NCBI GenBank assembly: GCA_042564455.1
Contig: JBHPLC010000003.1
Location: 8,394 to 72,393 of the forward strand
Source: Candidatus Zhuqueibacterota bacterium
GTDB taxonomy: Bacteria; SM23-31
Length of the DNA stretch: 64,000 bases
Direction of reading: 5' to 3'
Positions within the stretch are counted from its first letter, which is position 1, and every line of letters starts with the position of its first letter. The translations under genes and the position numbers were made by a program. The notes under the pieces were generated by a model that was not told the DNA's origin, did not search any database, and saw only the letters and a list, made by a program, of their open reading frames with translations. Shown here piece after piece: positions 1 through 64,000 of this stretch.

Positions 1-859
1 GTTTTAAGAATGCGACCAGGCGGTTGGCTTTCATCGAATTCGCATAATTCTGATAGGTCTTGTTGATGAACCGGTTTTTTTCGTACTCTTCCCGGTTATA
101 TGTCTTTATGATCTTTATTGCTGTGATGGATTCCTGTAGAAACGCATTGATATCGGCTATCTTTGCCATTATCTTCCTGCTGATCTTCCTTATCGCATCG
201 GCAAATAGTTTCAGGATAATACCGGTGACTGGGAATACAAAGAGTGTAAGCAGGGTCAGTTTCCAGTCGGTCAGCACAAGTGCGGTCACATAAATTATAG
301 TATAGACGAATGCCTGCATCAGTACTACGAACGAACCGAGGGACTGTTCGACGATCTGGACGTCGTTCGTGACACGCGACATGACCTCGCCTGTCTTGCT
401 GCGGTCGTAGAACTGCATCTTCAGGTTCAAGAGCCTTGTAAAGAGCTTGTCGCGAATGTTCTTGACAGTCTTCTGGATGACAGAGGACATCAGGTATTCT
501 TTGGAATAAACACAGAATCCCTTGAACAGGAACAGTATTCCCACGATGATCCCGACCGTTATCATCAGGTCTTTTGCCTGATCGACACTGAAGATCTCGT
601 ACGGCTGAAAGATCACCCTGTCTATACCAAGTTTTTCCAGGGATATACCGTCGATCCGTGCGATGGTTTCTCCCGATCCGGCTACATTCGTGCTTATCTG
701 GCTGATACCGTCTATCAGCCGGGACATGATGTTGGCGAATATGGCGTCACTCGAACCCATAAGAGCTGTGCACATCACACCGAAGAATATCCTCACCCGG
801 TATAGTTTCAGGAAGGACATCAGCCTTTTGAAAGTGCCTTTACCGCTTTTTTCAGCCAT
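1..859 (-). CDS. ABC exporter transmembrane domain (MsbA/type I exporter-like), truncated by window start
   Basis: Found by hand on the minus strand; it is absent from the ORF track because it runs off the edge. ATG at 857-859, read to position 1. Translation MAEKSGKGTFKRLMSFLKLY...MQFYDRSKTGEVMSRVTNDV has the six-helix ABC exporter TMD pattern and the conserved TGE..SR.TNDV motif. Confidence 0.8.
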   Translation of the reverse strand, partial: MAEKSGKGTFKRLMSFLKLYRVRIFFGVMCTALMGSSDAIFANIMSRLIDGISQISTNVAGSGETIARIDGISLEKLGIDRVIFQPYEIFSVDQAKDLMITVGIIVGILFLFKGFCVYSKEYLMSSVIQKTVKNIRDKLFTRLLNLKMQFYDRSKTGEVMSRVTNDVQIVEQSLGSFVVLMQAFVYTIIYVTALVLTDWKLTLLTLFVFPVTGIILKLFADAIRKISRKIMAKIADINAFLQESITAIKIIKTYNREEYEKNRFINKTYQNYANSMKANRLVAFLK

Positions 860-1057
860 CTGTTTGTCGGTATATATTAAGATAGAATTAATATTTATGA
901 AAAAGATTGTTTACCAAACCTAATAATGTAGCAAAAACATGAAAATATTGCAAATGGTTTAATTATGGGAGTAATTTGCGAATATTCGGATGGATGATAA
1001 GGATGTATTAATTCTGCCAGACTACCCTTCTAAGAAAGTGACCTTCGAACGGCAACA

Positions 1058-1097
1058 TCCCCCTCAGTCCCCCTTCGAAGGGGGAATTAAAGGGGGA
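1058..1097. repeat. GC-rich nested palindrome tcccccT-cagt-CCCCCTTCGAAGGGGG-aattaa-Aggggga in AT-rich intergenic space
   Basis: The inner 16-bp perfect palindrome is 1069-1084. The outer 7-bp arms are 1058-1064 and 1091-1097. No flanking T-run. Confidence 0.5.
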
Positions 1098-1189
1098 TGT
1101 ATAGTATAAAATATTTAATAAACTGGTCTACAAACTCAGTTTAAGGATACTACAACTACCGGCAATTGGATTTACACCCAATGATTGAC

Positions 1190-1933
1190 CTACTTAAAAA
1201 TGTTGGTCATTTTGGATTCGTCGAGTTTTATGTAGGTTGGTTCTGTTACCTCGACTGGATAGAACCATGAGTATTTCCAGATCTTCTCACCGGTCAGGAG
1301 AATTGAATAATATTCGTCAACCGAAAGGTAAGTCAGGTCTTGATCTTTTGTAATGGATTTGAACACGTACGCAAAGAATTTTCCTTTAGGGACTTTCGGA
1401 TAAAAAAAATGGCCGGTTTCCGAAACTTGTGCCAGGTACTTTATTTCGTTGTCCATGATCGCCTGCAGAGCATAGTTAAAACTTCCGCTTACATTCAGCA
1501 TTTCGGTCTTTGCCTGACGGTACAGCTGCTTTACACTGTCCGCTTCCGCAACAGTCCTCTCAACCAGGGCTTTATGTTCCCTGTAAGTATCCGAATTTTC
1601 ATTCCTCGAGCCGTAAATGGTCTTGAAGGTCATTTCGGCACTGATCGCAGTCTCTTCATAAACAGGGATATGTTCCTCGAGAGTTTTGATCAGATCCGAA
1701 ACCTCTAATGCATCCCTGTTATAATAGACTTTCATGGAATCTATAGCTGCCTGGATCCTTGCTGACATTAATATCACGATCATATTATCATAAACATTCA
1801 GTGAAACTTCCGGGGGCGTGTTTATTTCTATTTCCCCTTCGAGGGTGCTCCAGCGGTTTTTTTCGAGGCAAATGGCAAGTATAAATATTGATATGGTGAT
1901 CAGGACAATTAGAAAGGCGACAAATTTCATCAA
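1190..1933 (-). CDS. hypothetical N-terminally membrane-anchored protein
   Basis: 247-aa ORF with an N-terminal hydrophobic helix (FLIVLITISIFILAI). ATGA overlap with the downstream BamB-like gene suggests co-transcription. I recognise no motif. Confidence 0.5.
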   Translation of the reverse strand: MMKFVAFLIVLITISIFILAICLEKNRWSTLEGEIEINTPPEVSLNVYDNMIVILMSARIQAAIDSMKVYYNRDALEVSDLIKTLEEHIPVYEETAISAEMTFKTIYGSRNENSDTYREHKALVERTVAEADSVKQLYRQAKTEMLNVSGSFNYALQAIMDNEIKYLAQVSETGHFFYPKVPKGKFFAYVFKSITKDQDLTYLSVDEYYSILLTGEKIWKYSWFYPVEVTEPTYIKLDESKMTNIFK

Positions 1934-3072
1934 CTCTCCGGTTTTCCAAAGACATATAAAAATCTGTTCTCAACCGGGAATATCAGCTTACCATTGAAGT
2001 AAGCGGGATTTGACGATACCCGTCCTTCAACGGGATATTCCCAAAGAAGATCTCCTGTTGCGCTCTCCAAAGAATATACAATTTTATTTAAAGAACCAAA
2101 ATAAATTTTTGATCCGACTGCAAGACAGGATGTATTTACTACGGATCCAACGGCGAATTTCCACTGTTCTTCACCTGTCGCAGCATCCAGCGAATAAACA
2201 TTTTCATCGTTACAGCCGAAAATCACCCTTCCTCCGGCAACTGTGGGTGAGGAATAGACCGCACCGGCGGTCTTGAATTCCCAGTTTATGTTTCCCGATG
2301 CGGGATCCAGTGACAAAAGACGGTTTCCCACTGTACCCCAAAAGATCATTCTGCCGTCGGAAGCCGGTGATCCCCGCAGGATATCCCCGGTATCAAAACT
2401 CCAAATCTCACTACCTGAATTAATGTCCAGGGCGTATATTTTCCCTTTTATGGATCCTGCAAAGACCTTATCTCCAAGTACAAGCATCCCGGAGTAAACA
2501 CTGGAACCTGCATCGAATTCCCACTTGATCTCACCTGATTTTTTATCTAAACAGTATATGTCACCCTTGATATTTGCGGCGAATACATATTCATTGTAAA
2601 CAGAGGCTGCACTTTCGATGTATCCGAGGTCTTTTCGCCACAGATATTTACCTTTATGAATGTTATATGCCCGGAATGTCCTGTTTCCCTTTATGGTCGA
2701 ATAATAAAGCACACTGTCGTCATAAGCAGGAGCTCCAAACATCGGCTCCTTTATCTTCATCTCATCGATCTTGTCTCCTTCAGACAATTCAAATACTTCG
2801 ATAAAACCTTTTCTTGAAGTACAGATCACATTATTGTCCAGAACCACCATAGATGAGCTTATCATGGATTTAGGCTTTAACTTAAAAAGCAGTATAATGT
2901 CCCCATCGATCTTATCATAACTCATGTTGTTATGCAGCTGCCCCCCGCCGTACTCCGACCAGGGTTTTCCCGCATCTTCCTTTGCTACCCTGACACGTCC
3001 CGTACAAGCGGCAAAGAAAACACTCAGAATAAGAACCGCTGCTATAATATATTTTGGTCTAACCTTTTTCAT
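1930..3072 (-). CDS. PQQ-repeat beta-propeller lipoprotein, BamB-like
   Basis: Lipoprotein signal (LSVFFAAC). Repeated Y.LD..SG...W.F..G blades typical of PQQ/BamB propellers (YCLDKKSGEIKWEF, YALDINSGSEIWSF, LSLDPASGNINWEF, YSLDAATGEEQWKF, YSLESATGDLLWEY). Confidence 0.7.
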   Translation of the reverse strand: MKKVRPKYIIAAVLILSVFFAACTGRVRVAKEDAGKPWSEYGGGQLHNNMSYDKIDGDIILLFKLKPKSMISSSMVVLDNNVICTSRKGFIEVFELSEGDKIDEMKIKEPMFGAPAYDDSVLYYSTIKGNRTFRAYNIHKGKYLWRKDLGYIESAASVYNEYVFAANIKGDIYCLDKKSGEIKWEFDAGSSVYSGMLVLGDKVFAGSIKGKIYALDINSGSEIWSFDTGDILRGSPASDGRMIFWGTVGNRLLSLDPASGNINWEFKTAGAVYSSPTVAGGRVIFGCNDENVYSLDAATGEEQWKFAVGSVVNTSCLAVGSKIYFGSLNKIVYSLESATGDLLWEYPVEGRVSSNPAYFNGKLIFPVENRFLYVFGKPES

Positions 3073-3094
3073 AATATCTTTCTTTTTAACCAGA

Positions 3095-6037
3095 TTAAAA
3101 ATCCCAACCGAAAAAGAACTTGGTATAAGTGGATTTCTCTATATTTCTGAGGCTGCCGTTGAATCTTCTGCCTATATCCAGCCTGAATACTACACCGCCC
3201 AGAAAGTTAAATCTTAAACCTCCTCCTACACTGCCCAGTTTCTGCGGATACTCCATCGATGAAAAGATAATATCTTCTTTTTCATAATCATCGACCTTGG
3301 CGGCATCAATATATAAAGCTCCTCTTAATGATCTTATTCCAAAACCGCCGAAAGGAAATCTTATACCAATATCATCGATGAACGGGAATCTATACTCTGC
3401 CGATACAAAATCAATATGCTGTCCCCATATCCTCCACATACCGTATCCCCTGAGGTCCCAGCTCCCGCCAATATAGAACCTTCTTGCTTCTCTTCCTTTA
3501 TTTCTGTATGATGATAATCTGACAGCAAGAGCCTGCCGGTTGGATACACGGAAATACTTCCTCAGGTCGACCATTACGGTGCTGTAATTCACGTTGTTGA
3601 AACTGATATCTTTTGTCAATCCTACTGAAACAAGGTATCTCGAACCGTCCATTGGACCAGTGGGGCCCCAGAGAGAGTTATCCCAGACATAAGTGAGGAA
3701 ATTACCCGACAATAATGCCACTCTCTCCTGATCATCGACTAATCTGTCCCGCTCAGACCTGCCGAAATTGGAATCTATTTCAATTCTCTGGAAAGTCGAG
3801 ATCGGATAGCTCGCCCCGAAGAATCCTCCATAATACCTTTCATTGAAATAGAAATCAGACAGATTATATCTTCGTCCTGAGTAATGAAATACCCCGTAGC
3901 CGAAATTTGTCCGTTTTTTCAGTGAAGTTCTGGCAATTGCAAAATTAAAACTACGCAGGAGGCTCTCCATAGTCTGGGCAGTGTTGTAAAGCAGAAAATA
4001 ATATTGATCGTTGCCCAGAATGTCCGAGATGGCGATCTGCGCACCACTGATCGAGCTGTATATAGGATCATAAGACACCTGTCCCTGAGCAATGTCGAGA
4101 CTGTATGTTTTTGTATAGGACTTTACGTTTTTCCCCTCAATACTTGAGATCCTTCCGGGAGTCCAGGATTCAAAATCAACTATAACCGAGGTTGTTATTA
4201 CAGTTTTTTCCTCATAGCCTTTAAATGCATCTTTCAACTGTCTTATCTGGTAACTGTATTCCTCGAATGATGTGAAAAATATATCCCCGTCCGGCGTAAC
4301 TTCCGGATTGAAGACACCGGTCACAAAACTCGTGATCTTCTTGATCTCACCCGGGATATACATATTTGCCGAGACAGGATTATAAGTACCGGACATTGAG
4401 GTATTGTCATTTTTTGCCAGTAACAGTTCTGTATTGCTCTTTTTTATTTTCATCGGATCTGCCTGGACCAGTTCCATACTCATTGTATAGATATTCGATG
4501 CTCCGCCTCTGTCGGACGTAAAAACGACAAACTCTCCATCCGGAGACCACGTCGGGGCTGCATCAACGTGTGATCCTTCGGTCAGTTTAAATATCTCATC
4601 CAGGAAGAGATTCTTAATAAAAATATTATATCCCCCCTCTTTACCGAATTTAGATCTGTCAGAGGAAAAAACGATCGAACCGTCGTCCGGAGACCACCTG
4701 GGAGACAGATCTTCGTAAAAATCATCCGTATGCTGAGTAAGGATACCGGATTCGACATCAAGTATATAAATATCAGCGTGGCCGGACATGTTAACGGCTG
4801 AAAAAGTGATAAGTTTATTGTTGTTCGACCATGCGGGAGAAGACATGGAAACTATATTATCAAAAACAAAACTGTTAATCACGTCTTTTTCCATGGTGTC
4901 GAAGAGATAAAGGACGTCTTTTTCACCGCTTTTTGTAACGAAGGCAAGTATCCCCTCAGAATTCACGTCAATTGTGCTTTTCAGAAAATGAATCGTTTCG
5001 AAACGGCTGGTCCTTTCACCTTTTATAAGATTCCTGGTTTTCAGTTTTTCCTTTTCATAGGGCATTGTTACAATATTTGTATATCCGCTCGTATTTGAAA
5101 CAAAAGCTATATGTTTCTCGCCGTTATTATAATAAAAAGAAGGCGCTTCATTAAATCCTTCGTCAGTTATTTGTTTTGAGGCCATTCGAATAATATCATT
5201 GGTCTCTAAAACAGGATAATACTTCTTCTTTAAATGGTATACCCATTCATCATTAAGATCCGATAACTTTTTACCGAGCACATATTGTATGACATCTTCA
5301 AACTTTTTTTCGCGGATAATGTTCTCAAGGATTAATAGCAGTTTTTCTTCTCCGTACGTATCTTCTATATACCTGAGAAAGCTTTCAGCTTCTTTGTACA
5401 TAAGATATGAGCCGCTGATCAGACTGAATTTTGTTGCAGGGATCAGTGTATTCTCAATCACCTGATCGATCATGACCATTTCGGACCTGGAGTCACCTTC
5501 GCTTGACCAGACTTCCGCAATTCCTTCCGTAAACCACAGAGGCGGCTGTTTGAAATGAAATTTACCCTGATTTTTCTGTACCCAATAGACTTTACTGTGC
5601 ATAAATACATGAACAAGCTCATGCCGGATAACCTTCTTGAAGCTTGTTGCGGAACCGTCACTGGGTATGACAACCCTTCCTTTAAAAAACTCGAAAAAAC
5701 CGCCGACACCTTCGGGCAGGAAATTCGGAATGGTATTTGTTTGCTGGAAATGCAAATGAGAGCTGTAAAAAATAAGCGGGATCTTTGCTGTTATCGAGTG
5801 ATTGAACTTGCTTTCAAGCAGTTTATAGCTTTCTTCAGCGTAATAGGCGCCTCTTTCGGCTAATTCGCGCATTTCGGGATAATAATAAATATCAAAATGC
5901 TCAGTTGAAAGCACCATCCAGTCGAATTTAGTATACTGGATCTTGTTACGACCGAAATAAAAGCCCTGAGAAAATGCTTCGCTCAAGAAAACGGTGGTCA
6001 ATAAAACAGTTATAATGATATACTTTTTCATTTCCAT
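3095..6037 (-). CDS. large secreted protein: HExxH metallopeptidase-like N-domain + TolB/WD40-like propeller repeats + C-terminal Omp85-family beta-barrel
   Basis: Signal peptide, then a HELVH motif (IRHELVHVFMH). Repeated S/A-P-x-W-S-P-D-G blades (SPRWSPDDGSIVFSSDR, APTWSPDGEFVVFTSDRGG). C-terminal about 300 aa rich in alternating aromatic strands with an LRGY motif (the Omp85 loop-6 VRGF/Y signature). The protein ends FFFGWDF. Confidence 0.6.
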   Translation of the reverse strand: MEMKKYIIITVLLTTVFLSEAFSQGFYFGRNKIQYTKFDWMVLSTEHFDIYYYPEMRELAERGAYYAEESYKLLESKFNHSITAKIPLIFYSSHLHFQQTNTIPNFLPEGVGGFFEFFKGRVVIPSDGSATSFKKVIRHELVHVFMHSKVYWVQKNQGKFHFKQPPLWFTEGIAEVWSSEGDSRSEMVMIDQVIENTLIPATKFSLISGSYLMYKEAESFLRYIEDTYGEEKLLLILENIIREKKFEDVIQYVLGKKLSDLNDEWVYHLKKKYYPVLETNDIIRMASKQITDEGFNEAPSFYYNNGEKHIAFVSNTSGYTNIVTMPYEKEKLKTRNLIKGERTSRFETIHFLKSTIDVNSEGILAFVTKSGEKDVLYLFDTMEKDVINSFVFDNIVSMSSPAWSNNNKLITFSAVNMSGHADIYILDVESGILTQHTDDFYEDLSPRWSPDDGSIVFSSDRSKFGKEGGYNIFIKNLFLDEIFKLTEGSHVDAAPTWSPDGEFVVFTSDRGGASNIYTMSMELVQADPMKIKKSNTELLLAKNDNTSMSGTYNPVSANMYIPGEIKKITSFVTGVFNPEVTPDGDIFFTSFEEYSYQIRQLKDAFKGYEEKTVITTSVIVDFESWTPGRISSIEGKNVKSYTKTYSLDIAQGQVSYDPIYSSISGAQIAISDILGNDQYYFLLYNTAQTMESLLRSFNFAIARTSLKKRTNFGYGVFHYSGRRYNLSDFYFNERYYGGFFGASYPISTFQRIEIDSNFGRSERDRLVDDQERVALLSGNFLTYVWDNSLWGPTGPMDGSRYLVSVGLTKDISFNNVNYSTVMVDLRKYFRVSNRQALAVRLSSYRNKGREARRFYIGGSWDLRGYGMWRIWGQHIDFVSAEYRFPFIDDIGIRFPFGGFGIRSLRGALYIDAAKVDDYEKEDIIFSSMEYPQKLGSVGGGLRFNFLGGVVFRLDIGRRFNGSLRNIEKSTYTKFFFGWDF

Positions 6038-6143
6038 TTTCTTTCATATTAATAATTAGGCACCTGCATCCTCTCCGTAATTACTAACCGCACCAAAATG
6101 AAAACTTTAAATTCTCTTTTTCTTAACTATACTCCTTATTAAA

Positions 6144-6788
6144 TTAACCTTTATTAAGTTTATTCAGTTCCTTTTTGACAATTTTTTCAAAAATTAAACT
6201 CGTATCATTATACAAGTCTTCTTCTGTACCATTGTTATATATTACAAGACCTGACTGTTTAATATTATTATCCTGTGATCTCTGCAATTCCATTCTTTCT
6301 AATATTTCCTCACGTGAAGATCCATCCCTGTCAACGATCCTTTCAATCCTTTTTTCATCATCCGCAGCAACAGTAATGACAAAATCAAATTCTTCAGCAA
6401 TACCGGATTCGAATATCAATGCTGCATCAACAACAATAAGAGGATAAGTTCCCTTTTTGATATTCTCATTTATTATATCAAATATACACCTAATAACAAC
6501 CGGATGAACAATTTCATTAAGTTTTAAAATGGATTCCTGGTCTTTAAAAACAACATGTTTCAATTTTTCTTTTACAATTTTACCATCCGGACCGCAGACC
6601 TTATTACCGAACTTTTCCAAAACTTTATCATGAACTTCCGGATCTTCCCAGAGAATCTTTTTTGCGATACTGTCGGCATCTAATATAAATGCGCCTTTTT
6701 CCCGGAAAATCATAGCGACTGTTGATTTACCGCTTCCGATCCCTCCGGTGACTGCAATTACCGGACACCGTTTTTTTGAATTTTCCAT
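6144..6788 (-). CDS. coaE: dephospho-CoA kinase
   Basis: P-loop IAVTGGIGSGKST at the N-terminus. About 200 aa, a typical CoaE layout. Confidence 0.8.
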   Translation of the reverse strand: MENSKKRCPVIAVTGGIGSGKSTVAMIFREKGAFILDADSIAKKILWEDPEVHDKVLEKFGNKVCGPDGKIVKEKLKHVVFKDQESILKLNEIVHPVVIRCIFDIINENIKKGTYPLIVVDAALIFESGIAEEFDFVITVAADDEKRIERIVDRDGSSREEILERMELQRSQDNNIKQSGLVIYNNGTEEDLYNDTSLIFEKIVKKELNKLNKG

Positions 6789-6790
6789 AT

Positions 6791-7894
6791 TTATTCTGAT
6801 TCTAAGGAAAGCTCGTCTGTCTCGATCTGTTCACCCTGTTCCATCCTGATCTTAAGTTTCAGATCATTAGCACTGTCCGCAGCCTTGATCGCAGTGTCAT
6901 AGCCAATAATTTCATCTTTATAAAGTTCATATAAATGCTGATCAAAGGTCTGCATACCTTCATGTGTGCTTGCGGCTATTACTTCCTTCAGACCTGCTGT
7001 ATCACCTTTATGAATAAGGTCCGTCACCCTTGGTGATCCGAGCATTATTTCAAGAACCGCCGCTCTACCATTTCCATCCTTTTTTGGAATGAGTCTCTGG
7101 CAGACTACACCGTGAAGGTTAAGCGACAGCTGCATATAAACAGTTCTGTGTTCCTCAACAGGAAAAAAGTTCAGTATACGTTCAAGAGTCTGATTTGCAT
7201 TATTTGAGTGAAGAGTACTAAAGACCAGATGGCCTGTTTCAGCAAATGAGATCGCGGCTTCCATTGTTTCCCTGTCTCTGATCTCACCGATAAGGATCAC
7301 ATCAGGCGCTTGTCTTAAAGCGCTTTTTAATGCATTCTTGAAGGATAAAGTATCCATACCGACTTCCCGCTGAGTTACGATACTCTTTTTGTGCTGGTGG
7401 ATGAATTCCAATGGATCTTCTATCGTGATAATATGTCCGTTCTTATTGCTGTTCCTATGGTCAATTATAGCGGCCAGAGTAGTGGATTTTCCAGATCCGG
7501 TAGCTCCTGTAACAAGAACCAATCCGCGTGAGAGCATGGAAAGATCAGCCAGTATTTCAGGAAGTTTAAGCTGTTCCATTGACAGAATTTCCAGTTTTAT
7601 CTGCCGAATCACCATTGCTACAGAATTGCGCTGTCTCATAATATTTACACGAAATCTGCCTAATCCGGGCAGGCTGTAAGCGAGGTTCTGCTCCAGAGTA
7701 GTTTCAAAATCAGATGTCTGATCATCCCGCATCAGAGAAAATGCCATCTTGGTTATCTGGTCGTTATCAAGCTTATCATTCCCGATCCTTATAAATTTAC
7801 CGCGAGCTGTCATCGACGGAGGAGCACCAACCGTAAGATATAGATCAGATGCATCCTGTTTAATCATTGTTTTGAGCAGCGCATCCAATTTCAT
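6791..7894 (-). CDS. pilT: type IV pilus retraction ATPase, PilT/PilU family
   Basis: 367 aa. Walker A GATGSGKSTT, plus the conserved PilT blocks RVN..RQ and IGEIRD.ET. N-terminal DLYL..G.PP. Confidence 0.8.
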   Translation of the reverse strand: MKLDALLKTMIKQDASDLYLTVGAPPSMTARGKFIRIGNDKLDNDQITKMAFSLMRDDQTSDFETTLEQNLAYSLPGLGRFRVNIMRQRNSVAMVIRQIKLEILSMEQLKLPEILADLSMLSRGLVLVTGATGSGKSTTLAAIIDHRNSNKNGHIITIEDPLEFIHQHKKSIVTQREVGMDTLSFKNALKSALRQAPDVILIGEIRDRETMEAAISFAETGHLVFSTLHSNNANQTLERILNFFPVEEHRTVYMQLSLNLHGVVCQRLIPKKDGNGRAAVLEIMLGSPRVTDLIHKGDTAGLKEVIAASTHEGMQTFDQHLYELYKDEIIGYDTAIKAADSANDLKLKIRMEQGEQIETDELSLESE

Positions 7895-7982
7895 ATAATA
7901 TCCCTTTAATTTATTAGCACAGAAAGAACAAGAACATAAAATCTATTATAATTAAAAATATTTATAGGATTTGTCAAGTAGT

Positions 7983-8822
7983 TTAACTGAAATTCCTATT
8001 ATTAAGCAATTCTATCAGGTCATTTATTGAAAAAACACCTTGGATCTTTATATCTGTTAATTTTGAGACTTCTTCACAGATCGATACGATCTCAGGTTTC
8101 CCAAGGCTTAGTTCTTTTAACTTTATATCGTTGTAGAATAGGTCATCTGATGAGCCGTCATATATAATTTTACCACGATCCAGAACAATAATTCTATTTG
8201 AAATTCGCGCAACGAAATCAAGATTATGCGAAACGACACAGACAGTTTTGTCCCGATCGTGTAAATTCCTGACAAGTTTTTCTATTTCAGATGATGATCT
8301 GTAATCAAGTCCCATTGTCGGTTCATCAAGAAACAGTATTTCAGGATCAGAGGCTATGATACCCGCTATTGCGATCTTTCTCTGTTCTCCGTTGCTTAAC
8401 TGATGAGGCGATCTTTGAGCATAGATATCGGGGGACATCCCAACTTTTTCTAATGATTGGTATACCAGTTCTTTTAAGTTTTCTGCTTTCCCGTTCGATC
8501 TCTGCAGCCCAAAAGCAACATCTTTGAACACAGTTTCTTCAAACAGCTGTTTCTCGGGAAACTGAAAAACCAGACCGATCTTTTTTCTATAGTTCTTCCA
8601 GTCTTTCTGACCGAACAGTTTCCTTTTATCTATTTCAACCGCACCTTCGGTAGGATATAAAAGACCTGCGCATAATTGGAGAAGTGTAGATTTTCCCGCA
8701 CCTGTCTTACCTATGATCCCTAACAATTCCCCCTTTTTTATACTTAGGTTGATCTCTGATAAAATGTTCTTCTCAGGATTGGCAGGATATGCAAAATTAA
8801 CATTTTCTAAACATAGATTCAT
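7983..8822 (-). CDS. ABC ATPase, ECF-transporter EcfA/CbiO type (second of pair)
   Basis: Walker A GKTGAGKST, a Q-loop FQFPEKQLF in the CbiO-style, signature LSNGEQRKIAIAG, Walker B LFLDEPTMGLD. 279 aa, no transmembrane domain. Confidence 0.75.
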   Translation of the reverse strand: MNLCLENVNFAYPANPEKNILSEINLSIKKGELLGIIGKTGAGKSTLLQLCAGLLYPTEGAVEIDKRKLFGQKDWKNYRKKIGLVFQFPEKQLFEETVFKDVAFGLQRSNGKAENLKELVYQSLEKVGMSPDIYAQRSPHQLSNGEQRKIAIAGIIASDPEILFLDEPTMGLDYRSSSEIEKLVRNLHDRDKTVCVVSHNLDFVARISNRIIVLDRGKIIYDGSSDDLFYNDIKLKELSLGKPEIVSICEEVSKLTDIKIQGVFSINDLIELLNNRNFS

Positions 8823-8835
8823 AATAAATAATTGT

Positions 8836-9636
8836 CTAATTCAGCATTCCTTTTGAAATCTTTAATGACGGAACAGCATTTTTCAGTTGATATCTTAACG
8901 GGACCTCAATACCTATTTTCTCTAACACGCTCTGATTTTTCGTAAAAACTTTGTCAGGACTGTCATCAAGTATCAATTCCCCCTCGTTAAGAACAATCAG
9001 TCTGTCACAGAATAACGCTTCATAAGAAAATTGAGTAATCAATACTATGGAAAAACCATCTTTCTTCCTGTTTTTAAATCCACCGGTTAGCAGATCCGTG
9101 ATCATTTTTCTGTCTTCGGAATCAAGATATGAAGTCGATTCATCAAGGAAGAGATATTTGGGCATGGTGATCATAACAGATGCGATAGCAAGTTTTTGTT
9201 TTTGACCTCCGGAAAGCTGATTAGGCGAATATCCCTTTAAATCCTGCATCTGGAAATCACATATCGTTTTATTAACCTGTTTAATCATTTCTTCTTTGTC
9301 AACAGAGCGGTTCTCAAGAGCAAAAGCCAGTTCATGTTCGAGTACATTAGTTAATAGCTGGTTATCCGGATTCTGAAATACAATACCGGTAAGATCTCTG
9401 ATCTCTCTGGTTTTTAGCAGTGTATTTATATCTTTCTGATCGATAACGATAGTACCTGAAGATACCTGCCGTAGACCTGTCAGAGCTAATGCCAAAGTGG
9501 ATTTGCCCGAACCGTTAGGTCCGATAATACAAACAAATTCCGAATCATTAATTTCAAGCGATATATTTTTAAGTGCAAATATTGTTTTGCCGTCTGCGGA
9601 GGGATATTCGACACAAACATCTTTACATCTTATCAT
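8836..9636 (-). CDS. ABC ATPase, ECF-transporter EcfA/CbiO type (first of pair)
   Basis: GPNGSGKST, FQNPDNQL (CbiO hallmark), LSGGQKQKLAIA, LFLDESTSYLD. It overlaps the larC stop by 14 nt. Confidence 0.75.
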   Translation of the reverse strand: MIRCKDVCVEYPSADGKTIFALKNISLEINDSEFVCIIGPNGSGKSTLALALTGLRQVSSGTIVIDQKDINTLLKTREIRDLTGIVFQNPDNQLLTNVLEHELAFALENRSVDKEEMIKQVNKTICDFQMQDLKGYSPNQLSGGQKQKLAIASVMITMPKYLFLDESTSYLDSEDRKMITDLLTGGFKNRKKDGFSIVLITQFSYEALFCDRLIVLNEGELILDDSPDKVFTKNQSVLEKIGIEVPLRYQLKNAVPSLKISKGMLN

Positions 9637-10795
9637 CTGTTTTTCCTGATCGTTTAATCATATCATAGACTTTTTGCAGAGGAATATTTTCTTTCAAAGC
9701 AATCTTTTTACATTCCTCATATTCCGGAGCAATATATTTATCATTTTCAAAAACATAACTTTTAACTTTAATATCTCCAAATTCCGTTTTTACATTCTCA
9801 GATTCTCTTTTAAGTTTTTTCCTTGATGTTTCATACATCCTGACACCAATAGAAGAAGTCTCGCTAAAAATAGTCCTCAGGCATCGATCTGAAAAGGATC
9901 TGTCGGTTATAACACTTAATTTATAACCGGGACGGCCCTTTTTCATTAATATCGGTGTCAGAAAAGCATCAACTGCTCCGTCATTTAACAGGCGCTCGAT
10001 CACATACGGTAAAATTTCAGGATTCATATCATCGATATTTGTCTCAATGATCAGTTTGTTATCTTCTTCCAAGGTTTTTGCTGTTTCCCCTGTAATGATT
10101 CTTAGAACATTTGGAAAATCCTCAATATCTCTATCACCGCATCCATAACCTGTACCGGTTATTTTCATTTCGGGCAGCAGATCGACAAATTCGGCCAGTG
10201 AGGTTACAAGCGCTACTCCGGTAGGTGTTGCAAGCTCAAAACCTACTTCCTTTTTTTGTACGGGAAATCCCTCAGCTAATCCAAGAGAAGCCGGTGAGGG
10301 TACCGGTATAATCCCGTGTTCACATTTTACCGAGCCGGAACCCATTGTTATAGCTGAACAATATAGCTTTTCAATACCCAATTTTTCAATACCCCAGACA
10401 GTACCAAAGATATCAATCATTGAATCCATGCTGCCGACTTCATGAAAATGTACATCCTCTTTCGGTCTCTGATGTATCCCGCCTTCAATTTCAGCAATGC
10501 GTGTAAATATTTTAGTGATACTTTTTTTTGCGGTATCTGATAATTCAGATTTATCGACAATACTTAGGATATCGTTAAGTTTTCTATGGTGATGCGAGTG
10601 TTCGACTGTTACTGTAAAATTTATCGAATTAAAACCTTTTTTGTTTGTTCTTTCAGCCTTTAACTCAAAGGAATCTAATCCAACAGATCTCAAAAGTTCA
10701 TCTAATTCTTCGACTATTAAACCAAGATCGATTAGTGCTCCCAATATCATATCACCGCTTACACCGGCGAAACAATCAAAATATGCAGCTTTCAT
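9623..10795 (-). CDS. larC: LarC-family nickel insertion protein (DUF111, pyridinium-bisthiocarboxylate nickel chelatase-like)
   Basis: N-terminus MKAAYFDCFAGVSGDMILGALIDLG is the hallmark of LarC/UPF0272. About 390 aa with a His-rich stretch EHSHHH. Confidence 0.7.
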   Translation of the reverse strand: MKAAYFDCFAGVSGDMILGALIDLGLIVEELDELLRSVGLDSFELKAERTNKKGFNSINFTVTVEHSHHHRKLNDILSIVDKSELSDTAKKSITKIFTRIAEIEGGIHQRPKEDVHFHEVGSMDSMIDIFGTVWGIEKLGIEKLYCSAITMGSGSVKCEHGIIPVPSPASLGLAEGFPVQKKEVGFELATPTGVALVTSLAEFVDLLPEMKITGTGYGCGDRDIEDFPNVLRIITGETAKTLEEDNKLIIETNIDDMNPEILPYVIERLLNDGAVDAFLTPILMKKGRPGYKLSVITDRSFSDRCLRTIFSETSSIGVRMYETSRKKLKRESENVKTEFGDIKVKSYVFENDKYIAPEYEECKKIALKENIPLQKVYDMIKRSGKTDDKM

Positions 10796-10828
10796 TTTTT
10801 ACCCTGATTTTTCGGCTAATACAACTAA

Positions 10829-10847
10829 CGGCGGTATACAACCGCCG
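10829..10847. other. GC-rich hairpin (7-bp stem cggcggt/accgccg, 5-nt loop) in the 85-nt gap between the response-regulator gene and larC
   Basis: Seen directly in the sequence. No T-run follows on either strand. Confidence 0.4.
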
Positions 10848-10880
10848 CAATATATAATAATATTTTTTAAATCCAGTGTG

Positions 10881-12224
10881 TTATTTTTTCGCAAATTTCC
10901 ATAAACTTGCCTGTGCTTTACTGACCAATACATCAAATGTTTGTCCGTCCATCGGGAAATCGGAATATCCAAAATCCAGCAGTATATCATTACCTTTGAT
11001 ACTCGCATCTTCTTCAACCTGTTCTTTGATCTTGCTTGCAATCTTTTCGGTAAGAATTTTTGTTTTTCCCTGTAAAATGACCATAAATGAGTCAAGACCT
11101 ATCTTTACTGCGGAATCTATTGGAGTAATGTTCTTCTGGATATATCCGTAAATTAATTCACCAATATCAAATATCTTTATATTAAAATTGGCATTCTTTT
11201 TAAGATAAAGTTTAAAAATCAATATACTTAAAGTCCCTCTGTATTCACCGGCCTTTTTTATAATATTAAAGAGTTCATTCTTAGCGCCCGACAGCGGATC
11301 TGTTAACAGAGCTTTTCTTTCTTCATTATACTGACCCAACCTTATCATAGGAGCAATCTGAACTGCCATCACTTCAAGGAGTTTGAGTTTTTCCTGATCT
11401 TCGTTATCTTTCAGATCAAACTGGTTAACAATAAAAAGCCCGACCAGTTTATTCTGGGCATTAAGCGGGATAGCTATAAAACTTTTTATCTTTTTCTTGT
11501 CACTATCACCGACATTTTTCTTGAAATTCTCATCTTTTTTAAAACCGTCAATGTCAACTGTTTCATTTGGACGTATTGCCTGTCCAATTATTCCCTCTCC
11601 GAGTTTTATTCTGAATTTGGATATTGTCTTTTTTGACAATCCGATACTCTTTTCAATACAAAAATCCTCATTTTTTTCATCAAAAAGCATAATACTGACT
11701 ACATTTATATCCAGGCTTGTCTCAATAGTGCTTAGTCCGAAGCTTAATACTTCATCCATTTCCTCACTGGTATTAATGATTTTACTCACATCATTGAGGA
11801 TGGATATATCTGCCAGGGCTTTTTCAATTGTTTTTGACAATTCCAGATTTGTTCTTTTAAGCCTTATCCTTTCAGAAACCTTTTTTACGGTCATCAAAAT
11901 TTCTGAAATATTAAAAGGCTTAAAGATATAATCAAAAACATCCTGTTTCAGCGCTTCTATAGCAGATTCAAGGCTTGCATATCCGGTAATCACGATCACT
12001 TCCGTTTCTTTATTTGCCTTTTTTACTGCTTTTGTAACCTGTATACCGTCAACTTTCGGCATTTTCAGGTCAGTAATAACGATGTCATAGAAATTAGACT
12101 GGATATCTTTAACAGCTTTGACAGGATCAGTATAACTTTTAACACGGAAATCTGAACTTTCAAGAACTTCAGAAATAATTTCTATTACTCCCGGTTCATC
12201 GTCTACTATCAAGATGTTTTCCAT
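10881..12224 (-). CDS. response regulator: REC + GAF + degenerate GGDEF domain
   Basis: REC: ILIVDDE...ITDLKMP..G...K. Central GAF-like region. The C-terminal GGDEF fold is recognisable (LTDPLSGAKNE ~ LTGLPNR; KIGLDSFMVIL in place of RYGGEEFVVIL), so the active site is probably inactive. Confidence 0.65.
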   Translation of the reverse strand: MENILIVDDEPGVIEIISEVLESSDFRVKSYTDPVKAVKDIQSNFYDIVITDLKMPKVDGIQVTKAVKKANKETEVIVITGYASLESAIEALKQDVFDYIFKPFNISEILMTVKKVSERIRLKRTNLELSKTIEKALADISILNDVSKIINTSEEMDEVLSFGLSTIETSLDINVVSIMLFDEKNEDFCIEKSIGLSKKTISKFRIKLGEGIIGQAIRPNETVDIDGFKKDENFKKNVGDSDKKKIKSFIAIPLNAQNKLVGLFIVNQFDLKDNEDQEKLKLLEVMAVQIAPMIRLGQYNEERKALLTDPLSGAKNELFNIIKKAGEYRGTLSILIFKLYLKKNANFNIKIFDIGELIYGYIQKNITPIDSAVKIGLDSFMVILQGKTKILTEKIASKIKEQVEEDASIKGNDILLDFGYSDFPMDGQTFDVLVSKAQASLWKFAKK

Positions 12225-12292
12225 TAAAATACTCCTTTATTTAAGAAAACCTTTCAGATCATATAAGAAATGAGGATATTAACGGGTAAGGT

Positions 12293-13930
12293 TTAAGTAA
12301 ATCTGGATTGGTAAGTGATCTTCATCTCTCCTTCCTTAGAGAAAACCATAGCCATTTTATATGTATATTCAGACATCATTTTACTCTGATCTATACTAAG
12401 AAGAACATTTCTGTAGATCGTGGTCGCCGAGATCTTCTTCTGCTCCTCGCTTATCATAACTTTAAATTCTTTTTGCAGCTCTTCTTTTTTCTTCTTAACA
12501 TCCTCCTTTTTCTCCTCTACTTTCTTCAGCTTTACCAATAATTCTTTCAGCTGTTTTGTTTTTGCTTCAGGAAATTTAGGAAGTTTCTTTTTAAGAAGTT
12601 CAATAAATTCTATCTCTTTTATCAGACTCTGTGATGCTTTTTCAAGATATGCTTCATCTCTTTCTATAATAAGCATCTTTTCGTATAATTCTCCTCCGAC
12701 ACGCCCCCCAACCTTAACATCCGTACGCAGATAACTTGCAGAACCGATAGTTTTTGCTTCTATTGATTTCTCAGCATAAAGTTTTCCGCCGATTATCGAT
12801 CCTCTGCCCTCTGTTGCTTTTATACTGTTTTCAGCGCTGACTATCGAATTCATAATATATTCGCCAACTGTAACATCATTTCCCACTTCAACAGTAGCCT
12901 CATTAATGAATTCAGCCCTGACATCCTTTGCTGCGATCAGTTTGGCTTTTTCCTGACCGACAACACCGCGGCTTATGACTATGTTTCCTTTCGATGAGAT
13001 AATTTCAGCGCCTTCAACAACACCCCTGATCCTGATATCACCTTCCGTCTTAACCTTAAATCCGGTTAAAACATCCCCTGATACCGCCACATCTCCGGTA
13101 AATTCAATATTTCCGGTTGAATAATCAACATCACCGTGAATTGCCAGAATGTTCTCTACGCTTAATCTGTCTTTTTGATGGACGATCCTGCCGCTTAAAG
13201 AAGCATACAAGGATAGTCCGTCCTGAGAAATATATGTATTTTTCCCCTGAGGCAGATTTTTATCTTTTCCGGTTGAATCTATAACCTCACCCAGGACATT
13301 CATTCCGTCCTGACCTTTTGTGGCAGGAATCTTTACAGCAAGCAATTGGTCTTTTTCAACTGTTCTGAGCATACTGATCTGATGAAAATCAACGCTGCCG
13401 TCATCCTTCACCAAAGGTTCTGTGCTGATATCGGTATCAACTTCAACTACTATCTGCGCTTCTTCACCGATCATTGCTTCTTCGCCTCTGGCTATTATCT
13501 CTTTCTCAACAAATATTCTATTTCTGATTATCTGTTTTATCTTTTCATAATCAACGTTATAGGTCACTCCCGATTCATATATCTTATGAAGGAGATCCCG
13601 TTCCGTGATTTCCACAGTATCAGTTGAGGGAAAGGTTACATCCAGGTAAGCTTCAAGAGCGTCTTTAGACACTGTAATCCGTATATAGTCATTTTTCTCT
13701 GATGAATATTCAACTAATGTATCAGCAATTTTAACAGGTTTCTTTAAGGTCTTCTTATATTGTTTGATAATATCATCATAAGGAGCCTCAAGTACTCCTA
13801 TCTGAAGTAACTTCTGTTCAAGAGTAGAAGAATCAAAACCATCCACATGTTCTGCATTGAAGACAAAAACACCCTCGTCTTCAATTTTCAAACCTAACTT
13901 TTCCAGTTCTTCTTTGTCAACGTAGCTCAT
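12293..13930 (-). CDS. FapA-like (DUF342) protein with beta-helix repeats and C-terminal K/E coiled coil
   Basis: Central repeats of the G-x-V/I pattern (NIEFTGDVAVSGDVLTGFKVKTEGDIRIRGVVEGAEIISSKGNIVISRGVVG...), typical of the DUF342/FapA beta-helix, followed by a lysine/glutamate coiled coil. Confidence 0.55.
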   Translation of the reverse strand: MSYVDKEELEKLGLKIEDEGVFVFNAEHVDGFDSSTLEQKLLQIGVLEAPYDDIIKQYKKTLKKPVKIADTLVEYSSEKNDYIRITVSKDALEAYLDVTFPSTDTVEITERDLLHKIYESGVTYNVDYEKIKQIIRNRIFVEKEIIARGEEAMIGEEAQIVVEVDTDISTEPLVKDDGSVDFHQISMLRTVEKDQLLAVKIPATKGQDGMNVLGEVIDSTGKDKNLPQGKNTYISQDGLSLYASLSGRIVHQKDRLSVENILAIHGDVDYSTGNIEFTGDVAVSGDVLTGFKVKTEGDIRIRGVVEGAEIISSKGNIVISRGVVGQEKAKLIAAKDVRAEFINEATVEVGNDVTVGEYIMNSIVSAENSIKATEGRGSIIGGKLYAEKSIEAKTIGSASYLRTDVKVGGRVGGELYEKMLIIERDEAYLEKASQSLIKEIEFIELLKKKLPKFPEAKTKQLKELLVKLKKVEEKKEDVKKKKEELQKEFKVMISEEQKKISATTIYRNVLLSIDQSKMMSEYTYKMAMVFSKEGEMKITYQSRFT

Positions 13931-13993
13931 AAATGTATTATCTTGTTACCTATATAAGATTTATTAAATTAATGCAGGAAATCCGATCAGAAA

Positions 13994-14590
13994 CTATTTT
14001 TGTTCTTCTGAACTTTCATCTTCTACAGAGTTTTGAGTTTCGTCCTGTACCACATCCTGTGTTTCATCCTTTACCGGATCAGGAGTTTCATCCTGTTCCT
14101 CGTTAGGACCATCAACGCCAGCCTGGTCTTCTACGATTTTTTCATCTTCACCAGTTTTTTCTGTTTCAACAGACGTTACAGGCAAACCTTCGACGAATTC
14201 GGCATTTTCCTCTTCACCTTCTTCTGGTGTTTCATTGACCACTTGTTCCATTTCAGATTGATCTTTTGAAACCGACACCTCTAAGTTACCTGTTTCAAGA
14301 TCGGCATCCAAAGGATCATCAACAGGTTTTTCCGAATAATCCAGCTGGATCTTTGCTGTTTTCCCGCAAGCACACTCAATATCAATACTATCGATCACAT
14401 TATCTTTTTTATAGACCTTTATAGTAAAAGATTCACCTTCAATGGTATCCTTTTGACCCAATAATTCCTGTGAATCTTCAACTGTAATATCTTCATCCGG
14501 GATCAATCTCTCTAAAGATCCCTCATTATCAATACTTTCGGGATCTGTGGCACTGATGTCGAGTAAATCAATAAAATTATCGTTTGCCAT
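13994..14590 (-). CDS. acidic hypothetical protein (D/E-rich, CxCG motif)
   Basis: 198 aa, first gene of the operon. The C-terminal half is strongly acidic low-complexity (DETQDVVQDETQNSVEDESSEEQK). I recognise no family. Confidence 0.4.
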   Translation of the reverse strand: MANDNFIDLLDISATDPESIDNEGSLERLIPDEDITVEDSQELLGQKDTIEGESFTIKVYKKDNVIDSIDIECACGKTAKIQLDYSEKPVDDPLDADLETGNLEVSVSKDQSEMEQVVNETPEEGEEENAEFVEGLPVTSVETEKTGEDEKIVEDQAGVDGPNEEQDETPDPVKDETQDVVQDETQNSVEDESSEEQK

Positions 14591-14810
14591 AATGAATTTC
14601 TAAAAATGCCTAGATAATGAATTTATATTAAATTTAAAATAAAGTCAAGGGAAATAAATCCCTTAATTTATATACTGTTTGCATTCTATTATCGTCAATT
14701 ATTAATAAAATTGTTATTATTTCGGATTATTTTAATTATCCCCTGTTTCACCTCTGGTGAATGATCTTTCTAATTTAAACATAATGTATGCAATATTTGC
14801 TCCTTAAGAC

Positions 14811-14846
14811 ATAAAAAAAGCCTCCCGGATGAGGAGGCTTTTTTTT
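14811..14846. terminator. bidirectional Rho-independent terminator
   Basis: aaaaaaaGCCTCCcggatgaGGAGGCtttttttt: a 6-bp GC stem flanked by an A-run and a T-run, 13 nt downstream of the TolC-like gene stop. Confidence 0.75.
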
Positions 14847-14858
14847 CAACAAAAACTG

Positions 14859-16451
14859 TTATCTACCGGTGATATACTGCTTAACCGTTTCATTCAGCGG
14901 ACAATCGTTCTCAAAATCCCAGAATGTAGTTTGATAAAGCCGGGACAATGCTGCAAGATAGTCTATTCTTGCATTAAGAATGTTCAACTGTGCAGATTTT
15001 AGTCTCTGGTTGGATATGTCAAGATCGTTGGTGGAGATATCCCCGAGATTGAATTTCTCAAGATTGATATCATAGGTTCTCTGTGCAAGCTCAACGTTAC
15101 CGCTCTGCAGTTCGATCCTCACCCTTGCATTATTAAGGTCTTCAAGGTTTTGCTGCACCGAGATATCAAGCTGTTCTATAGCATAATCCATGGCTTTTTC
15201 CGAAAGCTCAAGCTGCAGTTCGGATCTCTGTGTTCTGATCTTTCTTCTCCCTGAATCCCATATCGGAATGTTAAGACTAAGACCGAGGGAATTTGTTTGT
15301 GTAAAATCCTTAAAAAGTTCATCAGTCCAACTCCAATCTCCCCTCCAGAATTCGGCAAAAGGATCTGACTCATTCAAACCGTAAGATCCTGAAAGATTAG
15401 CCTGTATCTTATCCTGAGCCTGTGTTACCCTGATATTGTTTTTCTGGTCGATCAGACTGTTTCTTGATCGAAGCAAATTCAAACTGTTCTCAAGGGCTTT
15501 CTGTTTAGCAATCTCAGCATCGATATTAATAAACTGTATTTCAATACCTTCTTCTGCAGGTACATCTATCTCCTGATCCTGTTCCAGTCCGATAAGTCTT
15601 TTAAAGTTATCCTTTGCCTTACTGTAATTGAGTTTTTGCTGTTCAAAAGAGTTTTCGGCATTCTTGAAAGTCAGCTCATTCTCCATCATCTGAACTTCAG
15701 CAAGTATACCGGCAGCATATTTATTCTGTGCTGTTTCAAAATTAAATCTTGAATTTTCAAAATCCTTTTCATCGATCTCGAGGTTTCTTTTACTCCGAAC
15801 CAGACCATAATACGCTGATAAAACATCCCCCCATATACCGTTTTCTGTTCCTTCATAAGATTTTTCTGCATAATCAAAATCACGCATACTGCTTTCAAAT
15901 TCCATCATTTTAGTATTCGGCTGAAAAAGAGGCTGTGTCAACCTTAACCTGAAAGAATCAGTCCATCTGTGTGTTTCAGTGATTTTGCCATTGTTTTCAG
16001 AATACTGATTTGAAGTAGTGTATCCTGCTGTCAGTGAAAGGTCACTGTTCGTCCATCTCAACGGCTGTGTGATACTAAGGTTTGCATTTGTTGAAATGGT
16101 TTTATCGTTCCTGTAGACATTTCCAGTTGGTGTAGGTATTTCACGGATACTCTGATTATAAGATGGTAGGTTAAATGATAACCTGGTACTCGTTTTCTGG
16201 TTTGCCAGGCTTAACTGGCGCCCGAGATCGCTGATCTCAAAATTAGTTCTGCTTGTTTTGATATTATAACTCTGTGTTAACGCTATCTGCAGCGCATCTT
16301 CAAGTGTCAATACCATTACATCCTGGCCAATACCATCCGCCGGTATGGCAAAAAGAAAGGCAAACACCATTATAAGGTTCAAATAAGCCGCCTTCGACTT
16401 CAACAACTTCGCTTTCAACATTTCAAAACTCCTTTGATATTTTCTGTTCAA
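14859..16451 (-). CDS. TolC-like outer membrane efflux protein (OEP family)
   Basis: Signal peptide, then two repeats of the helix/strand pattern with a leucine/glutamine-rich alpha-barrel. The start more likely is the internal Met at 16421 (MLKAKLL...). Confidence 0.6.
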   Translation of the reverse strand: MNRKYQRSFEMLKAKLLKSKAAYLNLIMVFAFLFAIPADGIGQDVMVLTLEDALQIALTQSYNIKTSRTNFEISDLGRQLSLANQKTSTRLSFNLPSYNQSIREIPTPTGNVYRNDKTISTNANLSITQPLRWTNSDLSLTAGYTTSNQYSENNGKITETHRWTDSFRLRLTQPLFQPNTKMMEFESSMRDFDYAEKSYEGTENGIWGDVLSAYYGLVRSKRNLEIDEKDFENSRFNFETAQNKYAAGILAEVQMMENELTFKNAENSFEQQKLNYSKAKDNFKRLIGLEQDQEIDVPAEEGIEIQFINIDAEIAKQKALENSLNLLRSRNSLIDQKNNIRVTQAQDKIQANLSGSYGLNESDPFAEFWRGDWSWTDELFKDFTQTNSLGLSLNIPIWDSGRRKIRTQRSELQLELSEKAMDYAIEQLDISVQQNLEDLNNARVRIELQSGNVELAQRTYDINLEKFNLGDISTNDLDISNQRLKSAQLNILNARIDYLAALSRLYQTTFWDFENDCPLNETVKQYITGR

Positions 16452-16650
16452 TATTTATATTTATAATTGATCTTTATCAGCAAATTTCAAATTTTAAGAG
16501 TATTTCAGTTTGTTTGACAAATTATATACAATTAAGTTTGTTTTTTGTTCAATTTGAGTCAAATATTAGCAGAATTATTACAAAATATTAATTTTTATAC
16601 ACTTTTCAGCCATTTTTATAGAATAAGACTAAAATAGTAGTATAAAAGTT

Positions 16651-19600
16651 CTAATTTCTTTTATCCTGCGGATTTAAATTTAAAGGAATGAACCGAACCG
16701 CATCAGCATATAACCATCCATCCGCCTCATCTGATAAAACAACAGCAGCATTTTCCCCCATTTCAAAATAATAGCTGCCGAGGCTGTTCCATCCTGCCGG
16801 GAGGAAATGCCATTCTAAAGAGACACTTTCTATACCCCCGCTATGATGAACAGAATAATTATACCTTGTTGCAGAATTCCTTGTAAATGAGTTTGATTCC
16901 CCCTTCCCCTTAAAGAGGAAAACCTGCACATCATAAAGTCCTGACTCAGGCATTTCAGTTTCCCAAGTTGCAGGGATACTTCCCGATCCTTTTCTTTTTT
17001 CCCTGTAAGTTACCTTATACTTTCCGAAAGCATCATCATCAAGCCTTATTCTCCATACCTCCCTTACTTCTGATGGTCTTAAGAACTTCCGTTCCTGCTC
17101 ACGAAAAGCAGAAAAACCCGGATCGAGGTCATCAACAATAATTCCTTCAACCTCCAGGTTGTCGGTAATAATCTCTTTTATACCGTCCCAGGCTGTAACC
17201 TTTTCAAAATCCTCAGGAACCTGCAGTCTTTCTCTAATAGCACTCTGATTCTGTGAGAAAATCGGATCGATAATGATCTCTGTAGGAACATCTTCCGTTA
17301 TAAATCCGAACATCAGTTCCTGTTTTCCATTTATTCTGCTTTTCTTTGTTATTTCATCATTCTTGGTCTTTAAACTGACCTTCAAAAATCCCTCATAATT
17401 TTCACCATTTTTTATTTTCAGATCAACCACATACTGAACACCCTTTTCTCCGCCTTTTGTTTTAAAAACTTCGAGGTTGGTGACCTTGTAACCCGGAAAC
17501 GCATTTCCAAATAACCAGCTGTCAAAAAACCAGTCCAGGGATTCACCTGATACTTCTTCACAGACCTTCTTGAAATCAAGGATCGAGGCATCTTTGTAAC
17601 TGTACTCCTGCACAAATTTATTAAGTATCCGTTTGTATTTTTCCGGTGTGATGATCTCTCTTAAAACCTTGTTTATTTTTTCCCCTTTCACCATCATCAG
17701 AACATGAAAATTATTATTATTCAGATCGGGTTCGATCTCTGTCAGGGAGGTCGATCTTATCAACTGATACAATGTGTCTACGGGCACTCCGTAATCTCTC
17801 TCAAACTCCATAACTTCCCATTCCACACCTTCAATTACAAAATACGGATCGCTGCGGTTTGTTACAAAGAACTTTATTTCCTCATTTATCAGATTCTGCA
17901 GATAATTATCAAAATAATACTCAAAAACGGGGTACGGGGAATCAACAAAATTCAGTCTCTGTGACCAGAAACTTGACATTGGGGCCGGTATTAGATTTTC
18001 CTCCATTACGCGTTCGAACATTCTTACTTTATTCTTGAAGATCTTATTAACAATAATATCGACAAACATATCTTTTTTTATGTCAGCATCACTTTTTTTC
18101 TCACCTTTTCTATCAGCATTGTTTTTTGCTCTCTCGAACTTCTCCTCATAAGAACCTGCCACATTATATTCCGGAACAAAAATAATTCCGGCCTGCGCGG
18201 ATTCATCAGACATCAATCCGTTAAAAGCATAGTATTGAAATGTTAATGGTATCTCAATATAAGACAGACTTGAATATGGATAATCCAGTCCTGTTAATTC
18301 TTCAATACCCCGGAAAATATCTTCTACTATCGGTTTGATCTCTCCTGTGACTTCAGAGAAAAACTCAGCAATTACCTGATGTTTTTCACTTAAAACCAGG
18401 TTGATATTTATTCCGCTTATATCAGTCGAGTACATCCGATATCTTCCTGTAACCAGAGGGATGCTTTTAATTGGAATATCCGTACCGTATGTAAATACTT
18501 TTCTGCCCTGTGAACTTGTTGAGTCTATTCCGATAAGATCCACCGGCGCTACAGCAGTCAGGTCTTCCGGAAGATCAAATGTCCATTTTCCTGTAAAAAA
18601 CTGTACAGGGAATTTTTCAGGATACATATAGGCATATGGATTCCCCAGCTGCGGATACCATAAACTTTCCTTCAATAGATACCCAAAATCTCTTGTTAAT
18701 ATCGACGATTCATTTTCAAATGTTGCTATAGGGACCATAATACCGTTATTTGGTTTATTTATCACACCCGGATCAATGTCACTTCTGTTCAGGTAAAGTA
18801 TCCTTTTATCAATATCCCCCTGAAATTCAAAAATGATCTGCCGTTTTTCACCTTCGGAGAACGGTTTGTCCAGTTTAACGGATATTTCGATGTCATTTCT
18901 TGAATAGTTCAGGTTATTCCCGTTACCACCTGAAATTTTCCTGATCTCAAGGCCTGGATTCAAAGAAAACTGAATTTCGTTATAATCAAGATCAGATTTT
19001 GCCTCAAGTTCGATCTTCGAGACACCCAAGACAGGAATACCATCACTGTAAAACTTATAATCAAGATCGTAATTTCTGATATAATAATTACTGTCGGATT
19101 CTTTATTAAATGAAATAGTGATTATATCGTGTTTTTCATTTTTACGTTCGGCTTCTGCGATCCAGGAAGAATAGAATATAAATAATGCCCCGGCAAGACA
19201 CCCCAGGCCGCCGAATGAGGTCAGGTTAGCATAAAACTTTGACTGGTGCAGCCTCGGATAAAATAACACTACTGTCAGGCTAAAGAAGAAAACTCCTAAA
19301 AGAACGTAGAAGATCCTCTGTTTTATAAATATTGCCTCATTCAGTATATCAACAAGATCAGAGGGAAATAACGGAAGAAAAAATCCCACATAATCTGTAA
19401 ATATCCATAGCTGATTTAAAGTGAAAGCATGGTCTCTGGATAAAAGGAACATACCAATGGTATAAGCCATAACAAGTGTAAAAACAGCAGCGGTATTTCT
19501 TATCAACGAAGATATGAATATAATAAATGCTGTTGAATAAAAAAGTGCCGGTATATACAGCAGAGCAAAATATTTGAAATAAAGATCAAGTGACCATGAC

Positions 19601-20007
19601 CAGTTGACAAGCCTGTTGACTAAAGACAGAATAAGAACAACAGATGATGTAAGTAGAATTAATGGAATAACAATACCAAGAAATTTTCCCAAAATATATT
19701 CAAGGTTTGTCATAGATTTGGTATTCATGACTTCATTGACCTGGTATCTGCTGTCTTTCTCGCGGAAATCCCCTGAAAGAAAAATTACGATCAGTATCTG
19801 GAAAATATTGAAATAATAGAACAATACATAAGGTCCTGTGCCTTCAAGGCCTGCCGCTCCGAATTCAACTCCGAACCTTTTTGAAATTATAAAATACACA
19901 TTAAAAATTATCGGTAATATGGCAGATAGGATTGCCAATATCCAGAACTTCCAGGTCCTGACAAGCATCAGTGATTCATATTTTGCTATAGTAAAAAGAT
20001 ATTTCAT
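16651..20007 (-). CDS. ABC-2-type permease (N-terminal about 290 aa, 6 TM helices) fused to about 830-aa extracytoplasmic domain
   Basis: The N-terminal multi-TM region resembles ABC-2 permeases. It lies immediately downstream of an ABC-2 ATPase. No HExxH or GAMEN motif in the exodomain. Confidence 0.55.
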   Translation of the reverse strand: MKYLFTIAKYESLMLVRTWKFWILAILSAILPIIFNVYFIISKRFGVEFGAAGLEGTGPYVLFYYFNIFQILIVIFLSGDFREKDSRYQVNEVMNTKSMTNLEYILGKFLGIVIPLILLTSSVVLILSLVNRLVNWSWSLDLYFKYFALLYIPALFYSTAFIIFISSLIRNTAAVFTLVMAYTIGMFLLSRDHAFTLNQLWIFTDYVGFFLPLFPSDLVDILNEAIFIKQRIFYVLLGVFFFSLTVVLFYPRLHQSKFYANLTSFGGLGCLAGALFIFYSSWIAEAERKNEKHDIITISFNKESDSNYYIRNYDLDYKFYSDGIPVLGVSKIELEAKSDLDYNEIQFSLNPGLEIRKISGGNGNNLNYSRNDIEISVKLDKPFSEGEKRQIIFEFQGDIDKRILYLNRSDIDPGVINKPNNGIMVPIATFENESSILTRDFGYLLKESLWYPQLGNPYAYMYPEKFPVQFFTGKWTFDLPEDLTAVAPVDLIGIDSTSSQGRKVFTYGTDIPIKSIPLVTGRYRMYSTDISGININLVLSEKHQVIAEFFSEVTGEIKPIVEDIFRGIEELTGLDYPYSSLSYIEIPLTFQYYAFNGLMSDESAQAGIIFVPEYNVAGSYEEKFERAKNNADRKGEKKSDADIKKDMFVDIIVNKIFKNKVRMFERVMEENLIPAPMSSFWSQRLNFVDSPYPVFEYYFDNYLQNLINEEIKFFVTNRSDPYFVIEGVEWEVMEFERDYGVPVDTLYQLIRSTSLTEIEPDLNNNNFHVLMMVKGEKINKVLREIITPEKYKRILNKFVQEYSYKDASILDFKKVCEEVSGESLDWFFDSWLFGNAFPGYKVTNLEVFKTKGGEKGVQYVVDLKIKNGENYEGFLKVSLKTKNDEITKKSRINGKQELMFGFITEDVPTEIIIDPIFSQNQSAIRERLQVPEDFEKVTAWDGIKEIITDNLEVEGIIVDDLDPGFSAFREQERKFLRPSEVREVWRIRLDDDAFGKYKVTYREKRKGSGSIPATWETEMPESGLYDVQVFLFKGKGESNSFTRNSATRYNYSVHHSGGIESVSLEWHFLPAGWNSLGSYYFEMGENAAVVLSDEADGWLYADAVRFIPLNLNPQDKRN

Positions 20008-20020
20008 ATTATTAGATCAG

Positions 20021-20953
20021 TTAAGCATTTATAAGAATTTCATCTTCATGTAATTTTGTACCTGTCTGAATCTCCATAAAGTAAATATAAGCATCTTCCA
20101 GGTTAGGTTCAGCAGGAACTGCCGAAAACCCGTTGACTTCATCAGATACCACCCTGACTTCAACACATTCCGGCTGCATGATCATGGACAAGACACTGAC
20201 ATTTTCCTTCAGCAATCCCAGTTCATCGTGTCCTATCTTTAGTATCCATGTTTTTCCCCGGGCGTTATCTATCAGATTAGCCGGTTTATCATGATAGACT
20301 ATTTCACCTTCGTGCAGAATTGCCAGGTCATTACAAGTACTTGATATATCATTAACAATATGTGTAGATAAAACAATAGTGACATGGCCGCTTAATTCCG
20401 ACAGCAGATTCCTGAACCTGATCCTCTCTTCCGGATCGAGACCTGTAGTCGGTTCATCAACGATCAGAAGCTTTGGAGAATTTACCAGAGCCTGTGCGAT
20501 CCCGAGCCTGCGCACCATTCCTCCTGAGAACGTCTTTACTTTTCTGTCCTTCAAATCCTGCAGATTAGTCAGGGACATTATCCAGTCGACGACTTTTTTC
20601 CTGTGCTTTTTATCTTTCATCCCGTTGAGTTTTGCAATATAATGGAGAAATTCCTGCGCATACAATGTCGGGAAAACCCCGAATTCCTGCGGCAGGTATC
20701 CTAACGAACGCCTGATTTTCTCCCGATCCTTTGAGAAATCATGGCCAAAAACAGATATTTTACCTGATGTAGGCATTGACAGTGTTGCCAGTATCTTCAT
20801 CAATGTAGTTTTCCCTGCCCCATTTGGTCCCAACAGACCAAACATACCATTCTCTATCGACAGTGAAATATCTTTAAGTGCGGCAAATTTAGATTTCCCT
20901 TTGCCGTAGACTTTCCATATGTTATTTATTTCAATGGTACTGTTCATAGTCAA
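20021..20953 (-). CDS. ABC transporter ATP-binding protein (ABC-2 subfamily)
   Basis: GPNGAGKTT, FSGGMVRRLGIAQAL, LIVDEPTTGLD, H-loop LSTH. 13-nt gap to the permease-fusion gene. Confidence 0.85.
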   Translation of the reverse strand: MTMNSTIEINNIWKVYGKGKSKFAALKDISLSIENGMFGLLGPNGAGKTTLMKILATLSMPTSGKISVFGHDFSKDREKIRRSLGYLPQEFGVFPTLYAQEFLHYIAKLNGMKDKKHRKKVVDWIMSLTNLQDLKDRKVKTFSGGMVRRLGIAQALVNSPKLLIVDEPTTGLDPEERIRFRNLLSELSGHVTIVLSTHIVNDISSTCNDLAILHEGEIVYHDKPANLIDNARGKTWILKIGHDELGLLKENVSVLSMIMQPECVEVRVVSDEVNGFSAVPAEPNLEDAYIYFMEIQTGTKLHEDEILINA

Positions 20954-21065
20954 TATTATTATAAGATATTATTTGTTTTAGGTTTACGGTATTAAAAAAC
21001 CAATGTTTCGAATTACATAAAAATGATCATTTCTGATAATATTATGTTAAGTCGCGGAAAGGATA

Positions 21066-22031
21066 TTATGGAAGAATTTCCACTTTTAATAATGTACCGT
21101 TACGACCACCTACCATACCTGTTTCATAATTTATAAAGAAAACGGAAATATAATCTTCTAAAATTCCGGTTTCAAGCTTATACCAGCTGCTTCCTCCATC
21201 AGTAGTATAAAGAAATAATCCATTATTGCCGACCGCCCAGCCTTTTGTATTATCAATAAAGAAAACATCATTAATTTTCAAATCACTGATACTGGATAAT
21301 TCATCCCAGGTCTTCCCTGAATTTCCTGTCTTCCAGATACCGTTTTCTTTACCGACCGCCCAGCCGAGATCTTTATCTAAGAAAAATAATCTAACATAAG
21401 CAGGCTTTATTTCAGAATCGCTTTCTATCCAGTTCAATCCCCTGTCATTTGTAAACAGAACTTTATCTTCCACAAGCAAAATACCATAATTATTACCCGG
21501 AAAACAGATATCATGCAAGACTTTTTTTGTGACAAATCCCTCTTTCCAGGTAATTCCCGCATCATCAGTATATATAACAGCATTATTATTATCCGTCATG
21601 CTGTTCCCTAAAATAAAACCGGAATTATTATCTGAAAATTCTATAGACTTCAGGTCAAGATTATCTTCAGATACAACAGATGAACTCCAGGATCTCCCGT
21701 CGTTATCAGATCTTAGAGTCCTGCTTTCGTCACATGTAACAAAAATACTATTATCAAAATATTCAATTCTGTTCAGTTTAGTACCGTCAGGCTGTCTGGT
21801 CCTTTCCCATATATCACCCATGTCTCCGGTAATATATATTGAACCCATACTTCCGATAATAATGATGGAACTGTCATTATAAGCACAGATATCACAGAAA
21901 TCTTCATCAGAAACCAGATCAATTTTCCAGAAACTATAATCTGTAGATTCTTTATTGAATTTACAGTAAAAACAATAAGCAATCAGAATAGTAAATACAC
22001 CTAAAAGAATATGTTTAAAACTTGATCTCAG
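21066..22031 (-). CDS. BNR/Asp-box beta-propeller protein (Ycf48-like), probable signal peptide and CTG start
   Basis: Asp-box motifs TGNSGKTW, TTDGGSSW, DDAGITW. The ATG-only ORF starts at 21848, but the frame stays open upstream. That extension encodes a signal-peptide-like segment (RSSFKHILLGVFTILIAY) and is preceded by AGGAGA 7 nt before an in-frame CTG at 22031. Confidence 0.5.
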   Translation of the reverse strand: MRSSFKHILLGVFTILIAYCFYCKFNKESTDYSFWKIDLVSDEDFCDICAYNDSSIIIIGSMGSIYITGDMGDIWERTRQPDGTKLNRIEYFDNSIFVTCDESRTLRSDNDGRSWSSSVVSEDNLDLKSIEFSDNNSGFILGNSMTDNNNAVIYTDDAGITWKEGFVTKKVLHDICFPGNNYGILLVEDKVLFTNDRGLNWIESDSEIKPAYVRLFFLDKDLGWAVGKENGIWKTGNSGKTWDELSSISDLKINDVFFIDNTKGWAVGNNGLFLYTTDGGSSWYKLETGILEDYISVFFINYETGMVGGRNGTLLKVEILP

Positions 22032-22400
22032 TTTATTTCTCCTGCTTAATATAAAGACGTATAAATTGCGATTTATATTTCACTTACTTTTTTATTTAAA
22101 GTTCCTGACGACATCTTGCCATAGTATATATTGGGAAAAAATAGATAATTATGATCAATTTGAACATTAAGATGTTAATGTACCAACCTTTTACCAAATA
22201 AACTCTTGACATAAATAATATACATTTGTATATTATTAATATACTTAAGTATACTATTGTGCATTATATAATTTCATCGGTTTATATATAAACCAGAATA
22301 TTAAGAGTATCTTATTAACATTTAATCCACATAATTATCAACATGTTGTGGATAACAAATATATAAACAACAACATATTGGATATTTTTCGATTTTTCTC

Positions 22401-22429
22401 TTGACAATTGGCTGTGTTTAGAATATATT
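22401..22429 (+). promoter_or_regulatory. sigma70-type promoter TTGACA-N17-TATATT upstream of nrdJ
   Basis: Exact -35 consensus at 22401-22406, a 17-nt spacer, -10 TATATT at 22424-22429. SD AGGAGA 8 nt before the nrdJ ATG. Confidence 0.55.
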
Positions 22430-22493
22430 GTAATGCCCCGTTAATATGTAGATTTATCCTCCCAAAAAACAGTGAAAATTAGGAGAGTTTATT

Positions 22494-25004
22494 ATGCCCA
22501 AAGATTCTGATGAAAACATGATTCAATTTGATTCAGATGAGAAAGAAACTACAAAAAAACCACGAGCACGGAAGAAGAAAAATGATCAGACTCCGGGACC
22601 GGTTAGAGAGATACTTGAAATTTCTAAAAAATCAACTAAATCAACAGATATAGAAGCAAATGATAATAATATAATTTCTGATGAGCCTGTTCCTAAGGTT
22701 CTGGAACTTACGGAAAACTCCAAAAAAGTATTAGAAAAGAGATATTTATTAAAGGATGATACAGGGGAAATCATTGAAACTCATGAGGAAATGTTCAGAA
22801 GAGTTGCAAAATGCGCTGCAGAAGCTGAAAAAGAATATGATCCGGATTATAATGCAAAGAACCTTGAAGATAAATTCTACGGAATGATCGCAAGGCTGGA
22901 GTTCATGCCAAACTCACCTACTCTGATGAATGCAGGGAAAGACCAGGGACAGCTTTCAGCCTGTTTTGTTTTGCCGGTTGAAGATTCCATGGAAGGCATT
23001 TTTGATTCCATAAAAAATGCTGCTTTGATCCACAAGACCGGCGGCGGTACCGGTTTTGCATTTTCCAGATTGCGCCCTAAGAATGATGTAGTGCTGTCAA
23101 CTCACGGAGTTGCCAGCGGCCCGGTATCATTTATGAGAGTATTTGATTCTGCCACAGAGGCTGTAAAACAGGGTGGTACCAGAAGAGGTGCAAACATGGG
23201 GATATTAAGGATAGACCATCCGGATATCCTTGAGTTCATTACCTGTAAGTTTGACAATAACAGAGTTAATAATTTTAATATTTCTGTTGCACTCACGGAA
23301 GACTTTATGGATAAAGTCGAAAATGACGGAGAGTATGATCTGATCAGTCCCAGAAGCAAGAAAGTGATCAATACATTAAGTGCAGGCAGGATTTTCGATC
23401 TTATAGTAAATATGGCCTGGAAGAATGGTGATCCGGGGATAATCTTTCTTGACAGGATCAATAAGGACAATCCCACTCCGGAAGTTGGAGAAATAGAAAG
23501 CACAAATCCATGCGGGGAACAACCTCTTCTGCCTTTTGAAGCATGTAATCTTGGTTCTTTAAATCTCCATAAAATGCTGCAGAGAAAAAACGGCAAATGC
23601 AAAATAGACTATGACAAACTGAGAAAAACAGTCCATAACTGTATCCATTTTCTTGATAATATTATAGATGCCAATTATTACCCGTTACCAGAGATTGATA
23701 CAATGGTGAAAGAAAACAGAAAAATTGGTCTCGGGATCATGGGATTTGCCGATATGCTGATCGAACTTGAGATACCTTACGACTCAAAAGAGGCTTTGGA
23801 GATCGGTGAAGAAGTAATGAGCTTTATCAATAAAGAGTCAAAAGTAAAATCCATGGAGCTTGCTCAGAAAAAAGGAGCATTCCCTAACTTTGAGAATTCA
23901 ATCTATGGTAAAACAGGTCTTCCTCAAATAAGAAATGCTACAAATACTACAATAGCGCCGACCGGTACAATAAGCATTATATCCAACTGTTCGAGCGGAA
24001 TAGAACCGATTTTTGCAGTATCATATTACAGAAATGTTATGGATAACGAAATCTTAGTGGAAGTAAATCCGTTGTTTGAAAGAATAGCAAAAGAATGCGG
24101 TTTTTACAGTGAAGAGCTAATGAAGAAAATCGCAGAACACGGTACAGTTCAGGATATTGAAGAGGTGCCTGAAGAAATAAGGAAATTATTTGTTACTGCT
24201 CATGATATTTCTCCTGAAGCTCATATTAGAATGCAGGCTGCATTCCAGAAACACTGCGATAACGCTGTTTCGAAAACCGTTAATTTTTCTAATGATTGCA
24301 CAGCGGATGACATCTCAAAAGTATATAAATTGGCATACGAATTGGGATGTAAGGGGGTCACGGTTTACCGGGACCGCTGCAGAGAAACACAGGTTTTAAA
24401 TATAGCACATAAAGAGGAAGAAAAACCAATTGAGGTTGAATCAGGTAAGACTTTTGATCGCCAGGAGACTGTCAGAGATGAAGAGTCAAAAATTATTCCC
24501 CGTAAGAGGGGAAAGATCACCTATGGGGCAACTGAGAAAATTGTGACCAGCGATGGTACACTTTATGTCACTATCAATCAGGATGAATTCGGTTTATGCG
24601 AGGTATTTACTAATATTGGCAAACATGGAAGTGACGCCGCGGCATGGTCGGAGGCTGTAGGTAGATTGATCTCATTATGTCTGCGTTCAGGGGTTTCATT
24701 GAGATCGATCGTTAAACAGCTGCGCGGTATTACCAGCAGACCCATCTGGCAGGATGGAATTCAAATCTTATCGGTACCCGATGCCATCGGAAGAGCTCTT
24801 TCAAGATATGTAAATGATGAAGGAATAGAAATTAAGATCCCGATCTCTACCGGCCAGAATGCAGCGCAGGAAGTTTTGGAAGAGCACTCATTTACTATTG
24901 ATCAAAAAACAGAATTTTCCTCCTGTCCGGATTGCGGAAGCCCTGTAGAACATGAAGGTGGATGTATGGTTTGCAGAAGTTGCGGTTTTTCCAGATGCGG
25001 TTAA
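22494..25004 (+). CDS. nrdJ: ribonucleotide reductase, class II (adenosylcobalamin-dependent), monomeric type
   Basis: 836 aa. The ten-stranded RNR barrel active-site blocks are recognisable (finger-loop Cys region NPCGEQPL, SNCSSGIEP). C-terminal CxxC...CxxC zinc ribbon (CPDCG...CMVCRSCG), typical of NrdJ. Confidence 0.8.
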   Translation: MPKDSDENMIQFDSDEKETTKKPRARKKKNDQTPGPVREILEISKKSTKSTDIEANDNNIISDEPVPKVLELTENSKKVLEKRYLLKDDTGEIIETHEEMFRRVAKCAAEAEKEYDPDYNAKNLEDKFYGMIARLEFMPNSPTLMNAGKDQGQLSACFVLPVEDSMEGIFDSIKNAALIHKTGGGTGFAFSRLRPKNDVVLSTHGVASGPVSFMRVFDSATEAVKQGGTRRGANMGILRIDHPDILEFITCKFDNNRVNNFNISVALTEDFMDKVENDGEYDLISPRSKKVINTLSAGRIFDLIVNMAWKNGDPGIIFLDRINKDNPTPEVGEIESTNPCGEQPLLPFEACNLGSLNLHKMLQRKNGKCKIDYDKLRKTVHNCIHFLDNIIDANYYPLPEIDTMVKENRKIGLGIMGFADMLIELEIPYDSKEALEIGEEVMSFINKESKVKSMELAQKKGAFPNFENSIYGKTGLPQIRNATNTTIAPTGTISIISNCSSGIEPIFAVSYYRNVMDNEILVEVNPLFERIAKECGFYSEELMKKIAEHGTVQDIEEVPEEIRKLFVTAHDISPEAHIRMQAAFQKHCDNAVSKTVNFSNDCTADDISKVYKLAYELGCKGVTVYRDRCRETQVLNIAHKEEEKPIEVESGKTFDRQETVRDEESKIIPRKRGKITYGATEKIVTSDGTLYVTINQDEFGLCEVFTNIGKHGSDAAAWSEAVGRLISLCLRSGVSLRSIVKQLRGITSRPIWQDGIQILSVPDAIGRALSRYVNDEGIEIKIPISTGQNAAQEVLEEHSFTIDQKTEFSSCPDCGSPVEHEGGCMVCRSCGFSRCG

Positions 25005-25020
25005 AAAAAGTTTTACCGAA

Positions 25021-25050
25021 AAACCCTTCCAGAAATGGAAGGGTTTTTTT
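25021..25050. terminator. bidirectional Rho-independent terminator shared by convergent nrdJ and hydrolase genes
   Basis: aaaCCCTTCCagaaatGGAAGGGttttttt, with an A/T-rich tract on the other side for the minus-strand gene. Confidence 0.75.
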
Positions 25051-25055
25051 ATACT

Positions 25056-26588
25056 CTATTTTCTGACAGCTCTTTTATGATTATTAAAGAACTCTACAAT
25101 CTCATCAAGATACGGTACAACAATATTCATATGATTTCCCCCTTTTATCTCATAATATTCAACCTCAATACCTAATCTTTTGGCTGTTTCAACCATTTGT
25201 CTTGAGCTTTCAACGGATACTGTTGGATCTGCATCACCATGAACTACTATCTCCGGAACATGCAGGATATTATTCAATATTAATGGAGATCCCCCTCCTG
25301 CGATCGGTGCTATGGCAGCAAACATTTCCGGTTTCTCCGATGCCAGATACCAAGAACCGTAACCTCCCATTGAATGACCCATCAGATACATTCTATCCTG
25401 ATCTACATTATAATCCTTTAACACCCGGTCTATTACATAAAATACATCATTCTGACCATAACCGTCATATGGTTTTGGCCTACTCCCAAAAGACACACCA
25501 TAAAAACCGTCTTTTCTATATCCTAAAGGCCCCACAACAATATATCCATGTTCTTCCGCCAGTTCAATTAACCTGCCCCCGTATGACGTAAAAAAACTGC
25601 TTTCATCAGCACCCAATCCATGCAATGCAACAATTACAGGATACTGTTTATTATCATCATAATCGGAAGGAACAAACACACGGTATGGCAGCAGTTCACC
25701 CGTCTCCGGAAAAACATAAGCCAGTTGGAAATTTCCTGATCGTCCCTTAACAGGATTTCTTCCTTCTAAAATGCTTTCCAGAAGATCCAATGTATTTTCC
25801 ATTTTGTCATTGATATTAATAGGTCTTCTGTCCGGGGCTTTATCCAATAATTGCAGCGTATAATTTGCTGTCGGCAGTAAATCTATCAGATCTTCTCTTT
25901 TTCCAATCCACATTTTATCTGCCCTGGAGATTAAATTTTCAAGTTTAGTTATTTTTGAATCAAGACCAGGGATTAATGTTAGAAAAACTGACTTTCGTGT
26001 GATCTCATTGCCATCAGAATCAATAAAAACCGATCTTAACTCAAAATAGCCATTAACAAAATTTGCGAAACTTAAAGTAATATCTGATGGTTCATCCGTA
26101 AAAACCGGAGGTAGATCTACATCACTCTGACTAAAATTCATTTTTTCTTCATTTCTTCCCGTCCTCTTGAACAGGGATATAACTACCTTTGCCTGACCTC
26201 CAAGTTTCAGATCGGGTTCGGTTTTCTGAGAAAATAAAAGCTTTGTACTGTTAATGGGATCGATATAGTACCTTTCAGGTGTTACTTTTATTGAGTATTC
26301 AAATGCTTTTTCTTTTGTCCAATTGCCTCCCCTTACCAAAAATGTACCTTTCTGATACAGAAACTCTGCTTTTGCCAGATCATTTTCAGATACTGCCTGT
26401 ACAGCTTCCTTTTCCAGCTCTTCCAGAGTAGATTTTAAAGCCCCTTCTGGAGGATTCTGAGTTTTAGCAGTATTATAAGATACTCTTATAAGTGAAAGGT
26501 TGTCCTGAGCATGAATTACCGAAGAAAAAATAAATACAAAAAGGACACAAAGAACAATTGTAAATTTTCTCATATTCTTCATCCTCAT
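25056..26588 (-). CDS. secreted alpha/beta-hydrolase (esterase/peptidase, dienelactone-hydrolase/PHB-depolymerase-like C-domain)
   Basis: Signal peptide. C-terminal about 220 aa with the nucleophile elbow GHSMGG, plus downstream Asp/His consistent with an alpha/beta-hydrolase triad. The N-terminal about 280 aa is unassigned. Confidence 0.6.
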   Translation of the reverse strand: MRMKNMRKFTIVLCVLFVFIFSSVIHAQDNLSLIRVSYNTAKTQNPPEGALKSTLEELEKEAVQAVSENDLAKAEFLYQKGTFLVRGGNWTKEKAFEYSIKVTPERYYIDPINSTKLLFSQKTEPDLKLGGQAKVVISLFKRTGRNEEKMNFSQSDVDLPPVFTDEPSDITLSFANFVNGYFELRSVFIDSDGNEITRKSVFLTLIPGLDSKITKLENLISRADKMWIGKREDLIDLLPTANYTLQLLDKAPDRRPININDKMENTLDLLESILEGRNPVKGRSGNFQLAYVFPETGELLPYRVFVPSDYDDNKQYPVIVALHGLGADESSFFTSYGGRLIELAEEHGYIVVGPLGYRKDGFYGVSFGSRPKPYDGYGQNDVFYVIDRVLKDYNVDQDRMYLMGHSMGGYGSWYLASEKPEMFAAIAPIAGGGSPLILNNILHVPEIVVHGDADPTVSVESSRQMVETAKRLGIEVEYYEIKGGNHMNIVVPYLDEIVEFFNNHKRAVRK

Positions 26589-26600
26589 ATTTAATATTTA

Positions 26601-27188
26601 TCAAAAAACTGCGGAAGTATCAACAATTACTGTTGTTGTGTCAGCATATAAAAGAGAATCATCAAGAAGAATTTTTGGAACGGATGCAAATGGAGAGACA
26701 TTAGTCTGAACAATCCAGGAATTAGGATATTGTCTTTTGAGGTTACTTTCCATATATGCTTCTGCATCCTCGCGGTTTATAAAGTTTCCTACACGTATTT
26801 TAAAATACGGTGCATCCAGTATCTTATAAACAGGCTGGTCCATAACTGTTGTGATAGCATTCATGTATGCTTCTTCCGCTACACCTGACAGTGGAGACAT
26901 AAATATCTGAATCCTGAATCCGGGAGCAGTTATGGTACTGTCATAGAGGGCGCTGTCATATGTTTCATATATATTAAATGCCTTTATTTCGCTGGTTATA
27001 ACTTTCTTATAATCCTCGAAAGAAGGCTTTGAAATAATGAAAGTATCAGGAAAGATATTTGGATTAAATAATTCCCGGTTTGCAAGTTCATCTTCTGTGG
27101 GACCCGTGTTGACAGCTTCCTGTTTCATTTTTCCGGAACCGCTGCAGAAAACCAATAGAGGTATAATTATTATTAGAACGATCTTCAT
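26601..27188 (-). CDS. lipoprotein with probable SPOR domain
   Basis: Lipobox LVFCSG. FRIQIF...AEEAYMNAI...YFKIRVGNFINREDAEAYMESNLKRQYPNSWIV resembles the SPOR fold pattern. Confidence 0.4.
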   Translation of the reverse strand: MKIVLIIIIPLLVFCSGSGKMKQEAVNTGPTEDELANRELFNPNIFPDTFIISKPSFEDYKKVITSEIKAFNIYETYDSALYDSTITAPGFRIQIFMSPLSGVAEEAYMNAITTVMDQPVYKILDAPYFKIRVGNFINREDAEAYMESNLKRQYPNSWIVQTNVSPFASVPKILLDDSLLYADTTTVIVDTSAVF

Positions 27189-27305
27189 AAGACTTAAATT
27201 TTTTCTGAATTTTTAATGTAATAATTTCACTGATGAACTGCAACCTGTAAATACAATAAATGCCGAACAGAATTGAAACGCTTCAACCAGTCAATTTGTT
27301 TCAAA

Positions 27306-28385
27306 TTAATACGAAGAAAATAGTTTCCCCCATTTTGTATCTTTAAACTTTCTTACTATTTTCTTCCCCTTTACCGGATACCAATAATAATCATGATAAA
27401 ATGATGAAGCAAATACAAACAAGTATACCAGAGGTGTATGAAAAAACAGCTTTTGCAATATCTTTATCGGGCTGAACCAGAGAACATCCCCTACCATTGA
27501 TGCCAGGTTGTCACCAACAGAAAATTTAAAATTTACATTTGAGATATCCTCTCCGACAATCTCGATGTCTCTTGGATCACCTACTCCAAGTCCTGCTTCA
27601 TGAGCTAAATTAATGTATTTGATCTTCATTGGATTAAATCCCATCATCTTAGCAGCAACCGCATCTATTGCCACCTGATCAGCTCCGGCAAGCATATAGT
27701 CTTTTTCGACCGGCACTAATGTTCTTGGGCCCGGGCCGTTCCCGCAGATTGTACCATCCATTATTGCAAAGATACCACTGTGAATTTCTTTTTGAATATG
27801 AAGAAGGTCAACAAGTGTTTCATGGATAACGCTGTGAGTATAATGCCTTTTAGTATTCAGCAGACCACCAAAAGCATTCTTCATAGCTCCTGTGGTTGTT
27901 GTATATATGTGAGTCTTCACTGTCGGTAAATGAATGATATTTTTCCCAATAAAATACTCAGGGATCCTTATGCCTTCCGGGAATATCTTATCCAGTACCA
28001 GCATTTTTGATTGCGGTTTGTAGATCTCCCACGTAATATCCTCTTTTTTAAAATTGTACAACCTGGGAATATCATATTTATCAAAAACCGGATTGAATTT
28101 ATTAAGCTTTTCACCTTTAGGAGAATCTGTTACGACCGTCTCATTCTCTACGGCGACAATATCATCTATACCAATATTCTTAAGCCTTTTTATGGTACCT
28201 TCCAACTGCCACGGGGTGGTGTTTGCAGAAGGGTAGAATAAATGCCAGGATATATTTGTCTTTAATATTGTCTTAGAATCTTTTTTCAGGAATTCCTTGT
28301 CCCCGGCAAGGTCACATAATTTATCAATATCCTGTAAAACAGTTTCAGGTTTTGTTTTAATCACCGCTACTTTTGATCTTTGCAT
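27306..28385 (-). CDS. DUF362-family protein
   Basis: General similarity of length and blocks (LKTNISWH..., TGAMKNAFGGLLNTKRHYTH, IMDGTICGNGPGP) to DUF362 proteins. From memory only. Confidence 0.4.
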   Translation of the reverse strand: MQRSKVAVIKTKPETVLQDIDKLCDLAGDKEFLKKDSKTILKTNISWHLFYPSANTTPWQLEGTIKRLKNIGIDDIVAVENETVVTDSPKGEKLNKFNPVFDKYDIPRLYNFKKEDITWEIYKPQSKMLVLDKIFPEGIRIPEYFIGKNIIHLPTVKTHIYTTTTGAMKNAFGGLLNTKRHYTHSVIHETLVDLLHIQKEIHSGIFAIMDGTICGNGPGPRTLVPVEKDYMLAGADQVAIDAVAAKMMGFNPMKIKYINLAHEAGLGVGDPRDIEIVGEDISNVNFKFSVGDNLASMVGDVLWFSPIKILQKLFFHTPLVYLFVFASSFYHDYYWYPVKGKKIVRKFKDTKWGKLFSSY

Positions 28386-28405
28386 AGTATTTCTTTATAT
28401 AATTC

Positions 28406-29269
28406 TCAGTAAATAATGATAATTATTGTTATAAAATATAGAAATATATTTATCAGTGTGTGTCTATCTTTCAGCAGAACCAATTCCGGACTTTCCACAA
28501 GATCTGTTTTCCTTATTAAATAAAGGTATCTGAATATACCGTATATAACAAACGGAATTGTAAATATCAGGTTTCTTGTGCCGAATTTTTCAATTGTTAA
28601 TGAATCTACGGTATAAAGTGTGTAGCCTATCAATGCACAGGACGCTGAGATACCTATCAGCTGGAATAACAGATCAGGACTGTAATCTTTCAGGTTTTTC
28701 CGTGTAATACCTTCTCCGTTGACAGATCTGTGAAGTTCATTCAACCTCTTGCACAAAGCCAAAAATAAAGACAGAAATATTGTACATACAAGCAGCCAGT
28801 TTGAGATCTCAACATTAATAATTATTGTTCCTGCTATTGCCCTGATAACAAAACCGGTAGAAATTATCAATACATCAAGTATAACTATATGCTTCAGTTT
28901 TATTGAATACGAAAGTGACAGAATTACATAAAACAGGCTTATCAGACCAAAACTATTACTTTTGAAAAATGCTGCTGCAAGTCCTGCAGAGATCAGCACT
29001 AACGCATATATAAGAGCAGAGACAGGTTTTATTTCACCTTTTGCAAGGGGCCTTGCAGATTTTTTGGGATGTTTCCGGTCAAAATCAAGATCAAGGAGAT
29101 CATTAATAATATAACCGCCGCTTGACAGCATACAGAATATCGTGAATCCGAATAATGATGTCAAACTGTAATCAAGTATTAAAAAGTTTTTCGAAAATAC
29201 CAGACCGGCAAAAAGAAGTATATTCTTGGTCCATTGATTCGGTCTTAATATTTTTACATAAGCATTCAT
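28406..29269 (-). CDS. UbiA-family prenyl/phosphoribosyl transferase (decaprenyl-phosphate phosphoribosyltransferase-like)
   Basis: About 9 TM helices. N-terminal RPNQWTKN and Asp-rich NDLLDLDFDRKHPKK..RPLAKGEI motifs characteristic of the UbiA/DPPR subgroup. Confidence 0.65.
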   Translation of the reverse strand: MNAYVKILRPNQWTKNILLFAGLVFSKNFLILDYSLTSLFGFTIFCMLSSGGYIINDLLDLDFDRKHPKKSARPLAKGEIKPVSALIYALVLISAGLAAAFFKSNSFGLISLFYVILSLSYSIKLKHIVILDVLIISTGFVIRAIAGTIIINVEISNWLLVCTIFLSLFLALCKRLNELHRSVNGEGITRKNLKDYSPDLLFQLIGISASCALIGYTLYTVDSLTIEKFGTRNLIFTIPFVIYGIFRYLYLIRKTDLVESPELVLLKDRHTLINIFLYFITIIIIIY

Positions 29270-29276
29270 ATTGATC

Positions 29277-31001
29277 TTAATAATTTATACCTATTGAAGT
29301 AAAGAATTTCAAACCTTTCAGATTCCTTCCGGGTATATTCTGTATTGTAAAATTCGAACCTTTCATATATTCAAATTCACCTCTGAAGAACATATTACGA
29401 AACAATTCATAGGAAAATTCAAGTTTCACTGTATGGATTTTCTCAACATCACCTTCCAGAAATCTTATTTCGCTATCACTGTGGAGCATCCATGGTTCAT
29501 CGATATTTCCGCCGACAAATTCACCCTCAGGATTCTTACCATGCCTGATATAAGAATACTCAATATCCACATACAGTTCCTTTGAAAAATAATGGTCGAT
29601 CCCTAAGTATATCTCGTCAGAATTAGGCGGAAGATAATGCCCCAGACCCGTATCATAATGTTTATATACATTTATTTTATAAGTATGAGTATAAACAAAT
29701 GGTTTTATCCGGGTGTATTCCAGTCTGAGAGAAGTATCTTTGATATTAAACGGATCTGTCAGATGAAGCCCGCCTATATAGGCGAATTTATTGCCTATCC
29801 AGTTAGTGCCAAGTCTTTCAAGGTAAATGTCATCCATCAGGAACTCACCGTAAAACCTCAGGCCATTTTTTACGGAATAATTGATATCCGCACCCATAAG
29901 GGCATTATCCTGATCACCCAGATAATGTTCCGCTGAACGCAGGAACATTAATGGATTCAGGTATGCGATCTCCACACCTCTCTGTCCATATATCACAGCT
30001 TCCTGAAAACCAAGATTTAACTTCTCCAACAGGTTCAATTCCAGCCTGTGAGCGGCAATATATTTCTGAGAGTATTTATTTTTGCTGCCGGCTTCTTCAT
30101 CAAACCTCTGTTCAACAAGTCTTGGAAACTGCTGAAGATATCCGAATACATGGGCAAAATTAAATTTCCAGAATCGTGTTTTCAGTTTTACCAGGTCATA
30201 TGAAGTTGCATTATCCGACAGCATCAAACTTCCCCTGTAGCCCGGTCCCCATTTATTAAGGTTTTTTCCGAATTCCAGCTCAAACGGGGCAATATTATAT
30301 ACGATATAGGCAATGGTCTCATCATGGTATTGATGATCTCCCATGTTATTGATCCATCCCAAACCGGGAGCTGTCTGGTCTCTCCCAACTCTATACTTTC
30401 TATTTCCCCACTCTTTTGTATTTCTTGCATCAATAAAGAAACCTAAGTTTTCCCCCAGGTTTCCCCTTACCTGAATACCTGTAGTGTATCGGTTAATCCT
30501 GTCCTTCGATGAGATGGAATCCAGGTCATTTATTCTAATATCCTGATGAGCGATGACATCAACGAATATGTTAAATTTATCCTTTTTAATCTCCAGAAGA
30601 TTCCTGTAATTCCCGTAAAAAATATCCGGCAGACGACTTTTCGTAAAATCCACCCATCCCGGAATTGCAATATTACTTATGTTTATCGAAGGTTCTTTCT
30701 GATTGATCTCTTCAGCGAATTCCTGTTCATAATATGACAATAGTTCTTTTTCTGTTCCTGATAGTTGATCAATAAAATCATTATATGTCTGAATAAGGAA
30801 ATCGGCAGTTTCCACTCTTGAATAAGGTTTTGTCCCCGTGGTAAAATTTTTCAGGAATCCTTTTGTCTGAAGTCTGTCGATGAATTTATAAACAGGATGA
30901 TTCAACGGCACATATACAGATTGAGCGTATGATAAATTAATCTGCATGCTCAACAGGAAAATAACAATGAGGAATAACCGGTTTTTTATTATATTCTGCA
31001 T
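29277..31001 (-). CDS. outer-membrane protein, Wzi-like capsule assembly family (tentative)
   Basis: Signal peptide, then VYVPLNHPVYKFIDRLQTKG (resembles the Wzi N-terminal motif). Alternating aromatic beta-strands. C-terminal aromatic residue. Confidence 0.4.
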   Translation of the reverse strand: MQNIIKNRLFLIVIFLLSMQINLSYAQSVYVPLNHPVYKFIDRLQTKGFLKNFTTGTKPYSRVETADFLIQTYNDFIDQLSGTEKELLSYYEQEFAEEINQKEPSINISNIAIPGWVDFTKSRLPDIFYGNYRNLLEIKKDKFNIFVDVIAHQDIRINDLDSISSKDRINRYTTGIQVRGNLGENLGFFIDARNTKEWGNRKYRVGRDQTAPGLGWINNMGDHQYHDETIAYIVYNIAPFELEFGKNLNKWGPGYRGSLMLSDNATSYDLVKLKTRFWKFNFAHVFGYLQQFPRLVEQRFDEEAGSKNKYSQKYIAAHRLELNLLEKLNLGFQEAVIYGQRGVEIAYLNPLMFLRSAEHYLGDQDNALMGADINYSVKNGLRFYGEFLMDDIYLERLGTNWIGNKFAYIGGLHLTDPFNIKDTSLRLEYTRIKPFVYTHTYKINVYKHYDTGLGHYLPPNSDEIYLGIDHYFSKELYVDIEYSYIRHGKNPEGEFVGGNIDEPWMLHSDSEIRFLEGDVEKIHTVKLEFSYELFRNMFFRGEFEYMKGSNFTIQNIPGRNLKGLKFFTSIGINY

Positions 31002-31017
31002 ATATATCGTATACGGA

Positions 31018-31749
31018 TCAGTCTGTCTGATTAGCGCCGCTTTTTGCGGTCAGGTTGCTTGCATTAAGCAGTGAGTCAAAAGTACCCGCGTCCGTCCACC
31101 ATCCGTCAAGGAATCTGTATTCGAGCTGGCCTTTTTCAATATAGGCATTGTTCACATCGGTAATTTCCAGTTCACCCCTGTCGGATGGTTTGAGTGTGCT
31201 TATGATATCAAATACCTGACTGTCATAAAAATACATACCGGTAACTGCATAATTTGATTTGGGTACTTTTGGTTTTTCTTCGATCTTTACTATTTTATCA
31301 TTTTCAAAAACAGGGACACCAAACCGTTCGGGATATTCTACTTCTTTCAGCATGATCATTGCACCCTTTTCCTGTTTTTGAAAATCCCTGGCGGCACTTA
31401 TTATATTTTTCTCTATGATATTGTCACCCAATATTACACAGAATTTATCATCGTCTGCAAAAAATTCAGCCAGTTTCAGAGCGTCTGCGATACCGCCGTG
31501 TCCCTTCTGATAACTATAATTTATGTGCTTTAAACCGAATTCTTCACCGTTTCCGAGAAGTCTCAGGAAATCTCCTGCATTATTCCCGCCTGTTATGACA
31601 AGAATGTCCCTGATATCAGCATTAACAAGGCATTCTATTGGGTAATAGATCATCGGTTTTTCATATACGGGGAGCAGATGTTTATTGGTAATTAATGTCA
31701 ACGGGTAAAGTCTTTTACCCATTCCGCCTGCCAGGATCACACCTTTCAT
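31018..31749 (-). CDS. sugar-phosphate nucleotidyltransferase (RmlA/GalU-like, short form)
   Basis: N-terminal GVILAGGMGKRLYPLT...K (nucleotidyltransferase G-x-G-x-R-L signature). 243 aa. Confidence 0.75.
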   Translation of the reverse strand: MKGVILAGGMGKRLYPLTLITNKHLLPVYEKPMIYYPIECLVNADIRDILVITGGNNAGDFLRLLGNGEEFGLKHINYSYQKGHGGIADALKLAEFFADDDKFCVILGDNIIEKNIISAARDFQKQEKGAMIMLKEVEYPERFGVPVFENDKIVKIEEKPKVPKSNYAVTGMYFYDSQVFDIISTLKPSDRGELEITDVNNAYIEKGQLEYRFLDGWWTDAGTFDSLLNASNLTAKSGANQTD

Positions 31750-31984
31750 AACTATCCGGATTTAATTTAATTTTTTAAAATTATTATAACAAAACTACAA
31801 TATACTGAATAATTTGTACATTTACACAAGAAAAATGCAAACGGAAGGTATAAATAAGTGATTGAGGATACCTGAAACTTCTGATTTATTTATTGTATTC
31901 CTGGATTTTATAAAGAATCTCTGATTACCCATTAAACTTCAATTTTGAGATATTTACAAGAATTACATTCTGTTAATATTTACC

Positions 31985-32020
31985 GTAAAATAAAAACCGG
32001 AAGTGTTTAACTTCCGGTTA
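31985..32020 (-). terminator. Rho-independent terminator closing the ribosomal super-operon after rplQ
   Basis: Minus-strand reading AACCGGAAGttaaacaCTTCCGGTT followed by TTTTTATTTTA, 40 nt after the rplQ stop. Confidence 0.7.
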
Positions 32021-32059
32021 AAAATTTGAACCTCGTGTTTTTATTTTAAGCAGACTCGA

Positions 32060-32791
32060 TCAGTCTGTTTTTTCTTCCTTTGTATCTTCTGAAGGCTCTT
32101 TAGGTTTATCATCTTCTTTTTTCTCTTCAGCTGGCGGAGTCTCTTCCACTTCCATTTTATCTTCTTCAGGTTCAGGTTCTTTTACTTCTGCTTCAGGTTC
32201 CGGTTTCTCTTCTTTGGTTTTCTTTTGAGTTTCAGCCTTCTTGGTTTTTTTGGCTTTCGTCTTTTTTTGTTTTTCAGGTTCTTCTACAACTTCTTCCTCA
32301 ACGGTTTCCTCTGCAGCCGCGGCTTCCTCCATACCCATTGCTTCAGCTTCAGCTTCTTTCTCATCTTTCTCTTTTTTCTCTTTGCGTTTCTTTCTTTCTT
32401 CTTCGCTTGCTTTTTTCTTCTTCTTGTAAGCCACTTCAAATCCGATGAGTTCAATATAAGCCATCTCAGCGGCGTCTGTACTTCTCTGGCCGATCTTTGT
32501 TATCCTGGTATAACCGCCGGGTCTGTCAGAGAATTTTGGTGCAATTTCATCAAAAAGCTCTTTAACAACACCTTTACGGTTAATAAGTTTTAATACATGT
32601 CTTCTTGCGTGAAGATCGCCTTTTTTTGCTTTAGTTATCAGTTTTTCAGCGTAACTTCTCAGCGGTTTGGCTTTTGCAAGAGTAGTCTTTATTTTCTTAT
32701 AGATTATCAATGATGCAGCCAGATTTGCCATAAGAGCTTTTCGGTGGCTCGAAGTCCGTCCTAATTTTGGTGTAGTTTTTCTATGTCGCAT
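32060..32791 (-). CDS. rplQ: 50S ribosomal protein L17 with about 115-aa K/E-rich C-terminal extension
   Basis: The N-terminal 125 aa is canonical L17 ([20 protein letters not shown]...). The remainder is low-complexity [27 protein letters not shown]... Confidence 0.85.
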
Positions 32792-32808
32792 TCTAATTCA
32801 CTCTACTT

Positions 32809-33795
32809 TTAGTCTTCTTCATTCTTAACATATTTATCTATACTCATACCGAAATGCAGTCCTCTTTCTTCAAGTATCTTTGTCAATTCCGTAAGACTCT
32901 TTCTTCCGAAATTCCTGAATTTCAGCATTGTTTGTTCGTCTTTACTCACAAGATCACCAATAGTTTTAATATTGGCTGCTTTCAGACAATTATGAGACCT
33001 GACTGATAATTCGAGTTCATCAACACTCATTTTCAGCAGTTTCCTGATCCTCAGGACCTCTTCATCAACTTCAGGAGATTCATCATCTTCCGGCTCGACA
33101 TCAAAGTTAATGAACAGATTGATATGATCTCTTAGGATCTTTCCTCCGAAAGTAAGAGCGTCATCAGGAGTTACACTCCCATCGGTCTCAATTTCCATGA
33201 TCAGTTTTTCGTAATCTACCCTCTGCCCGACACGTGTTGGTTCAACATTGTATTTAACCGCTATTACCGGTGAATAGATTGAATCGATCGGAATAGTACC
33301 TATAGGCTGGTCCAGAGCTTTGTTTTCCTCTGATGCCACATAACCTCTTCCTCTTCCGATCCTTATTTCCAATCCGAAATCCGCATCTTCATCCATAACT
33401 GCGATTAGATGGTCCGGATTTAATATTTCAATAGCATCAGTAACTGCATTAATATCACGAGCGTAGAATTCCCCTGCTCCTTTAAAATTAAGGAATATCT
33501 TTTCGGGGCGTTTTTCTAATAGCTTTATTCTTACTTCTTTTAAATTAAGTATTAATTCTGAAACATCTTCTTTGACTCCCGGAATTGTCGAGAATTCGTG
33601 TAAAACTGAGTCAATTTTTATCGAAGTTATTGCTGCACCGGATAAAGACGACAGTAAAACTCTTCTGAGAGCATTCCCAATTGTCGTTCCGAAACCTCTT
33701 TCGAGCGGCTGAATAATGAAGCGCCCAAAGGTTGCGGAGTAAGAAGACTCATCTAAGTCGATAGCATCCGGCATTGTTAAGGTTGTGGCATTCAT
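32809..33795 (-). CDS. rpoA: DNA-directed RNA polymerase subunit alpha
   Basis: 328 aa. N-terminal dimerisation domain and a C-terminal domain after a linker. Conserved position after rpsD. Confidence 0.9.
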   Translation of the reverse strand: MNATTLTMPDAIDLDESSYSATFGRFIIQPLERGFGTTIGNALRRVLLSSLSGAAITSIKIDSVLHEFSTIPGVKEDVSELILNLKEVRIKLLEKRPEKIFLNFKGAGEFYARDINAVTDAIEILNPDHLIAVMDEDADFGLEIRIGRGRGYVASEENKALDQPIGTIPIDSIYSPVIAVKYNVEPTRVGQRVDYEKLIMEIETDGSVTPDDALTFGGKILRDHINLFINFDVEPEDDESPEVDEEVLRIRKLLKMSVDELELSVRSHNCLKAANIKTIGDLVSKDEQTMLKFRNFGRKSLTELTKILEERGLHFGMSIDKYVKNEED

Positions 33796-33831
33796 TCCAC
33801 TTCTCCCTAAAAGTCAAAATGATCAATTTGA

Positions 33832-34461
33832 TTATTTAGAATACAATTCAACAACCATCTGTTCCTGAACATTAACTGGGACTTCCGCTCTTTCAGGAAT
33901 AGTTTCAAATGTTCCGGTAAGATTAGCTTTATCCAAAACCAACCATGGATAAGGTTTACTTTCCTTTATCCGTCTAATAGATTGATGAATCGCTTCAAGT
34001 TTTCGGCTTCTGTCTTTTACTTTGATCAGATCGCCAGGTACCACCAGATATGATGGTATGTCAATTACATGGTCATTTACAACAAAATGACGATGACGAA
34101 CCAATTGTCTTGCCGCAGCTCTTGAAGGAGCAAAACCCAGTCGATAAACAACATTGTCCAGTCTTCTCTCAAGCATTTTGATCAAGTTTTCACCGGTAAT
34201 GCCTTTTTCTCTTTCCGCTCTGTGGAAATAGTTGCGGAACTGTCTTTCGAGCAATCCGTACATCTGTCTTATCTTCTGTTTTTCACGAAGCTGAATACCG
34301 TAATCGGATATCTTAAATCTTCTGTTTTTTCCGTGCTGTCCGGGAGGATACCCCCGTCTTTCGAAAGAGCATTTATTAGTCGAACAACGTTGTCCTTTTA
34401 AAAAGAGTTTTTCACCTTCTCTACGACATATTTTGCAAACCGCATCAGTGTAACGCGCCAT
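33832..34461 (-). CDS. rpsD: 30S ribosomal protein S4
   Basis: MARYTDAVCKICRREGEKLFLKG..C, a zinc-finger-type S4. Confidence 0.9.
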   Translation of the reverse strand: MARYTDAVCKICRREGEKLFLKGQRCSTNKCSFERRGYPPGQHGKNRRFKISDYGIQLREKQKIRQMYGLLERQFRNYFHRAEREKGITGENLIKMLERRLDNVVYRLGFAPSRAAARQLVRHRHFVVNDHVIDIPSYLVVPGDLIKVKDRSRKLEAIHQSIRRIKESKPYPWLVLDKANLTGTFETIPERAEVPVNVQEQMVVELYSK

Positions 34462-34504
34462 TTGTACTCCGTTGACTTTCTACATTATAAAAACATTAAA
34501 TTAT

Positions 34505-34894
34505 TTAAACACGCCTTTTTTTAGGAGGACGACACCCGTTATGAGGGATAGGCGTCACATCCTTGATAGCTGTAATTTCAAGACCGGCAGCCTGCAGGGC
34601 TCTGATAGCAGCTTCTCTTCCCGAACCGGGACCTTTCACGAGTACTTCGACTCTCCTTAAACCCAGATCCATAGCTGTTTTTGCACAATTTTGTGCTGCT
34701 AACTGGGCTGCAAATGGAGTGTTTTTTCTTGAACCTTTAAAACCTACCATACCTGCAGAAGCCCATGAAATTACATTTCCATAAATATCTGTTAAAGAAA
34801 TAACAGTATTATTAAATGTTGCTTTTATATGGGCAATTCCATTGGGATCAACTTTTTCCTTTTTCTTAGCCGTGCGTTTTTTGGGACCGGCCAT
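34505..34894 (-). CDS. rpsK: 30S ribosomal protein S11
   Basis: Canonical S11 sequence and operon position. Confidence 0.9.
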
Positions 34895-34930
34895 TAAATC
34901 CTCCAGTAATATATATTTATTAACTAATTT

Positions 34931-35296
34931 TTATCTTTTACCGCCTGAAGACCGTTTTTTGCCTTTACGTGTCCGGGCATTTGTTTTAGTACGCTGACCT
35001 CTTAGGGGCAGCCCCCGGCGATGTCTTAAACCTCTGTAACATCCAATATCTCTTAAACGTTTTATATTCATCTGGACTTCAGTCCTAAGAGTACCTTCGA
35101 CTTTAAGATTAGATTGGATATTGGATCTTATAGCACCTATCTGGTCATCATTCAGATCTTTGATTCTAATATTTTCATCAATTTGGCAGTCAGCCAGGAT
35201 CTTCTTTGAAGTAGTATTACCAATTCCAAAAATATAAGTTAATCCGATAATTACTCTTTTATCATTAGGTAAATCAACACCTGCAATACGAACCAA
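34931..35296 (-). CDS. rpsM: 30S ribosomal protein S13
   Basis: [10 protein letters not shown]... canonical. Confidence 0.9.
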
Positions 35297-35349
35297 TCAA
35301 ACCTCCCGGAAATTAAAATTTTCATATGCGAATTTATACATATTTACTA

Positions 35350-35463
35350 TTAACCTTGTCTTTGTTTGTGACGTTTATTTTTGCATATAACTCTTAAAAC
35401 ACCGCGTCTTTTAATAATTCTGCAATTATCACACATCTTTTTTATTGAAGAGCGTACCTTCAT
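35350..35463 (-). CDS. rpmJ: 50S ribosomal protein L36
   Basis: Found by hand; it falls below the ORF-track length cutoff. It translates to [37 protein letters not shown], with the C-C-C-H zinc motif, between infA and rpsM. Confidence 0.85.
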
Positions 35464-35486
35464 TTCAAACTCCGCTTCATTAAAAA

Positions 35487-35705
35487 TTATTTATATCTGT
35501 ATACTATACGACCTTTAGTCAGATCATATGGAGACATCTCCACAGCTACTTTATCTCCGGGAAGGATCTTTATAAAGTGCATTCTCATTTTTCCCGAAAT
35601 ATGAGCTAAAATAATATGACCATTTTCAAGTTTCACTCTAAATGAAGCATTTGGTAAAGTTTCAGTAATTACTCCGTCTACTTTTATCGGTGCCTCTTTA
35701 GCCAA
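35487..35705 (-). CDS. infA: translation initiation factor IF-1
   Basis: 72-aa S1-like OB fold. MAKE...[13 protein letters not shown] canonical. Confidence 0.9.
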
Positions 35706-35707
35706 AA

Positions 35708-36463
35708 CTATCTCCCTGATGTTAATATTTCCGGTCCGTTCTCCGTTACTGCAATAGTATGCTCAAAATGTGCGGACGTACTGAAATCTTTTGTTATTAT
35801 TGTCCAGCCATCCGGCATAAAAGAGACTTCCCATCCGCCGGTGTTTATCATCGGCTCTATCGCAAAAACCATCCCGGTCGTTATTTTGGGCTGCGGACCT
35901 TTTCTTTCATCAATAAAGTTTGGTATTTCAGGATCTTCATGCAGCGACTGACCTATACCGTGTCCAACCAGATCCCGGACAACAGAAAATCCCATATCCT
36001 CTGCATAAGTTTGAATAGCCCCGGAAATATTTGAGATCCTGTTTCCGTCAACCGCTTCATTTATCCCTTTTTCAAGAGCATTTTCCGTAACACTCATCAA
36101 TTTCTGTTTCTCATCTGATATTTCACCAATTGCATAAGTCCGGGCAGCGTCTGCAAAATATCCGTTCAGCTCAACTCCAATATCTATACTGACTAACTGG
36201 CCATTTTCAAATTTTCTGTCATTAGGTATTCCATGAACTACAACTTCATCGATTGAAATGCATGTACTGTTCGGAAATCCTCTATAACCTTTAAAAGCAG
36301 GTTTTGCTCCTGAACCAACTATATAATTCTCAACCGCCCTATCTAACTCAATTGACTTTGTTCCGGGCCCGATACTTTCTGTTACCAGATCAAATGTTTT
36401 AACAAGAACTTCGGCTGCTCTCCGCATCAAGTCAATTTCTTTTGGTGAGCGGCAATAAATCAT
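35708..36463 (-). CDS. map: methionine aminopeptidase type I
   Basis: Pita-bread fold. Metal ligands in the conserved D..D..H..E..E blocks. Confidence 0.85.
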
Positions 36464-36467
36464 TAAT

Positions 36468-37112
36468 TTAGCTTTCCAATATCTTAATGATAGAATTATA
36501 TACTTCTTCAGTTTTCTGCATGCCGTTTACATCCTTCAGCAGTCCTTTGCTCTCATAAAAAGAAACCAATGGCGCTGTGGAATTTGTGTAAACAGTCAGC
36601 CTGTTCCTGATCGTAGCTTCCTTATCATCGTCACGTTGATAGATCTCACCACCACAATCTGTGCAGACCATATCTGCAGGAGGAGGATTGGTTATGGTAT
36701 TATAGTCTTTTCCGCAATTTCTGCACAATCTTCTGCTAACCAATCTCCTAACTATCTCATCTTCAGGAACATCAATACTAACAACCGCATCTAAAGGTAT
36801 ATTTAAATTTTTTAAAAGAACATCCAGCGCTTCAGCCTGCGGCGTGGAGCGCGGGAATCCATCCAGTATAAAACCGTTTTCACAGTCTTTTTCCTGAAGC
36901 CTTTCACGAATAAGATTAATAATGATCTCATCAGGTACGAGTTCGCCTTTGTTCATAAATTCTTTTGCTTTCAGACCAAGTTCTGTCCCCTCTTTAAGAG
37001 CGGCACGCAGAATGTCCCCGGTTGAGATCTGTGGAATCTGATATTTTTCTTCAATCTGTTTTGCCTGTGTTCCTTTGCCAACACCAGGAGCTCCAAGTAG
37101 TATTAATCTCAT
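36468..37112 (-). CDS. adk: adenylate kinase (Zn-lid type)
   Basis: P-loop GAPGVGKGTQ. Lid with CRNCG...CTDCG, a four-Cys zinc site. Confidence 0.9.
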   Translation of the reverse strand: MRLILLGAPGVGKGTQAKQIEEKYQIPQISTGDILRAALKEGTELGLKAKEFMNKGELVPDEIIINLIRERLQEKDCENGFILDGFPRSTPQAEALDVLLKNLNIPLDAVVSIDVPEDEIVRRLVSRRLCRNCGKDYNTITNPPPADMVCTDCGGEIYQRDDDKEATIRNRLTVYTNSTAPLVSFYESKGLLKDVNGMQKTEEVYNSIIKILES

Positions 37113-37163
37113 GATCGTAATCTCTCTAAATATAATTTTTCTGATTATTATAATATATCAGTT

Positions 37164-38495
37164 TTAACGTCTGCCTCTTATTCTTCCTGATTTCATAAAT
37201 CCGTCGTAATGGCGCATCAGCAGGTGAGATTCGATCTGCTGAAGTGTATCAAGAGCAACTCCAACAACAATCAGCAATCCTGTCCCTCCAAAGATCATTG
37301 CATATCCGACATCGACTTTAAATATCTGAATTATAAAATAAGGAAATACTGCAATCAGTGCCAGGAAACATGCACCCGGCAGAGTAATTTTTGTCAAAAT
37401 ATTATCTATAAAATTAGCGGTATTTTTACCCGGACGTACACCGGGAATAAATCCACCGTGTTTTTTCATATTGTCAGCCACATCAATTGGATTAAAAGCA
37501 ATAGCTGTATAAAAGTATGTAAAGAATACGATAAGCAATCCCTCAACGAGCCAGTAGACTTTTGACTGAAAGGTGAAGTACTGTCCTATCGTAGTAAGTA
37601 TCGCGCTGTTAGGGAAAATACTTGCTACTGTTGATGGGATGAATATAATTGCCTGAGCAAAGATAATAGGCATTACGCCTGCCGTATTAACTCTCATCGG
37701 TATATGAGTCGCCTGACCGCCATAGACTTTTCTTCCAACTACTCTTTTTGCATACTGAACGGGAATTTTCCTGGTTCCTTGAGTCAGCATTACAACGGCT
37801 GCGATCGTCCAGAACATAATACCTAACAGGACCACTTCCTTAACCAGCGAGGTAGTACCTTCCAATATATATGTCATTTCATTATTGAATGTAGCAGGAT
37901 ACCGTGCAACAATACCTATCATAATGATCAGGGAAATTCCGTTACCGATCCCCCTCTCAGTAATCTGTTCACCCAGCCACATTATAAAGATCGTACCGGT
38001 CGTTAATGTTATCATCGTTACGAACTGGAACATAATTCCGGGATCAGTAACGACTGACAGACCGCTTTGAGTCGGAGGCAGTTTAATCAGGAAGAAACTC
38101 ACACCCCAGGCCTGCATAGCTGAAATAAGGACCGTACCGTATCTTGTTAACTGAGTGATCTTCTTCCGGCCTTCCTCGCCTTCTTTCTGAAGTTTCTGGA
38201 AATACGGAACAACTGCTCCAAGAAGCTGGATAATAATCGATGCACTTATGTAAGGCATGATACCCAGAGCAAAAACAGTTGCTTTTTGAAAGGCGCCGCC
38301 GACAAACATATCATAGAGGCCAAACAGTGTTCCGGAACCTCCAATCTGGTTGAACCATTCGCCTAATGCAGGAGCATATATACCAGGTACAGGTAAATGA
38401 CCACCTACACGATATATAATCAGAATGGATAATGTAAAAATGATCCTTTTCCTCAGTTCAGGAATCCTATAAATGCTTTGTAACATCTGAATCAT
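37164..38495 (-). CDS. secY: preprotein translocase subunit SecY
   Basis: 443 aa, 10 TM, conserved SecY blocks. Position between rplO and adk. Confidence 0.9.
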   Translation of the reverse strand: MIQMLQSIYRIPELRKRIIFTLSILIIYRVGGHLPVPGIYAPALGEWFNQIGGSGTLFGLYDMFVGGAFQKATVFALGIMPYISASIIIQLLGAVVPYFQKLQKEGEEGRKKITQLTRYGTVLISAMQAWGVSFFLIKLPPTQSGLSVVTDPGIMFQFVTMITLTTGTIFIMWLGEQITERGIGNGISLIIMIGIVARYPATFNNEMTYILEGTTSLVKEVVLLGIMFWTIAAVVMLTQGTRKIPVQYAKRVVGRKVYGGQATHIPMRVNTAGVMPIIFAQAIIFIPSTVASIFPNSAILTTIGQYFTFQSKVYWLVEGLLIVFFTYFYTAIAFNPIDVADNMKKHGGFIPGVRPGKNTANFIDNILTKITLPGACFLALIAVFPYFIIQIFKVDVGYAMIFGGTGLLIVVGVALDTLQQIESHLLMRHYDGFMKSGRIRGRR

Positions 38496-38932
38496 AACAG
38501 GTGTACTTTGCCTCCAGCTTGAGTAATTTTTTCCACAGCAGATTTACTAGCTGCATGAACTGTTATTTCAATCGGGAAATCTATATTACCCTTTCCGAGC
38601 AGTTTTATCGGTACATCAGCCTTTTTGACTATTCCTGAATCAACCAGATCAAAAAGCTCAGCTTTCTTTTTGTTCTTGAAATGTGCAAGTTTATCAAGAT
38701 TTATTACCTGAAAAACTTCTCTGAAATTATTTGTGAAGCCGAATTTCGGTATTCTTCTCTGCAAAGGCATCTGACCACCTTCAAACCATGCAGGAATGGA
38801 GGCTCCGGAACGGCATTTTTGTCCGTTCATTCCTTTTCCGGCAGTACATCCTTTACCGGAACCAGGCCCTCTGCCTATTCTTTTACGGTTTTTGCGAGAA
38901 CCTTTTTTGGGTCCTAATGTATTTAACTTCAT
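38492..38932 (-). CDS. rplO: 50S ribosomal protein L15
   Basis: Track ORF extends to 38953 and would overlap rpmD. Homology begins at MKLNTLGPKKGS... (Met at 38932). Confidence 0.85.
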   Translation of the reverse strand: MKLNTLGPKKGSRKNRKRIGRGPGSGKGCTAGKGMNGQKCRSGASIPAWFEGGQMPLQRRIPKFGFTNNFREVFQVINLDKLAHFKNKKKAELFDLVDSGIVKKADVPIKLLGKGNIDFPIEITVHAASKSAVEKITQAGGKVHLL

Positions 38933-38939
38933 AGTTCTA

Positions 38940-39146
38940 TTAGTTCTCCTCAAGAATCTTTACGAGATGAGATACTTTATTTATCATACCCCTGATCTGG
39001 GGAGTATCTTTGTGCTCAACTGTCTGGCCCAATTTATGGATACCCAGAGCTTCTATGGTTAATTTTTGTTTTTTATTATAACCAATAGCACTTTTCACTT
39101 GTTTAATTTTGATACTCTTTCCACTGTCTTTTTTCTTGGCTGTCAT
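38940..39146 (-). CDS. rpmD: 50S ribosomal protein L30
   Basis: 68 aa. Canonical L30 sequence and position. Confidence 0.85.
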
Positions 39147-39161
39147 AATATTATAATTCTC

Positions 39162-39662
39162 TTACTGGTATATTTGATTAATTTCAATTCCTTTTTTCCT
39201 GGCAACGGAATAAGCATCCTGTAAATTTTCCAATCCCTGAACAGTTGCTTTTACCGCATTGTGAGGATTTGAAGAACCAATGGATTTTGTCAGGATATTT
39301 TGAATTCCTGCGAGTTCCATAATAGCCCTGACCGGCCCTCCAGCAATAATTCCTGTACCGGGAGCAGCGGGTTTCATAAAAACACGACCTGATCCGTATC
39401 GTCCTATTGTTTCATGAGTAATAGTTCCGTTAATGATTGGTATCTTTAACAGGCGTTTTCTTGCATTTTCCACACCTTTGGTAATAGCATTGGTCACTTC
39501 ATTAGCTTTTCCAAGTCCGATTCCAATTATTCCATCACCGTTTCCGACAACAACAATGGCGTTAAAGCTGAATCTCCGTCCACCCTTAACCACTTTTGCA
39601 ACGCGATTAATATGAACGACTTTTTCCTTTAACTCTATTTCACCGGGATTTTTGATTTCCAA
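39162..39662 (-). CDS. rpsE: 30S ribosomal protein S5
   Basis: Canonical S5 (dsRBD + S5 C-domain). Confidence 0.9.
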
Positions 39663-39697
39663 GTGTTTTCTCCTTATAGTATTCTGTACTTATTTCT

Positions 39698-40072
39698 TTA
39701 AAACTTCAGTCCACCTTCACGTGCACCTTCAGCAACCATTTTCACTCTTCCATGATATTTGTATCCTCTGCGGTCAAATACCACTTTTGTAATTTTCAGA
39801 TCTCCTGCTTTTTTTGCAATATCAAGTCCGACCTGCTTACTTATATCCATTTTATCAGATGATTTGTCTTTTATAGAAATATAACTTCCCGCAACACTTG
39901 TAACCGTTGCCAGTGTTTTATTTATACTATCATCAATAAGCTGAGCAGATATGTTACGAGTACCCCGGGAAACAACCAGTCTTGGCCTGTCAGAGGTACC
40001 GGAAATATTCTTCCTGATATGCTTAACTTTTCTCTGAAATAATTTCTGTTTTGTTTTTTGTTTGTCTCTCAT
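39698..40072 (-). CDS. rplR: 50S ribosomal protein L18
   Basis: Homology begins at MRDKQKTKQK.... The track ORF to 40093 adds 7 aa. Confidence 0.85.
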   Translation of the reverse strand: MRDKQKTKQKLFQRKVKHIRKNISGTSDRPRLVVSRGTRNISAQLIDDSINKTLATVTSVAGSYISIKDKSSDKMDISKQVGLDIAKKAGDLKITKVVFDRRGYKYHGRVKMVAEGAREGGLKF

Positions 40073-40095
40073 ATTCAAAATTCCACTAATCAATA

Positions 40096-40632
40096 TTATG
40101 CAGAAGTTTTTCCAACTTTGCGTCTAACCAATTCACCGACATACCTGATACCTTTTCCTTTATATGGCTCAGGCGGTCTGAATTTGCGGATCTTAGAAGC
40201 AACTTCACCAACAACCTGCTTATTGATCCCTTTAATTATGATAGAAGTACGTACAGGTACTTCTATTGTGATACCCTCAGGCGGAACAAACAGAATCGGA
40301 TGTGAATAACCGAGATTTAAGAATAGACTTTTCCCTCTTATTTCGGCAGTATATCCAACACCCTGGATCTCCAGATCTTTCTGAAAACCTTCTTTAACAC
40401 CAATAACCATATTATTAATTAATGAACGAAACAGACCATGAAAAGATCTATGTTTTTTAGTTTCACCTGTTCTTTCAACTTTAATAATATTATCTTCGTG
40501 TTTAACGGTTATTTCCGGAGGTATGGTCTGAGCCAATTCTCCCTTTGGGCCACTAACAGTGACCAAACCATTTTCATATTTTACCGTCACACCATCAGGT
40601 ATGTTTATCAGCAATTTTCCAATTCGTGACAC
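40096..40632 (-). CDS. rplF: 50S ribosomal protein L6
   Basis: Two-domain L6. Canonical. Confidence 0.9.
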   Translation of the reverse strand: MSRIGKLLINIPDGVTVKYENGLVTVSGPKGELAQTIPPEITVKHEDNIIKVERTGETKKHRSFHGLFRSLINNMVIGVKEGFQKDLEIQGVGYTAEIRGKSLFLNLGYSHPILFVPPEGITIEVPVRTSIIIKGINKQVVGEVASKIRKFRPPEPYKGKGIRYVGELVRRKVGKTSA

Positions 40633-40654
40633 TTAAAACTCCTAAAGTGTATAT

Positions 40655-41050
40655 TTACCAAATATAACACAGCACCTCACCGCCAACGTGACGGCGGAGA
40701 GCTTCTTTATTTGTTATTACACCAACAGGTGTAGTTAGAACAGCAATACCGAGGTTGTTAAGAACACGTGGAATATTATTCACATTAGCATAGTGTCTTA
40801 ATCCCGGTTTAGATATTCTTCTCAGGCCGGCAATAACCGGTTTTTCCTGATCATACTTCAAATAAATCCTGATGAATCCCTGCAAACCGTCATCAATAAC
40901 GGCAAAATCAGTTATATAATGCTCATCAAAAAGTATTTGTGACATAGCTTTTTTAATATTAGAAGCAGGTATATCAACATACTTCTTTCTTGCCTTCAAA
41001 GCGTTGCGGATACGTGTTAAATAATCCGCAATTGGATCCGTAACAGGCAT
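40655..41050 (-). CDS. rpsH: 30S ribosomal protein S8
   Basis: Canonical. Confidence 0.9.
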
Positions 41051-41079
41051 AAATTTACTCCTTGTAACCTTTTAATTAT

Positions 41080-41265
41080 TTACCAACTGGCTTTTACAAC
41101 ACCAGGAATATCACCTCTAAGAGCTAACTCCCGAAAACAAATACGGCAAATTCCGAATTTCCTGATATATGCTCTCGGCCTACCGCATCTGTTACAACGA
41201 TGGTATTTTCTAACTTTAAATTTAGGCTCTCTTTTTGCTTTTACTAATAAGGACTTCTTTGCCAC
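41080..41265 (-). CDS. rpsZ: 30S ribosomal protein S14 type Z (zinc-binding)
   Basis: 61 aa with CNRCGRP...CRIC. Confidence 0.9.
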
Positions 41266-41313
41266 TTCTCTACCAGTCTATTGAGTTAACATTTTTATTA
41301 TTTACTGTAATAT

Positions 41314-42237
41314 TTACGATGCTGCCATTTCAGATTCTTCTTCGGTTCTTGCAAAAGGCATCCCGAATAATCTAAGTAATTCTTTTGCTTCTTCATCGGT
41401 CTTTGCAGTTGTTATAAAACAAATATCCATACCGTGAATAGCATCAACTTTATCGTAATCGATCTCCGGGAAAATAATATGCTCTTTTATACCGACCGAG
41501 TAATTCCCGAACCCATCAAATGATTTGTTAGGTAATCCTCTGAAATCTCTGATCCTTGGTACTGCTATTGCTATAAATCTATCAAGAAATTCATACATCT
41601 TGAATTTTCTTAATGTCACCTTACAACCGATCGGATTTCCAATACGCAACTTAAAATTTGAGATAGCTTTTTTTGCGCGTGTTATTACCGGTTTTTGACC
41701 TGTGATCACACCAAGTTCTTCAGCAGCGGTTTCTAAAAGTTTTTTATTCTGCAGAGCTGCACCCATTCCTACATTGACCGAAATTTTATCAATCCTGGGT
41801 ACCTGATGTATGTTCGCGTATTTAAACTTTTTTATCATTTCCTGAACAATTTCATCTTTGTATTTCAGATATAAACGAGGAACATACTTATCTTTTTTCT
41901 GCTGCTTCTTTTCGGATTTTTCTTTAGCCGCCGGTTTCTGTTTCTGCTCTTTTTCGGGTTTCGCTTCGGCTTTTTCTTTTTTATCCTTTGATTCAGCCGG
42001 TTTCTTCTTATCTGCAGTTTTTGGTTTGCCGGACTTTTTAGTCTCTTTTTTCTCTTCCGGTTTCACATCTGCCTTTTTCTTTTCAGATTTTGCCTCGGCT
42101 TTTTTCGCTACGGATTTCGCCTTCGCTTTTTTCTCTTCCGGTTCTGCCGCGGTCTTTTTCGCTTCCGGCTTTACTTCAGCTTTTTTCTCAGTTTTTTTCT
42201 TTGTATCTTTTTTTTCTGCCATTTTTAACACTCTCAA
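41314..42237 (-). CDS. rplE: 50S ribosomal protein L5 with about 125-aa K/A/E/P-rich N-terminal extension
   Basis: The C-terminal about 180 aa is canonical L5 ([14 protein letters not shown]...). The N-terminus is a histone-H1-like low-complexity tract ([25 protein letters not shown]...). Confidence 0.85.
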
Positions 42238-42246
42238 TAAACATTA

Positions 42247-42567
42247 TTAACCGCTGACAGTTATCATTTCTGAACAGCCGCGGCAAACACGAACACTTTT
42301 ACCGTTTTCCAGTATCTTGTGTTTAATTCTGGTTGCGTTATTGCATTTTGGACAAATCACCATCACATTAGATGCGTGAATAGTCCCTTCTTTTTCAATT
42401 ATCCCGCCCTGCGGGACCTGTTGATTTGGTCTTGTATGACGCTTGATCAGGTTTACACCTTCAACGAGAATTCTCTGAGTTTTCGGGAATGTTTTTAAAA
42501 CTTTCCCCTGTTTCCCTTTGTGATTACCTGATATAACAAGAACTTGATCATTTTTAACTACATTCAT
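42247..42567 (-). CDS. rplX: 50S ribosomal protein L24 with C-terminal Cys4 zinc-ribbon
   Basis: KOW motif VISGNHKGKQGKV. The C-terminus carries CPKC...CRGC. Confidence 0.85.
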   Translation of the reverse strand: MNVVKNDQVLVISGNHKGKQGKVLKTFPKTQRILVEGVNLIKRHTRPNQQVPQGGIIEKEGTIHASNVMVICPKCNNATRIKHKILENGKSVRVCRGCSEMITVSG

Positions 42568-42590
42568 GAATATCTTCCTAAATTCTTTTG

Positions 42591-42959
42591 CTATAATACT
42601 TCCGGTGCCAATGAAATGATTTTCATATACTGTTTTTCACGTAATTCTCTTGCAACCGGCCCAAATATACGGGTTCCAATCGGCTCATTATTATCATCTA
42701 AAAGAACTGCGGCATTATCATCAAATCTTATATATGAACCGTCTTTTCTGCGAATTTCCTTCTTCGTTCTGACTATAACAGCCTGATGAAGTGAACCTTT
42801 TTTAACTGTTCCGCCGGGGATCGCAGTTTTAACTGTTACTTTTATGATATCGCCTATACGTCCATATTTCTTTTTGGTGCCTCCAAAAAGCCGAATACAT
42901 AGAGCCTGCTTTGCTCCGGTATTATCTGCAACTGTAAGTCTTGTTTCTTCCTGAATCAT
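42591..42959 (-). CDS. rplN: 50S ribosomal protein L14
   Basis: Canonical. Confidence 0.9.
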
Positions 42960-42967
42960 TTTTCAAC

Positions 42968-43225
42968 CTACTTCGCCTTTTCCAAGATTTCTATAACCCG
43001 CCATCTTTTAGTTTTACTTAAAGGGCGTGTCTCCATTATTTTTACAAAATCACCAATATTGCATTCATTATTTTCGTCATGTGCATGATATTTTGTAGTT
43101 TTCTTTATATACTTTTTGTAAACAGGGTGTTTGACTTTGCGTTCAACCTTAAGACTTACGGATTTATCCATTTTATTACTGAGTACTACACCCGTTCGAG
43201 TCTTCCGATAATTCCGTTTTTCCAT
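42968..43225 (-). CDS. rpsQ: 30S ribosomal protein S17
   Basis: Canonical. Confidence 0.9.
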
Positions 43226-43239
43226 TATTATAACCTTGA

Positions 43240-43488
43240 CTATTTAGTTTTATTATCTTCTGATTTATTCTTATTCGGTGTAACTTTCGGTTTCCTGATA
43301 CCATTTTCGAACTCATGAATGACAGTCTTGAGCCGCGAGATATCTTTTCTCAAATAACGAAGTCTTACCGGATTATCAAGCTGATGAGTCGCTTTTTGGA
43401 ACCTAAGACCTGCATAAGATTCCTGGATTTCTTCCAAATTCCTTTTAAGCTCTTCAAGGCTTAAAGTATTTATTTCTAACATCTTCAT
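43240..43488 (-). CDS. rpmC: 50S ribosomal protein L29 (short basic C-terminal tail)
   Basis: Canonical L29 core of about 65 aa, plus about 17 extra residues. Confidence 0.85.
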
Positions 43489-43491
43489 GAT

Positions 43492-43905
43492 TTAACTTAC
43501 TTCCTCTTTAATAAATTTTGTTTTTATCGGGAGTTTATGTGCGGCAAGCCTGATCGCTTCTTTTGCGACAGTTTCATCAACACCCTCAAGTTCAAACATT
43601 ACCTTTCCCGGTTTCACAACGGCTACCCAATATTCAGGAGAACCTTTTCCTTTTCCCATTCGGGTTTCAGCAGGTTTCTGAGTAATTGATTTATTCGGAA
43701 AAATTCTTATCCAGACCTTTCCGCCACGTTTTATAAATCTTGTCATAGCAATACGGGCAGCTTCTATCTGACGGCTGGTGATCCATCCGGGTTCAAGCGC
43801 TTTCAAGCCATATTTCCCGAAACTTATACTGCTGCCGCGCTGAGCGAGGCCTTTACTTCTGCCGCGTTGTTGTTTCCTATATTTTATTCTTTTTGGTGCT
43901 AACAT
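43492..43905 (-). CDS. rplP: 50S ribosomal protein L16
   Basis: Canonical. Confidence 0.9.
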
Positions 43906-43930
43906 TTTTGAGTTTCCTTATCGATAGTTC

Positions 43931-44569
43931 TTAAGCCCCGGCATCCCCAATAACTTCACCGGTACAGATCCAGACTTTCACACCTATGCATCCATATGTC
44001 GTAAAGCTTGTCGCCTGTGCATAGTCAATATCCGCGCGTAATGTATGAAGAGGAATACGGCCTTCCTTATATTCTTCCGCTCGTGCCATTTCAGCACCGC
44101 CAAGTCTTCCGGCACAACGAATACGAATTCCTTCTGCGCCCATTCGCATTGTCGAGACAATTGCTTTCTTCATAGCCCGTCTGAAAGATATTTTGGCCTC
44201 TAACTGACGTGCGATATTTTCTGCGACTAAATATGCATCAAGTTCAGGTCTTTTAATTTCTTCAATATTCAGCTGAATATCCTTTTTCGTTACTTTTTTC
44301 AGCTCTTCTTTCAACTTATCTACTTCTGCACCTTTGCGTCCGATCACAATTCCCGGACGGGCTGTTTTTATATTTAATGTAACTTTTTTCGGAGTGCGTT
44401 CAATCTCAATTTTGGATACACCCGCTCTTCTAAGGCGATTACGGATATATTTTCTCAGCATCAGGTCTTCCTGCAGTTTATCCGCAAATGTTCTCTCGTC
44501 GAACCAGTTTGAATTCCAAGATTTAATAATTCCTAATCTAAATCCTACCGGGTGTGTTTTCTGACCCAA
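43931..44569 (-). CDS. rpsC: 30S ribosomal protein S3
   Basis: Canonical KH + S3-C domains. Confidence 0.9.
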
Positions 44570-44587
44570 GTTTCTTCCTCCTTATAA

Positions 44588-44935
44588 TTACGATTCTTCA
44601 CCGCTTATATATACAGTAATATGGCTGAATCTTTTACGTATTCTCGATGCTCTGCCCATAGGTCCTGGCCTAAAACGTTTTGCTATAGGACCACCATCAA
44701 CAAAAGCTTTCGAAATTACCAGGTCACTTGTTTCAAATTTTCTTGAATCGTCCAAATGCATAAAATTTGCCACAGCTGACCTTATTGTTTTTTCTAAAAG
44801 CCTTGCACCTTTTTTCGGAGTAAAATGAAGTATATCCAGTGCCTCATTCACATTTTTACCACGAACAAGGTTCATAACTATCCGTATTTTTCTCGGTGAA
44901 GACCTCACATATTTCGAACGTGCCCGTACTTCCAT
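44588..44935 (-). CDS. rplV: 50S ribosomal protein L22
   Basis: Canonical. Confidence 0.9.
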   Translation of the reverse strand: MEVRARSKYVRSSPRKIRIVMNLVRGKNVNEALDILHFTPKKGARLLEKTIRSAVANFMHLDDSRKFETSDLVISKAFVDGGPIAKRFRPGPMGRASRIRKRFSHITVYISGEES

Positions 44936-44963
44936 TTTATTATTAGTTCCTTTAGAGTTAATC

Positions 44964-45251
44964 TTATCTTACCTTTGCCTGACGATCCGCTAACTTCCCG
45001 CCATGACCTCTGAATGTGCGGGTTGGTGCAAATTCACCAAGTTTATGACCGACCATGTTTTCAGTAATATATACAGGAATAAACTTATTCCCATTATGCA
45101 CTGCAACTGTTGCACCTACAAAATCAGGTGGAATTGTTGAGCTACGAGACCAGGTTTTTACAACTTGTTTTTTATTCTGATTCTGTAAATCCGTAACTCT
45201 TTTAAAAAGTTTCTCATCTATATATGGACCTTTTTTCAATGATCTCGCCAT
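44964..45251 (-). CDS. rpsS: 30S ribosomal protein S19
   Basis: Canonical. Confidence 0.9.
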
Positions 45252-45263
45252 TATATATCCTTG

Positions 45264-46085
45264 TTATTTTTTCCTTTTGATGATAAGTTTATTCTTCGCT
45301 GCTTGTTTTGAGCGTGTTTTATAACCCTTGGTCGGTTTTCCCCAGGGTGTACAAGGGTGACGTCCTCCCGAAGATTTACCTTCACCACCACCCATAGGAT
45401 GGTCATGAGGATTCATTGCAACTCCGCGTGTGTGCGGGCGCCTGCCTAACCATCGGCTTCTTCCGGCTTTGCCCAACGAAACATTCAAGTGTTCCAGGTT
45501 GCTTAACTGGCCTATTGTAGCATAGCAATCGATCATGACCTTTCTCATTTCACCGGAAGGCATACGAAGTATCGCATACTTTCCTTCCTTAGCCATTAAC
45601 TGAACAGCAGATCCTGCGCTTCTGGCAATCTGTCCGCCTTTTTTTGGCCGGAACTCAACATTATGTACGAATGTTCCCAGGGGAATTTTTGCCAGAGGGA
45701 GTGAATTCCCAACCCTGATCTCACTGTCCGGTCCGGAGAATACTACGTCATCAACTTTCAGACCGACAGGACATAGTATATAGCGTTTTTCGCCGTCCGA
45801 ATAATGAAGAAGTGATATGAAGGTAGTCCTGTTAGGATCGTATTCAATCGAATGGACCTTACCGGGAATCCCATGTTTATCACGTTTAAAATCTATAATC
45901 CTATATTTACGTTTATGCCCACCACCACGGTGTCTTGCAGTGATTCTCCCTGTATTATTTCGTCCTCCTTTTTTCGGAAGCGCTACTGTCAGGGATTTTT
46001 CCGGTTCATCAGTAGTAAATTCACGAACTATATCGGTTTTGAACCTCTGCCCGGGTGTAGTAGGATTGTATTTCTTTAAAGCCAT
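45264..46085 (-). CDS. rplB: 50S ribosomal protein L2
   Basis: Canonical. Confidence 0.9.
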
Positions 46086-46090
46086 TAATA

Positions 46091-46378
46091 TTACGCTCCT
46101 TCAAATAGAGTAATTTGATAACCTTCTTTCAGCATAACAATAGCTTTTTTCCAGCCGCTTTGCCTGCCGGAAAATCTTCCCATTGTTTTGACCTTGCCCT
46201 TAACATTCATCGTACGGACCGAATCAACCTTAACCTCAAATTTCTCTTCAACGGCACGTTTTATTTCGATCTTATTCGCACGCTTGTCAACGACAAATCC
46301 ATATTGATTTTTATCTTCGCCTAAATTGGTCAGTTTTTCTGTGACCAACGGCCTAATAATAACATCAATTATTTCCAC
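46091..46378 (-). CDS. rplW: 50S ribosomal protein L23
   Basis: Canonical. Confidence 0.9.
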
Positions 46379-46380
46379 AG

Positions 46381-47007
46381 TTAAAATTCCTCATTAATAT
46401 GTTCCAGCGCATTCTTCTGAATAATCAAACGCGCTTGTTTTACTATATCATAAGCACAGATCTGATTCGCAGGTAAAAGCGACAGATTCTTTATGTTTTT
46501 ACAGGAATTCCACATACTCGATGAATGCTCTTTAATTATCAATAAGGTTCTGTCATTGTTAGAGATATTTAAAGATTTAAGAATATCTGCAATAAATTTC
46601 GTCTCGGAGTTGTCAACAGTAAAATCCTCTATCAACATTATGGCATCTTCCCGAGCTTTTGAAGCTAAAGCAAGTTTTCTTGCCAGTTTTTTCTCTTTTT
46701 TGTTCACACCAACACTATATCCATGCGGTGTTGGACCGAATGCTTTTCCTCCACCACGCCAGATGTTGGACTTAACAGATCCTGCTCTTGCCCGTCCTGT
46801 TCCTTTCTGACGGTAAGGTTTTTTACCGCTACCGCTTACAAGTGCGCGGTTTTTTGCCATATGAGTACCCTGGTGCTGTGCTGCCAAATAAGAGAGAACC
46901 GCACGATGTACAACATAATCTTTTGGTTCTAAACCAAAGATTTTCTTGTTTAGTTTGAGACTTTCACCGCTTTGCGATCCATCAATTTTATATACCGGTA
47001 ATTCCAT
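46381..47007 (-). CDS. rplD: 50S ribosomal protein L4
   Basis: Canonical. Confidence 0.9.
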
Positions 47008-47014
47008 TCTTATA

Positions 47015-47635
47015 TTATCCTTTTGTCACTTCTACGATTGAATTACGACTTCCAGGAACCGAACCTTTAACTAATATTTGATTTTTATCGATATCGATAT
47101 CTATCACTTCCAGATTCCTGATAGTTGTCTTTTTATTACCCATCTGACCGGGCATTTTCATTCCCTTTATTACTCTTGAGGGATCAGAAGATGCACCAAT
47201 TGAACCCCCAGTACGCAGTCTGTCCGATTGACCATGAGTTTTCGGCCCACCTGCAAAATTAAATTTTTTAACAACACCGGCAAAACCCCGACCTTTCGAA
47301 AATGATGTAACATCAACAAATTCGCCTTTTTCAAATTTCTCGACTGTTAATGTTTCACCAAGTTCATACTTATCTACTTCGTCTGTTCTGAATTCGATAA
47401 GTTTTTTCAGCAGTTTTTCGCCAGATTTTTTCAGATGACCAATTTTCGGTTTATTCAATCTGTGTTCTTTTGTTTCCGAATAACCTATTTGTACAGCCTC
47501 ATAACCTTCAGTAGCCTGCTTTTTGATCTGAGTCACGAAACACGGACCCAATTCAATAACAGTTACAGGAACCTGAACTCTCCGGCTATCAAAGACTGAT
47601 GTCATATTTAGTTTTTTTCCAATTAATTTTAACAT
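47015..47635 (-). CDS. rplC: 50S ribosomal protein L3
   Basis: Canonical. Confidence 0.9.
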   Translation of the reverse strand: MLKLIGKKLNMTSVFDSRRVQVPVTVIELGPCFVTQIKKQATEGYEAVQIGYSETKEHRLNKPKIGHLKKSGEKLLKKLIEFRTDEVDKYELGETLTVEKFEKGEFVDVTSFSKGRGFAGVVKKFNFAGGPKTHGQSDRLRTGGSIGASSDPSRVIKGMKMPGQMGNKKTTIRNLEVIDIDIDKNQILVKGSVPGSRNSIVEVTKG

Positions 47636-47636
47636 T

Positions 47637-47948
47637 TTACACCTTAATCTCGATGTCTACACCAGCTGGTAATTCTAATTTCATTAATGCGTCAATTGTT
47701 TTTGATGATGAATGATGAATATCAATCAGACGCTTGTGAATTCTTGTTTCGAACTGCTCACGTGACTTTTTATCTACGTGAGGAGAGCGTAATACTGTAT
47801 AGATTGTTCTTCTTGTCGGCAATGGAATAGGTCCGGAAATCATTGCTCCCGTGGATTTCGCAGTTCTAACTATTTTATCCGCCGATTTATCGATTAAATT
47901 ATGATCGTAAGCTTTTAATTTAATCCGTATTTTTTGACGTTGAGCCAA
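47637..47948 (-). CDS. rpsJ: 30S ribosomal protein S10
   Basis: Canonical. Confidence 0.9.
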
Positions 47949-47969
47949 TGTTTAACTCCATTTGTTTTA

Positions 47970-49172
47970 TTATTCAATAACTTCGGTTACGACTCCGGCA
48001 CCAACTGTTCTTCCGCCTTCCCTGATTGCAAAACGGAGTTCTTTTTCCATTGCTATCGGTGCTATCATCTCTATTGACAGTTCCACATCATCACCGGGCA
48101 TTACCATCTCTACTCCCTCGGGTAATGTCGCTACTCCGGTAACATCTGTTGTACGAAAATAGAACTGCGGACGATATCCGTTGAAAAACGGAGTGTGCCT
48201 GCCGCCCTCTTCCTTCGTCAGTACGTAAACCTGACCCTTAAACTTCGTATGCGGTGTTATACTGCCCGGGGTCGCTACTACCATCCCGCGCTCCAAAAAC
48301 TCCTTGTCAACACCACGAAGCAATAAACCAACATTATCTCCGGCTTCCCCACGGTCAAGAATCTTGCGGAACATCTCTACTCCGGTCACTACCGTCTTAC
48401 GCTTGGCACCAAGACCGATGATCTCAACTTCTTCATTCACATTTACCACTCCACGCTCTATCCTGCCTGTACCAACCGTACCACGACCGGTTATACTGAA
48501 TACATCCTCTACAGGCATCAAAAAAGTCTTGTCAACATCACGCTCAGGGGTAGGTACATATTCATCTACTGCAGCCATCAGCTCATATACACTCTTAAAT
48601 GATTCACTCTCTGTCTCCCCGGCTACCGCTGCATTCATCGCCTCAAGAGCACTGCCCCGGATAATTGGTATGTCATCCCCGGGAAACTCATACTGGCTCA
48701 GAAGCTCGCGAAGTTCAAGCTCTACAAGCTCCAATAACTCCGGATCATCTACCTGATCTACCTTGTTCAAATATACCACGATGAAGGGAACTCCTACCTG
48801 GCGGGCAAGCAGAATATGCTCACGCGTCTGCGGCATCGGACCATCTGCTGCTGATACTACTAGTATCGCTCCGTCCATCTGCGCCGCACCTGTTATCATG
48901 TTCTTTACATAATCAGCATGACCAGGACAGTCAACATGCGCATAATGACGATTATCAGTCTCATACTCAACATGAGCTGTCGCTATCGTTATACCGCGCT
49001 CACGCTCCTCCGGAGCATTGTCTATAGAATCAAACGTACGGACAGAAGATAATCCCTTCTGACTCAATATCATCGTTATCGCAGCGGTTAAAGTAGTCTT
49101 ACCATGATCAACATGACCTATGGTACCTATATTAACATGCGGCTTGGTACGCTCAAACTTCTCTTTTGCCAT
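47970..49172 (-). CDS. tuf: elongation factor Tu
   Basis: [19 protein letters not shown]. 400 aa. Confidence 0.95.
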
Positions 49173-49195
49173 TGCTCTGTATCTCCTTAAATTTA

Positions 49196-51325
49196 TCAGG
49201 CGTATGAAACACCTGAATACTTATTTAATAACTTTTCTTCTATTTGTTTCGGCATTTGTTCAAAGTGATCAAACTGCATTGTAAATACAGCCCTGCCCTG
49301 GGTCAATGACCTCAGTGCGGTTGAGTATCCGAACACCTCTCTTAACGGAACAAGTGTTTTAACAAATTTTGCTTTGTCTTTATCGTCAAGACCTTCGATT
49401 TTACCTCTTCGTGCATTTATATCCGACATAACTTCACCGAGATAATTCTCGGGAACTATGATATCAATTTTCATAATCGGTTCCAGCAGAACGTTACCCG
49501 CTTTTTTCTGAGCATCTCTGAAGGCAATATTTCCACAGGCCCTGAAGGCTATTTCTGATGAATCCACCTCATGAAATGAACCATCCAGCAAAGTAACTTT
49601 TGTATCCACTACCGGGTATCCAGCAAGAATTCCATTTTTCATCGAGTCTTCTATACCCCTTTTAATGGGATGAATGAACTCTCTTGGGATAGCACCGCCG
49701 AATATCTCATTACTGAACTCAAAACCGGCCCCCCGGGGCATTGGTTCAACCCGTATTTTAACATGTGCATATTGCCCTTTTCCACCGGTCTGCTTTACAA
49801 ATTTTGTCTCAACCTCTACTTCTTTCAATAATCTTTCTTTATATGAAACCTGAGGAACACCCACATTTGCCGCAACCTTGAATTCTCTAAGAAGTCTGTC
49901 TGAAATAATTTCGAGATGAAGTTCCCCCATTCCGGAAATTATCGTCTGGCCTGTCTCCGAGTTTACATCCACCTTAAAAGTAGGATCTTCATCAGAAAGC
50001 TTATTGAGAGATAAGGCTAATTTTTCTTCATCAGCTTTGGTCTTCGGCTCGATAGCAATATTTATTACCGGATCCGGAAAATTCATTTTTTCCAGAAATA
50101 TCTGATGTCCTTCATTGCAAAGAGTATCTCCGGTTTTAGTTAATTTCAATCCTACACCTGCAACAATATCCCCCATTGTAGCTTCTTCTAAATCTTCTCT
50201 TTTATTTGCATACATTCTTAAAATTCTACCGAGTCGTTCTCTCTTACCTGCAGAAGGATTGTATACCGTATCACCCGTTCTGACAGTCCCTGAATAAACT
50301 CTGAAATATGTCAATCTGCCGACATACGGATCAGTGGCTATTTTAAATGCTAATGCAACAAAATCGCCATTCGGAGACATCTCTTTAACTATTTCTTTAT
50401 CTGTCTTCGGATGGCGGCCTGTTAATTCCGTTTTATCCATTGGGGACGGCAAATAGTAATTTATTGCATCCAGAAGTCGCTGGACACCTTTGTTCCTGAA
50501 AGCTGATCCGCAGAATACGGGGATAACTTTTGTGGAAAGTGTGCCAGCTCTTATTGCTTTTCTGAACAGTTCTTCGCTAATTTCGGCCCCGTCCAGGTAC
50601 TTTTCCATCAGTTCATCATCATATTCAGAAATAACCTCAAGCAGATTCTTTCTTGCAACCATAGCCTGATCCAGCATATCATCAGGAATATCCATTTCCT
50701 CAAATATAGCGCCGAAAGAATGTTCATTATACACAATAGCCTTCATCAGAACAAGGTCGATCAAACCGGTGAATAGTTCTTCAGATCCCATAGGTATCTG
50801 GAGTGGGATAGGATTAGCGCCAAGTCTTGTTTTAATACTTTCCAATGCTTTATAAAAGTCAGCTCCCGTTCTATCCATTTTATTAATAAAAACGATCCCC
50901 GGAACGCTGTACTTATTAGCCTGTCTCCAGACTGTTTCGGTCTGCGGTTCGACTCCGGCAACAGCATCAAGGATCATTATCGCTCCGTCAAGAACACGCA
51001 GCGAACGTTCAACTTCAACGGTAAAATCGACATGACCGGGTGTATCAATAATATTTATAAAATTATCCCGCCATTTGATAGTCGTTGCAGCAGAAGTAAT
51101 TGTAATACCTCGTTCTTTTTCCTGATCCATCCAGTCCATAGTGGCAAGTCCTTCGTGCACCTCACCCATTCTATGCAATTTGCCGGAATAAAACAACATT
51201 CGTTCAGTTGTTGTGGTCTTGCCGGCATCGATGTGAGCCATAATACCAATATTTCTGGTATTCACTAATCTTGCCTTGTTTCCGTTTCCGTTAACGGATG
51301 AATTATTTTTCTTGTTTTTTGACAT
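49196..51325 (-). CDS. fusA: elongation factor G (N-terminus about 12 aa longer than usual)
   Basis: [17 protein letters not shown]. The track ORF to 51454 would overlap rpsG by 113 nt, so the start is set at Met 51325 ([38 protein letters not shown]). Confidence 0.85.
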
Positions 51326-51341
51326 ATCTAAGGGACAAATA

Positions 51342-51812
51342 TTACCATTTAAAATGTGCGAAAGCTTTATTAGCTTCAGCCATTTTATGGGTATCTTCTT
51401 TCTTCTTAATTGATGAACCTTCATTGTTTGCAGCTCCGATAAATTCAGCTGCAAGCTTTGCCTTCATACTTTTCTCTTTGCGCATTTTTGAATATAATAC
51501 AAGCCATCTGATTGCAAGAGAGACTCTTCGCTTTTCACGTACCTCAACGGGCACCTGATATGTAGCACCTCCAACACGTCTTGATTTTATCTCAAGAACC
51601 GGCTTTACATTTTCAACAGCCTTTTCGAAAACCTCTAACCCAGGCTGTCCGGATTTTTCTTCAATACTGTCTAACGCAGAATAGAAGATCTTCTCGGCGA
51701 TACTTTTCTTGCCTCTTCTCATAATTCCGTTAATGAACTTTGATACTAATATCGATTGATACTTCGGATCCGGATCCGGAATTCTTTTTTGTGGTTTTTT
51801 ACGTCTTGACAT
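51342..51812 (-). CDS. rpsG: 30S ribosomal protein S7
   Basis: Canonical. Confidence 0.9.
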
Positions 51813-51841
51813 ATTACCCGTTCAGAGTTATTTATTAAATT

Positions 51842-52216
51842 TTATTGTTTTGGTCTTTTTGTTCCGTATTTTGATCTGCTCTGCCTACGGTCTTGTACAC
51901 CGCTTGTATCCAGAGTTCCTCTGATTATATGGTATCTGACACCAGGGATATCCTTAATACGACCGCCTCTTATCAGTACTATCGAGTGTTCCTGGAGGTT
52001 ATGACCTTCACCGGGAATATAAGCAGTTACTTCGATCCCATTAGAAAGTCGTACCCTGGCAACTTTTCTGAGTGCTGAATTCGGTTTCTTGGGTGTAGAT
52101 GTATAAACTCTGGTACAAACACCCCGCTTTTGAGGGGAACGCATCAAAGCCGGAGCAGATGTCTTCTTGCTTTTTTGCTTTCTGCCTTGCCTGACAAGTT
52201 GATTTACAGTTGGCAC
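51842..52216 (-). CDS. rpsL: 30S ribosomal protein S12
   Basis: Canonical. Confidence 0.9.
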
Positions 52217-52232
52217 ATAAACCTCTCTTTTA

Positions 52233-55200
52233 TTAACCTTCTACCGATTGATTTTCTTCAACGGTTTCTTCCGTGCTATCGGCAACTACTTCGGACTCTA
52301 ATAATTTTTCTTCTTCAATATCATTATCAGAAATAATTTCAATATTCTGAAGTGTTTTAATACCGGTTCCGGCAGGAATCAGATGTCCGATAATTACATT
52401 TTCTTTCAATCCTCTCAGATTGTCTATTTTTCCTTCAATTGCCGCCTCAGTCAGGACTCTTGTAGTCTCCTGGAATGAAGCAGATGAAATAAAACTTTCA
52501 GTACTTAATGATGCCTGAGTTATACCCAACAACTGAGGAATAAAAGTCGCAGGTCTGGCCTGACGATATTTTATTGGATCTTTTTCCTGATTTTTTAATC
52601 TCTCATTCAGCCTGTCAAGTTCAAAAATCTCAACCATCTCTGATATATTTAATTTGGAACCACCGGGCTCGTCAACAATACCGTAATTCAATATCTTCTC
52701 GTTGTCAGAAAGGAACTTCGACTTGTCAACTAGATCATCCTCGAGAAAATATGTATCGCCCGGATCTTCTATCCTGACCCTTTGAAGCATTTGTCTAACA
52801 ATTGTTTCAATATGTTTATCATTAATTTTTACACCCTGCAGTCTATACACTTCCTGTATCTCATTCACCAGATATTCCTGAACGGCATTTGCACCTTTGA
52901 TCCTCAATATATCGTGAGGCGCAACGGATCCTTCAGACAATCTCTCACCTGCCATAACCTCATCACCATCATGAACAAGAATATGCTTACCGTAAGGTAT
53001 AAGATAGCTCTTTTTCGTAGATTTACCCTGAATAGTGATCTCTCTGATTCCGCGTTTGATAGAACCGAACTTAACATTTCCGTCAATTTCAGTCACGACT
53101 GCCGGTTCTTTTGGTTTTCTTGCTTCAAACAGTTCAGCAACTCTTGGCAAACCTCCCGTAATATCCTTTGATTTCAGAGTTCCTCTTGGGATCTTAACAA
53201 GAATTTTGCCTGGTTCAACCTCTTGTCCGTCATCAACCATCAACCGTGATTTTACCGGAATCATATAATTAGCGATTTTCTCTTCATTTTCGTCCAGAAC
53301 CAATATATGAGGATTGATTTTCCGGTTTCTCGATTCTACAACTACTCTCTGCTTCAAACCGGTATGTTCATCCAGCTCGACATTATATGTTACACCTTCT
53401 TTAAGGTCGGCGAACTTGACAGTACCTGCAAACTCAGAGAGGATAACCAGTGAATAAGGATCCCACTGGAATATCATCTGTCCTTTTTGTACATCTGCAC
53501 CATTATCAACAAGTATTGAAGCGCCATAAGGTACAGAATACCTGGCAACCATTCTATTATTATCATCAGTAATCTCAATACGGCCGTTTCTGCCGAGGGC
53601 AGTTTTTATTTTTTCGTCTGTTCCATCAAGGGTGTTTGTAAATTTCAAATTGCTGCTGTATTCAATTTTTCCCGCATTTTTCGCTTTTACTCCCGATTGG
53701 GCTGCGCCAACCTGGGCTGTACCGCCTATATGGAAAGTACGGAGTGTCAGCTGTGTTCCGGGTTCACCAATACTTTGAGCGGCCATTACACCGACAGCTT
53801 CACCGATACTGACAACTTTTCCGGTAGCCAGATTTCTTCCGTAACACATCCGGCATACACCAAATTTTGATTCGCAGGTTAATACAGAGCGAATGGAAAC
53901 TGTATCTAAGATCGAATCTGCAATACGCTTGGAAGCCGCCTCATCGATTTCCTGACCTGATTCAGTTATCATTTCTTCTGTCTGCGGATCATAAACATCT
54001 TCAACAGCTATTCTACCTAAGATACGCTCATACAGGGGTTCGATTATTTCTTCACCTTCCTTAAGATCTGAAATTTCGAGTCCCATAATTGTTCCACAAT
54101 CATCTTGTGTAATAATTACATCCTGTGCAACATCAACGAGCCTTCTTGTTAAATAACCGGCATCAGCTGTCTTCAATGCCGTATCAGCTAATCCTTTTCT
54201 TGCACCGTGTGTTGATATAAAGTACTCGAGTACAGATAAGCCTTCCTTAAAATTAGCTGTAATGGGAGATTCGATAATCTCACCGGTCTGGCCGATCATA
54301 CTTTTTTGCGGTTTTGCCATCAGACCACGCATTCCAGCCAGCTGTCTTATCTGTTCCTTACTGCCTCTCGCTCCTGAATCTGCCATCATAAATACAGGAT
54401 TAAAACCTCCTTGGGATGTAGACAACTTGGCAAACAAAGCTTTAGAGACATCAAGAGTTGTATATGTCCATACATCAATTATTTTATTATATCGTTCACC
54501 GTCAGTGATATTTCCCTGTTCATATTGTTTTTGGATCGTCTCAACTTCACCAACAGCATATTTTATCAGATTTTCTTTCTCATCGGGGATAATAACATCA
54601 TCAATTCCGATAGAGACTCCCCCTTTCATAGCATAATAGAAACCAAGTTCTTTCAGCCTGTCAAGGAATTCTGATGTTATTTTATTGCCAAGACTTCTAA
54701 ATGACTGAGCAACAATATCCTCTATTTTCGATTTTGTCAATAATTCGTTTACAAAATTCATTTCTTCCGGCATTATCTGATTAAAAATCACTCTTCCAAC
54801 AGTTGTTTTTACTACTTTACCATCAATTTTCAGAGTAATACCGGCATGCAGCCCTACCTTACCTGTATCATAAGCATAAAGCACTTCTTTTTGATTAGCA
54901 AATAACTTATCCTCGCCGACTTCCCCGCTTTTCACTTTTGTTAGATAATAGCATCCTAATACTATATCCTGACTTGGTACTGAAATCGGTCTTCCATTTG
55001 CAGGTGAAAGAATATTGTGCGGAGCCAGCATTAATATTCTGGTTTCAAGCTGTGCTTCGTAGGATAAAGGAACATGAACAGCCATCTGGTCACCGTCAAA
55101 ATCAGCATTAAACGCTGCACAGACTAACGGATGTATCCTAATTGCTTTACCTTCGATAAGCACCGGCTGAAAAGCCTGAATACCTAAACGGTGAAGAGTA

Positions 55201-56525
55201 GGTGCACGGTTAAGCATTACAGGATGATTCCTAATAACGATTTCAAGTATATCCCAGATCTCTTTACCCTTTTTATCAACAAGCTTTTTTGCACTTTTTA
55301 CTGTTTTTACAAGGCCTTTTTCGACAAGTTTCCTAATAATAAACGGTTTGAACAGTTCTACCGCCATATCTTTTGGCAGACCGCATTCTCCCAGTCTCAG
55401 TTCGGGCCCGACAACAATAACAGATCTTCCGGAATAATCAACACGTTTACCAAGAAGATTCTGTCTGAAACGACCCTGCTTACCTTTAAGCATATCGCTT
55501 AATGATTTAAGAGGTCTGTTGCCATCACTTCTTACCGCTGTTGCTTTACGGCCATTATCAAAAAGAGAATCAACTGCTTCCTGAAGCATTCTTTTTTCGT
55601 TTCTCAGGATCACTTCAGGTGCTCTGATCTCTATCAGGTTTTTCAGTCTGTTATTTCTGATTATAACTCGTCTGTAAAGATCATTCAAGTCGCTTGTAGC
55701 AAATCTTCCACCCTCAAGAGGAACCAACGGCCGCAATTCAGGAGGAATTACGGGTATTACATCTAAAACCATCCACTCCGGTTTGTTGAAATTCGAAGTT
55801 TCATCAATCTTAAATCGCTCTATTACTTTCAGTCTTTTTAAAATATCGCTTTTTCTCTGGGCTGAAGTTTCAATTTTAAGCTGTGCCCTGAGAGTTATTG
55901 AAAGATCTCTTAAATCAACTCTTTTGAGAAGCTCTTTTATAGCTTCACCACCAATTTTTGCAGCGAATTTATCATCCGCTTCAGCATCAAGTCGGGACTT
56001 TTCTTCCGGAAACTCATTAATGATCCTGAAGTATTCTTCTTCCGGTATCAGTTCTCTGGGTTTCAAGCCGGTTTTTCCCGGTGAAATAACTACGTAAGAT
56101 TCATAATAAATAACTTTTTCAAGATCTTTAACCGACATACCAAGAATGTATCCGATTTTGCTGGGCAGAGAACGGAAATACCATATATGAACAACCGGAG
56201 TTGCCAGTTGAATATGCCCCATTCTTTCTCTGCGGACACTCTTCATAGTAATTTCAACGCCACACCTGTCACAAATAATGCCTTTATAGCGGATCCTTTT
56301 GTATTTTCCGCAATGACATTCCCAATCCCGAACAGGCCCAAAAATTTTCTCGCAGAACAGTCCGTCTTTTTCAGGCTTGAATGAGCGATAATTGATTGTT
56401 TCGGGCTTAGTTACTTCCCCATAAGATTGCGCAAGTATAGTATCCGGAGATGCTAAATTAATTGAAATCTTTGAGTAAGTTTTACTTACACCGAAATCGA
56501 TACCTGATTTGGTATTTAAAGTCAA
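52233..56525 (-). CDS. rpoC: DNA-directed RNA polymerase subunit beta prime
   Basis: 1430 aa. Zn-finger [28 protein letters not shown] active-site motif. Confidence 0.95.
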
Positions 56526-56542
56526 TTTAATCCCTCTAAATT

Positions 56543-59500
56543 TTATTCGACTTTTACATCTAAACAGAGTCCCTGCAATTCTCTTACGAGAACATTAAAA
56601 GACTCCGGTACACCTGCCTGGGGGAGATTTTCCCCTTTGACTATTGCTTCATAAATTTTTGATCTTCCATTTACATCATCGGATTTCACAGTCAGAATCT
56701 CTTTTAATGTATGGGCAGCGCCATATGCTTCAAGAGCCCAGACTTCCATCTCACCAAATCTCTGACCACCAAATTGAGCTTTACCGCCAAGCGGCTGCTG
56801 AGTGATCAAAGAGTAAGGCCCAATAGAGCGGGCATGTATTTTGTCTTCAACTAAATGCGATAATTTCATCATGTAAATACAACCAACCATAACATCCTGA
56901 TCGTATTTTTCTCCGGTCATACCATCATATAATTTGGTCTTACAAAATTCGTTCAGACCGGCTTTTCTCAGATAATCCTGTACATCATCAAGAGTTGCTC
57001 CATCAAAAACCGGAGTTGCGAACTTCATATTAAGTTTCTTTGCCGATAGACCGAGCATTGATTCGAGGATCTGCCCCAGATTCATACGGGAAGGCACACC
57101 TAAAGGATTCAGCACTATATCGATAGGTGTTCCATCGTCAAGAAATGGCATATCTTCAACAGGGACTATTTTTGCAACAACACCTTTATTTCCATGACGT
57201 CCTGCCATCTTATCGCCAACCTGAAGTTTTCTCTTTTTAGCGATATATACTTTTGCAAGCTGAACTATTCCCGGGGGAAGCTCATCTCCAACAACTATTT
57301 TATATTTGTGTTTCTTAAACTCTTCTTCAAGATTATATTTTTTACTCACAAAATTACTTATAAGAACATTTACAGCAGCATTTATATCTTTATTTTTAAT
57401 CCAGTCATTATCAAGATCTATATCATCAAAATTCAGTTTATTCAATACCGCAGATGTAAGCTTTGATCCAGCTTTAACTGCCGGTTTCCCATCGCTGATT
57501 CTTTTCATCCCCTTAACTACTTCGCCTAAAAGAAGTCTTTCCAGTTTCTCATTCCGAAGCTCAGTTACTGTTTCCAGATCTTTCTTCAGTTGTTTTTCTA
57601 GTTTATCAATTTTCTTTTTGTCTTCTTTTTTGGCGCTGGAATCCTTGTTTTTTCTGGAAAATAATTTAGTGTCAACAACAATACCATGCATTCCGGGAGG
57701 AGCTTTCAGGGATGCATCTTTTACATCTCCGGCTTTATCACCAAATATGGCTTTTAATAATTTTTCTTCAGGAGTGGGATCAGTTTCACCTTTAGGTGTG
57801 ATCTTACCGACTATAATATCACCTGCGTTAACTTCGGCACCTATACGGATGATACCGTTCTCATTCAAATTCCTGGTAGCTTCTTCGCTAATGTTAGGGA
57901 TTTCTCTCGTTAATTCTTCTTCTCCTCGTTTTGTATCCCTTACCTGCAGTTCAAATTCTTCTATATGAATAGATGTATAGACATCTTCACTTACAGCATT
58001 TTCGTTTATTACGATAGCATCCTCAAAGTTATATCCTCTCCAAGGCATAAATGCTACTATGACATTGCGGCCTAATGCAAGCTCACCCCCATCAGTCGCA
58101 CATCCGTCTGCAAGGACATCCCCTCTTTTTACTTTATCTCCTACTTTTACAATAGGTTTTTGATTAATGCATGTATCCTGATTTGTCCGGAAATATTTCG
58201 TTATTCTATATGTTTCGTATTCAATATTATCAAAACTTAGTGCGAAGTCGGATACTTTACTTTCCTTATCCAAGTCTCTTTTTATCATAATTTCATTAGC
58301 AGTAACTTTCATGACCTCACCGTCAGATCCGGATACGACCATAGTCCTTGAGTCTTGAGCAACCTTTGCTTCCAAACCTGTGCCAACTAAAGGAGCTTCC
58401 GGTTTGAGAAGAGGTACAGCCTGTCTCTGCATATTTGATCCCATCAGGGCGCGGTTTGCATCATCATGTTCAAGAAATGGTATTAATGCCGCCGCCGCAC
58501 TTACTATCTGATTTGGAGAAACATCCATATAACTTACACTTTCCGGAGGCACAACCGGAAAATCTAATTTATAACGGCATTTTACGCGGTCTCTGATAAA
58601 TTTACCTTTCTTATCCAGCGGTGCATTTGCCTGGGCAATGACAAGATCTTCTTCATCATCAGCAGTAAGGTAATCTACTTCACTTGTAGCAATACTTTTT
58701 TCAACTCTTCTATATGGTGTTTCAAGAAAACCGAAATTATTTATCCTTGCATGTATACATATCGATGAGATCAAACCAATATTTGGCCCTTCCGGTGTCT
58801 CTATAGGACAAAGTCTTCCATAATGAGTATAGTGAACGTCACGAACTTCAAAACCCGCTCTCTCTCTCGTCAAACCTCCCGGACCTAATGCGCTTAAGCG
58901 GCGTTTATGCGTCAACTCTGCCAGCGGATTAGTCTGATCCATAAATTGAGAAAGCTGACTCGTGCCGAAAAATGTATTTATCAACGAAGAAATTGTTCTG
59001 GCATTTACAAGATCCTGCGGAGTCAATGTCTCTTTATCCCTAAGATTCATACGCTCTTTTATAGTGCGTGCCATTCTTGCAAGACCAACACTGAATTGAG
59101 ATGCGAGCTGCTCTCCTACAGTCCTTATTCTTCTATTGCCGAGATGGTCAATATCATCAGTCGAACGTTTTCCATTCTTCAGTTCAAGAAGATATTTTAT
59201 TATTGCAATTATATCTTCTTTAACAAGGACCGTAACTTCCTCAGAGACTTTCAGATTGAGTTTCTTATTTAGTCTGTGCCGTCCTACAATACCCAGATCA
59301 TATTTTTTTGGATTAAAAAACAGTCGGTCAATTAGATTTCTGGCTGTTTCAAGATCAGGTGCTTCACCCGAACGCATCTGACGGTAGATCGTCTCAAGAG
59401 CTTCCGCTTCGGATTTTGAGGTGTCCTTTCGCATTGTATTAGAGATAACATCGGAATAAACACCGCTGGTACTCTTAAGAAGTAGGAACTCTGTTCTCTT

Positions 59501-60328
59501 TGCTTTTTTCAGGATTTTTGCCGTTTCGAGTGAAAATTCCGAATATTTTTCCGTATAAATCTCACCCGTTTCTTCGTTAACGATATCTTCTACAAACTTC
59601 CTGCCGACAAATTTATCTAACTTCCCTTTTGTTATGTTGACTTTATCAAGCATCCCAAAAAGTTCGTAGACGTCTTTGTCAGTAGAAAAACCGAGAGACC
59701 TGAGAAATGTAGTTACAGGGAATTTTTTACGCCTGTCAATATAGACATACATAACATCATTGATGTCAGTAACAAACTCAAGCCACGAACCACGGAAAGG
59801 TATGATCCTGCCTGAATAAATCAGTGTACCATTCGGATGCGTCGCTTCATCAAAGAAAACACCGGGTGAACGGTGCAACTGATTCACGATGACTCTTTCG
59901 GCTCCGTTAATAATAAATGTTCCCTTTCCGTTCATAAAAGGAAGATTGCCAAGATAGACATCCTGAACAATCGCCTGTGAGAACATACCGGATCCAGCAT
60001 CTTCATCCTTAAAAGATAAACGCAGTTTAGCCTTAAGGGGTACTGAATAAGAAACACCTCTTTCCTGACATTCCAATACGGAATATTTAGGCTGATCAAC
60101 GTAATATTCCATGAATTCCAATATGTAATTCTCTCGAGAATCCACAATTGGAAAAATATTACTGAAGACGGCCTGCAAGCCCTGTTTTTTCCGCTCTGCA
60201 GGTGGAATATCCTGCTGCAGGAATCCCCTGAATGAGCTTAACTGAATAGCCAGAAGATCAGGCATTTCGAGTATTTGAGAAATCTTGGAAAAATTGATTC
60301 TTTCACCATTTTTATTTTGATTTTCCAA
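56543..60328 (-). CDS. rpoB: DNA-directed RNA polymerase subunit beta
   Basis: 1261 aa, conserved beta-subunit blocks. Adjacent to rpoC. Confidence 0.95.
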
Positions 60329-60420
60329 AAATATTCCTCTTGTGTTTGTTTGACTATATTTTTTAAATGAAAGGCCGGGAAAATCCTGCCTGACACATTT
60401 AATTAAGTAATAAATTATAA

Positions 60421-60798
60421 TTACTTAATTTCAACAATACCGCCGGCTTCTTCTATTTCTGTCTTGATCTTTTCTGCTTCATCTTTAGGAATCCCATCTT
60501 TAACAGTATTCGGAACTCCATCAACAAGATCCTTAGCTTCCTTAAGGCCTAATCCGGTAAGTGCTCTAACAACTTTGATTACCTGGATCTTCTTTTCGCC
60601 AAAGCTGGTTAAAACAACATCAAATTCGGTTTTTTCTTCAGCTTCCTGAGCAGCTTCACCACCACTTGCAGGAGCAACTGCCATTACCGGAGCAGCGGCA
60701 GACACACCGAATTCTTCCTCAAGATCCTTAACAAGGTCTGCCAATTCTACGACAGTTAATTTCTTGATGGATTCTTTGATTTCTGAAATCGTACTCAC
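60421..60798 (-). CDS. rplL: 50S ribosomal protein L7/L12
   Basis: Ala/Gly-rich hinge and conserved C-terminal domain. Confidence 0.9.
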
Positions 60799-60902
60799 TT
60801 GACTTCTCCTTTACTATAATACTATTATTATTTTGCTCTAAAATTCATAAAATTAACGATAATTATTCCCCGGATGCTCTTGTAAAATGATTATCCAAGA
60901 TT

Positions 60903-61601
60903 TTAATCTGGTTTTTCGGGGGTTTCATTTACATCAGAAGAACCTTCAGATGTTTTTTCCTCCATTCCCTCATCTTTTTTCTCTTTTTCGGAAGTTTCAG
61001 CTTCAGCTTTTACTTCCTCATCCTTAGGTTCAGATGCGGGGGTTGTTTGTTCTTTTTCTTCTTCAACTGCCGGTTGATCACCAGTTTCCTCTTTTTTATC
61101 ACGAATTGCACTGAGCACTCCAACAAAATTCCGCAATATACCGCTTAGTGTCATAACCAGACCGGAGATCGGAGAGTTTAAAGAACCAAGCATTTTTGCT
61201 ATCAGCTCATCACGAGAAGGAAGAGTTATGATTTTTTCAGCACCAGCTTTATCATAAATTATTCCTTCAACAATAGCAGCTTTTAATGGCAGCAATGATG
61301 TTTTCTTTTGAAAACCTTCTATCACTTTTCCGGGAAGCATTGCATCATTATAGCTATAAGCAATAGCCGTAGGACCAATCAGATATTTCTGCAGATCATC
61401 TAAAGACAAATCTTTAATTGAAAGGATCGTAAGTGTATTCTTCACAATCCTGTAATTAATATCATTTTCCTTAAACTGTGTTCTCAATTTATTGATTGTA
61501 TCAACATCAATACCGGTAAAATCCGTAAGGTAAACGCCTTTTGCCTCGGAAAATACCTTATGTAATTCTTCTACAACTTGTGTTTTTTCTTCTCGTAACA
61601 T
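60903..61601 (-). CDS. rplJ: 50S ribosomal protein L10 with about 60-aa acidic C-terminal extension
   Basis: L10 core of about 170 aa, then a tail rich in E, K and T (EEEKEQTTPASEPKDEEVKAEAETSEKEKKDEG...). Confidence 0.85.
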   Translation of the reverse strand: MLREEKTQVVEELHKVFSEAKGVYLTDFTGIDVDTINKLRTQFKENDINYRIVKNTLTILSIKDLSLDDLQKYLIGPTAIAYSYNDAMLPGKVIEGFQKKTSLLPLKAAIVEGIIYDKAGAEKIITLPSRDELIAKMLGSLNSPISGLVMTLSGILRNFVGVLSAIRDKKEETGDQPAVEEEKEQTTPASEPKDEEVKAEAETSEKEKKDEGMEEKTSEGSSDVNETPEKPD

Positions 61602-61616
61602 TTATACATCCATTTA

Positions 61617-62315
61617 TTACAGGTTCTGTAGAATTTCCTGATGGTTCAATTTAATTCCAGGACCCATTGAAGACGAAATTACCATTTTCTTTATATATTG
61701 ACCTTTTGTTGATGCCGGCTTCAGTTTAACAACAACAGCCAAAAATGTTTTGATATTCTCAGACAGTTTTTCAGTACCAAACGATGCTTTACCCAGCCCG
61801 GTATGAATAATACCGGTTTTATCAACCCGGAATTCTATCTTACCTGCCTTTATTGCTTTGACAGCATCAGCCACATCCATAGTAACTGTTCCGCTTTTCG
61901 GACTCGGCATCAGACCTCTCGGACCGAGCAGTTTTCCAAGTTTTCCTACCTGGCCCATAACATCAGGGGTTGCAACGACAGAATCCACATCAGCCCAGCC
62001 ATCCTGGATCTTTTTAATGTAGTCATCAAGACCGACGTGATCTGCTCCGGCTTCCTTAGCTTCATCTTCTTTGCTGCCCTTTGTCAATACAAGTACTTTT
62101 TTTGTTTTTCCGGTTCCATGTGGCAGACTTACCACACCCCTTATATTCTGGTCAGCATGTCTCGGATCAACACCCAGATTCATACTGATCTCTACAGTTT
62201 CATCAAATTTTGCAGTTGCTGACTTTCCCAGCAGATCCAAACCTTCTTCAAGCGATAATTCTTTCTGCTTGTCACAATTTTCTTTTATTCCGATAAATCT
62301 TTTTGACTTTTTCAT
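61617..62315 (-). CDS. rplA: 50S ribosomal protein L1
   Basis: Canonical. Confidence 0.9.
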
Positions 62316-62332
62316 CTTGACCTATTTACCTG

Positions 62333-62755
62333 TTAATTAACCACAACACCCATACTTCTTGCAGTACCGGCAATTATTTTCTTAGCGGCTTCTATATCCC
62401 CGGCGTTAAGATCTTCCATCTTGGTTTTAGCAATCTCCTCAACCTGAGAATCGGAAATAGTCCCCACCTTATCTCTATTAGGGACTGGTGAACCTTTATC
62501 CAGACCAGCAGCTTTTTTTATTAATTCCGAAGCCGGAGGAGTTTTTGTAATAAAAGTAAAACTATGATCTTTATAAACCGTGATAACAACAGGGATTATA
62601 AAACCTGCTTTATCCTGAGTTTTAGAATTAAAAGCCTTGCAGAACTCCATAATATTCACACCGCGCTGGCCTAAAGCCGGACCTACTGGAGGTGACGGAT
62701 TTGCCTGGCCGGCGGGAATCTGTAATTTAATTATACCATCAACTTTCTTTGCCAT
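62333..62755 (-). CDS. rplK: 50S ribosomal protein L11
   Basis: Canonical. Confidence 0.9.
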
Positions 62756-62757
62756 AA

Positions 62758-63777
62758 CTATTTTTCCTGTTCAACTTGTAGGAAGTCTAATTCTACCGGA
62801 GTAGGACGACCAAAAATAGAAACCATTACTTTAACTTTATTTTTCTCCAGATTTATCTCTTCGATAAAACCGGTAAATTCATTAAAAGGACCATCGACTA
62901 CTTTTACAGAATCTCCAACATTGAAAGGCGAGGAGATGGTTTCCACATCTTCTTTTTGCTGGGTTCTTCCTAATATTCGTCCAATTTCTGAAGGATGAAT
63001 TATCTGAGGCGAAGTCTGAGAACCTAAAAAATTGATTACTCCGGGAGTATTCAATACAATATGACGAGTTTCTTTATCCAAAATCATTTCCACAAGAACA
63101 TAACCCGGAAAGAAATTCTTTGTCTTAACAACCTTCTTGCCGTCGCGCATTTCAATAACATTTTCCTGTGGAACCAGAACATTAGTAATCCTGTCTTCAC
63201 AGTTCGCTCTGGCAACCTCATTTTCTAAACGCTGCAATACTTTTGTCTCCTGGCCGGAATAAACATGAAGTGTATACCAGATCAGATTATCCGGTTTCTT
63301 AGGAGCTTTTTGCTCAACGGGCTTTTCTTCTACAGCCTTTTCTTCTTCATTTACTTCTTCGACAATTTCTTCTGCACTCTCTTCAACAATTTCTTTTTCA
63401 ATTTCATCAGTCTTTTCTTCTACACTCTCTTCGATAACTTCTTCTGTAATAACTTCTTCGACCTTTTCTTCCTCAACGGTATCAGCCGGTGCATCTTCAT
63501 CCGCAAATAACATCTTTTTCATTTCTTCTGCAGAAGGAAACTCTCCATCGGTAAGACTAAATACAAACCTCCCGGTTTTACCTGATCTTGGAGATTTATT
63601 TTCAAAGAATTCAGCAATATCATTTGAAAGTGACAAACTGCTATCCTTTTCAACAATTGCTATATGCTTTGGGTATTCCGGACAGAATATTTTAGTATAA
63701 CCGGAAGCAACCGTCTCCAGTTCATAGCCTTTGGCTTTTAAATCATCCTGTCTTATTTCTTTATCACTCTTACTCAT
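62758..63777 (-). CDS. nusG: transcription antiterminator NusG with about 160-aa N-terminal extension
   Basis: NGN + KOW core from about residue 165 ([16 protein letters not shown]...[23 protein letters not shown]). The N-terminal part comprises an unassigned about 80-aa segment and an acidic E/V-rich linker. Confidence 0.8.
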
Positions 63778-63780
63778 AAC

Positions 63781-63966
63781 CTATCGCAGCAAAAATGTCA
63801 TAATTTTAGTCAAACCAAAGTCTACAAAAAATATGTACACCGAGAGTATAATAGATACAACAATTACAACCACTGTTGAACCACGAAGCTCCTGAAATGA
63901 GGGCCAGCTAACTTTTGTCATTTCAAAACGGACATCAGACAAGAATTTCTTAATTTTTTGTATCAT
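63781..63966 (-). CDS. secE: preprotein translocase subunit SecE
   Basis: 61 aa, a single C-terminal TM helix. Immediately upstream of nusG. Confidence 0.85.
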   Translation of the reverse strand: MIQKIKKFLSDVRFEMTKVSWPSFQELRGSTVVVIVVSIILSVYIFFVDFGLTKIMTFLLR

Positions 63967-64000
63967 CTCTAGTTTCTCAAACCGCCGGTCTATTAGCAGG

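Follow-up and report, generated by a model that had tools for sequence, protein, structure and literature searches.

Omp85 proteins form the core of outer-membrane biogenesis, and almost all that is known of them comes from the POTRA-bearing BamA, TamA and TpsB. The locus described here raises the question of what an Omp85-type barrel does when a predicted zinc peptidase and a beta-propeller stand on its N-terminal side instead of POTRA, and which neighbouring genes belong with it. We analysed a window of 64,000 nt from a Candidatus Zhuqueibacterota bacterium (KSB1; GCA_042564455.1, contig JBHPLC010000003.1, positions 8,394-72,393 of the forward strand), in which a minus-strand gene trio spans 6037..1190 (Table 1). 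It is transcribed in the order ORF1 (the Omp85 protein), ORF2 (a PQQ lipoprotein) and ORF3 (an anchored protein), and judging by the homologues counted below the reading frames are far from chance. The stated coordinates (3095..6037, 1930..3072 and 1190..1933) hold, with all three frames on the minus strand. The initial annotation put the partners upstream, but read along the transcript ORF2 and ORF3 come after the Omp85 gene. Its claim of translational coupling holds for ORF2 and ORF3, where stop and start overlap in TGATG, but not for ORF1 and ORF2, which are 22 nt apart. Because of this overlap we take the ATG at 1930 as the true start of ORF3, so that the membrane-anchored protein listed at 247 aa keeps its N-terminal anchor but has 246 aa. 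A nested hairpin is the probable end of the operon; a simple terminator scan missed it because it has no T-run. As one part of the explanation preferred below, ORF1 may well be co-transcribed with the PQQ-type propeller lipoprotein and the small membrane-anchored protein, which we hold with moderate confidence.

Table 1. Features of the gene trio and of the hairpin behind it (positions in the 64,000-nt window).
Feature	Size or residues	Position	Strand	Remarks
ORF1	980 aa	3095..6037	-	WD40-like Omp85: signal peptide, clan-MA peptidase, six-bladed propeller, 16-strand barrel
Predicted Sec signal peptide (ORF1)	aa 1-23	5969..6037	-	MEMKKYIIITVLLTTVFLSEAFS, then QG; hydrophobic core followed by A-F-S cleavage-type motif; putative site
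Mature N-terminal motif QxFYFGRNKxQY (ORF1)	aa 24-35	5933..5968	-	near-invariant in family alignment
Clan-MA (gluzincin) zinc peptidase domain (ORF1)	aa 36-290	5168..5932	-	Pfam Peptidase_MA_2, fold match
HELVH zinc-binding and catalytic motif (ORF1)	aa 139-143 (H139, E140, H143)	5609..5623	-	all three residues invariant
WFTEG motif (ORF1)		5522..5536	-	W168, E171, G172 invariant
Six-bladed TolB/PD40-type beta-propeller (ORF1)	aa ~291-620	4178..5167	-	low-confidence insertion aa 526-557 in blade 5
16-stranded Omp85-type beta-barrel (ORF1)	aa ~640-980	3098..4120	-	immediately C-terminal to propeller, without POTRA between
LRGY, loop-6 (V/I)RG(Y/F)-type motif (ORF1)	aa 862-865	3443..3454	-	between strands 11 and 12 of model
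YIDAA, counterpart of Omp85 (F/G)xDxG (ORF1)	aa 909-913	3299..3313	-	strand 13; D911 invariant
FGWDF, terminal aromatic beta-signal-like motif (ORF1)		3098..3112	-	C-terminal; conserved in alignment
ORF2	380 aa	1930..3072	-	PQQ-type (BamB-like) beta-propeller lipoprotein; Pfam and NCBIfam scores, lipobox
ORF3	246 aa from ATG at 1930	1190..1930	-	one N-terminal transmembrane helix, rest without family match
G+C-rich nested hairpin		1055..1100	-	~90 nt past ORF3 stop; RNAfold -32.7 kcal/mol

Domain architecture of ORF1

In the AF2 model, residues 2-20 form a lone helix and residues 18-35 have a pLDDT below 50, despite the conservation of the mature N-terminal motif, in which Y35 is invariant and conservation reaches 90% or more at Y27, F28, G29, R30, N31, K32 and Q34 (conservation was read throughout from an alignment of 83 sequences, 44-61% identical to ORF1). 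The peptidase domain that follows matches Peptidase_MA_2 at 39.9 bits against a cut-off of 32.4, and it shows the features of clan MA(E) gluzincins: the fold is thermolysin-like, the active-site helix bears HExxH, and a Glu follows further along the chain. By analogy with gluzincins, E171, 28 residues past H143, is likely the third zinc ligand. Since H139, E140, H143, E171 and Y214 are invariant across the 83 sequences, peptidase activity is probably retained. The nearest structural relatives are secreted endopeptidases (M30 lugdulysin and the M9 collagenases), which bears out the peptidase-like fold proposed earlier for this region. Our preferred explanation takes this domain to be a clan-MA zinc peptidase of the M9/M30/M1 type with its catalytic site intact. 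The propeller matches PD40 at 65.5 bits, and no Pfam match to POTRA was obtained in ORF1 at E<=1; the segment between propeller and barrel (aa 558-640) is modelled by AF2 as all-beta propeller strands and a linker. The initial description, with a TolB-like propeller and an HExxH peptidase where POTRA would be expected, stands. ORF1 as TolB itself was rejected: it scores 103 bits with the TolB equivalog TIGR02800 (cut-off 343), only propeller residues align, and the TolB N-terminal domain is absent.

The Omp85 nature of the barrel was reached by a less direct route. No match to PF01103 was found at E<=10, either with whole ORF1 or with its C-terminus alone. The assignment is made because full-length homologues at ~46% identity score 43-51 bits with PF01103 (cut-off 24 bits) and more distant members 54-63 bits, because the family profile matches a PDB 'POTRA domain-containing protein' at its C-terminal end (9ccg_A, E 9e-4), and because the predicted structure has a fold match to a BamA-like barrel. 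The Omp85 barrel that had been proposed is therefore upheld by the 16-stranded model and by the homologues, but not by a Pfam match of ORF1 itself. HELVH, LRGY and the terminal FGWDF are all present as first described, and ORF1 carries both motifs of the Omp85 superfamily (loop 6 and strand 13). In the block GGSWDLRGY, G857, S859, W860 and R863 are invariant and G858, D861, L862 and G864 at least 90% conserved; YIDAA has Ala where the family consensus FxDAG has Gly; and at the C-terminus F975, F976, G977 and D979 are invariant, with W978 and F980 at least 90% conserved. ORF1 falls outside the classical, POTRA-bearing definition of Omp85 and differs from BamA and TamA in having an enzyme and a propeller at its N-terminus. 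BamA, with five POTRA and the BamA equivalog, was rejected as an identity, since neither feature was found and no BamA/TamA NCBIfam model is among the ORF1 matches at E<=1. A type Vd or patatin-like Omp85 was likewise rejected, with no patatin or POTRA match in Pfam. It may be noted that the NCBI name 'BamA/TamA family outer membrane protein', carried by some homologues, reflects barrel homology only.

The architecture, which the initial annotation had implied to be new, was catalogued in 2014 as the WD40-like Omp85 subfamily (Heinz & Lithgow, Front Microbiol 5:370, PMC4104836), which lacks POTRA, as do the metallo and noNterm subfamilies. In its members PF01103 is accompanied by between one and five PF07676 copies (Table S2), and their Phyre hits (Table S3) are the BamA/TamA barrel, TolB and a 'best aminopeptidase hit' (1z5h, 4kxd, 3qnf, 4ar1), for proteins from Caldithrix, Rhodothermus, Chloroherpeton, Cloacimonas and Sorangium (PMC4104836). 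ORF1 shares with them the Omp85 barrel, the N-terminal PD40/TolB-like repeats, the aminopeptidase-like region and the absence of POTRA; from this domain architecture and the published Phyre hits, it is a KSB1 member of the subfamily. Also, a protein at least 90% identical to that of one related locus is labelled Caldithrix abyssi. In the main text of that study the N-terminus figures as a propeller, and neither the peptidase nor the gene neighbourhood is taken up; KSB1 was outside its sampling and the PQQ/PEGA operon is not mentioned (PMC4104836). WD40-like Omp85 proteins were still called uncharacterised in 2024 (PMC11116518), and the earlier summary, an outer-membrane module for assembly or proteolysis that awaits characterisation, is still fair.

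Partner genes and conserved neighbourhood

ORF2 is an eight-blade-sized PQQ-type propeller (PQQ_2 142.8 bits, Beta-prop_ACSF4 165.4 bits) with a lipobox at its N-terminus (...VFFAAC). It shares with BamB a length of ~380 aa, the propeller type, the lipobox, a gene beside an Omp85 gene and matches to PF13360 and TIGR03300. Yet the BamB equivalogs are reached only below their cut-offs (TIGR03300 151.9 bits, E 2e-44, cut-off 285.2; NF008351 106 bits, cut-off 423), so that ORF2 as a BamB equivalog was not accepted, and generic PQQ propellers in the PDB (3hxj, E 8e-28) match more strongly than BamB (E 2e-18). The BamB-type lipoprotein of the initial annotation is thus right as to PQQ repeats and lipobox, but these scores place ORF2 nearer the generic propellers built of PQQ repeats than BamB. 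BamB binds BamA at the POTRA domains of BamA, whereas the Omp85 protein beside ORF2 has none.

At E<=1e-5 the homologues of ORF1 number more than 4,400; at E<=1e-30 it matches 1,116 representatives of clusters made at 50% identity. In the related loci with enough flank, from KSB1, Ignavibacteria, Calditrichia and Kryptonia, the Omp85 gene is immediately followed by a same-strand PQQ lipoprotein gene in 66 of 68 cases, and a gene for a PEGA-domain membrane protein comes next after it in 50 of 58. The trio Omp85-PQQ-PEGA is still present at 33-35% identity, and the flanking genes are unrelated housekeeping genes. This conserved PQQ-lipoprotein and PEGA operon around a WD40-like Omp85 gene is what is new here. 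The partner genes are not universal in the family: among five distant members (29-31% identity) on contigs with downstream sequence, four lack the downstream PQQ gene, two of them having a convergent SGL/Vgb_lyase-type propeller gene instead. One of these four has lptE close downstream, and another distant member sits downstream of a SurA-like rotamase gene. In the fifth distant member no PQQ gene is apparent either, its downstream genes not having been compared with the PQQ protein.

In the KSB1 lineage studied here, ORF3 occupies the PEGA position. It has no Pfam or NCBIfam family, only one sub-threshold fn3_3 match; a protein database search returned only ORF3 itself, a homologue was seen in just 1 of 80 related loci (L001, also KSB1), and hhalign shows no relationship with the PEGA protein that most loci have there (probability 3%). 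ORF3 therefore looks from its sequence to be a lineage-specific third partner, and the expected co-occurrence of the trio holds for the PQQ gene but not for this third gene. The resemblance to yfgM-bamB that had been suggested is not borne out: ORF3 has no YfgM or TPR match, its gene follows that of the propeller, and it shares with YfgM the N-terminal anchor only. The PEGA partners begin with a signal-peptide-like stretch and carry two hydrophobic helices at the C-terminal end, a layout suggestive of an inner-membrane anchor, and in the PQQ orthologues the lipobox Cys is followed by G-L-[KR]-type residues without an acidic surface-export signal.

A proposed tethered protease and its alternatives

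The explanation that we prefer, at roughly even chances of being right, is an outer-membrane-tethered periplasmic metalloprotease complex for quality control or processing of envelope proteins. The 16-stranded barrel would anchor ORF1, a single secreted polypeptide, in the outer membrane, with peptidase and TolB-type propeller sitting where BamA has its POTRA; the propeller or propellers would capture or gate unfolded polypeptide, the HExxH...E site would cleave it, and the PQQ lipoprotein, with the PEGA protein of most lineages, would serve as scaffold or substrate-presenting subunit. It is this capture followed by cleavage that would make the system a tethered protease. The analysis shows the identities of the domains and the conservation of the active-site motifs, the barrel motifs and the operon; that the proteins form a complex, that it is periplasmic, what it acts on and what it does for the cell are inferred. 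The periplasmic side is chosen because the PQQ lipoproteins have no acidic export signal, because of the PEGA anchor, and because of the precedent of PlpD. PlpD is the only studied enzyme-Omp85 fusion, and its enzyme domain is periplasmic, not secreted, a precedent also for a barrel that can be a scaffold and not a translocase (Hanson et al. 2024, PMC11116518). Both proteins have an enzyme N-terminal to an Omp85 barrel, but PlpD has a patatin lipase and one POTRA, ORF1 a gluzincin peptidase and a propeller without POTRA. Some functional analogies may also be drawn. BepA, an M48 protease with TPR, is a periplasmic zinc metalloprotease acting on stalled outer-membrane proteins at the BAM complex, and in tricorn and prolyl-oligopeptidase-family enzymes propellers gate access to the active site. 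The precomputed Pfam matches of homologues include Tricorn_N and Tricorn_2nd, but the family profile reaches tricorn protease only at E 0.07, outside the significance threshold. BepA belongs to M48 and the tricorn and prolyl-oligopeptidase enzymes are serine peptidases, as against the M9/M30/M1-like gluzincin of ORF1; none is barrel-fused, and homology goes no further than propeller or clan level.

A dedicated outer-membrane insertase or translocase of the BAM/TAM kind, in which propeller and lipoprotein replace POTRA and BamB as docking platforms for substrates or chaperones and the peptidase trims or clears clients, seems to us rather unlikely, although it has the most in its favour among the alternatives. 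All Omp85 proteins characterised before PlpD assemble or translocate proteins (PMC11116518, PMC4104836), and Heinz & Lithgow saw the WD40-like subfamily as reminiscent of a BamA-BamB fusion (PMC4104836). Also, the loop-6 RG(Y/F), the strand-13 Asp and the BamA-like barrel are conserved, the BamB-type lipoprotein is a near-obligate neighbour, and single members adjoin lptE or follow the SurA-like rotamase gene. A true insertase or translocase role would fit the conserved Omp85 motifs just as well, but these are superfamily-wide and therefore not discriminating; ORF1 has no POTRA, ORF2 falls short of the BamB equivalog cut-off, the invariant metalloprotease site argues that proteolysis is central and not accessory, and PlpD shows an Omp85 scaffold with a function other than insertion (PMC11116518). 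Export of peptidase and propeller through or alongside the barrel, as a type-V-like surface protease digesting extracellular proteins for nutrition, is improbable. It would agree with the secreted endopeptidases among the structural relatives and with the largely organotrophic life of the carrier lineages. Its model, the original type-Vd proposal for PlpD, has been overturned by the periplasmic enzyme domain (PMC11116518), and the pore through which ~600 aa of folded peptidase and propeller would need to pass is closed in the known Omp85 structures (PMC4104836). Moreover, the partner lipoproteins lack an acidic export signal, the PEGA partners look inner-membrane anchored, and the neighbours of the operon are housekeeping genes, not genes for nutrient uptake. 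Very improbable is a purely structural protein with a non-catalytic binding module, for example an envelope tether like TolB-Pal: the TolB-like propeller would fit it and the possible inner-membrane anchor of the PEGA partner hints at a trans-envelope assembly, but HExxH, the distal Glu and the Tyr, invariant in 83 of 83 sequences, are hard to explain without catalysis, and the TolB N-terminal domain is missing with the TolB equivalog far below cut-off.

Meaning for the family

Going beyond the preferred tethered protease, and as an unlikely extension, the Omp85-protease could form, together with the PQQ lipoprotein and the PEGA or anchored protein, a previously unrecognised three-component envelope machine conserved in Ignavibacteria, Calditrichia, Kryptonia, KSB1 and relatives. 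At its seam the barrel would pick out outer-membrane proteins that bear a beta-signal or are misassembled, and the propellers would pass them on to the gluzincin ('BAM-like degradase'), or it would be a dedicated assembly-and-maturation machine, with a possible inner-membrane link through the third subunit. The WD40-like subfamily is large and its gene stands in a housekeeping context in several FCB-group phyla and relatives, ORF1 of the window being otherwise an ordinary member. The conserved neighbourhood shows which three genes belong together for joint expression, and the invariant peptidase site, the M30/M9-like fold and the linkage to a BamB-like lipoprotein and PEGA protein yield a testable hypothesis on how these bacteria may police or process their envelope proteins.

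Domain architecture and conserved residues of ORF1

The AlphaFold2 model of the whole of ORF1, the 980-aa protein (83 aligned sequences; pLDDT 83, pTM 0.80), contains a peptidase domain, a propeller and a barrel, and the pTM of this model suggests that the three may be held in a fixed arrangement. The peptidase domain modelled separately gave a pLDDT of 79. Pfam matched Peptidase_MA_2 with 39.9 bits at aa 136-269, above the cut-off of 32.4, and PD40 repeats with 65.5 bits, the NCBIfam matches to TolB, flagellinolysin and Dpp5 were all sub-threshold, and PDB TolB sequences matched aa 365-521 (E 3e-13). The initial annotation, made from the sequence alone, had read ORF1 as an Omp85 barrel preceded by an HExxH peptidase and a TolB-like propeller without POTRA, and this reading is correct by Pfam, homologues, profile and fold. 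Of the Pfam search that it proposed, the peptidase and PD40 parts gave matches but a direct Omp85 match was absent, both for the whole protein and for the C-terminus alone at E<=10. The Omp85 assignment is based instead on the homologues, of which those about 46% identical to ORF1 match Pfam Omp85 with 43-51 bits and more distant ones with 54-63 bits, on a family profile that matches the C-terminal end of the PDB 'POTRA domain-containing protein' 9ccg_A (E 9e-4), and on the fold match. ORF1 has an Omp85-type barrel at its C-terminus and a peptidase fold around HExxH; neither a non-barrel C-terminus nor a non-peptidase HExxH region was found. No POTRA domain was detected by Pfam, nor is there one in the model, where the last blade leads through a short linker into barrel strand 1.

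Conservation was read from the 83 aligned sequences, which are 44-61% identical to ORF1. Invariant among them are the HExxH residues H139, E140 and H143, E171 of WFTEG (28 residues past the second His), Y214, R863 of the LRGY loop-6 motif and D911 of the FxDAG-type strand-13 motif, together with most residues of the terminal FFFGWDF. In structure the peptidase comes closest to M30 and M9 endopeptidases, followed by M1 aminopeptidases, an order of likeness that makes endoproteolysis by the modelled domain plausible. The mature N-terminal motif QxFYFGRNKxQY is almost invariant across the family, yet its pLDDT is below 50 (disordered), and a second conserved low-confidence loop (aa 98-110, QQTNTxPxFxPEG) lies immediately ahead of the invariant GGFFE. 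Each of the two segments might act as a docking strand or as a flap over the active site. The insertion in blade 5 probably explains, for the most part, why the closest relatives, with about 980 aa, are longer than most others, with about 940 aa.

Features of the operon and of ORF1 in the window
Feature	Position	Strand	Size or residues	Remarks
ORF1	6037..3095	-	980 aa	First gene in transcription direction
Motif QxFYFGRNKxQY of ORF1	5933-5968	-	aa 24-35	Right after predicted signal-peptide cleavage site
Alpha/beta peptidase domain of ORF1			aa ~36-290	AlphaFold2 model
Propeller of ORF1, six four-stranded blades			aa ~291-620	AlphaFold2 model
Low-confidence insertion in propeller blade 5	4367-4462	-	~30 residues, aa 526-557	AlphaFold2 model
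Barrel of ORF1, 16 long strands			aa 645-978	AlphaFold2 model
ORF2	3072..1930	-	380 aa	Second gene
ORF3	1933..1190 as called	-		Third gene; TTG start listed
Nested G+C-rich hairpin, CCCCC..CCCCCTTCGAAGGGGG..GGGGG	1055-1100	-		~90 nt past ORF3; -32.7 kcal/mol

Gene order and the two partner proteins

ORF2 and ORF3 had been placed upstream of the Omp85 gene, and the order of transcription puts both downstream of it. Only 22 nt separate ORF1 from ORF2, and the stop codon of ORF2 overlaps an ATG of ORF3 in the sequence TGATG, with GGAG six bases upstream; because of this overlap and the GGAG, the true start of ORF3 is most likely at 1930, for a predicted product of 246 aa. The hairpin past ORF3 lies in the A+T-rich spacer before the next gene, lacks a T-run and is probably the terminator of the operon. 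A promoter and terminator scan gave counts no higher than the shuffle level. The operon is preceded in the window by coaE and a pilT-type ATPase gene, and 'candidate division KSB1 bacterium' records hold a 100%-identical partial protein and an identical ORF3 product.

ORF2 is a PQQ-type propeller with a lipobox (PQQ_2 142.8 bits, Beta-prop_ACSF4 165.4 bits). Its match to the BamB model TIGR03300 (E 2e-44) reaches 151.9 bits, under the cut-off of 285.2, and in sequence it is less like the solved BamB structures than like generic PQQ-repeat propellers. ORF3 has a single N-terminal hydrophobic helix, Pfam and NCBIfam assigned it to no family, and a protein database search returned nothing other than ORF3 itself. 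Among the best 80 of at least 494 related loci its sole detectable relative is in the closest KSB1 locus, L001, and both proteins have sub-threshold matches to the small beta-sandwich families fn3_3, SdrD_B and NOMO. The suggested analogy with yfgM-bamB fails on gene order, on the lineage-specific nature of ORF3 and on the lack of a family match, the YfgM comparison included. ORF3 was also considered as a diverged form of the PEGA protein that takes third place at most related loci, and no relation was detectable (E 0.88 with an HMM of 38 PEGA partners, hhalign probability 3%).

Other contents of the window were recorded as well. An MsbA-like ABC exporter gene (ABC_membrane domain; 2-853, -) begins some 340 nt past the operon and continues beyond the window edge. 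This adjacency was not seen at the other loci with identified flanking genes, and the adjoining of a lipid/LPS exporter to an outer-membrane module may be coincidence. The only matches of a 1,118-aa protein (16651-20007, -) are a short stretch of Peptidase_M1 (aa 764-831) and Golvesin_C at the C-terminus; its gene is directly downstream of an ABC ATPase gene (20021-20953, -) and upstream of a TolC-like OEP gene (14859-16451), an unusual combination. At 10881-13930 (-) a GAF-domain response regulator adjoins a FapA-family protein (FapA_N and FapA beta-solenoid). The long ORFs at 52233-56525 and 56543-60328 are by size and position probably RNA polymerase subunits beta-prime and beta, in which case the window would be core chromosome.

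Conservation of the module

At least 494 relatives came from a scan that took one genome per species. The best 80 loci were kept; they belong to KSB1, Ignavibacteria/Ignavibacteriota, Calditrichia, Kryptonia and MAGs labelled Bacteroidota. Among these best 80, 68 loci extend at least 1.3 kb downstream, and at 66 of them a PQQ-propeller gene follows directly on the same strand; a PEGA protein gene comes next at 50 of the 58 with enough further sequence. This PEGA partner (about 255-280 aa) has two PEGA domains (PF08308) and, at its C-terminus, two hydrophobic helices. The co-occurrence proposed for the trio is seen for the Omp85-PQQ pair; ORF3 is not detectably related to the usual third gene. 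Nearly all PQQ ORFs of the related loci have the lipobox Cys. Many of them, as listed from the first start codon, begin with MGFLM, as would fit an overlap of their start with the stop of the Omp85 gene. The same peptide is found at the junction of P0187 (...FFRVGFLMRPRM...LLAAC), a 1,321-aa homologue called as one gene (L091 3001-6966, +) in which the Omp85 protein is joined to the PQQ propeller. As Rosetta-stone evidence of interaction this protein was set aside, because the reading frame at the junction is the overlapping one that encodes the signal peptide of the lipoprotein itself and the fusion is on one contig only, so that a frameshift artefact of assembly is most likely.

Adjacency of the PQQ gene persists in a member at 33% identity and that of the PQQ-PEGA pair in one at 35%. 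Six further members at 29-31% identity were checked, one being on a contig without flanking genes. In the other five no PQQ gene was seen as the next gene downstream: a convergent gene for an SGL/Vgb_lyase-type propeller is present in two, lptE lies two genes downstream in one (L086 8547-9068, +), and in the remaining two the downstream genes are unannotated or unrelated. SGL/Vgb_lyase/NHL-type propeller proteins of about 420-450 aa (L081 5610-6971, -; L088 7748-9103, -; L089 9862-11127, +) are encoded beside the Omp85 gene or the trio in distant members at 29-35% identity, in two cases convergent and downstream of dapF-dapA-dapB, and may be an alternative or extra propeller partner. A SurA-like double-rotamase gene (L084 346-1866, +) is found a few kb upstream of another distant member; it and lptE hint weakly at a tie to outer-membrane biogenesis. 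Extended synteny was considered and rejected, the genes past the trio being unrelated housekeeping genes that vary by lineage (PilT/CoaE in the window; elsewhere PtsI, PGI and polyprenyl synthase upstream and Crp, PHP and RibH downstream). An exhaustive search gave 1,116 cluster representatives (50% identity) at E<=1e-30, and most of the best 150 have 900-1,100 aa, the remainder being mostly shorter and fragment-like.

Relation to known systems and proposed function

Heinz & Lithgow 2014 (PMC4104836) divided the Omp85/TpsB superfamily into ten subfamilies, among them the 'WD40-like', listed in Table S2 as PF01103 plus one to five PD40 repeats. For members from Caldithrix, Rhodothermus, Chloroherpeton, Cloacimonas, Sorangium and others, Table S3 gives Phyre matches to the BamA/TamA barrel, TolB and M1/M9-type peptidases; the paper discusses neither the peptidase nor any gene neighbourhood. 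ORF1 shows the features of this subfamily and differs from BamA in having no POTRA domain, as ORF2 differs from BamB proper in its score. Hanson et al. 2024 (PMC11116518) still give the subfamily as uncharacterised, our literature search found no later study of it, and a recent Bacteroidota BAM/TAM paper on TamL (PMC12045153) does not mention it. No paper was found that joins Omp85 with PD40 and a peptidase, or Omp85 with PEGA, and the term 'WD40-Omp85' was found in just two papers. Public homologues carry generic names ('BamA/TamA family outer membrane protein', 'PD40 domain-containing protein', 'peptidase MA family metallohydrolase', 'WD40-like Beta Propeller Repeat').

ORF1 combines an intact gluzincin active site with a TolB-type propeller and a BamA-type barrel, and is inherited along with a propeller lipoprotein, in most cases also with a PEGA membrane protein. 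As the likeliest reading we propose that its enzyme and propeller would lie in the periplasm beneath the barrel, that the propellers would catch or gate unfolded polypeptide for the zinc site, and that the complex may serve the quality control or processing of envelope proteins. Indirect support for the periplasmic site comes from the lipoprotein partners, where no acidic signal for surface export follows the Cys, from the PEGA partners, which look anchored in the inner membrane, from PlpD, the one enzyme-Omp85 fusion studied so far, with its periplasmic patatin domain (PMC11116518), and from the pTM of the whole-protein model. A protease displayed on the cell surface is improbable beside these signs, and a non-catalytic tether, a reading that gives the intact active site no part, is very improbable indeed. 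A genuine insertase or translocase with propellers standing in for POTRA/BamB would be in line with the comparison of the subfamily to a BamA-BamB fusion by Heinz & Lithgow (PMC4104836); we regard it as possible, if doubtful. A three-component Omp85-based degradase or maturation machine is rather unlikely.

ORF1 is a new KSB1 member of the experimentally untouched WD40-like subfamily, the architecture of which was catalogued in 2014. To this the present analysis adds a near-obligate operon with a PQQ lipoprotein and a PEGA protein, and a conserved active site that is plausibly endoproteolytic.

Follow-up and report, generated by a model that had tools for sequence, protein, structure and literature searches.

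A KSB1-subfamily locus encoding an ABC ATPase, an ABC-2 permease fused to a pseudo-peptidase exodomain, and a TolC-like channel

The window analyzed here, a 64-kb stretch of DNA, carries three consecutive genes that encode an ABC ATPase, a 1118-aa fusion protein and a TolC-family channel of the OEP type. In the fusion protein, an ABC-2 permease is followed by an M1-aminopeptidase fold that, judged by its residues, has lost every catalytic element, and by a C-terminal Golvesin_C domain. The locus is a KSB1-subfamily member of a large uncharacterized family of the FCB group (Fibrobacterota-Chlorobiota-Bacteroidota and relatives). This architecture is solid. With regard to substrate and mechanism, we infer an ATP-driven, non-hydrolytic ABC-2 machine whose exodomain would bind or hand over a ligand and would work with a TolC-type duct, a reading to which we assign a probability of about 45%.

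The three open reading frames lie next to each other on the minus strand, as described in an earlier note made from the sequence, and their products are 310, 1118 and 530 aa long. All features given below are on the same strand. The ATPase gene (20021..20953) ends 13 bp before the start of the fusion gene (16651..20007), and an AT-rich spacer (16452..16650), delimited from the sequence and a consensus scan, separates the fusion gene from the OEP gene (14859..16451). A terminator-like hairpin (14645..14666), detected by the consensus scan only, is located 190 bp past the OEP stop codon and is probably the end of the transcription unit. Directly upstream of the ATPase gene is a gene for a BNR/Ycf48-like beta-propeller (21066..22031; Pfam PSII_BNR), whose frame reaches a probable CTG start at 22031 and whose product has an N-terminal membrane anchor. 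The propeller gene is also present upstream of the ATPase gene in three related loci (L002, L003 and L008) and is absent from L088, a locus syntenic with the window; it is possibly an accessory gene of the locus, and its membership is uncertain. An Rfam scan of the region returned sub-threshold chance matches only. Clear homologues exist for each of the three proteins, and the same gene order recurs in over 80 independent loci, which is far beyond chance.

The ATPase is DrrA/NosF/GldA-like according to Pfam and NCBIfam. Its catalytic motifs are intact, with Walker A (GPNGAGKT), signature (SGGM), Walker B (LLIVDEPT) and H-loop all present, and it carries a C-terminal extension of ~75 aa. The Pfam ABC_tran model matched with 117.9 bits. 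The best NCBIfam models were DrrA (202.6 bits) and then GldA (194.5 bits), and there was also a resemblance to lantibiotic-protection ATPases, all of them under the respective cut-offs. The locus thus has a cognate DrrA/NosF-type ATPase next to the permease, as expected of an ABC-2 (type V) system. Because GldA was the second-best model and the family is concentrated in Bacteroidota, a gliding-motility ABC system of the GldA/GldF/GldG type, which the gene organization had initially called to mind, was considered. We regard it as very improbable: the GldA score is less than half of the 402.6-bit cut-off, neither Pfam nor NCBIfam gave a match of the GldF or GldG type (ABC_transp_aux), gut Parabacteroides, KSB1, Latescibacterota and Gemmatimonadales all have the family in abundance, and its genomic neighbours are efflux components, with no gld or spr genes among them.

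The membrane domain of the fusion protein (residues 1-283; 19159..20007) was delineated by hydropathy, AF2 models, Foldseek and Pfam. The earlier note had counted six helices in this part, whereas hydropathy and the AF2 models gave seven hydrophobic helices preceded by an amphipathic interface helix (residues 2-17). Six of them (19-45, 57-86, 101-135, 140-169, 172-193 and 224-249) constitute the ABC-2 core, and the seventh (257-300) takes the chain to the periplasm, so that the C-terminal ~835 aa would lie outside the membrane. The loop between TM6 and TM7 contains a conserved RLxQS motif, in which R252 is invariant. The AF2 model of the fusion protein had a pLDDT of 85.3 and a pTM of 0.82. 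When an AF2 model of residues 1-305 was used as the Foldseek query, NosY structures ranked first (7o0z, 7o0y and 7znq; TM-scores 0.50-0.61), followed by PmtCD and ABCG, with a probability of 1.0, overall TM-scores of 0.43-0.61 and, for this predicted model as query, a modest E of 2e-3. The Pfam ABC2_membrane model scored 16.7 bits on the window protein against a cut-off of 26.9; it gave sub-threshold matches in 7 of the 10 N-termini tested, with one over the cut-off. Of 44 members, 17 gave a match to ABC2_membrane_2 with E<=0.01, the best having an E of 2.9e-8. The proposal that the N-terminus is an ABC-2 permease was therefore borne out by the Pfam matches across members and by the NosY, PmtCD and ABCG folds, and on the model the membrane domain is an ABC-2 (type V, NosY-like) fold plus a seventh helix.

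Residues 305-950 (17158..19095) form an M1-aminopeptidase fold consisting of an N-terminal beta domain, a thermolysin-like 'catalytic' domain and a beta-sandwich domain III. Foldseek against the PDB aligned ~640 columns to IRAP, ERAP1, ERAP2 and APN (E 7e-18), hhalign gave a probability of 98.4% to an M1-like protein, and the family profile also matched M1 structures in the PDB. The exodomain is highly conserved and, in the AF2 model and the alignment, is joined rigidly to the membrane domain via a continuous TM7 helix. Motifs of the M1 scaffold are retained at their aligned columns, including LWYP (450-452), YPY (576-578), VE585xP587, Q605, E613, K774-G, W831 and P838-G-Y.

In contrast to the scaffold, the catalytic residues are gone. 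A motif search found neither HExxH nor GAMEN in the 1118-aa protein, as the earlier note had reported, and there is no His from residue 544 to 767. The positions aligned to HExxH are I651-K655, the catalytic Tyr position is M772, and the GAMEN position reads SDESA, in which only E602 is kept (E602, not A604, occupies the GAMEN Glu column). Across the family, the positions aligned to HExxH, to the third zinc ligand and to the Tyr are hydrophobic or variable. The GAMEN Glu column holds an acidic residue, such as E602 in the window protein, in ~33 of 46 members, and a single member of the 46 (P0127) has an intact GAMEN. In addition, the invariant Y451 of LWYP stands where M1 enzymes have the N-terminal-domain Glu that holds the amino group of the substrate; with the zinc site lost as well, canonical recognition of a peptide N-terminus is unlikely. 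No catalytic HExxH was found among the best 150 relatives, nor at the catalytic position in 156 proteins. With the M1 fold clear and its catalytic residues lost family-wide, derivation from an M1 peptidase, which had been suggested as one origin of the exodomain, is upheld, and the exodomain is by all sequence criteria a pseudo-peptidase.

An ordinary, active, membrane-anchored M1 aminopeptidase is what the NCBI name asserts: the window protein is 100% identical to 'M1 family aminopeptidase [candidate division KSB1 bacterium]'. Pfam Peptidase_M1 was also matched barely over its threshold (29.4 bits, cut-off 27.7). However, this match covers only the C-terminal end of the catalytic domain, its last 68 residues (764-831); the same model was found in 23 of 44 members. 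The active-peptidase reading is refuted at the sequence level by the missing zinc-site and GAMEN motifs, the third-ligand and catalytic Tyr positions are not conserved, and the best 150 relatives likewise have no catalytic HExxH. We consider it next to impossible.

The C-terminal beta-sandwich (residues 992-1106; 16690..17034) is a Golvesin_C domain (Pfam PF25275, 63.4 bits against a cut-off of 31.6) that was overlooked in the earlier note. With Peptidase_M1, it is the only Pfam family matched above cut-off in the 1118-aa protein. All 44 members examined have the domain; its ADAV motif is conserved, and W985, W1015 and W1073 are invariant. The C-terminal profile matched residues 929-1039 of the Paenibacillus xanthan lyase 6f2p with an E of 7.5e-13. 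The golvesin/xanthan lyase domain belongs to the class CBM6-CBM35-CBM36_like_2, which occurs in the Bacteroides lectins Cbeg4 and Cbeg5 (PMC9166713). The domain is a putative glycan-binding module, an assignment taken from the family name only. CBM84 is a different domain, that of the xanthanase PspXan9 (6FHJ).

The third protein matched Pfam OEP with 137.2 bits in two repeats, and TIGR01844 with 89 against a cut-off of 225. Its N-terminal signal peptide, as read from the sequence, is hydrophobic and has no lipobox Cys. Both the paired repeats and the signal peptide are features of the TolC / outer membrane factor family. The protein is 530 aa long from TTG 16451 and 520 aa from ATG 16421, and the ATG, which an AAGGAG Shine-Dalgarno sequence precedes, is the most likely start. 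With this start the spacer is 229 bp long. It contains promoter-like hexamers (16520-16491) in addition to the AAGGAG sequence, and the consensus scan found no terminator-like site in 16452..16650. The AT-rich spacer and the hexamers suggest that the OEP gene could be expressed independently, which argues against coupled export.

Although the fusion had been described as unusual, a profile search with a threshold of E<=1e-30 found 977 representatives, each standing for a cluster at 50% identity. Of the best 150, nearly all align over the full length. The carriers are concentrated in Bacteroidota, with gut Parabacteroides abundant among them, and also include KSB1, Latescibacterota, Gemmatimonadales and related phyla. 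Literature searches on permease/M1 fusions, on the Pfam domain pairs and on the PGAP name returned no relevant report on the family. Database names vary from 'M1 family aminopeptidase' and 'xanthan lyase' to 'golvesin C-terminal-like domain-containing protein' and NosY-like permease, and JGI lists members as COG1277 NosY-type permeases.

The commonest gene order is ATPase, fusion, TolC-like channel, membrane-fusion protein (MFP) and then two MdtB/C-like RND pumps, a context of MFP and paired RND genes that was overlooked in the earlier note. In 79 of 85 loci the gene immediately upstream of the fusion gene encodes a homologous ATPase, and three of the six misses (L036, L056 and L065) are ORF-overlap artefacts in which the ATPase is present; in L006, L079 and L080 the fusion gene has no adjacent ATPase gene. 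The co-conservation proposed for the TolC-like gene is real: it is directly downstream in 69 of the 72 loci with enough flank, with a median gap of 32 bp and frequent gene overlaps. An MFP gene was found in 56/60 loci, an RND gene in 54/57 and two RND genes in 48/52. In most relatives the MdtA-like adaptor and the MdtB/C-like RND genes are oriented in the same direction as the trio. Two loci (L090 and L092) have MFP-RND-RND directly after the fusion gene, with no OEP gene between. The divergence of the fusion compared with that of the OEP in distant loci gave an uninformative rank correlation (rho -0.13).

The KSB1 subfamily, to which the window belongs, keeps only the ATPase, the fusion and the TolC-like channel together. 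In the window, L002 and L088, the OEP gene still adjoins the ABC pair but is not followed by an MFP or RND gene. A search of the entire 64-kb window at E<=1 matched neither kind of gene, and none was found in the 8 kb downstream in L088. Here the fusion-to-OEP spacer is 200-1260 bp, compared with the 32 bp median of all loci. The window OEP is 35-48% identical to other KSB1-subfamily OEPs, and 24-28% identical over ~500 aa to those of six-gene clusters. A metagenome scan with the subfamily alignment yielded six loci, of which L088, L090 and L092 were new and informative; a scan with the single window protein yielded none. Because the window and L088 are syntenic across the whole region, the OEP adjacency in the subfamily may reflect slow rearrangement rather than selection.

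To our knowledge, every characterized TolC-dependent transporter needs a membrane-fusion protein. Since there is none in the 64 kb, direct ABC-to-TolC coupling is a conjecture here, and the classical tripartite exporter to which the locus had been likened is not supported. A bolder proposal is that the family represents an envelope machine of a new class, with one TolC duct serving both an ABC-2 motor and an RND pair. Its exodomain would act as a periplasmic bridge or substrate gate and, in the KSB1 subfamily, would dock the TolC-like channel directly without a membrane-fusion protein. We consider this quite improbable; if true, the KSB1 subfamily would be the first adaptor-less TolC-dependent transporter.

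In the reading we prefer, two ATPase and two fusion subunits would form the ABC-2 machine. ATP binding and hydrolysis would shift the membrane helices, and the rigid TM7 stalk would thereby move the periplasmic pseudo-peptidase and the putative glycan-binding module. These would capture or hand over an amphiphilic envelope molecule, possibly glycosylated or peptide-like, without cleaving it, and the cargo would exit the cell via the TolC-like duct. In most lineages the genes of an MdtA-like adaptor and of an MdtB/C-like RND pair accompany those of the ABC pair, so the ABC module probably supplies or aids an efflux assembly linked to TolC. Counted against coupled export were the OEP-less loci L090 and L092 and the ATPase-less loci L006, L079 and L080.

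In NosDFY, copper is transferred from NosL via NosD to NosZ (bioRxiv 10.64898/2025.12.16.694761), which is a precedent for ABC-2 complexes of the NosY type that drive a partner in the periplasm. NosDFY, which moves copper through periplasmic NosD, is not a classical exporter, and a mechanotransducer of this kind might operate here also. Nothing would then cross the inner membrane, and ATP hydrolysis would only cycle the states of the pseudo-peptidase and Golvesin_C, for example for the loading, unloading or remodeling of a ligand in the periplasm or outer leaflet, or for regulation of the RND pump. The TolC-like protein would serve RND or other pumps. Consistent with this possibility, NosY is the closest structural relative of the membrane domain, and the exodomain is large, rigidly attached and highly conserved. 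Moreover, the OEP gene is followed at once in most loci by MFP-RND-RND, the usual owners of a TolC, and in L090 and L092 the MFP gene comes immediately after the fusion gene. However, the true exporters PmtCD and ABCG are also among the closest folds, the OEP gene stays adjacent in the window's lineage with no RND or MFP gene nearby, and Pfam found no NosD-, NosL- or NosZ-like partner in the ORFs from 12293 to 25004. On balance, we judge the mechanotransducer somewhat unlikely.

The M1 fold is a peptide-binding fold, and the ABC pair and the channel could also be independent modules. The former would be a self-protection pump of the LanFEG/PmtCD type that clears membrane-active peptides or amphiphiles from the inner membrane, with the dead peptidase as a peptide trap, and the TolC-like gene would be a remnant of the ancestral six-gene arrangement that serves other systems. 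The acidic residue in the GAMEN Glu column, the intact GAMEN of P0127, the peptide exporter PmtCD among the best fold matches and the below-cut-off likeness to lantibiotic-protection ATPases all fit such a pump, as do the M29 and M28 aminopeptidase genes beside the fusion gene in L080. An ECF sigma factor gene upstream in 16 loci would fit envelope-stress control. Nevertheless, Y451 and the lost zinc site weigh against peptide trapping in the canonical manner, and the tight, often overlapping junctions with OEP or MFP genes in 69 of 72 loci argue for co-function. We consider independent modules an unlikely explanation.

Whichever mechanism applies, about a thousand sequence clusters, abundant proteins of human-gut Parabacteroides among them, are misnamed: none of the current names describes the protein, and 'M1 family aminopeptidase' and 'xanthan lyase' credit it with enzyme activities for which the sequences give no grounds. 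The conserved module of ABC-2 permease and pseudo-peptidase extends the known periplasmic attachments of ABC-2 systems by a peptidase fold in non-catalytic use. In most genomes the module is linked to TolC, an MFP and two RND pumps, which suggests a so far undescribed combination of ABC and RND in the envelope biology of Bacteroidota and related phyla. We know of no characterized system in which an ABC-2 pump and an RND pair share one operon, and none was found in literature searches. Cultured carriers (Parabacteroides species, Portibacter lacus, Roseimarinus sediminis and Plebeiibacterium sediminum) make the proposals testable.

Among known systems, NosFY of the nitrous oxide reductase maturation complex NosDFY is the best structural match to residues 1-305, and both couple an ABC-2 module with a large protein moiety in the periplasm. 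However, NosD is a separate beta-helix protein that works with NosL and NosZ, none of which was found in the ORFs around the locus, whereas the moiety described here is an M1 fold plus Golvesin_C fused via the seventh helix, and the family neighbours are TolC, MFP and RND genes rather than nos genes. PmtCD and ABCG-type exporters have the same membrane-domain fold class and a DrrA-like ATPase but lack the seventh helix, the large C-terminal exodomain and a link to TolC. The locus resembles MdtABC-TolC and MacAB-TolC in pairing the gene of a TolC-family channel with those of an energy module in the inner membrane; it differs from both in that the adaptor is missing from the window, and from MacAB-TolC in that the ABC part is type V (ABC-2) and not of the MacB type. 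M1 aminopeptidases (PepN, APN, ERAP1/2, IRAP and tricorn factor F3) share the fold of domains I-III and the scaffold motifs YPY...VExP, KG and W..PGY. In contrast to them, the window protein has neither the HExxH-E zinc site, GAMEN, the catalytic Tyr nor the Glu of the N-terminal domain, carries Golvesin_C in place of the helical ERAP1_C, and is fused to an ABC-2 permease. Finally, its C-terminal ~115 aa are like those of other Golvesin_C proteins, such as the C-terminal domain of xanthan lyase and Cbeg4/Cbeg5, but in the window protein this domain is anchored to a membrane machine.

The three minus-strand ORFs described in an earlier note are present exactly where it had placed them, and encode an ABC ATPase (310 aa, 20021-20953), a 1118-aa fusion protein (16651-20007) and a TolC-family outer-membrane channel (OEP; 14859-16451, 530 aa when TTG 16451 is taken as the start). 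The ATPase matched ABC_tran in Pfam at 117.9 bits, and its Walker A, signature, Walker B and H-loop motifs all read as intact. Its best NCBIfam models were DrrA and GldA, neither of which reached its cut-off. The GldA match recalls the likeness to GldA/GldF/GldG systems seen by the earlier note; that likeness did not hold, the defining features of the Gld family being absent when tested, and a GldAFG motility system is very improbable. The third ORF contains two OEP repeats (Pfam, 137.2 bits). The ATPase and fusion genes are separated by 13 bp and the fusion and OEP genes by an AT-rich spacer; a well-spaced AAGGAG precedes ATG 16421, which is most likely the OEP start rather than TTG 16451. 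The product from this ATG has 520 aa, the N-terminus MLKAKLL and a signal peptide. A terminator-like hairpin follows the OEP gene at 14666-14645.

Hydropathy predicted seven membrane helices in the N-terminus of the fusion, where six had been proposed; the assignment to ABC-2 permeases itself stood. The AF2 model (pLDDT 85.3, pTM 0.82) begins with an amphipathic helix (residues 2-17) and six helices ending by residue 249, and its long helix 7 (257-300) runs into beta-rich domains. Both ends of an ABC-2 core are cytoplasmic. Because an extra helix is added to this core, the remaining ~835 aa come to lie in the periplasm, and the Lys/Arg distribution read in the loops is consistent with this placement. 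When residues 1-305 were modelled separately (pLDDT 85.0) and compared with the PDB, the best match was NosY of NosFY/NosDFY, with PmtCD and ABCG transporters ranking next (probability 1.0, TM-score 0.43-0.61, E from 2e-3). Pfam ABC2_membrane models gave weak, consistent matches (7 of 10 N-termini, 1 above the cut-off), and ABC2_membrane_2 was found in 17 of 44 family members (best 2.9e-8). The refuting condition set by the earlier note, an N-terminus without ABC-2 topology, therefore does not apply. The lead of NosY would suit a NosDFY-like mechanotransducer that transports nothing; the fusion lacks the defining features of the Nos family, and we consider this reading rather unlikely.

Residues ~305-950 aligned with IRAP, ERAP1, ERAP2 and aminopeptidase N over ~640 columns (Foldseek, E 7e-18). 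By sequence, a family profile matched the N-terminal domain and the end of the catalytic domain of M1 structures, and hhalign assigned residues 305-822 to an M1-like protein with 98.4% probability; a Pfam scan of the fusion found no helical ERAP1_C domain. Neither HExxH nor GAMEN occurs in the window fusion, as the earlier note had observed, and no His is present throughout residues 544-767, an absence that needs no alignment. Residue-level mapping of the catalytic positions crosses a low-confidence alignment stretch; on this mapping HExxH corresponds to I651-I-V-N-K655, the third zinc ligand falls at a variable position and M772 stands in place of the catalytic Tyr. The N-terminal-domain Glu of M1 enzymes anchors the substrate amine, and its place is taken by Y451, which is invariant in an LWYP motif. 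The GAMEN-Glu position is acidic in ~33 of 46 members (E602 in the window), and one homologue only, P0127, has an intact GAMEN, a relic from the active ancestor. The conserved motifs belong to the scaffold only (YPY, VExP, Q605-P, E613, KG, W..PGY). The module has lost all catalytic elements while keeping the M1 fold, bearing out the suggestion of an M1-derived pseudo-peptidase. At NCBI a protein 100% identical to the fusion is titled 'M1 family aminopeptidase [candidate division KSB1 bacterium]'; the features that define active M1 enzymes are missing from the fusion, and an active peptidase, as that name would have it, is hardly credible. A secreted 686-aa metagenome protein with C-terminal TPR repeats (P0008) is also M1-like, with the degenerate zinc motif NTIAH instead of HExxH, and seems to represent a second, independent pseudo-M1 lineage.

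The fusion ends in a Golvesin_C domain (residues 992-1106; Pfam, 63.4 bits) that matches residues 929-1039 of a Paenibacillus xanthan lyase (6f2p, E 7.5e-13). Golvesin_C was found in all 44 sampled members and Peptidase_M1 was detectable in 23. A CBM84 label for this domain was rejected.

A word-indexed search returned 8 relatives and an exhaustive profile search 977 cluster representatives at E<=1e-30, so that an architecture thought unusual is in fact widespread. With few exceptions the best 150 of the 977 are ~1100 aa long and match over their full length, and HExxH is absent from the catalytic position in every one of them. When one genome per species was scanned, 80 loci were obtained; their sampling is not unbiased because two family peptide patterns were used for retrieval. 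Bacteroidota form the majority (Prolixibacteraceae, Saprospiraceae, Saccharicrinis, Tannerellaceae, Parabacteroides), with further carriers in KSB1, Latescibacterota, Calditrichales, Gemmatimonadales, Chlorobiota and Glassbacteria. Database titles for the gut Parabacteroides homologues, which fall in clusters of thousands of member sequences, read 'golvesin C-terminal-like domain-containing protein', 'xanthan lyase' or NosY-type permease. Calling members of the family 'M1 family aminopeptidase' or 'xanthan lyase', as public records do, is misleading. Literature searches found no publication on it; the architecture is a real, widespread and unstudied variant of ABC-2 transporters and TolC-linked efflux. 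In two loci (L008:8001-11256, L065:7917-11457) the fusion gene is split into two overlapping ORFs, which points to a frameshifted pseudogene or to an error in the assembly.

ORFs were called in all loci and labelled with phmmer/hmmsearch profiles seeded with the window and one other locus, L001; denominators are the loci with enough flank. The ATPase gene lay directly upstream of the fusion gene in 79/85 loci and the OEP gene directly downstream in 69/72, confirming co-conservation of the TolC-like gene (median gap 32 bp, many overlaps). An adaptor (MFP) gene accompanied the fusion gene in 56/60 loci, an RND pump gene in 54/57 and a second in 48/52. Given these counts and the Parabacteroides proteins, an RND_mfp/MdtA-like adaptor and two MdtB/MdtC-like pumps, the typical unit is ATPase, fusion, TolC-like, MFP, RND, RND. 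Two high-GC metagenome loci (L090:3211-15516, L092:3642-15917) show a third arrangement, with overlapping junctions and no OEP gene between the fusion and MFP genes of the otherwise complete series. An adjacent ATPase gene was lacking in L006, L079 and L080. The last (2511-11046; KSB1 single-cell genome, SAG AM-311-M08) has a 32% identical homologue without adjacent ATPase or OEP genes, followed by M29 and M28 peptidase-family genes (family membership only). The ATPase-fusion pair is tandemly duplicated before OEP and MFP genes in L011:1067-14759, a contig labelled 'archaeon' that is probably mis-binned bacterial DNA. In 16 Bacteroidales-type loci an ECF-type sigma-like ORF was read <=3.5 kb upstream of the ATPase gene (L028:5198-5824; L036:5456-5908 and 6529-6963; plus 14 others), accompanied in a subset by a DUF6249 protein and a small membrane protein that could be an anti-sigma factor, a hint that the cluster is under envelope-stress control.

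The window fusion belongs to a small KSB1-centred subfamily (43-53% to L002, L003, L004, L007, L008, L009 and L088; 32% to L080; 22-27% to the main group). The KSB1 isolate B69T1L10 carries both a window-type locus (L007, 50%) and a main-family one (L069, 26%), indicating paralogous lineages able to coexist. No MFP or RND homologue occurs in the whole 64-kb window, and L002 has no MFP gene in the 700 bp past its OEP gene. L088, which comes from a 54-kb contig, also has neither gene in the 8 kb downstream, and it shares gene order with the window to either side (RNR, ATPase, fusion, OEP, acidic protein, FapA, response regulator, LarC, EcfA). The fusion (45%), OEP (39%) and small acidic protein (41%, partial alignment) are the most diverged in the block, against 52-76% for the other neighbours. 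Synteny across the whole region weakens the case for selection on OEP adjacency within the subfamily; the ATPase-fusion-OEP order is nevertheless common to subfamilies whose other neighbours differ completely. A self-protection pump that works independently, beside an OEP gene left over from an older arrangement, is a reading we regard as unlikely.

Upstream of the ATPase gene, the listed ORF of a BNR/Ycf48-like gene (21066-22031, minus) starts at ATG 21848 and encodes 260 aa. Its frame has no stop as far as 22079, and alignment with the L002 homologue covers 322 aa and reaches 22031, near which no ATG, GTG or TTG is available; a CTG at 22031, behind AGGAGA (22043-22038), points to a rare CTG start and to a membrane anchor at the N-terminus. 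Between the OEP and FapA genes lies a 198-aa, extremely acidic protein (13994-14590, minus) with a Glu/Asp/Gln-rich C-terminal half and no Pfam or NCBIfam match; L088 has a shorter homologue at the same position (41% over 98 aa). The flanks, all syntenic in L088, are unrelated to the ABC/fusion/OEP finding: FapA (12293-13930), an apparent response-regulator-like protein (10881-12224), a LarC-like protein (9623-10795; both by reading) and a second ABC-type ATPase (8836-9636), all minus, and a plus-strand B12-dependent ribonucleotide reductase with a TSCPD domain (22494-25004).

The system thus joins an intact ATPase and a NosY-like ABC-2 membrane domain to a periplasmic, non-catalytic M1 fold with Golvesin_C; TolC-family linkage is near-universal, and an MdtABC-like set is linked outside KSB1. 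We tentatively favour, at a probability of about 0.45, a dimeric ABC-2 machine in which ATP would move the exodomain or drive an amphiphile out of the membrane, the exodomain would bind or hand over cargo without cleaving it, and a TolC-type duct would be the export route. The main weakness of this export reading is that the window has no adaptor, which to our knowledge every characterised TolC partner requires. The adaptor may be encoded elsewhere, the OEP may serve other pumps, or the exodomain may bridge the periplasm; that the exodomain itself reaches the OEP with no adaptor is quite doubtful. Since the defining features of MacAB are likewise lacking, the fusion falls outside the Nos, Gld, MacAB and active-M1 families. 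It would work most like NosFY with a periplasmic partner, or like an ABC-2 exporter.
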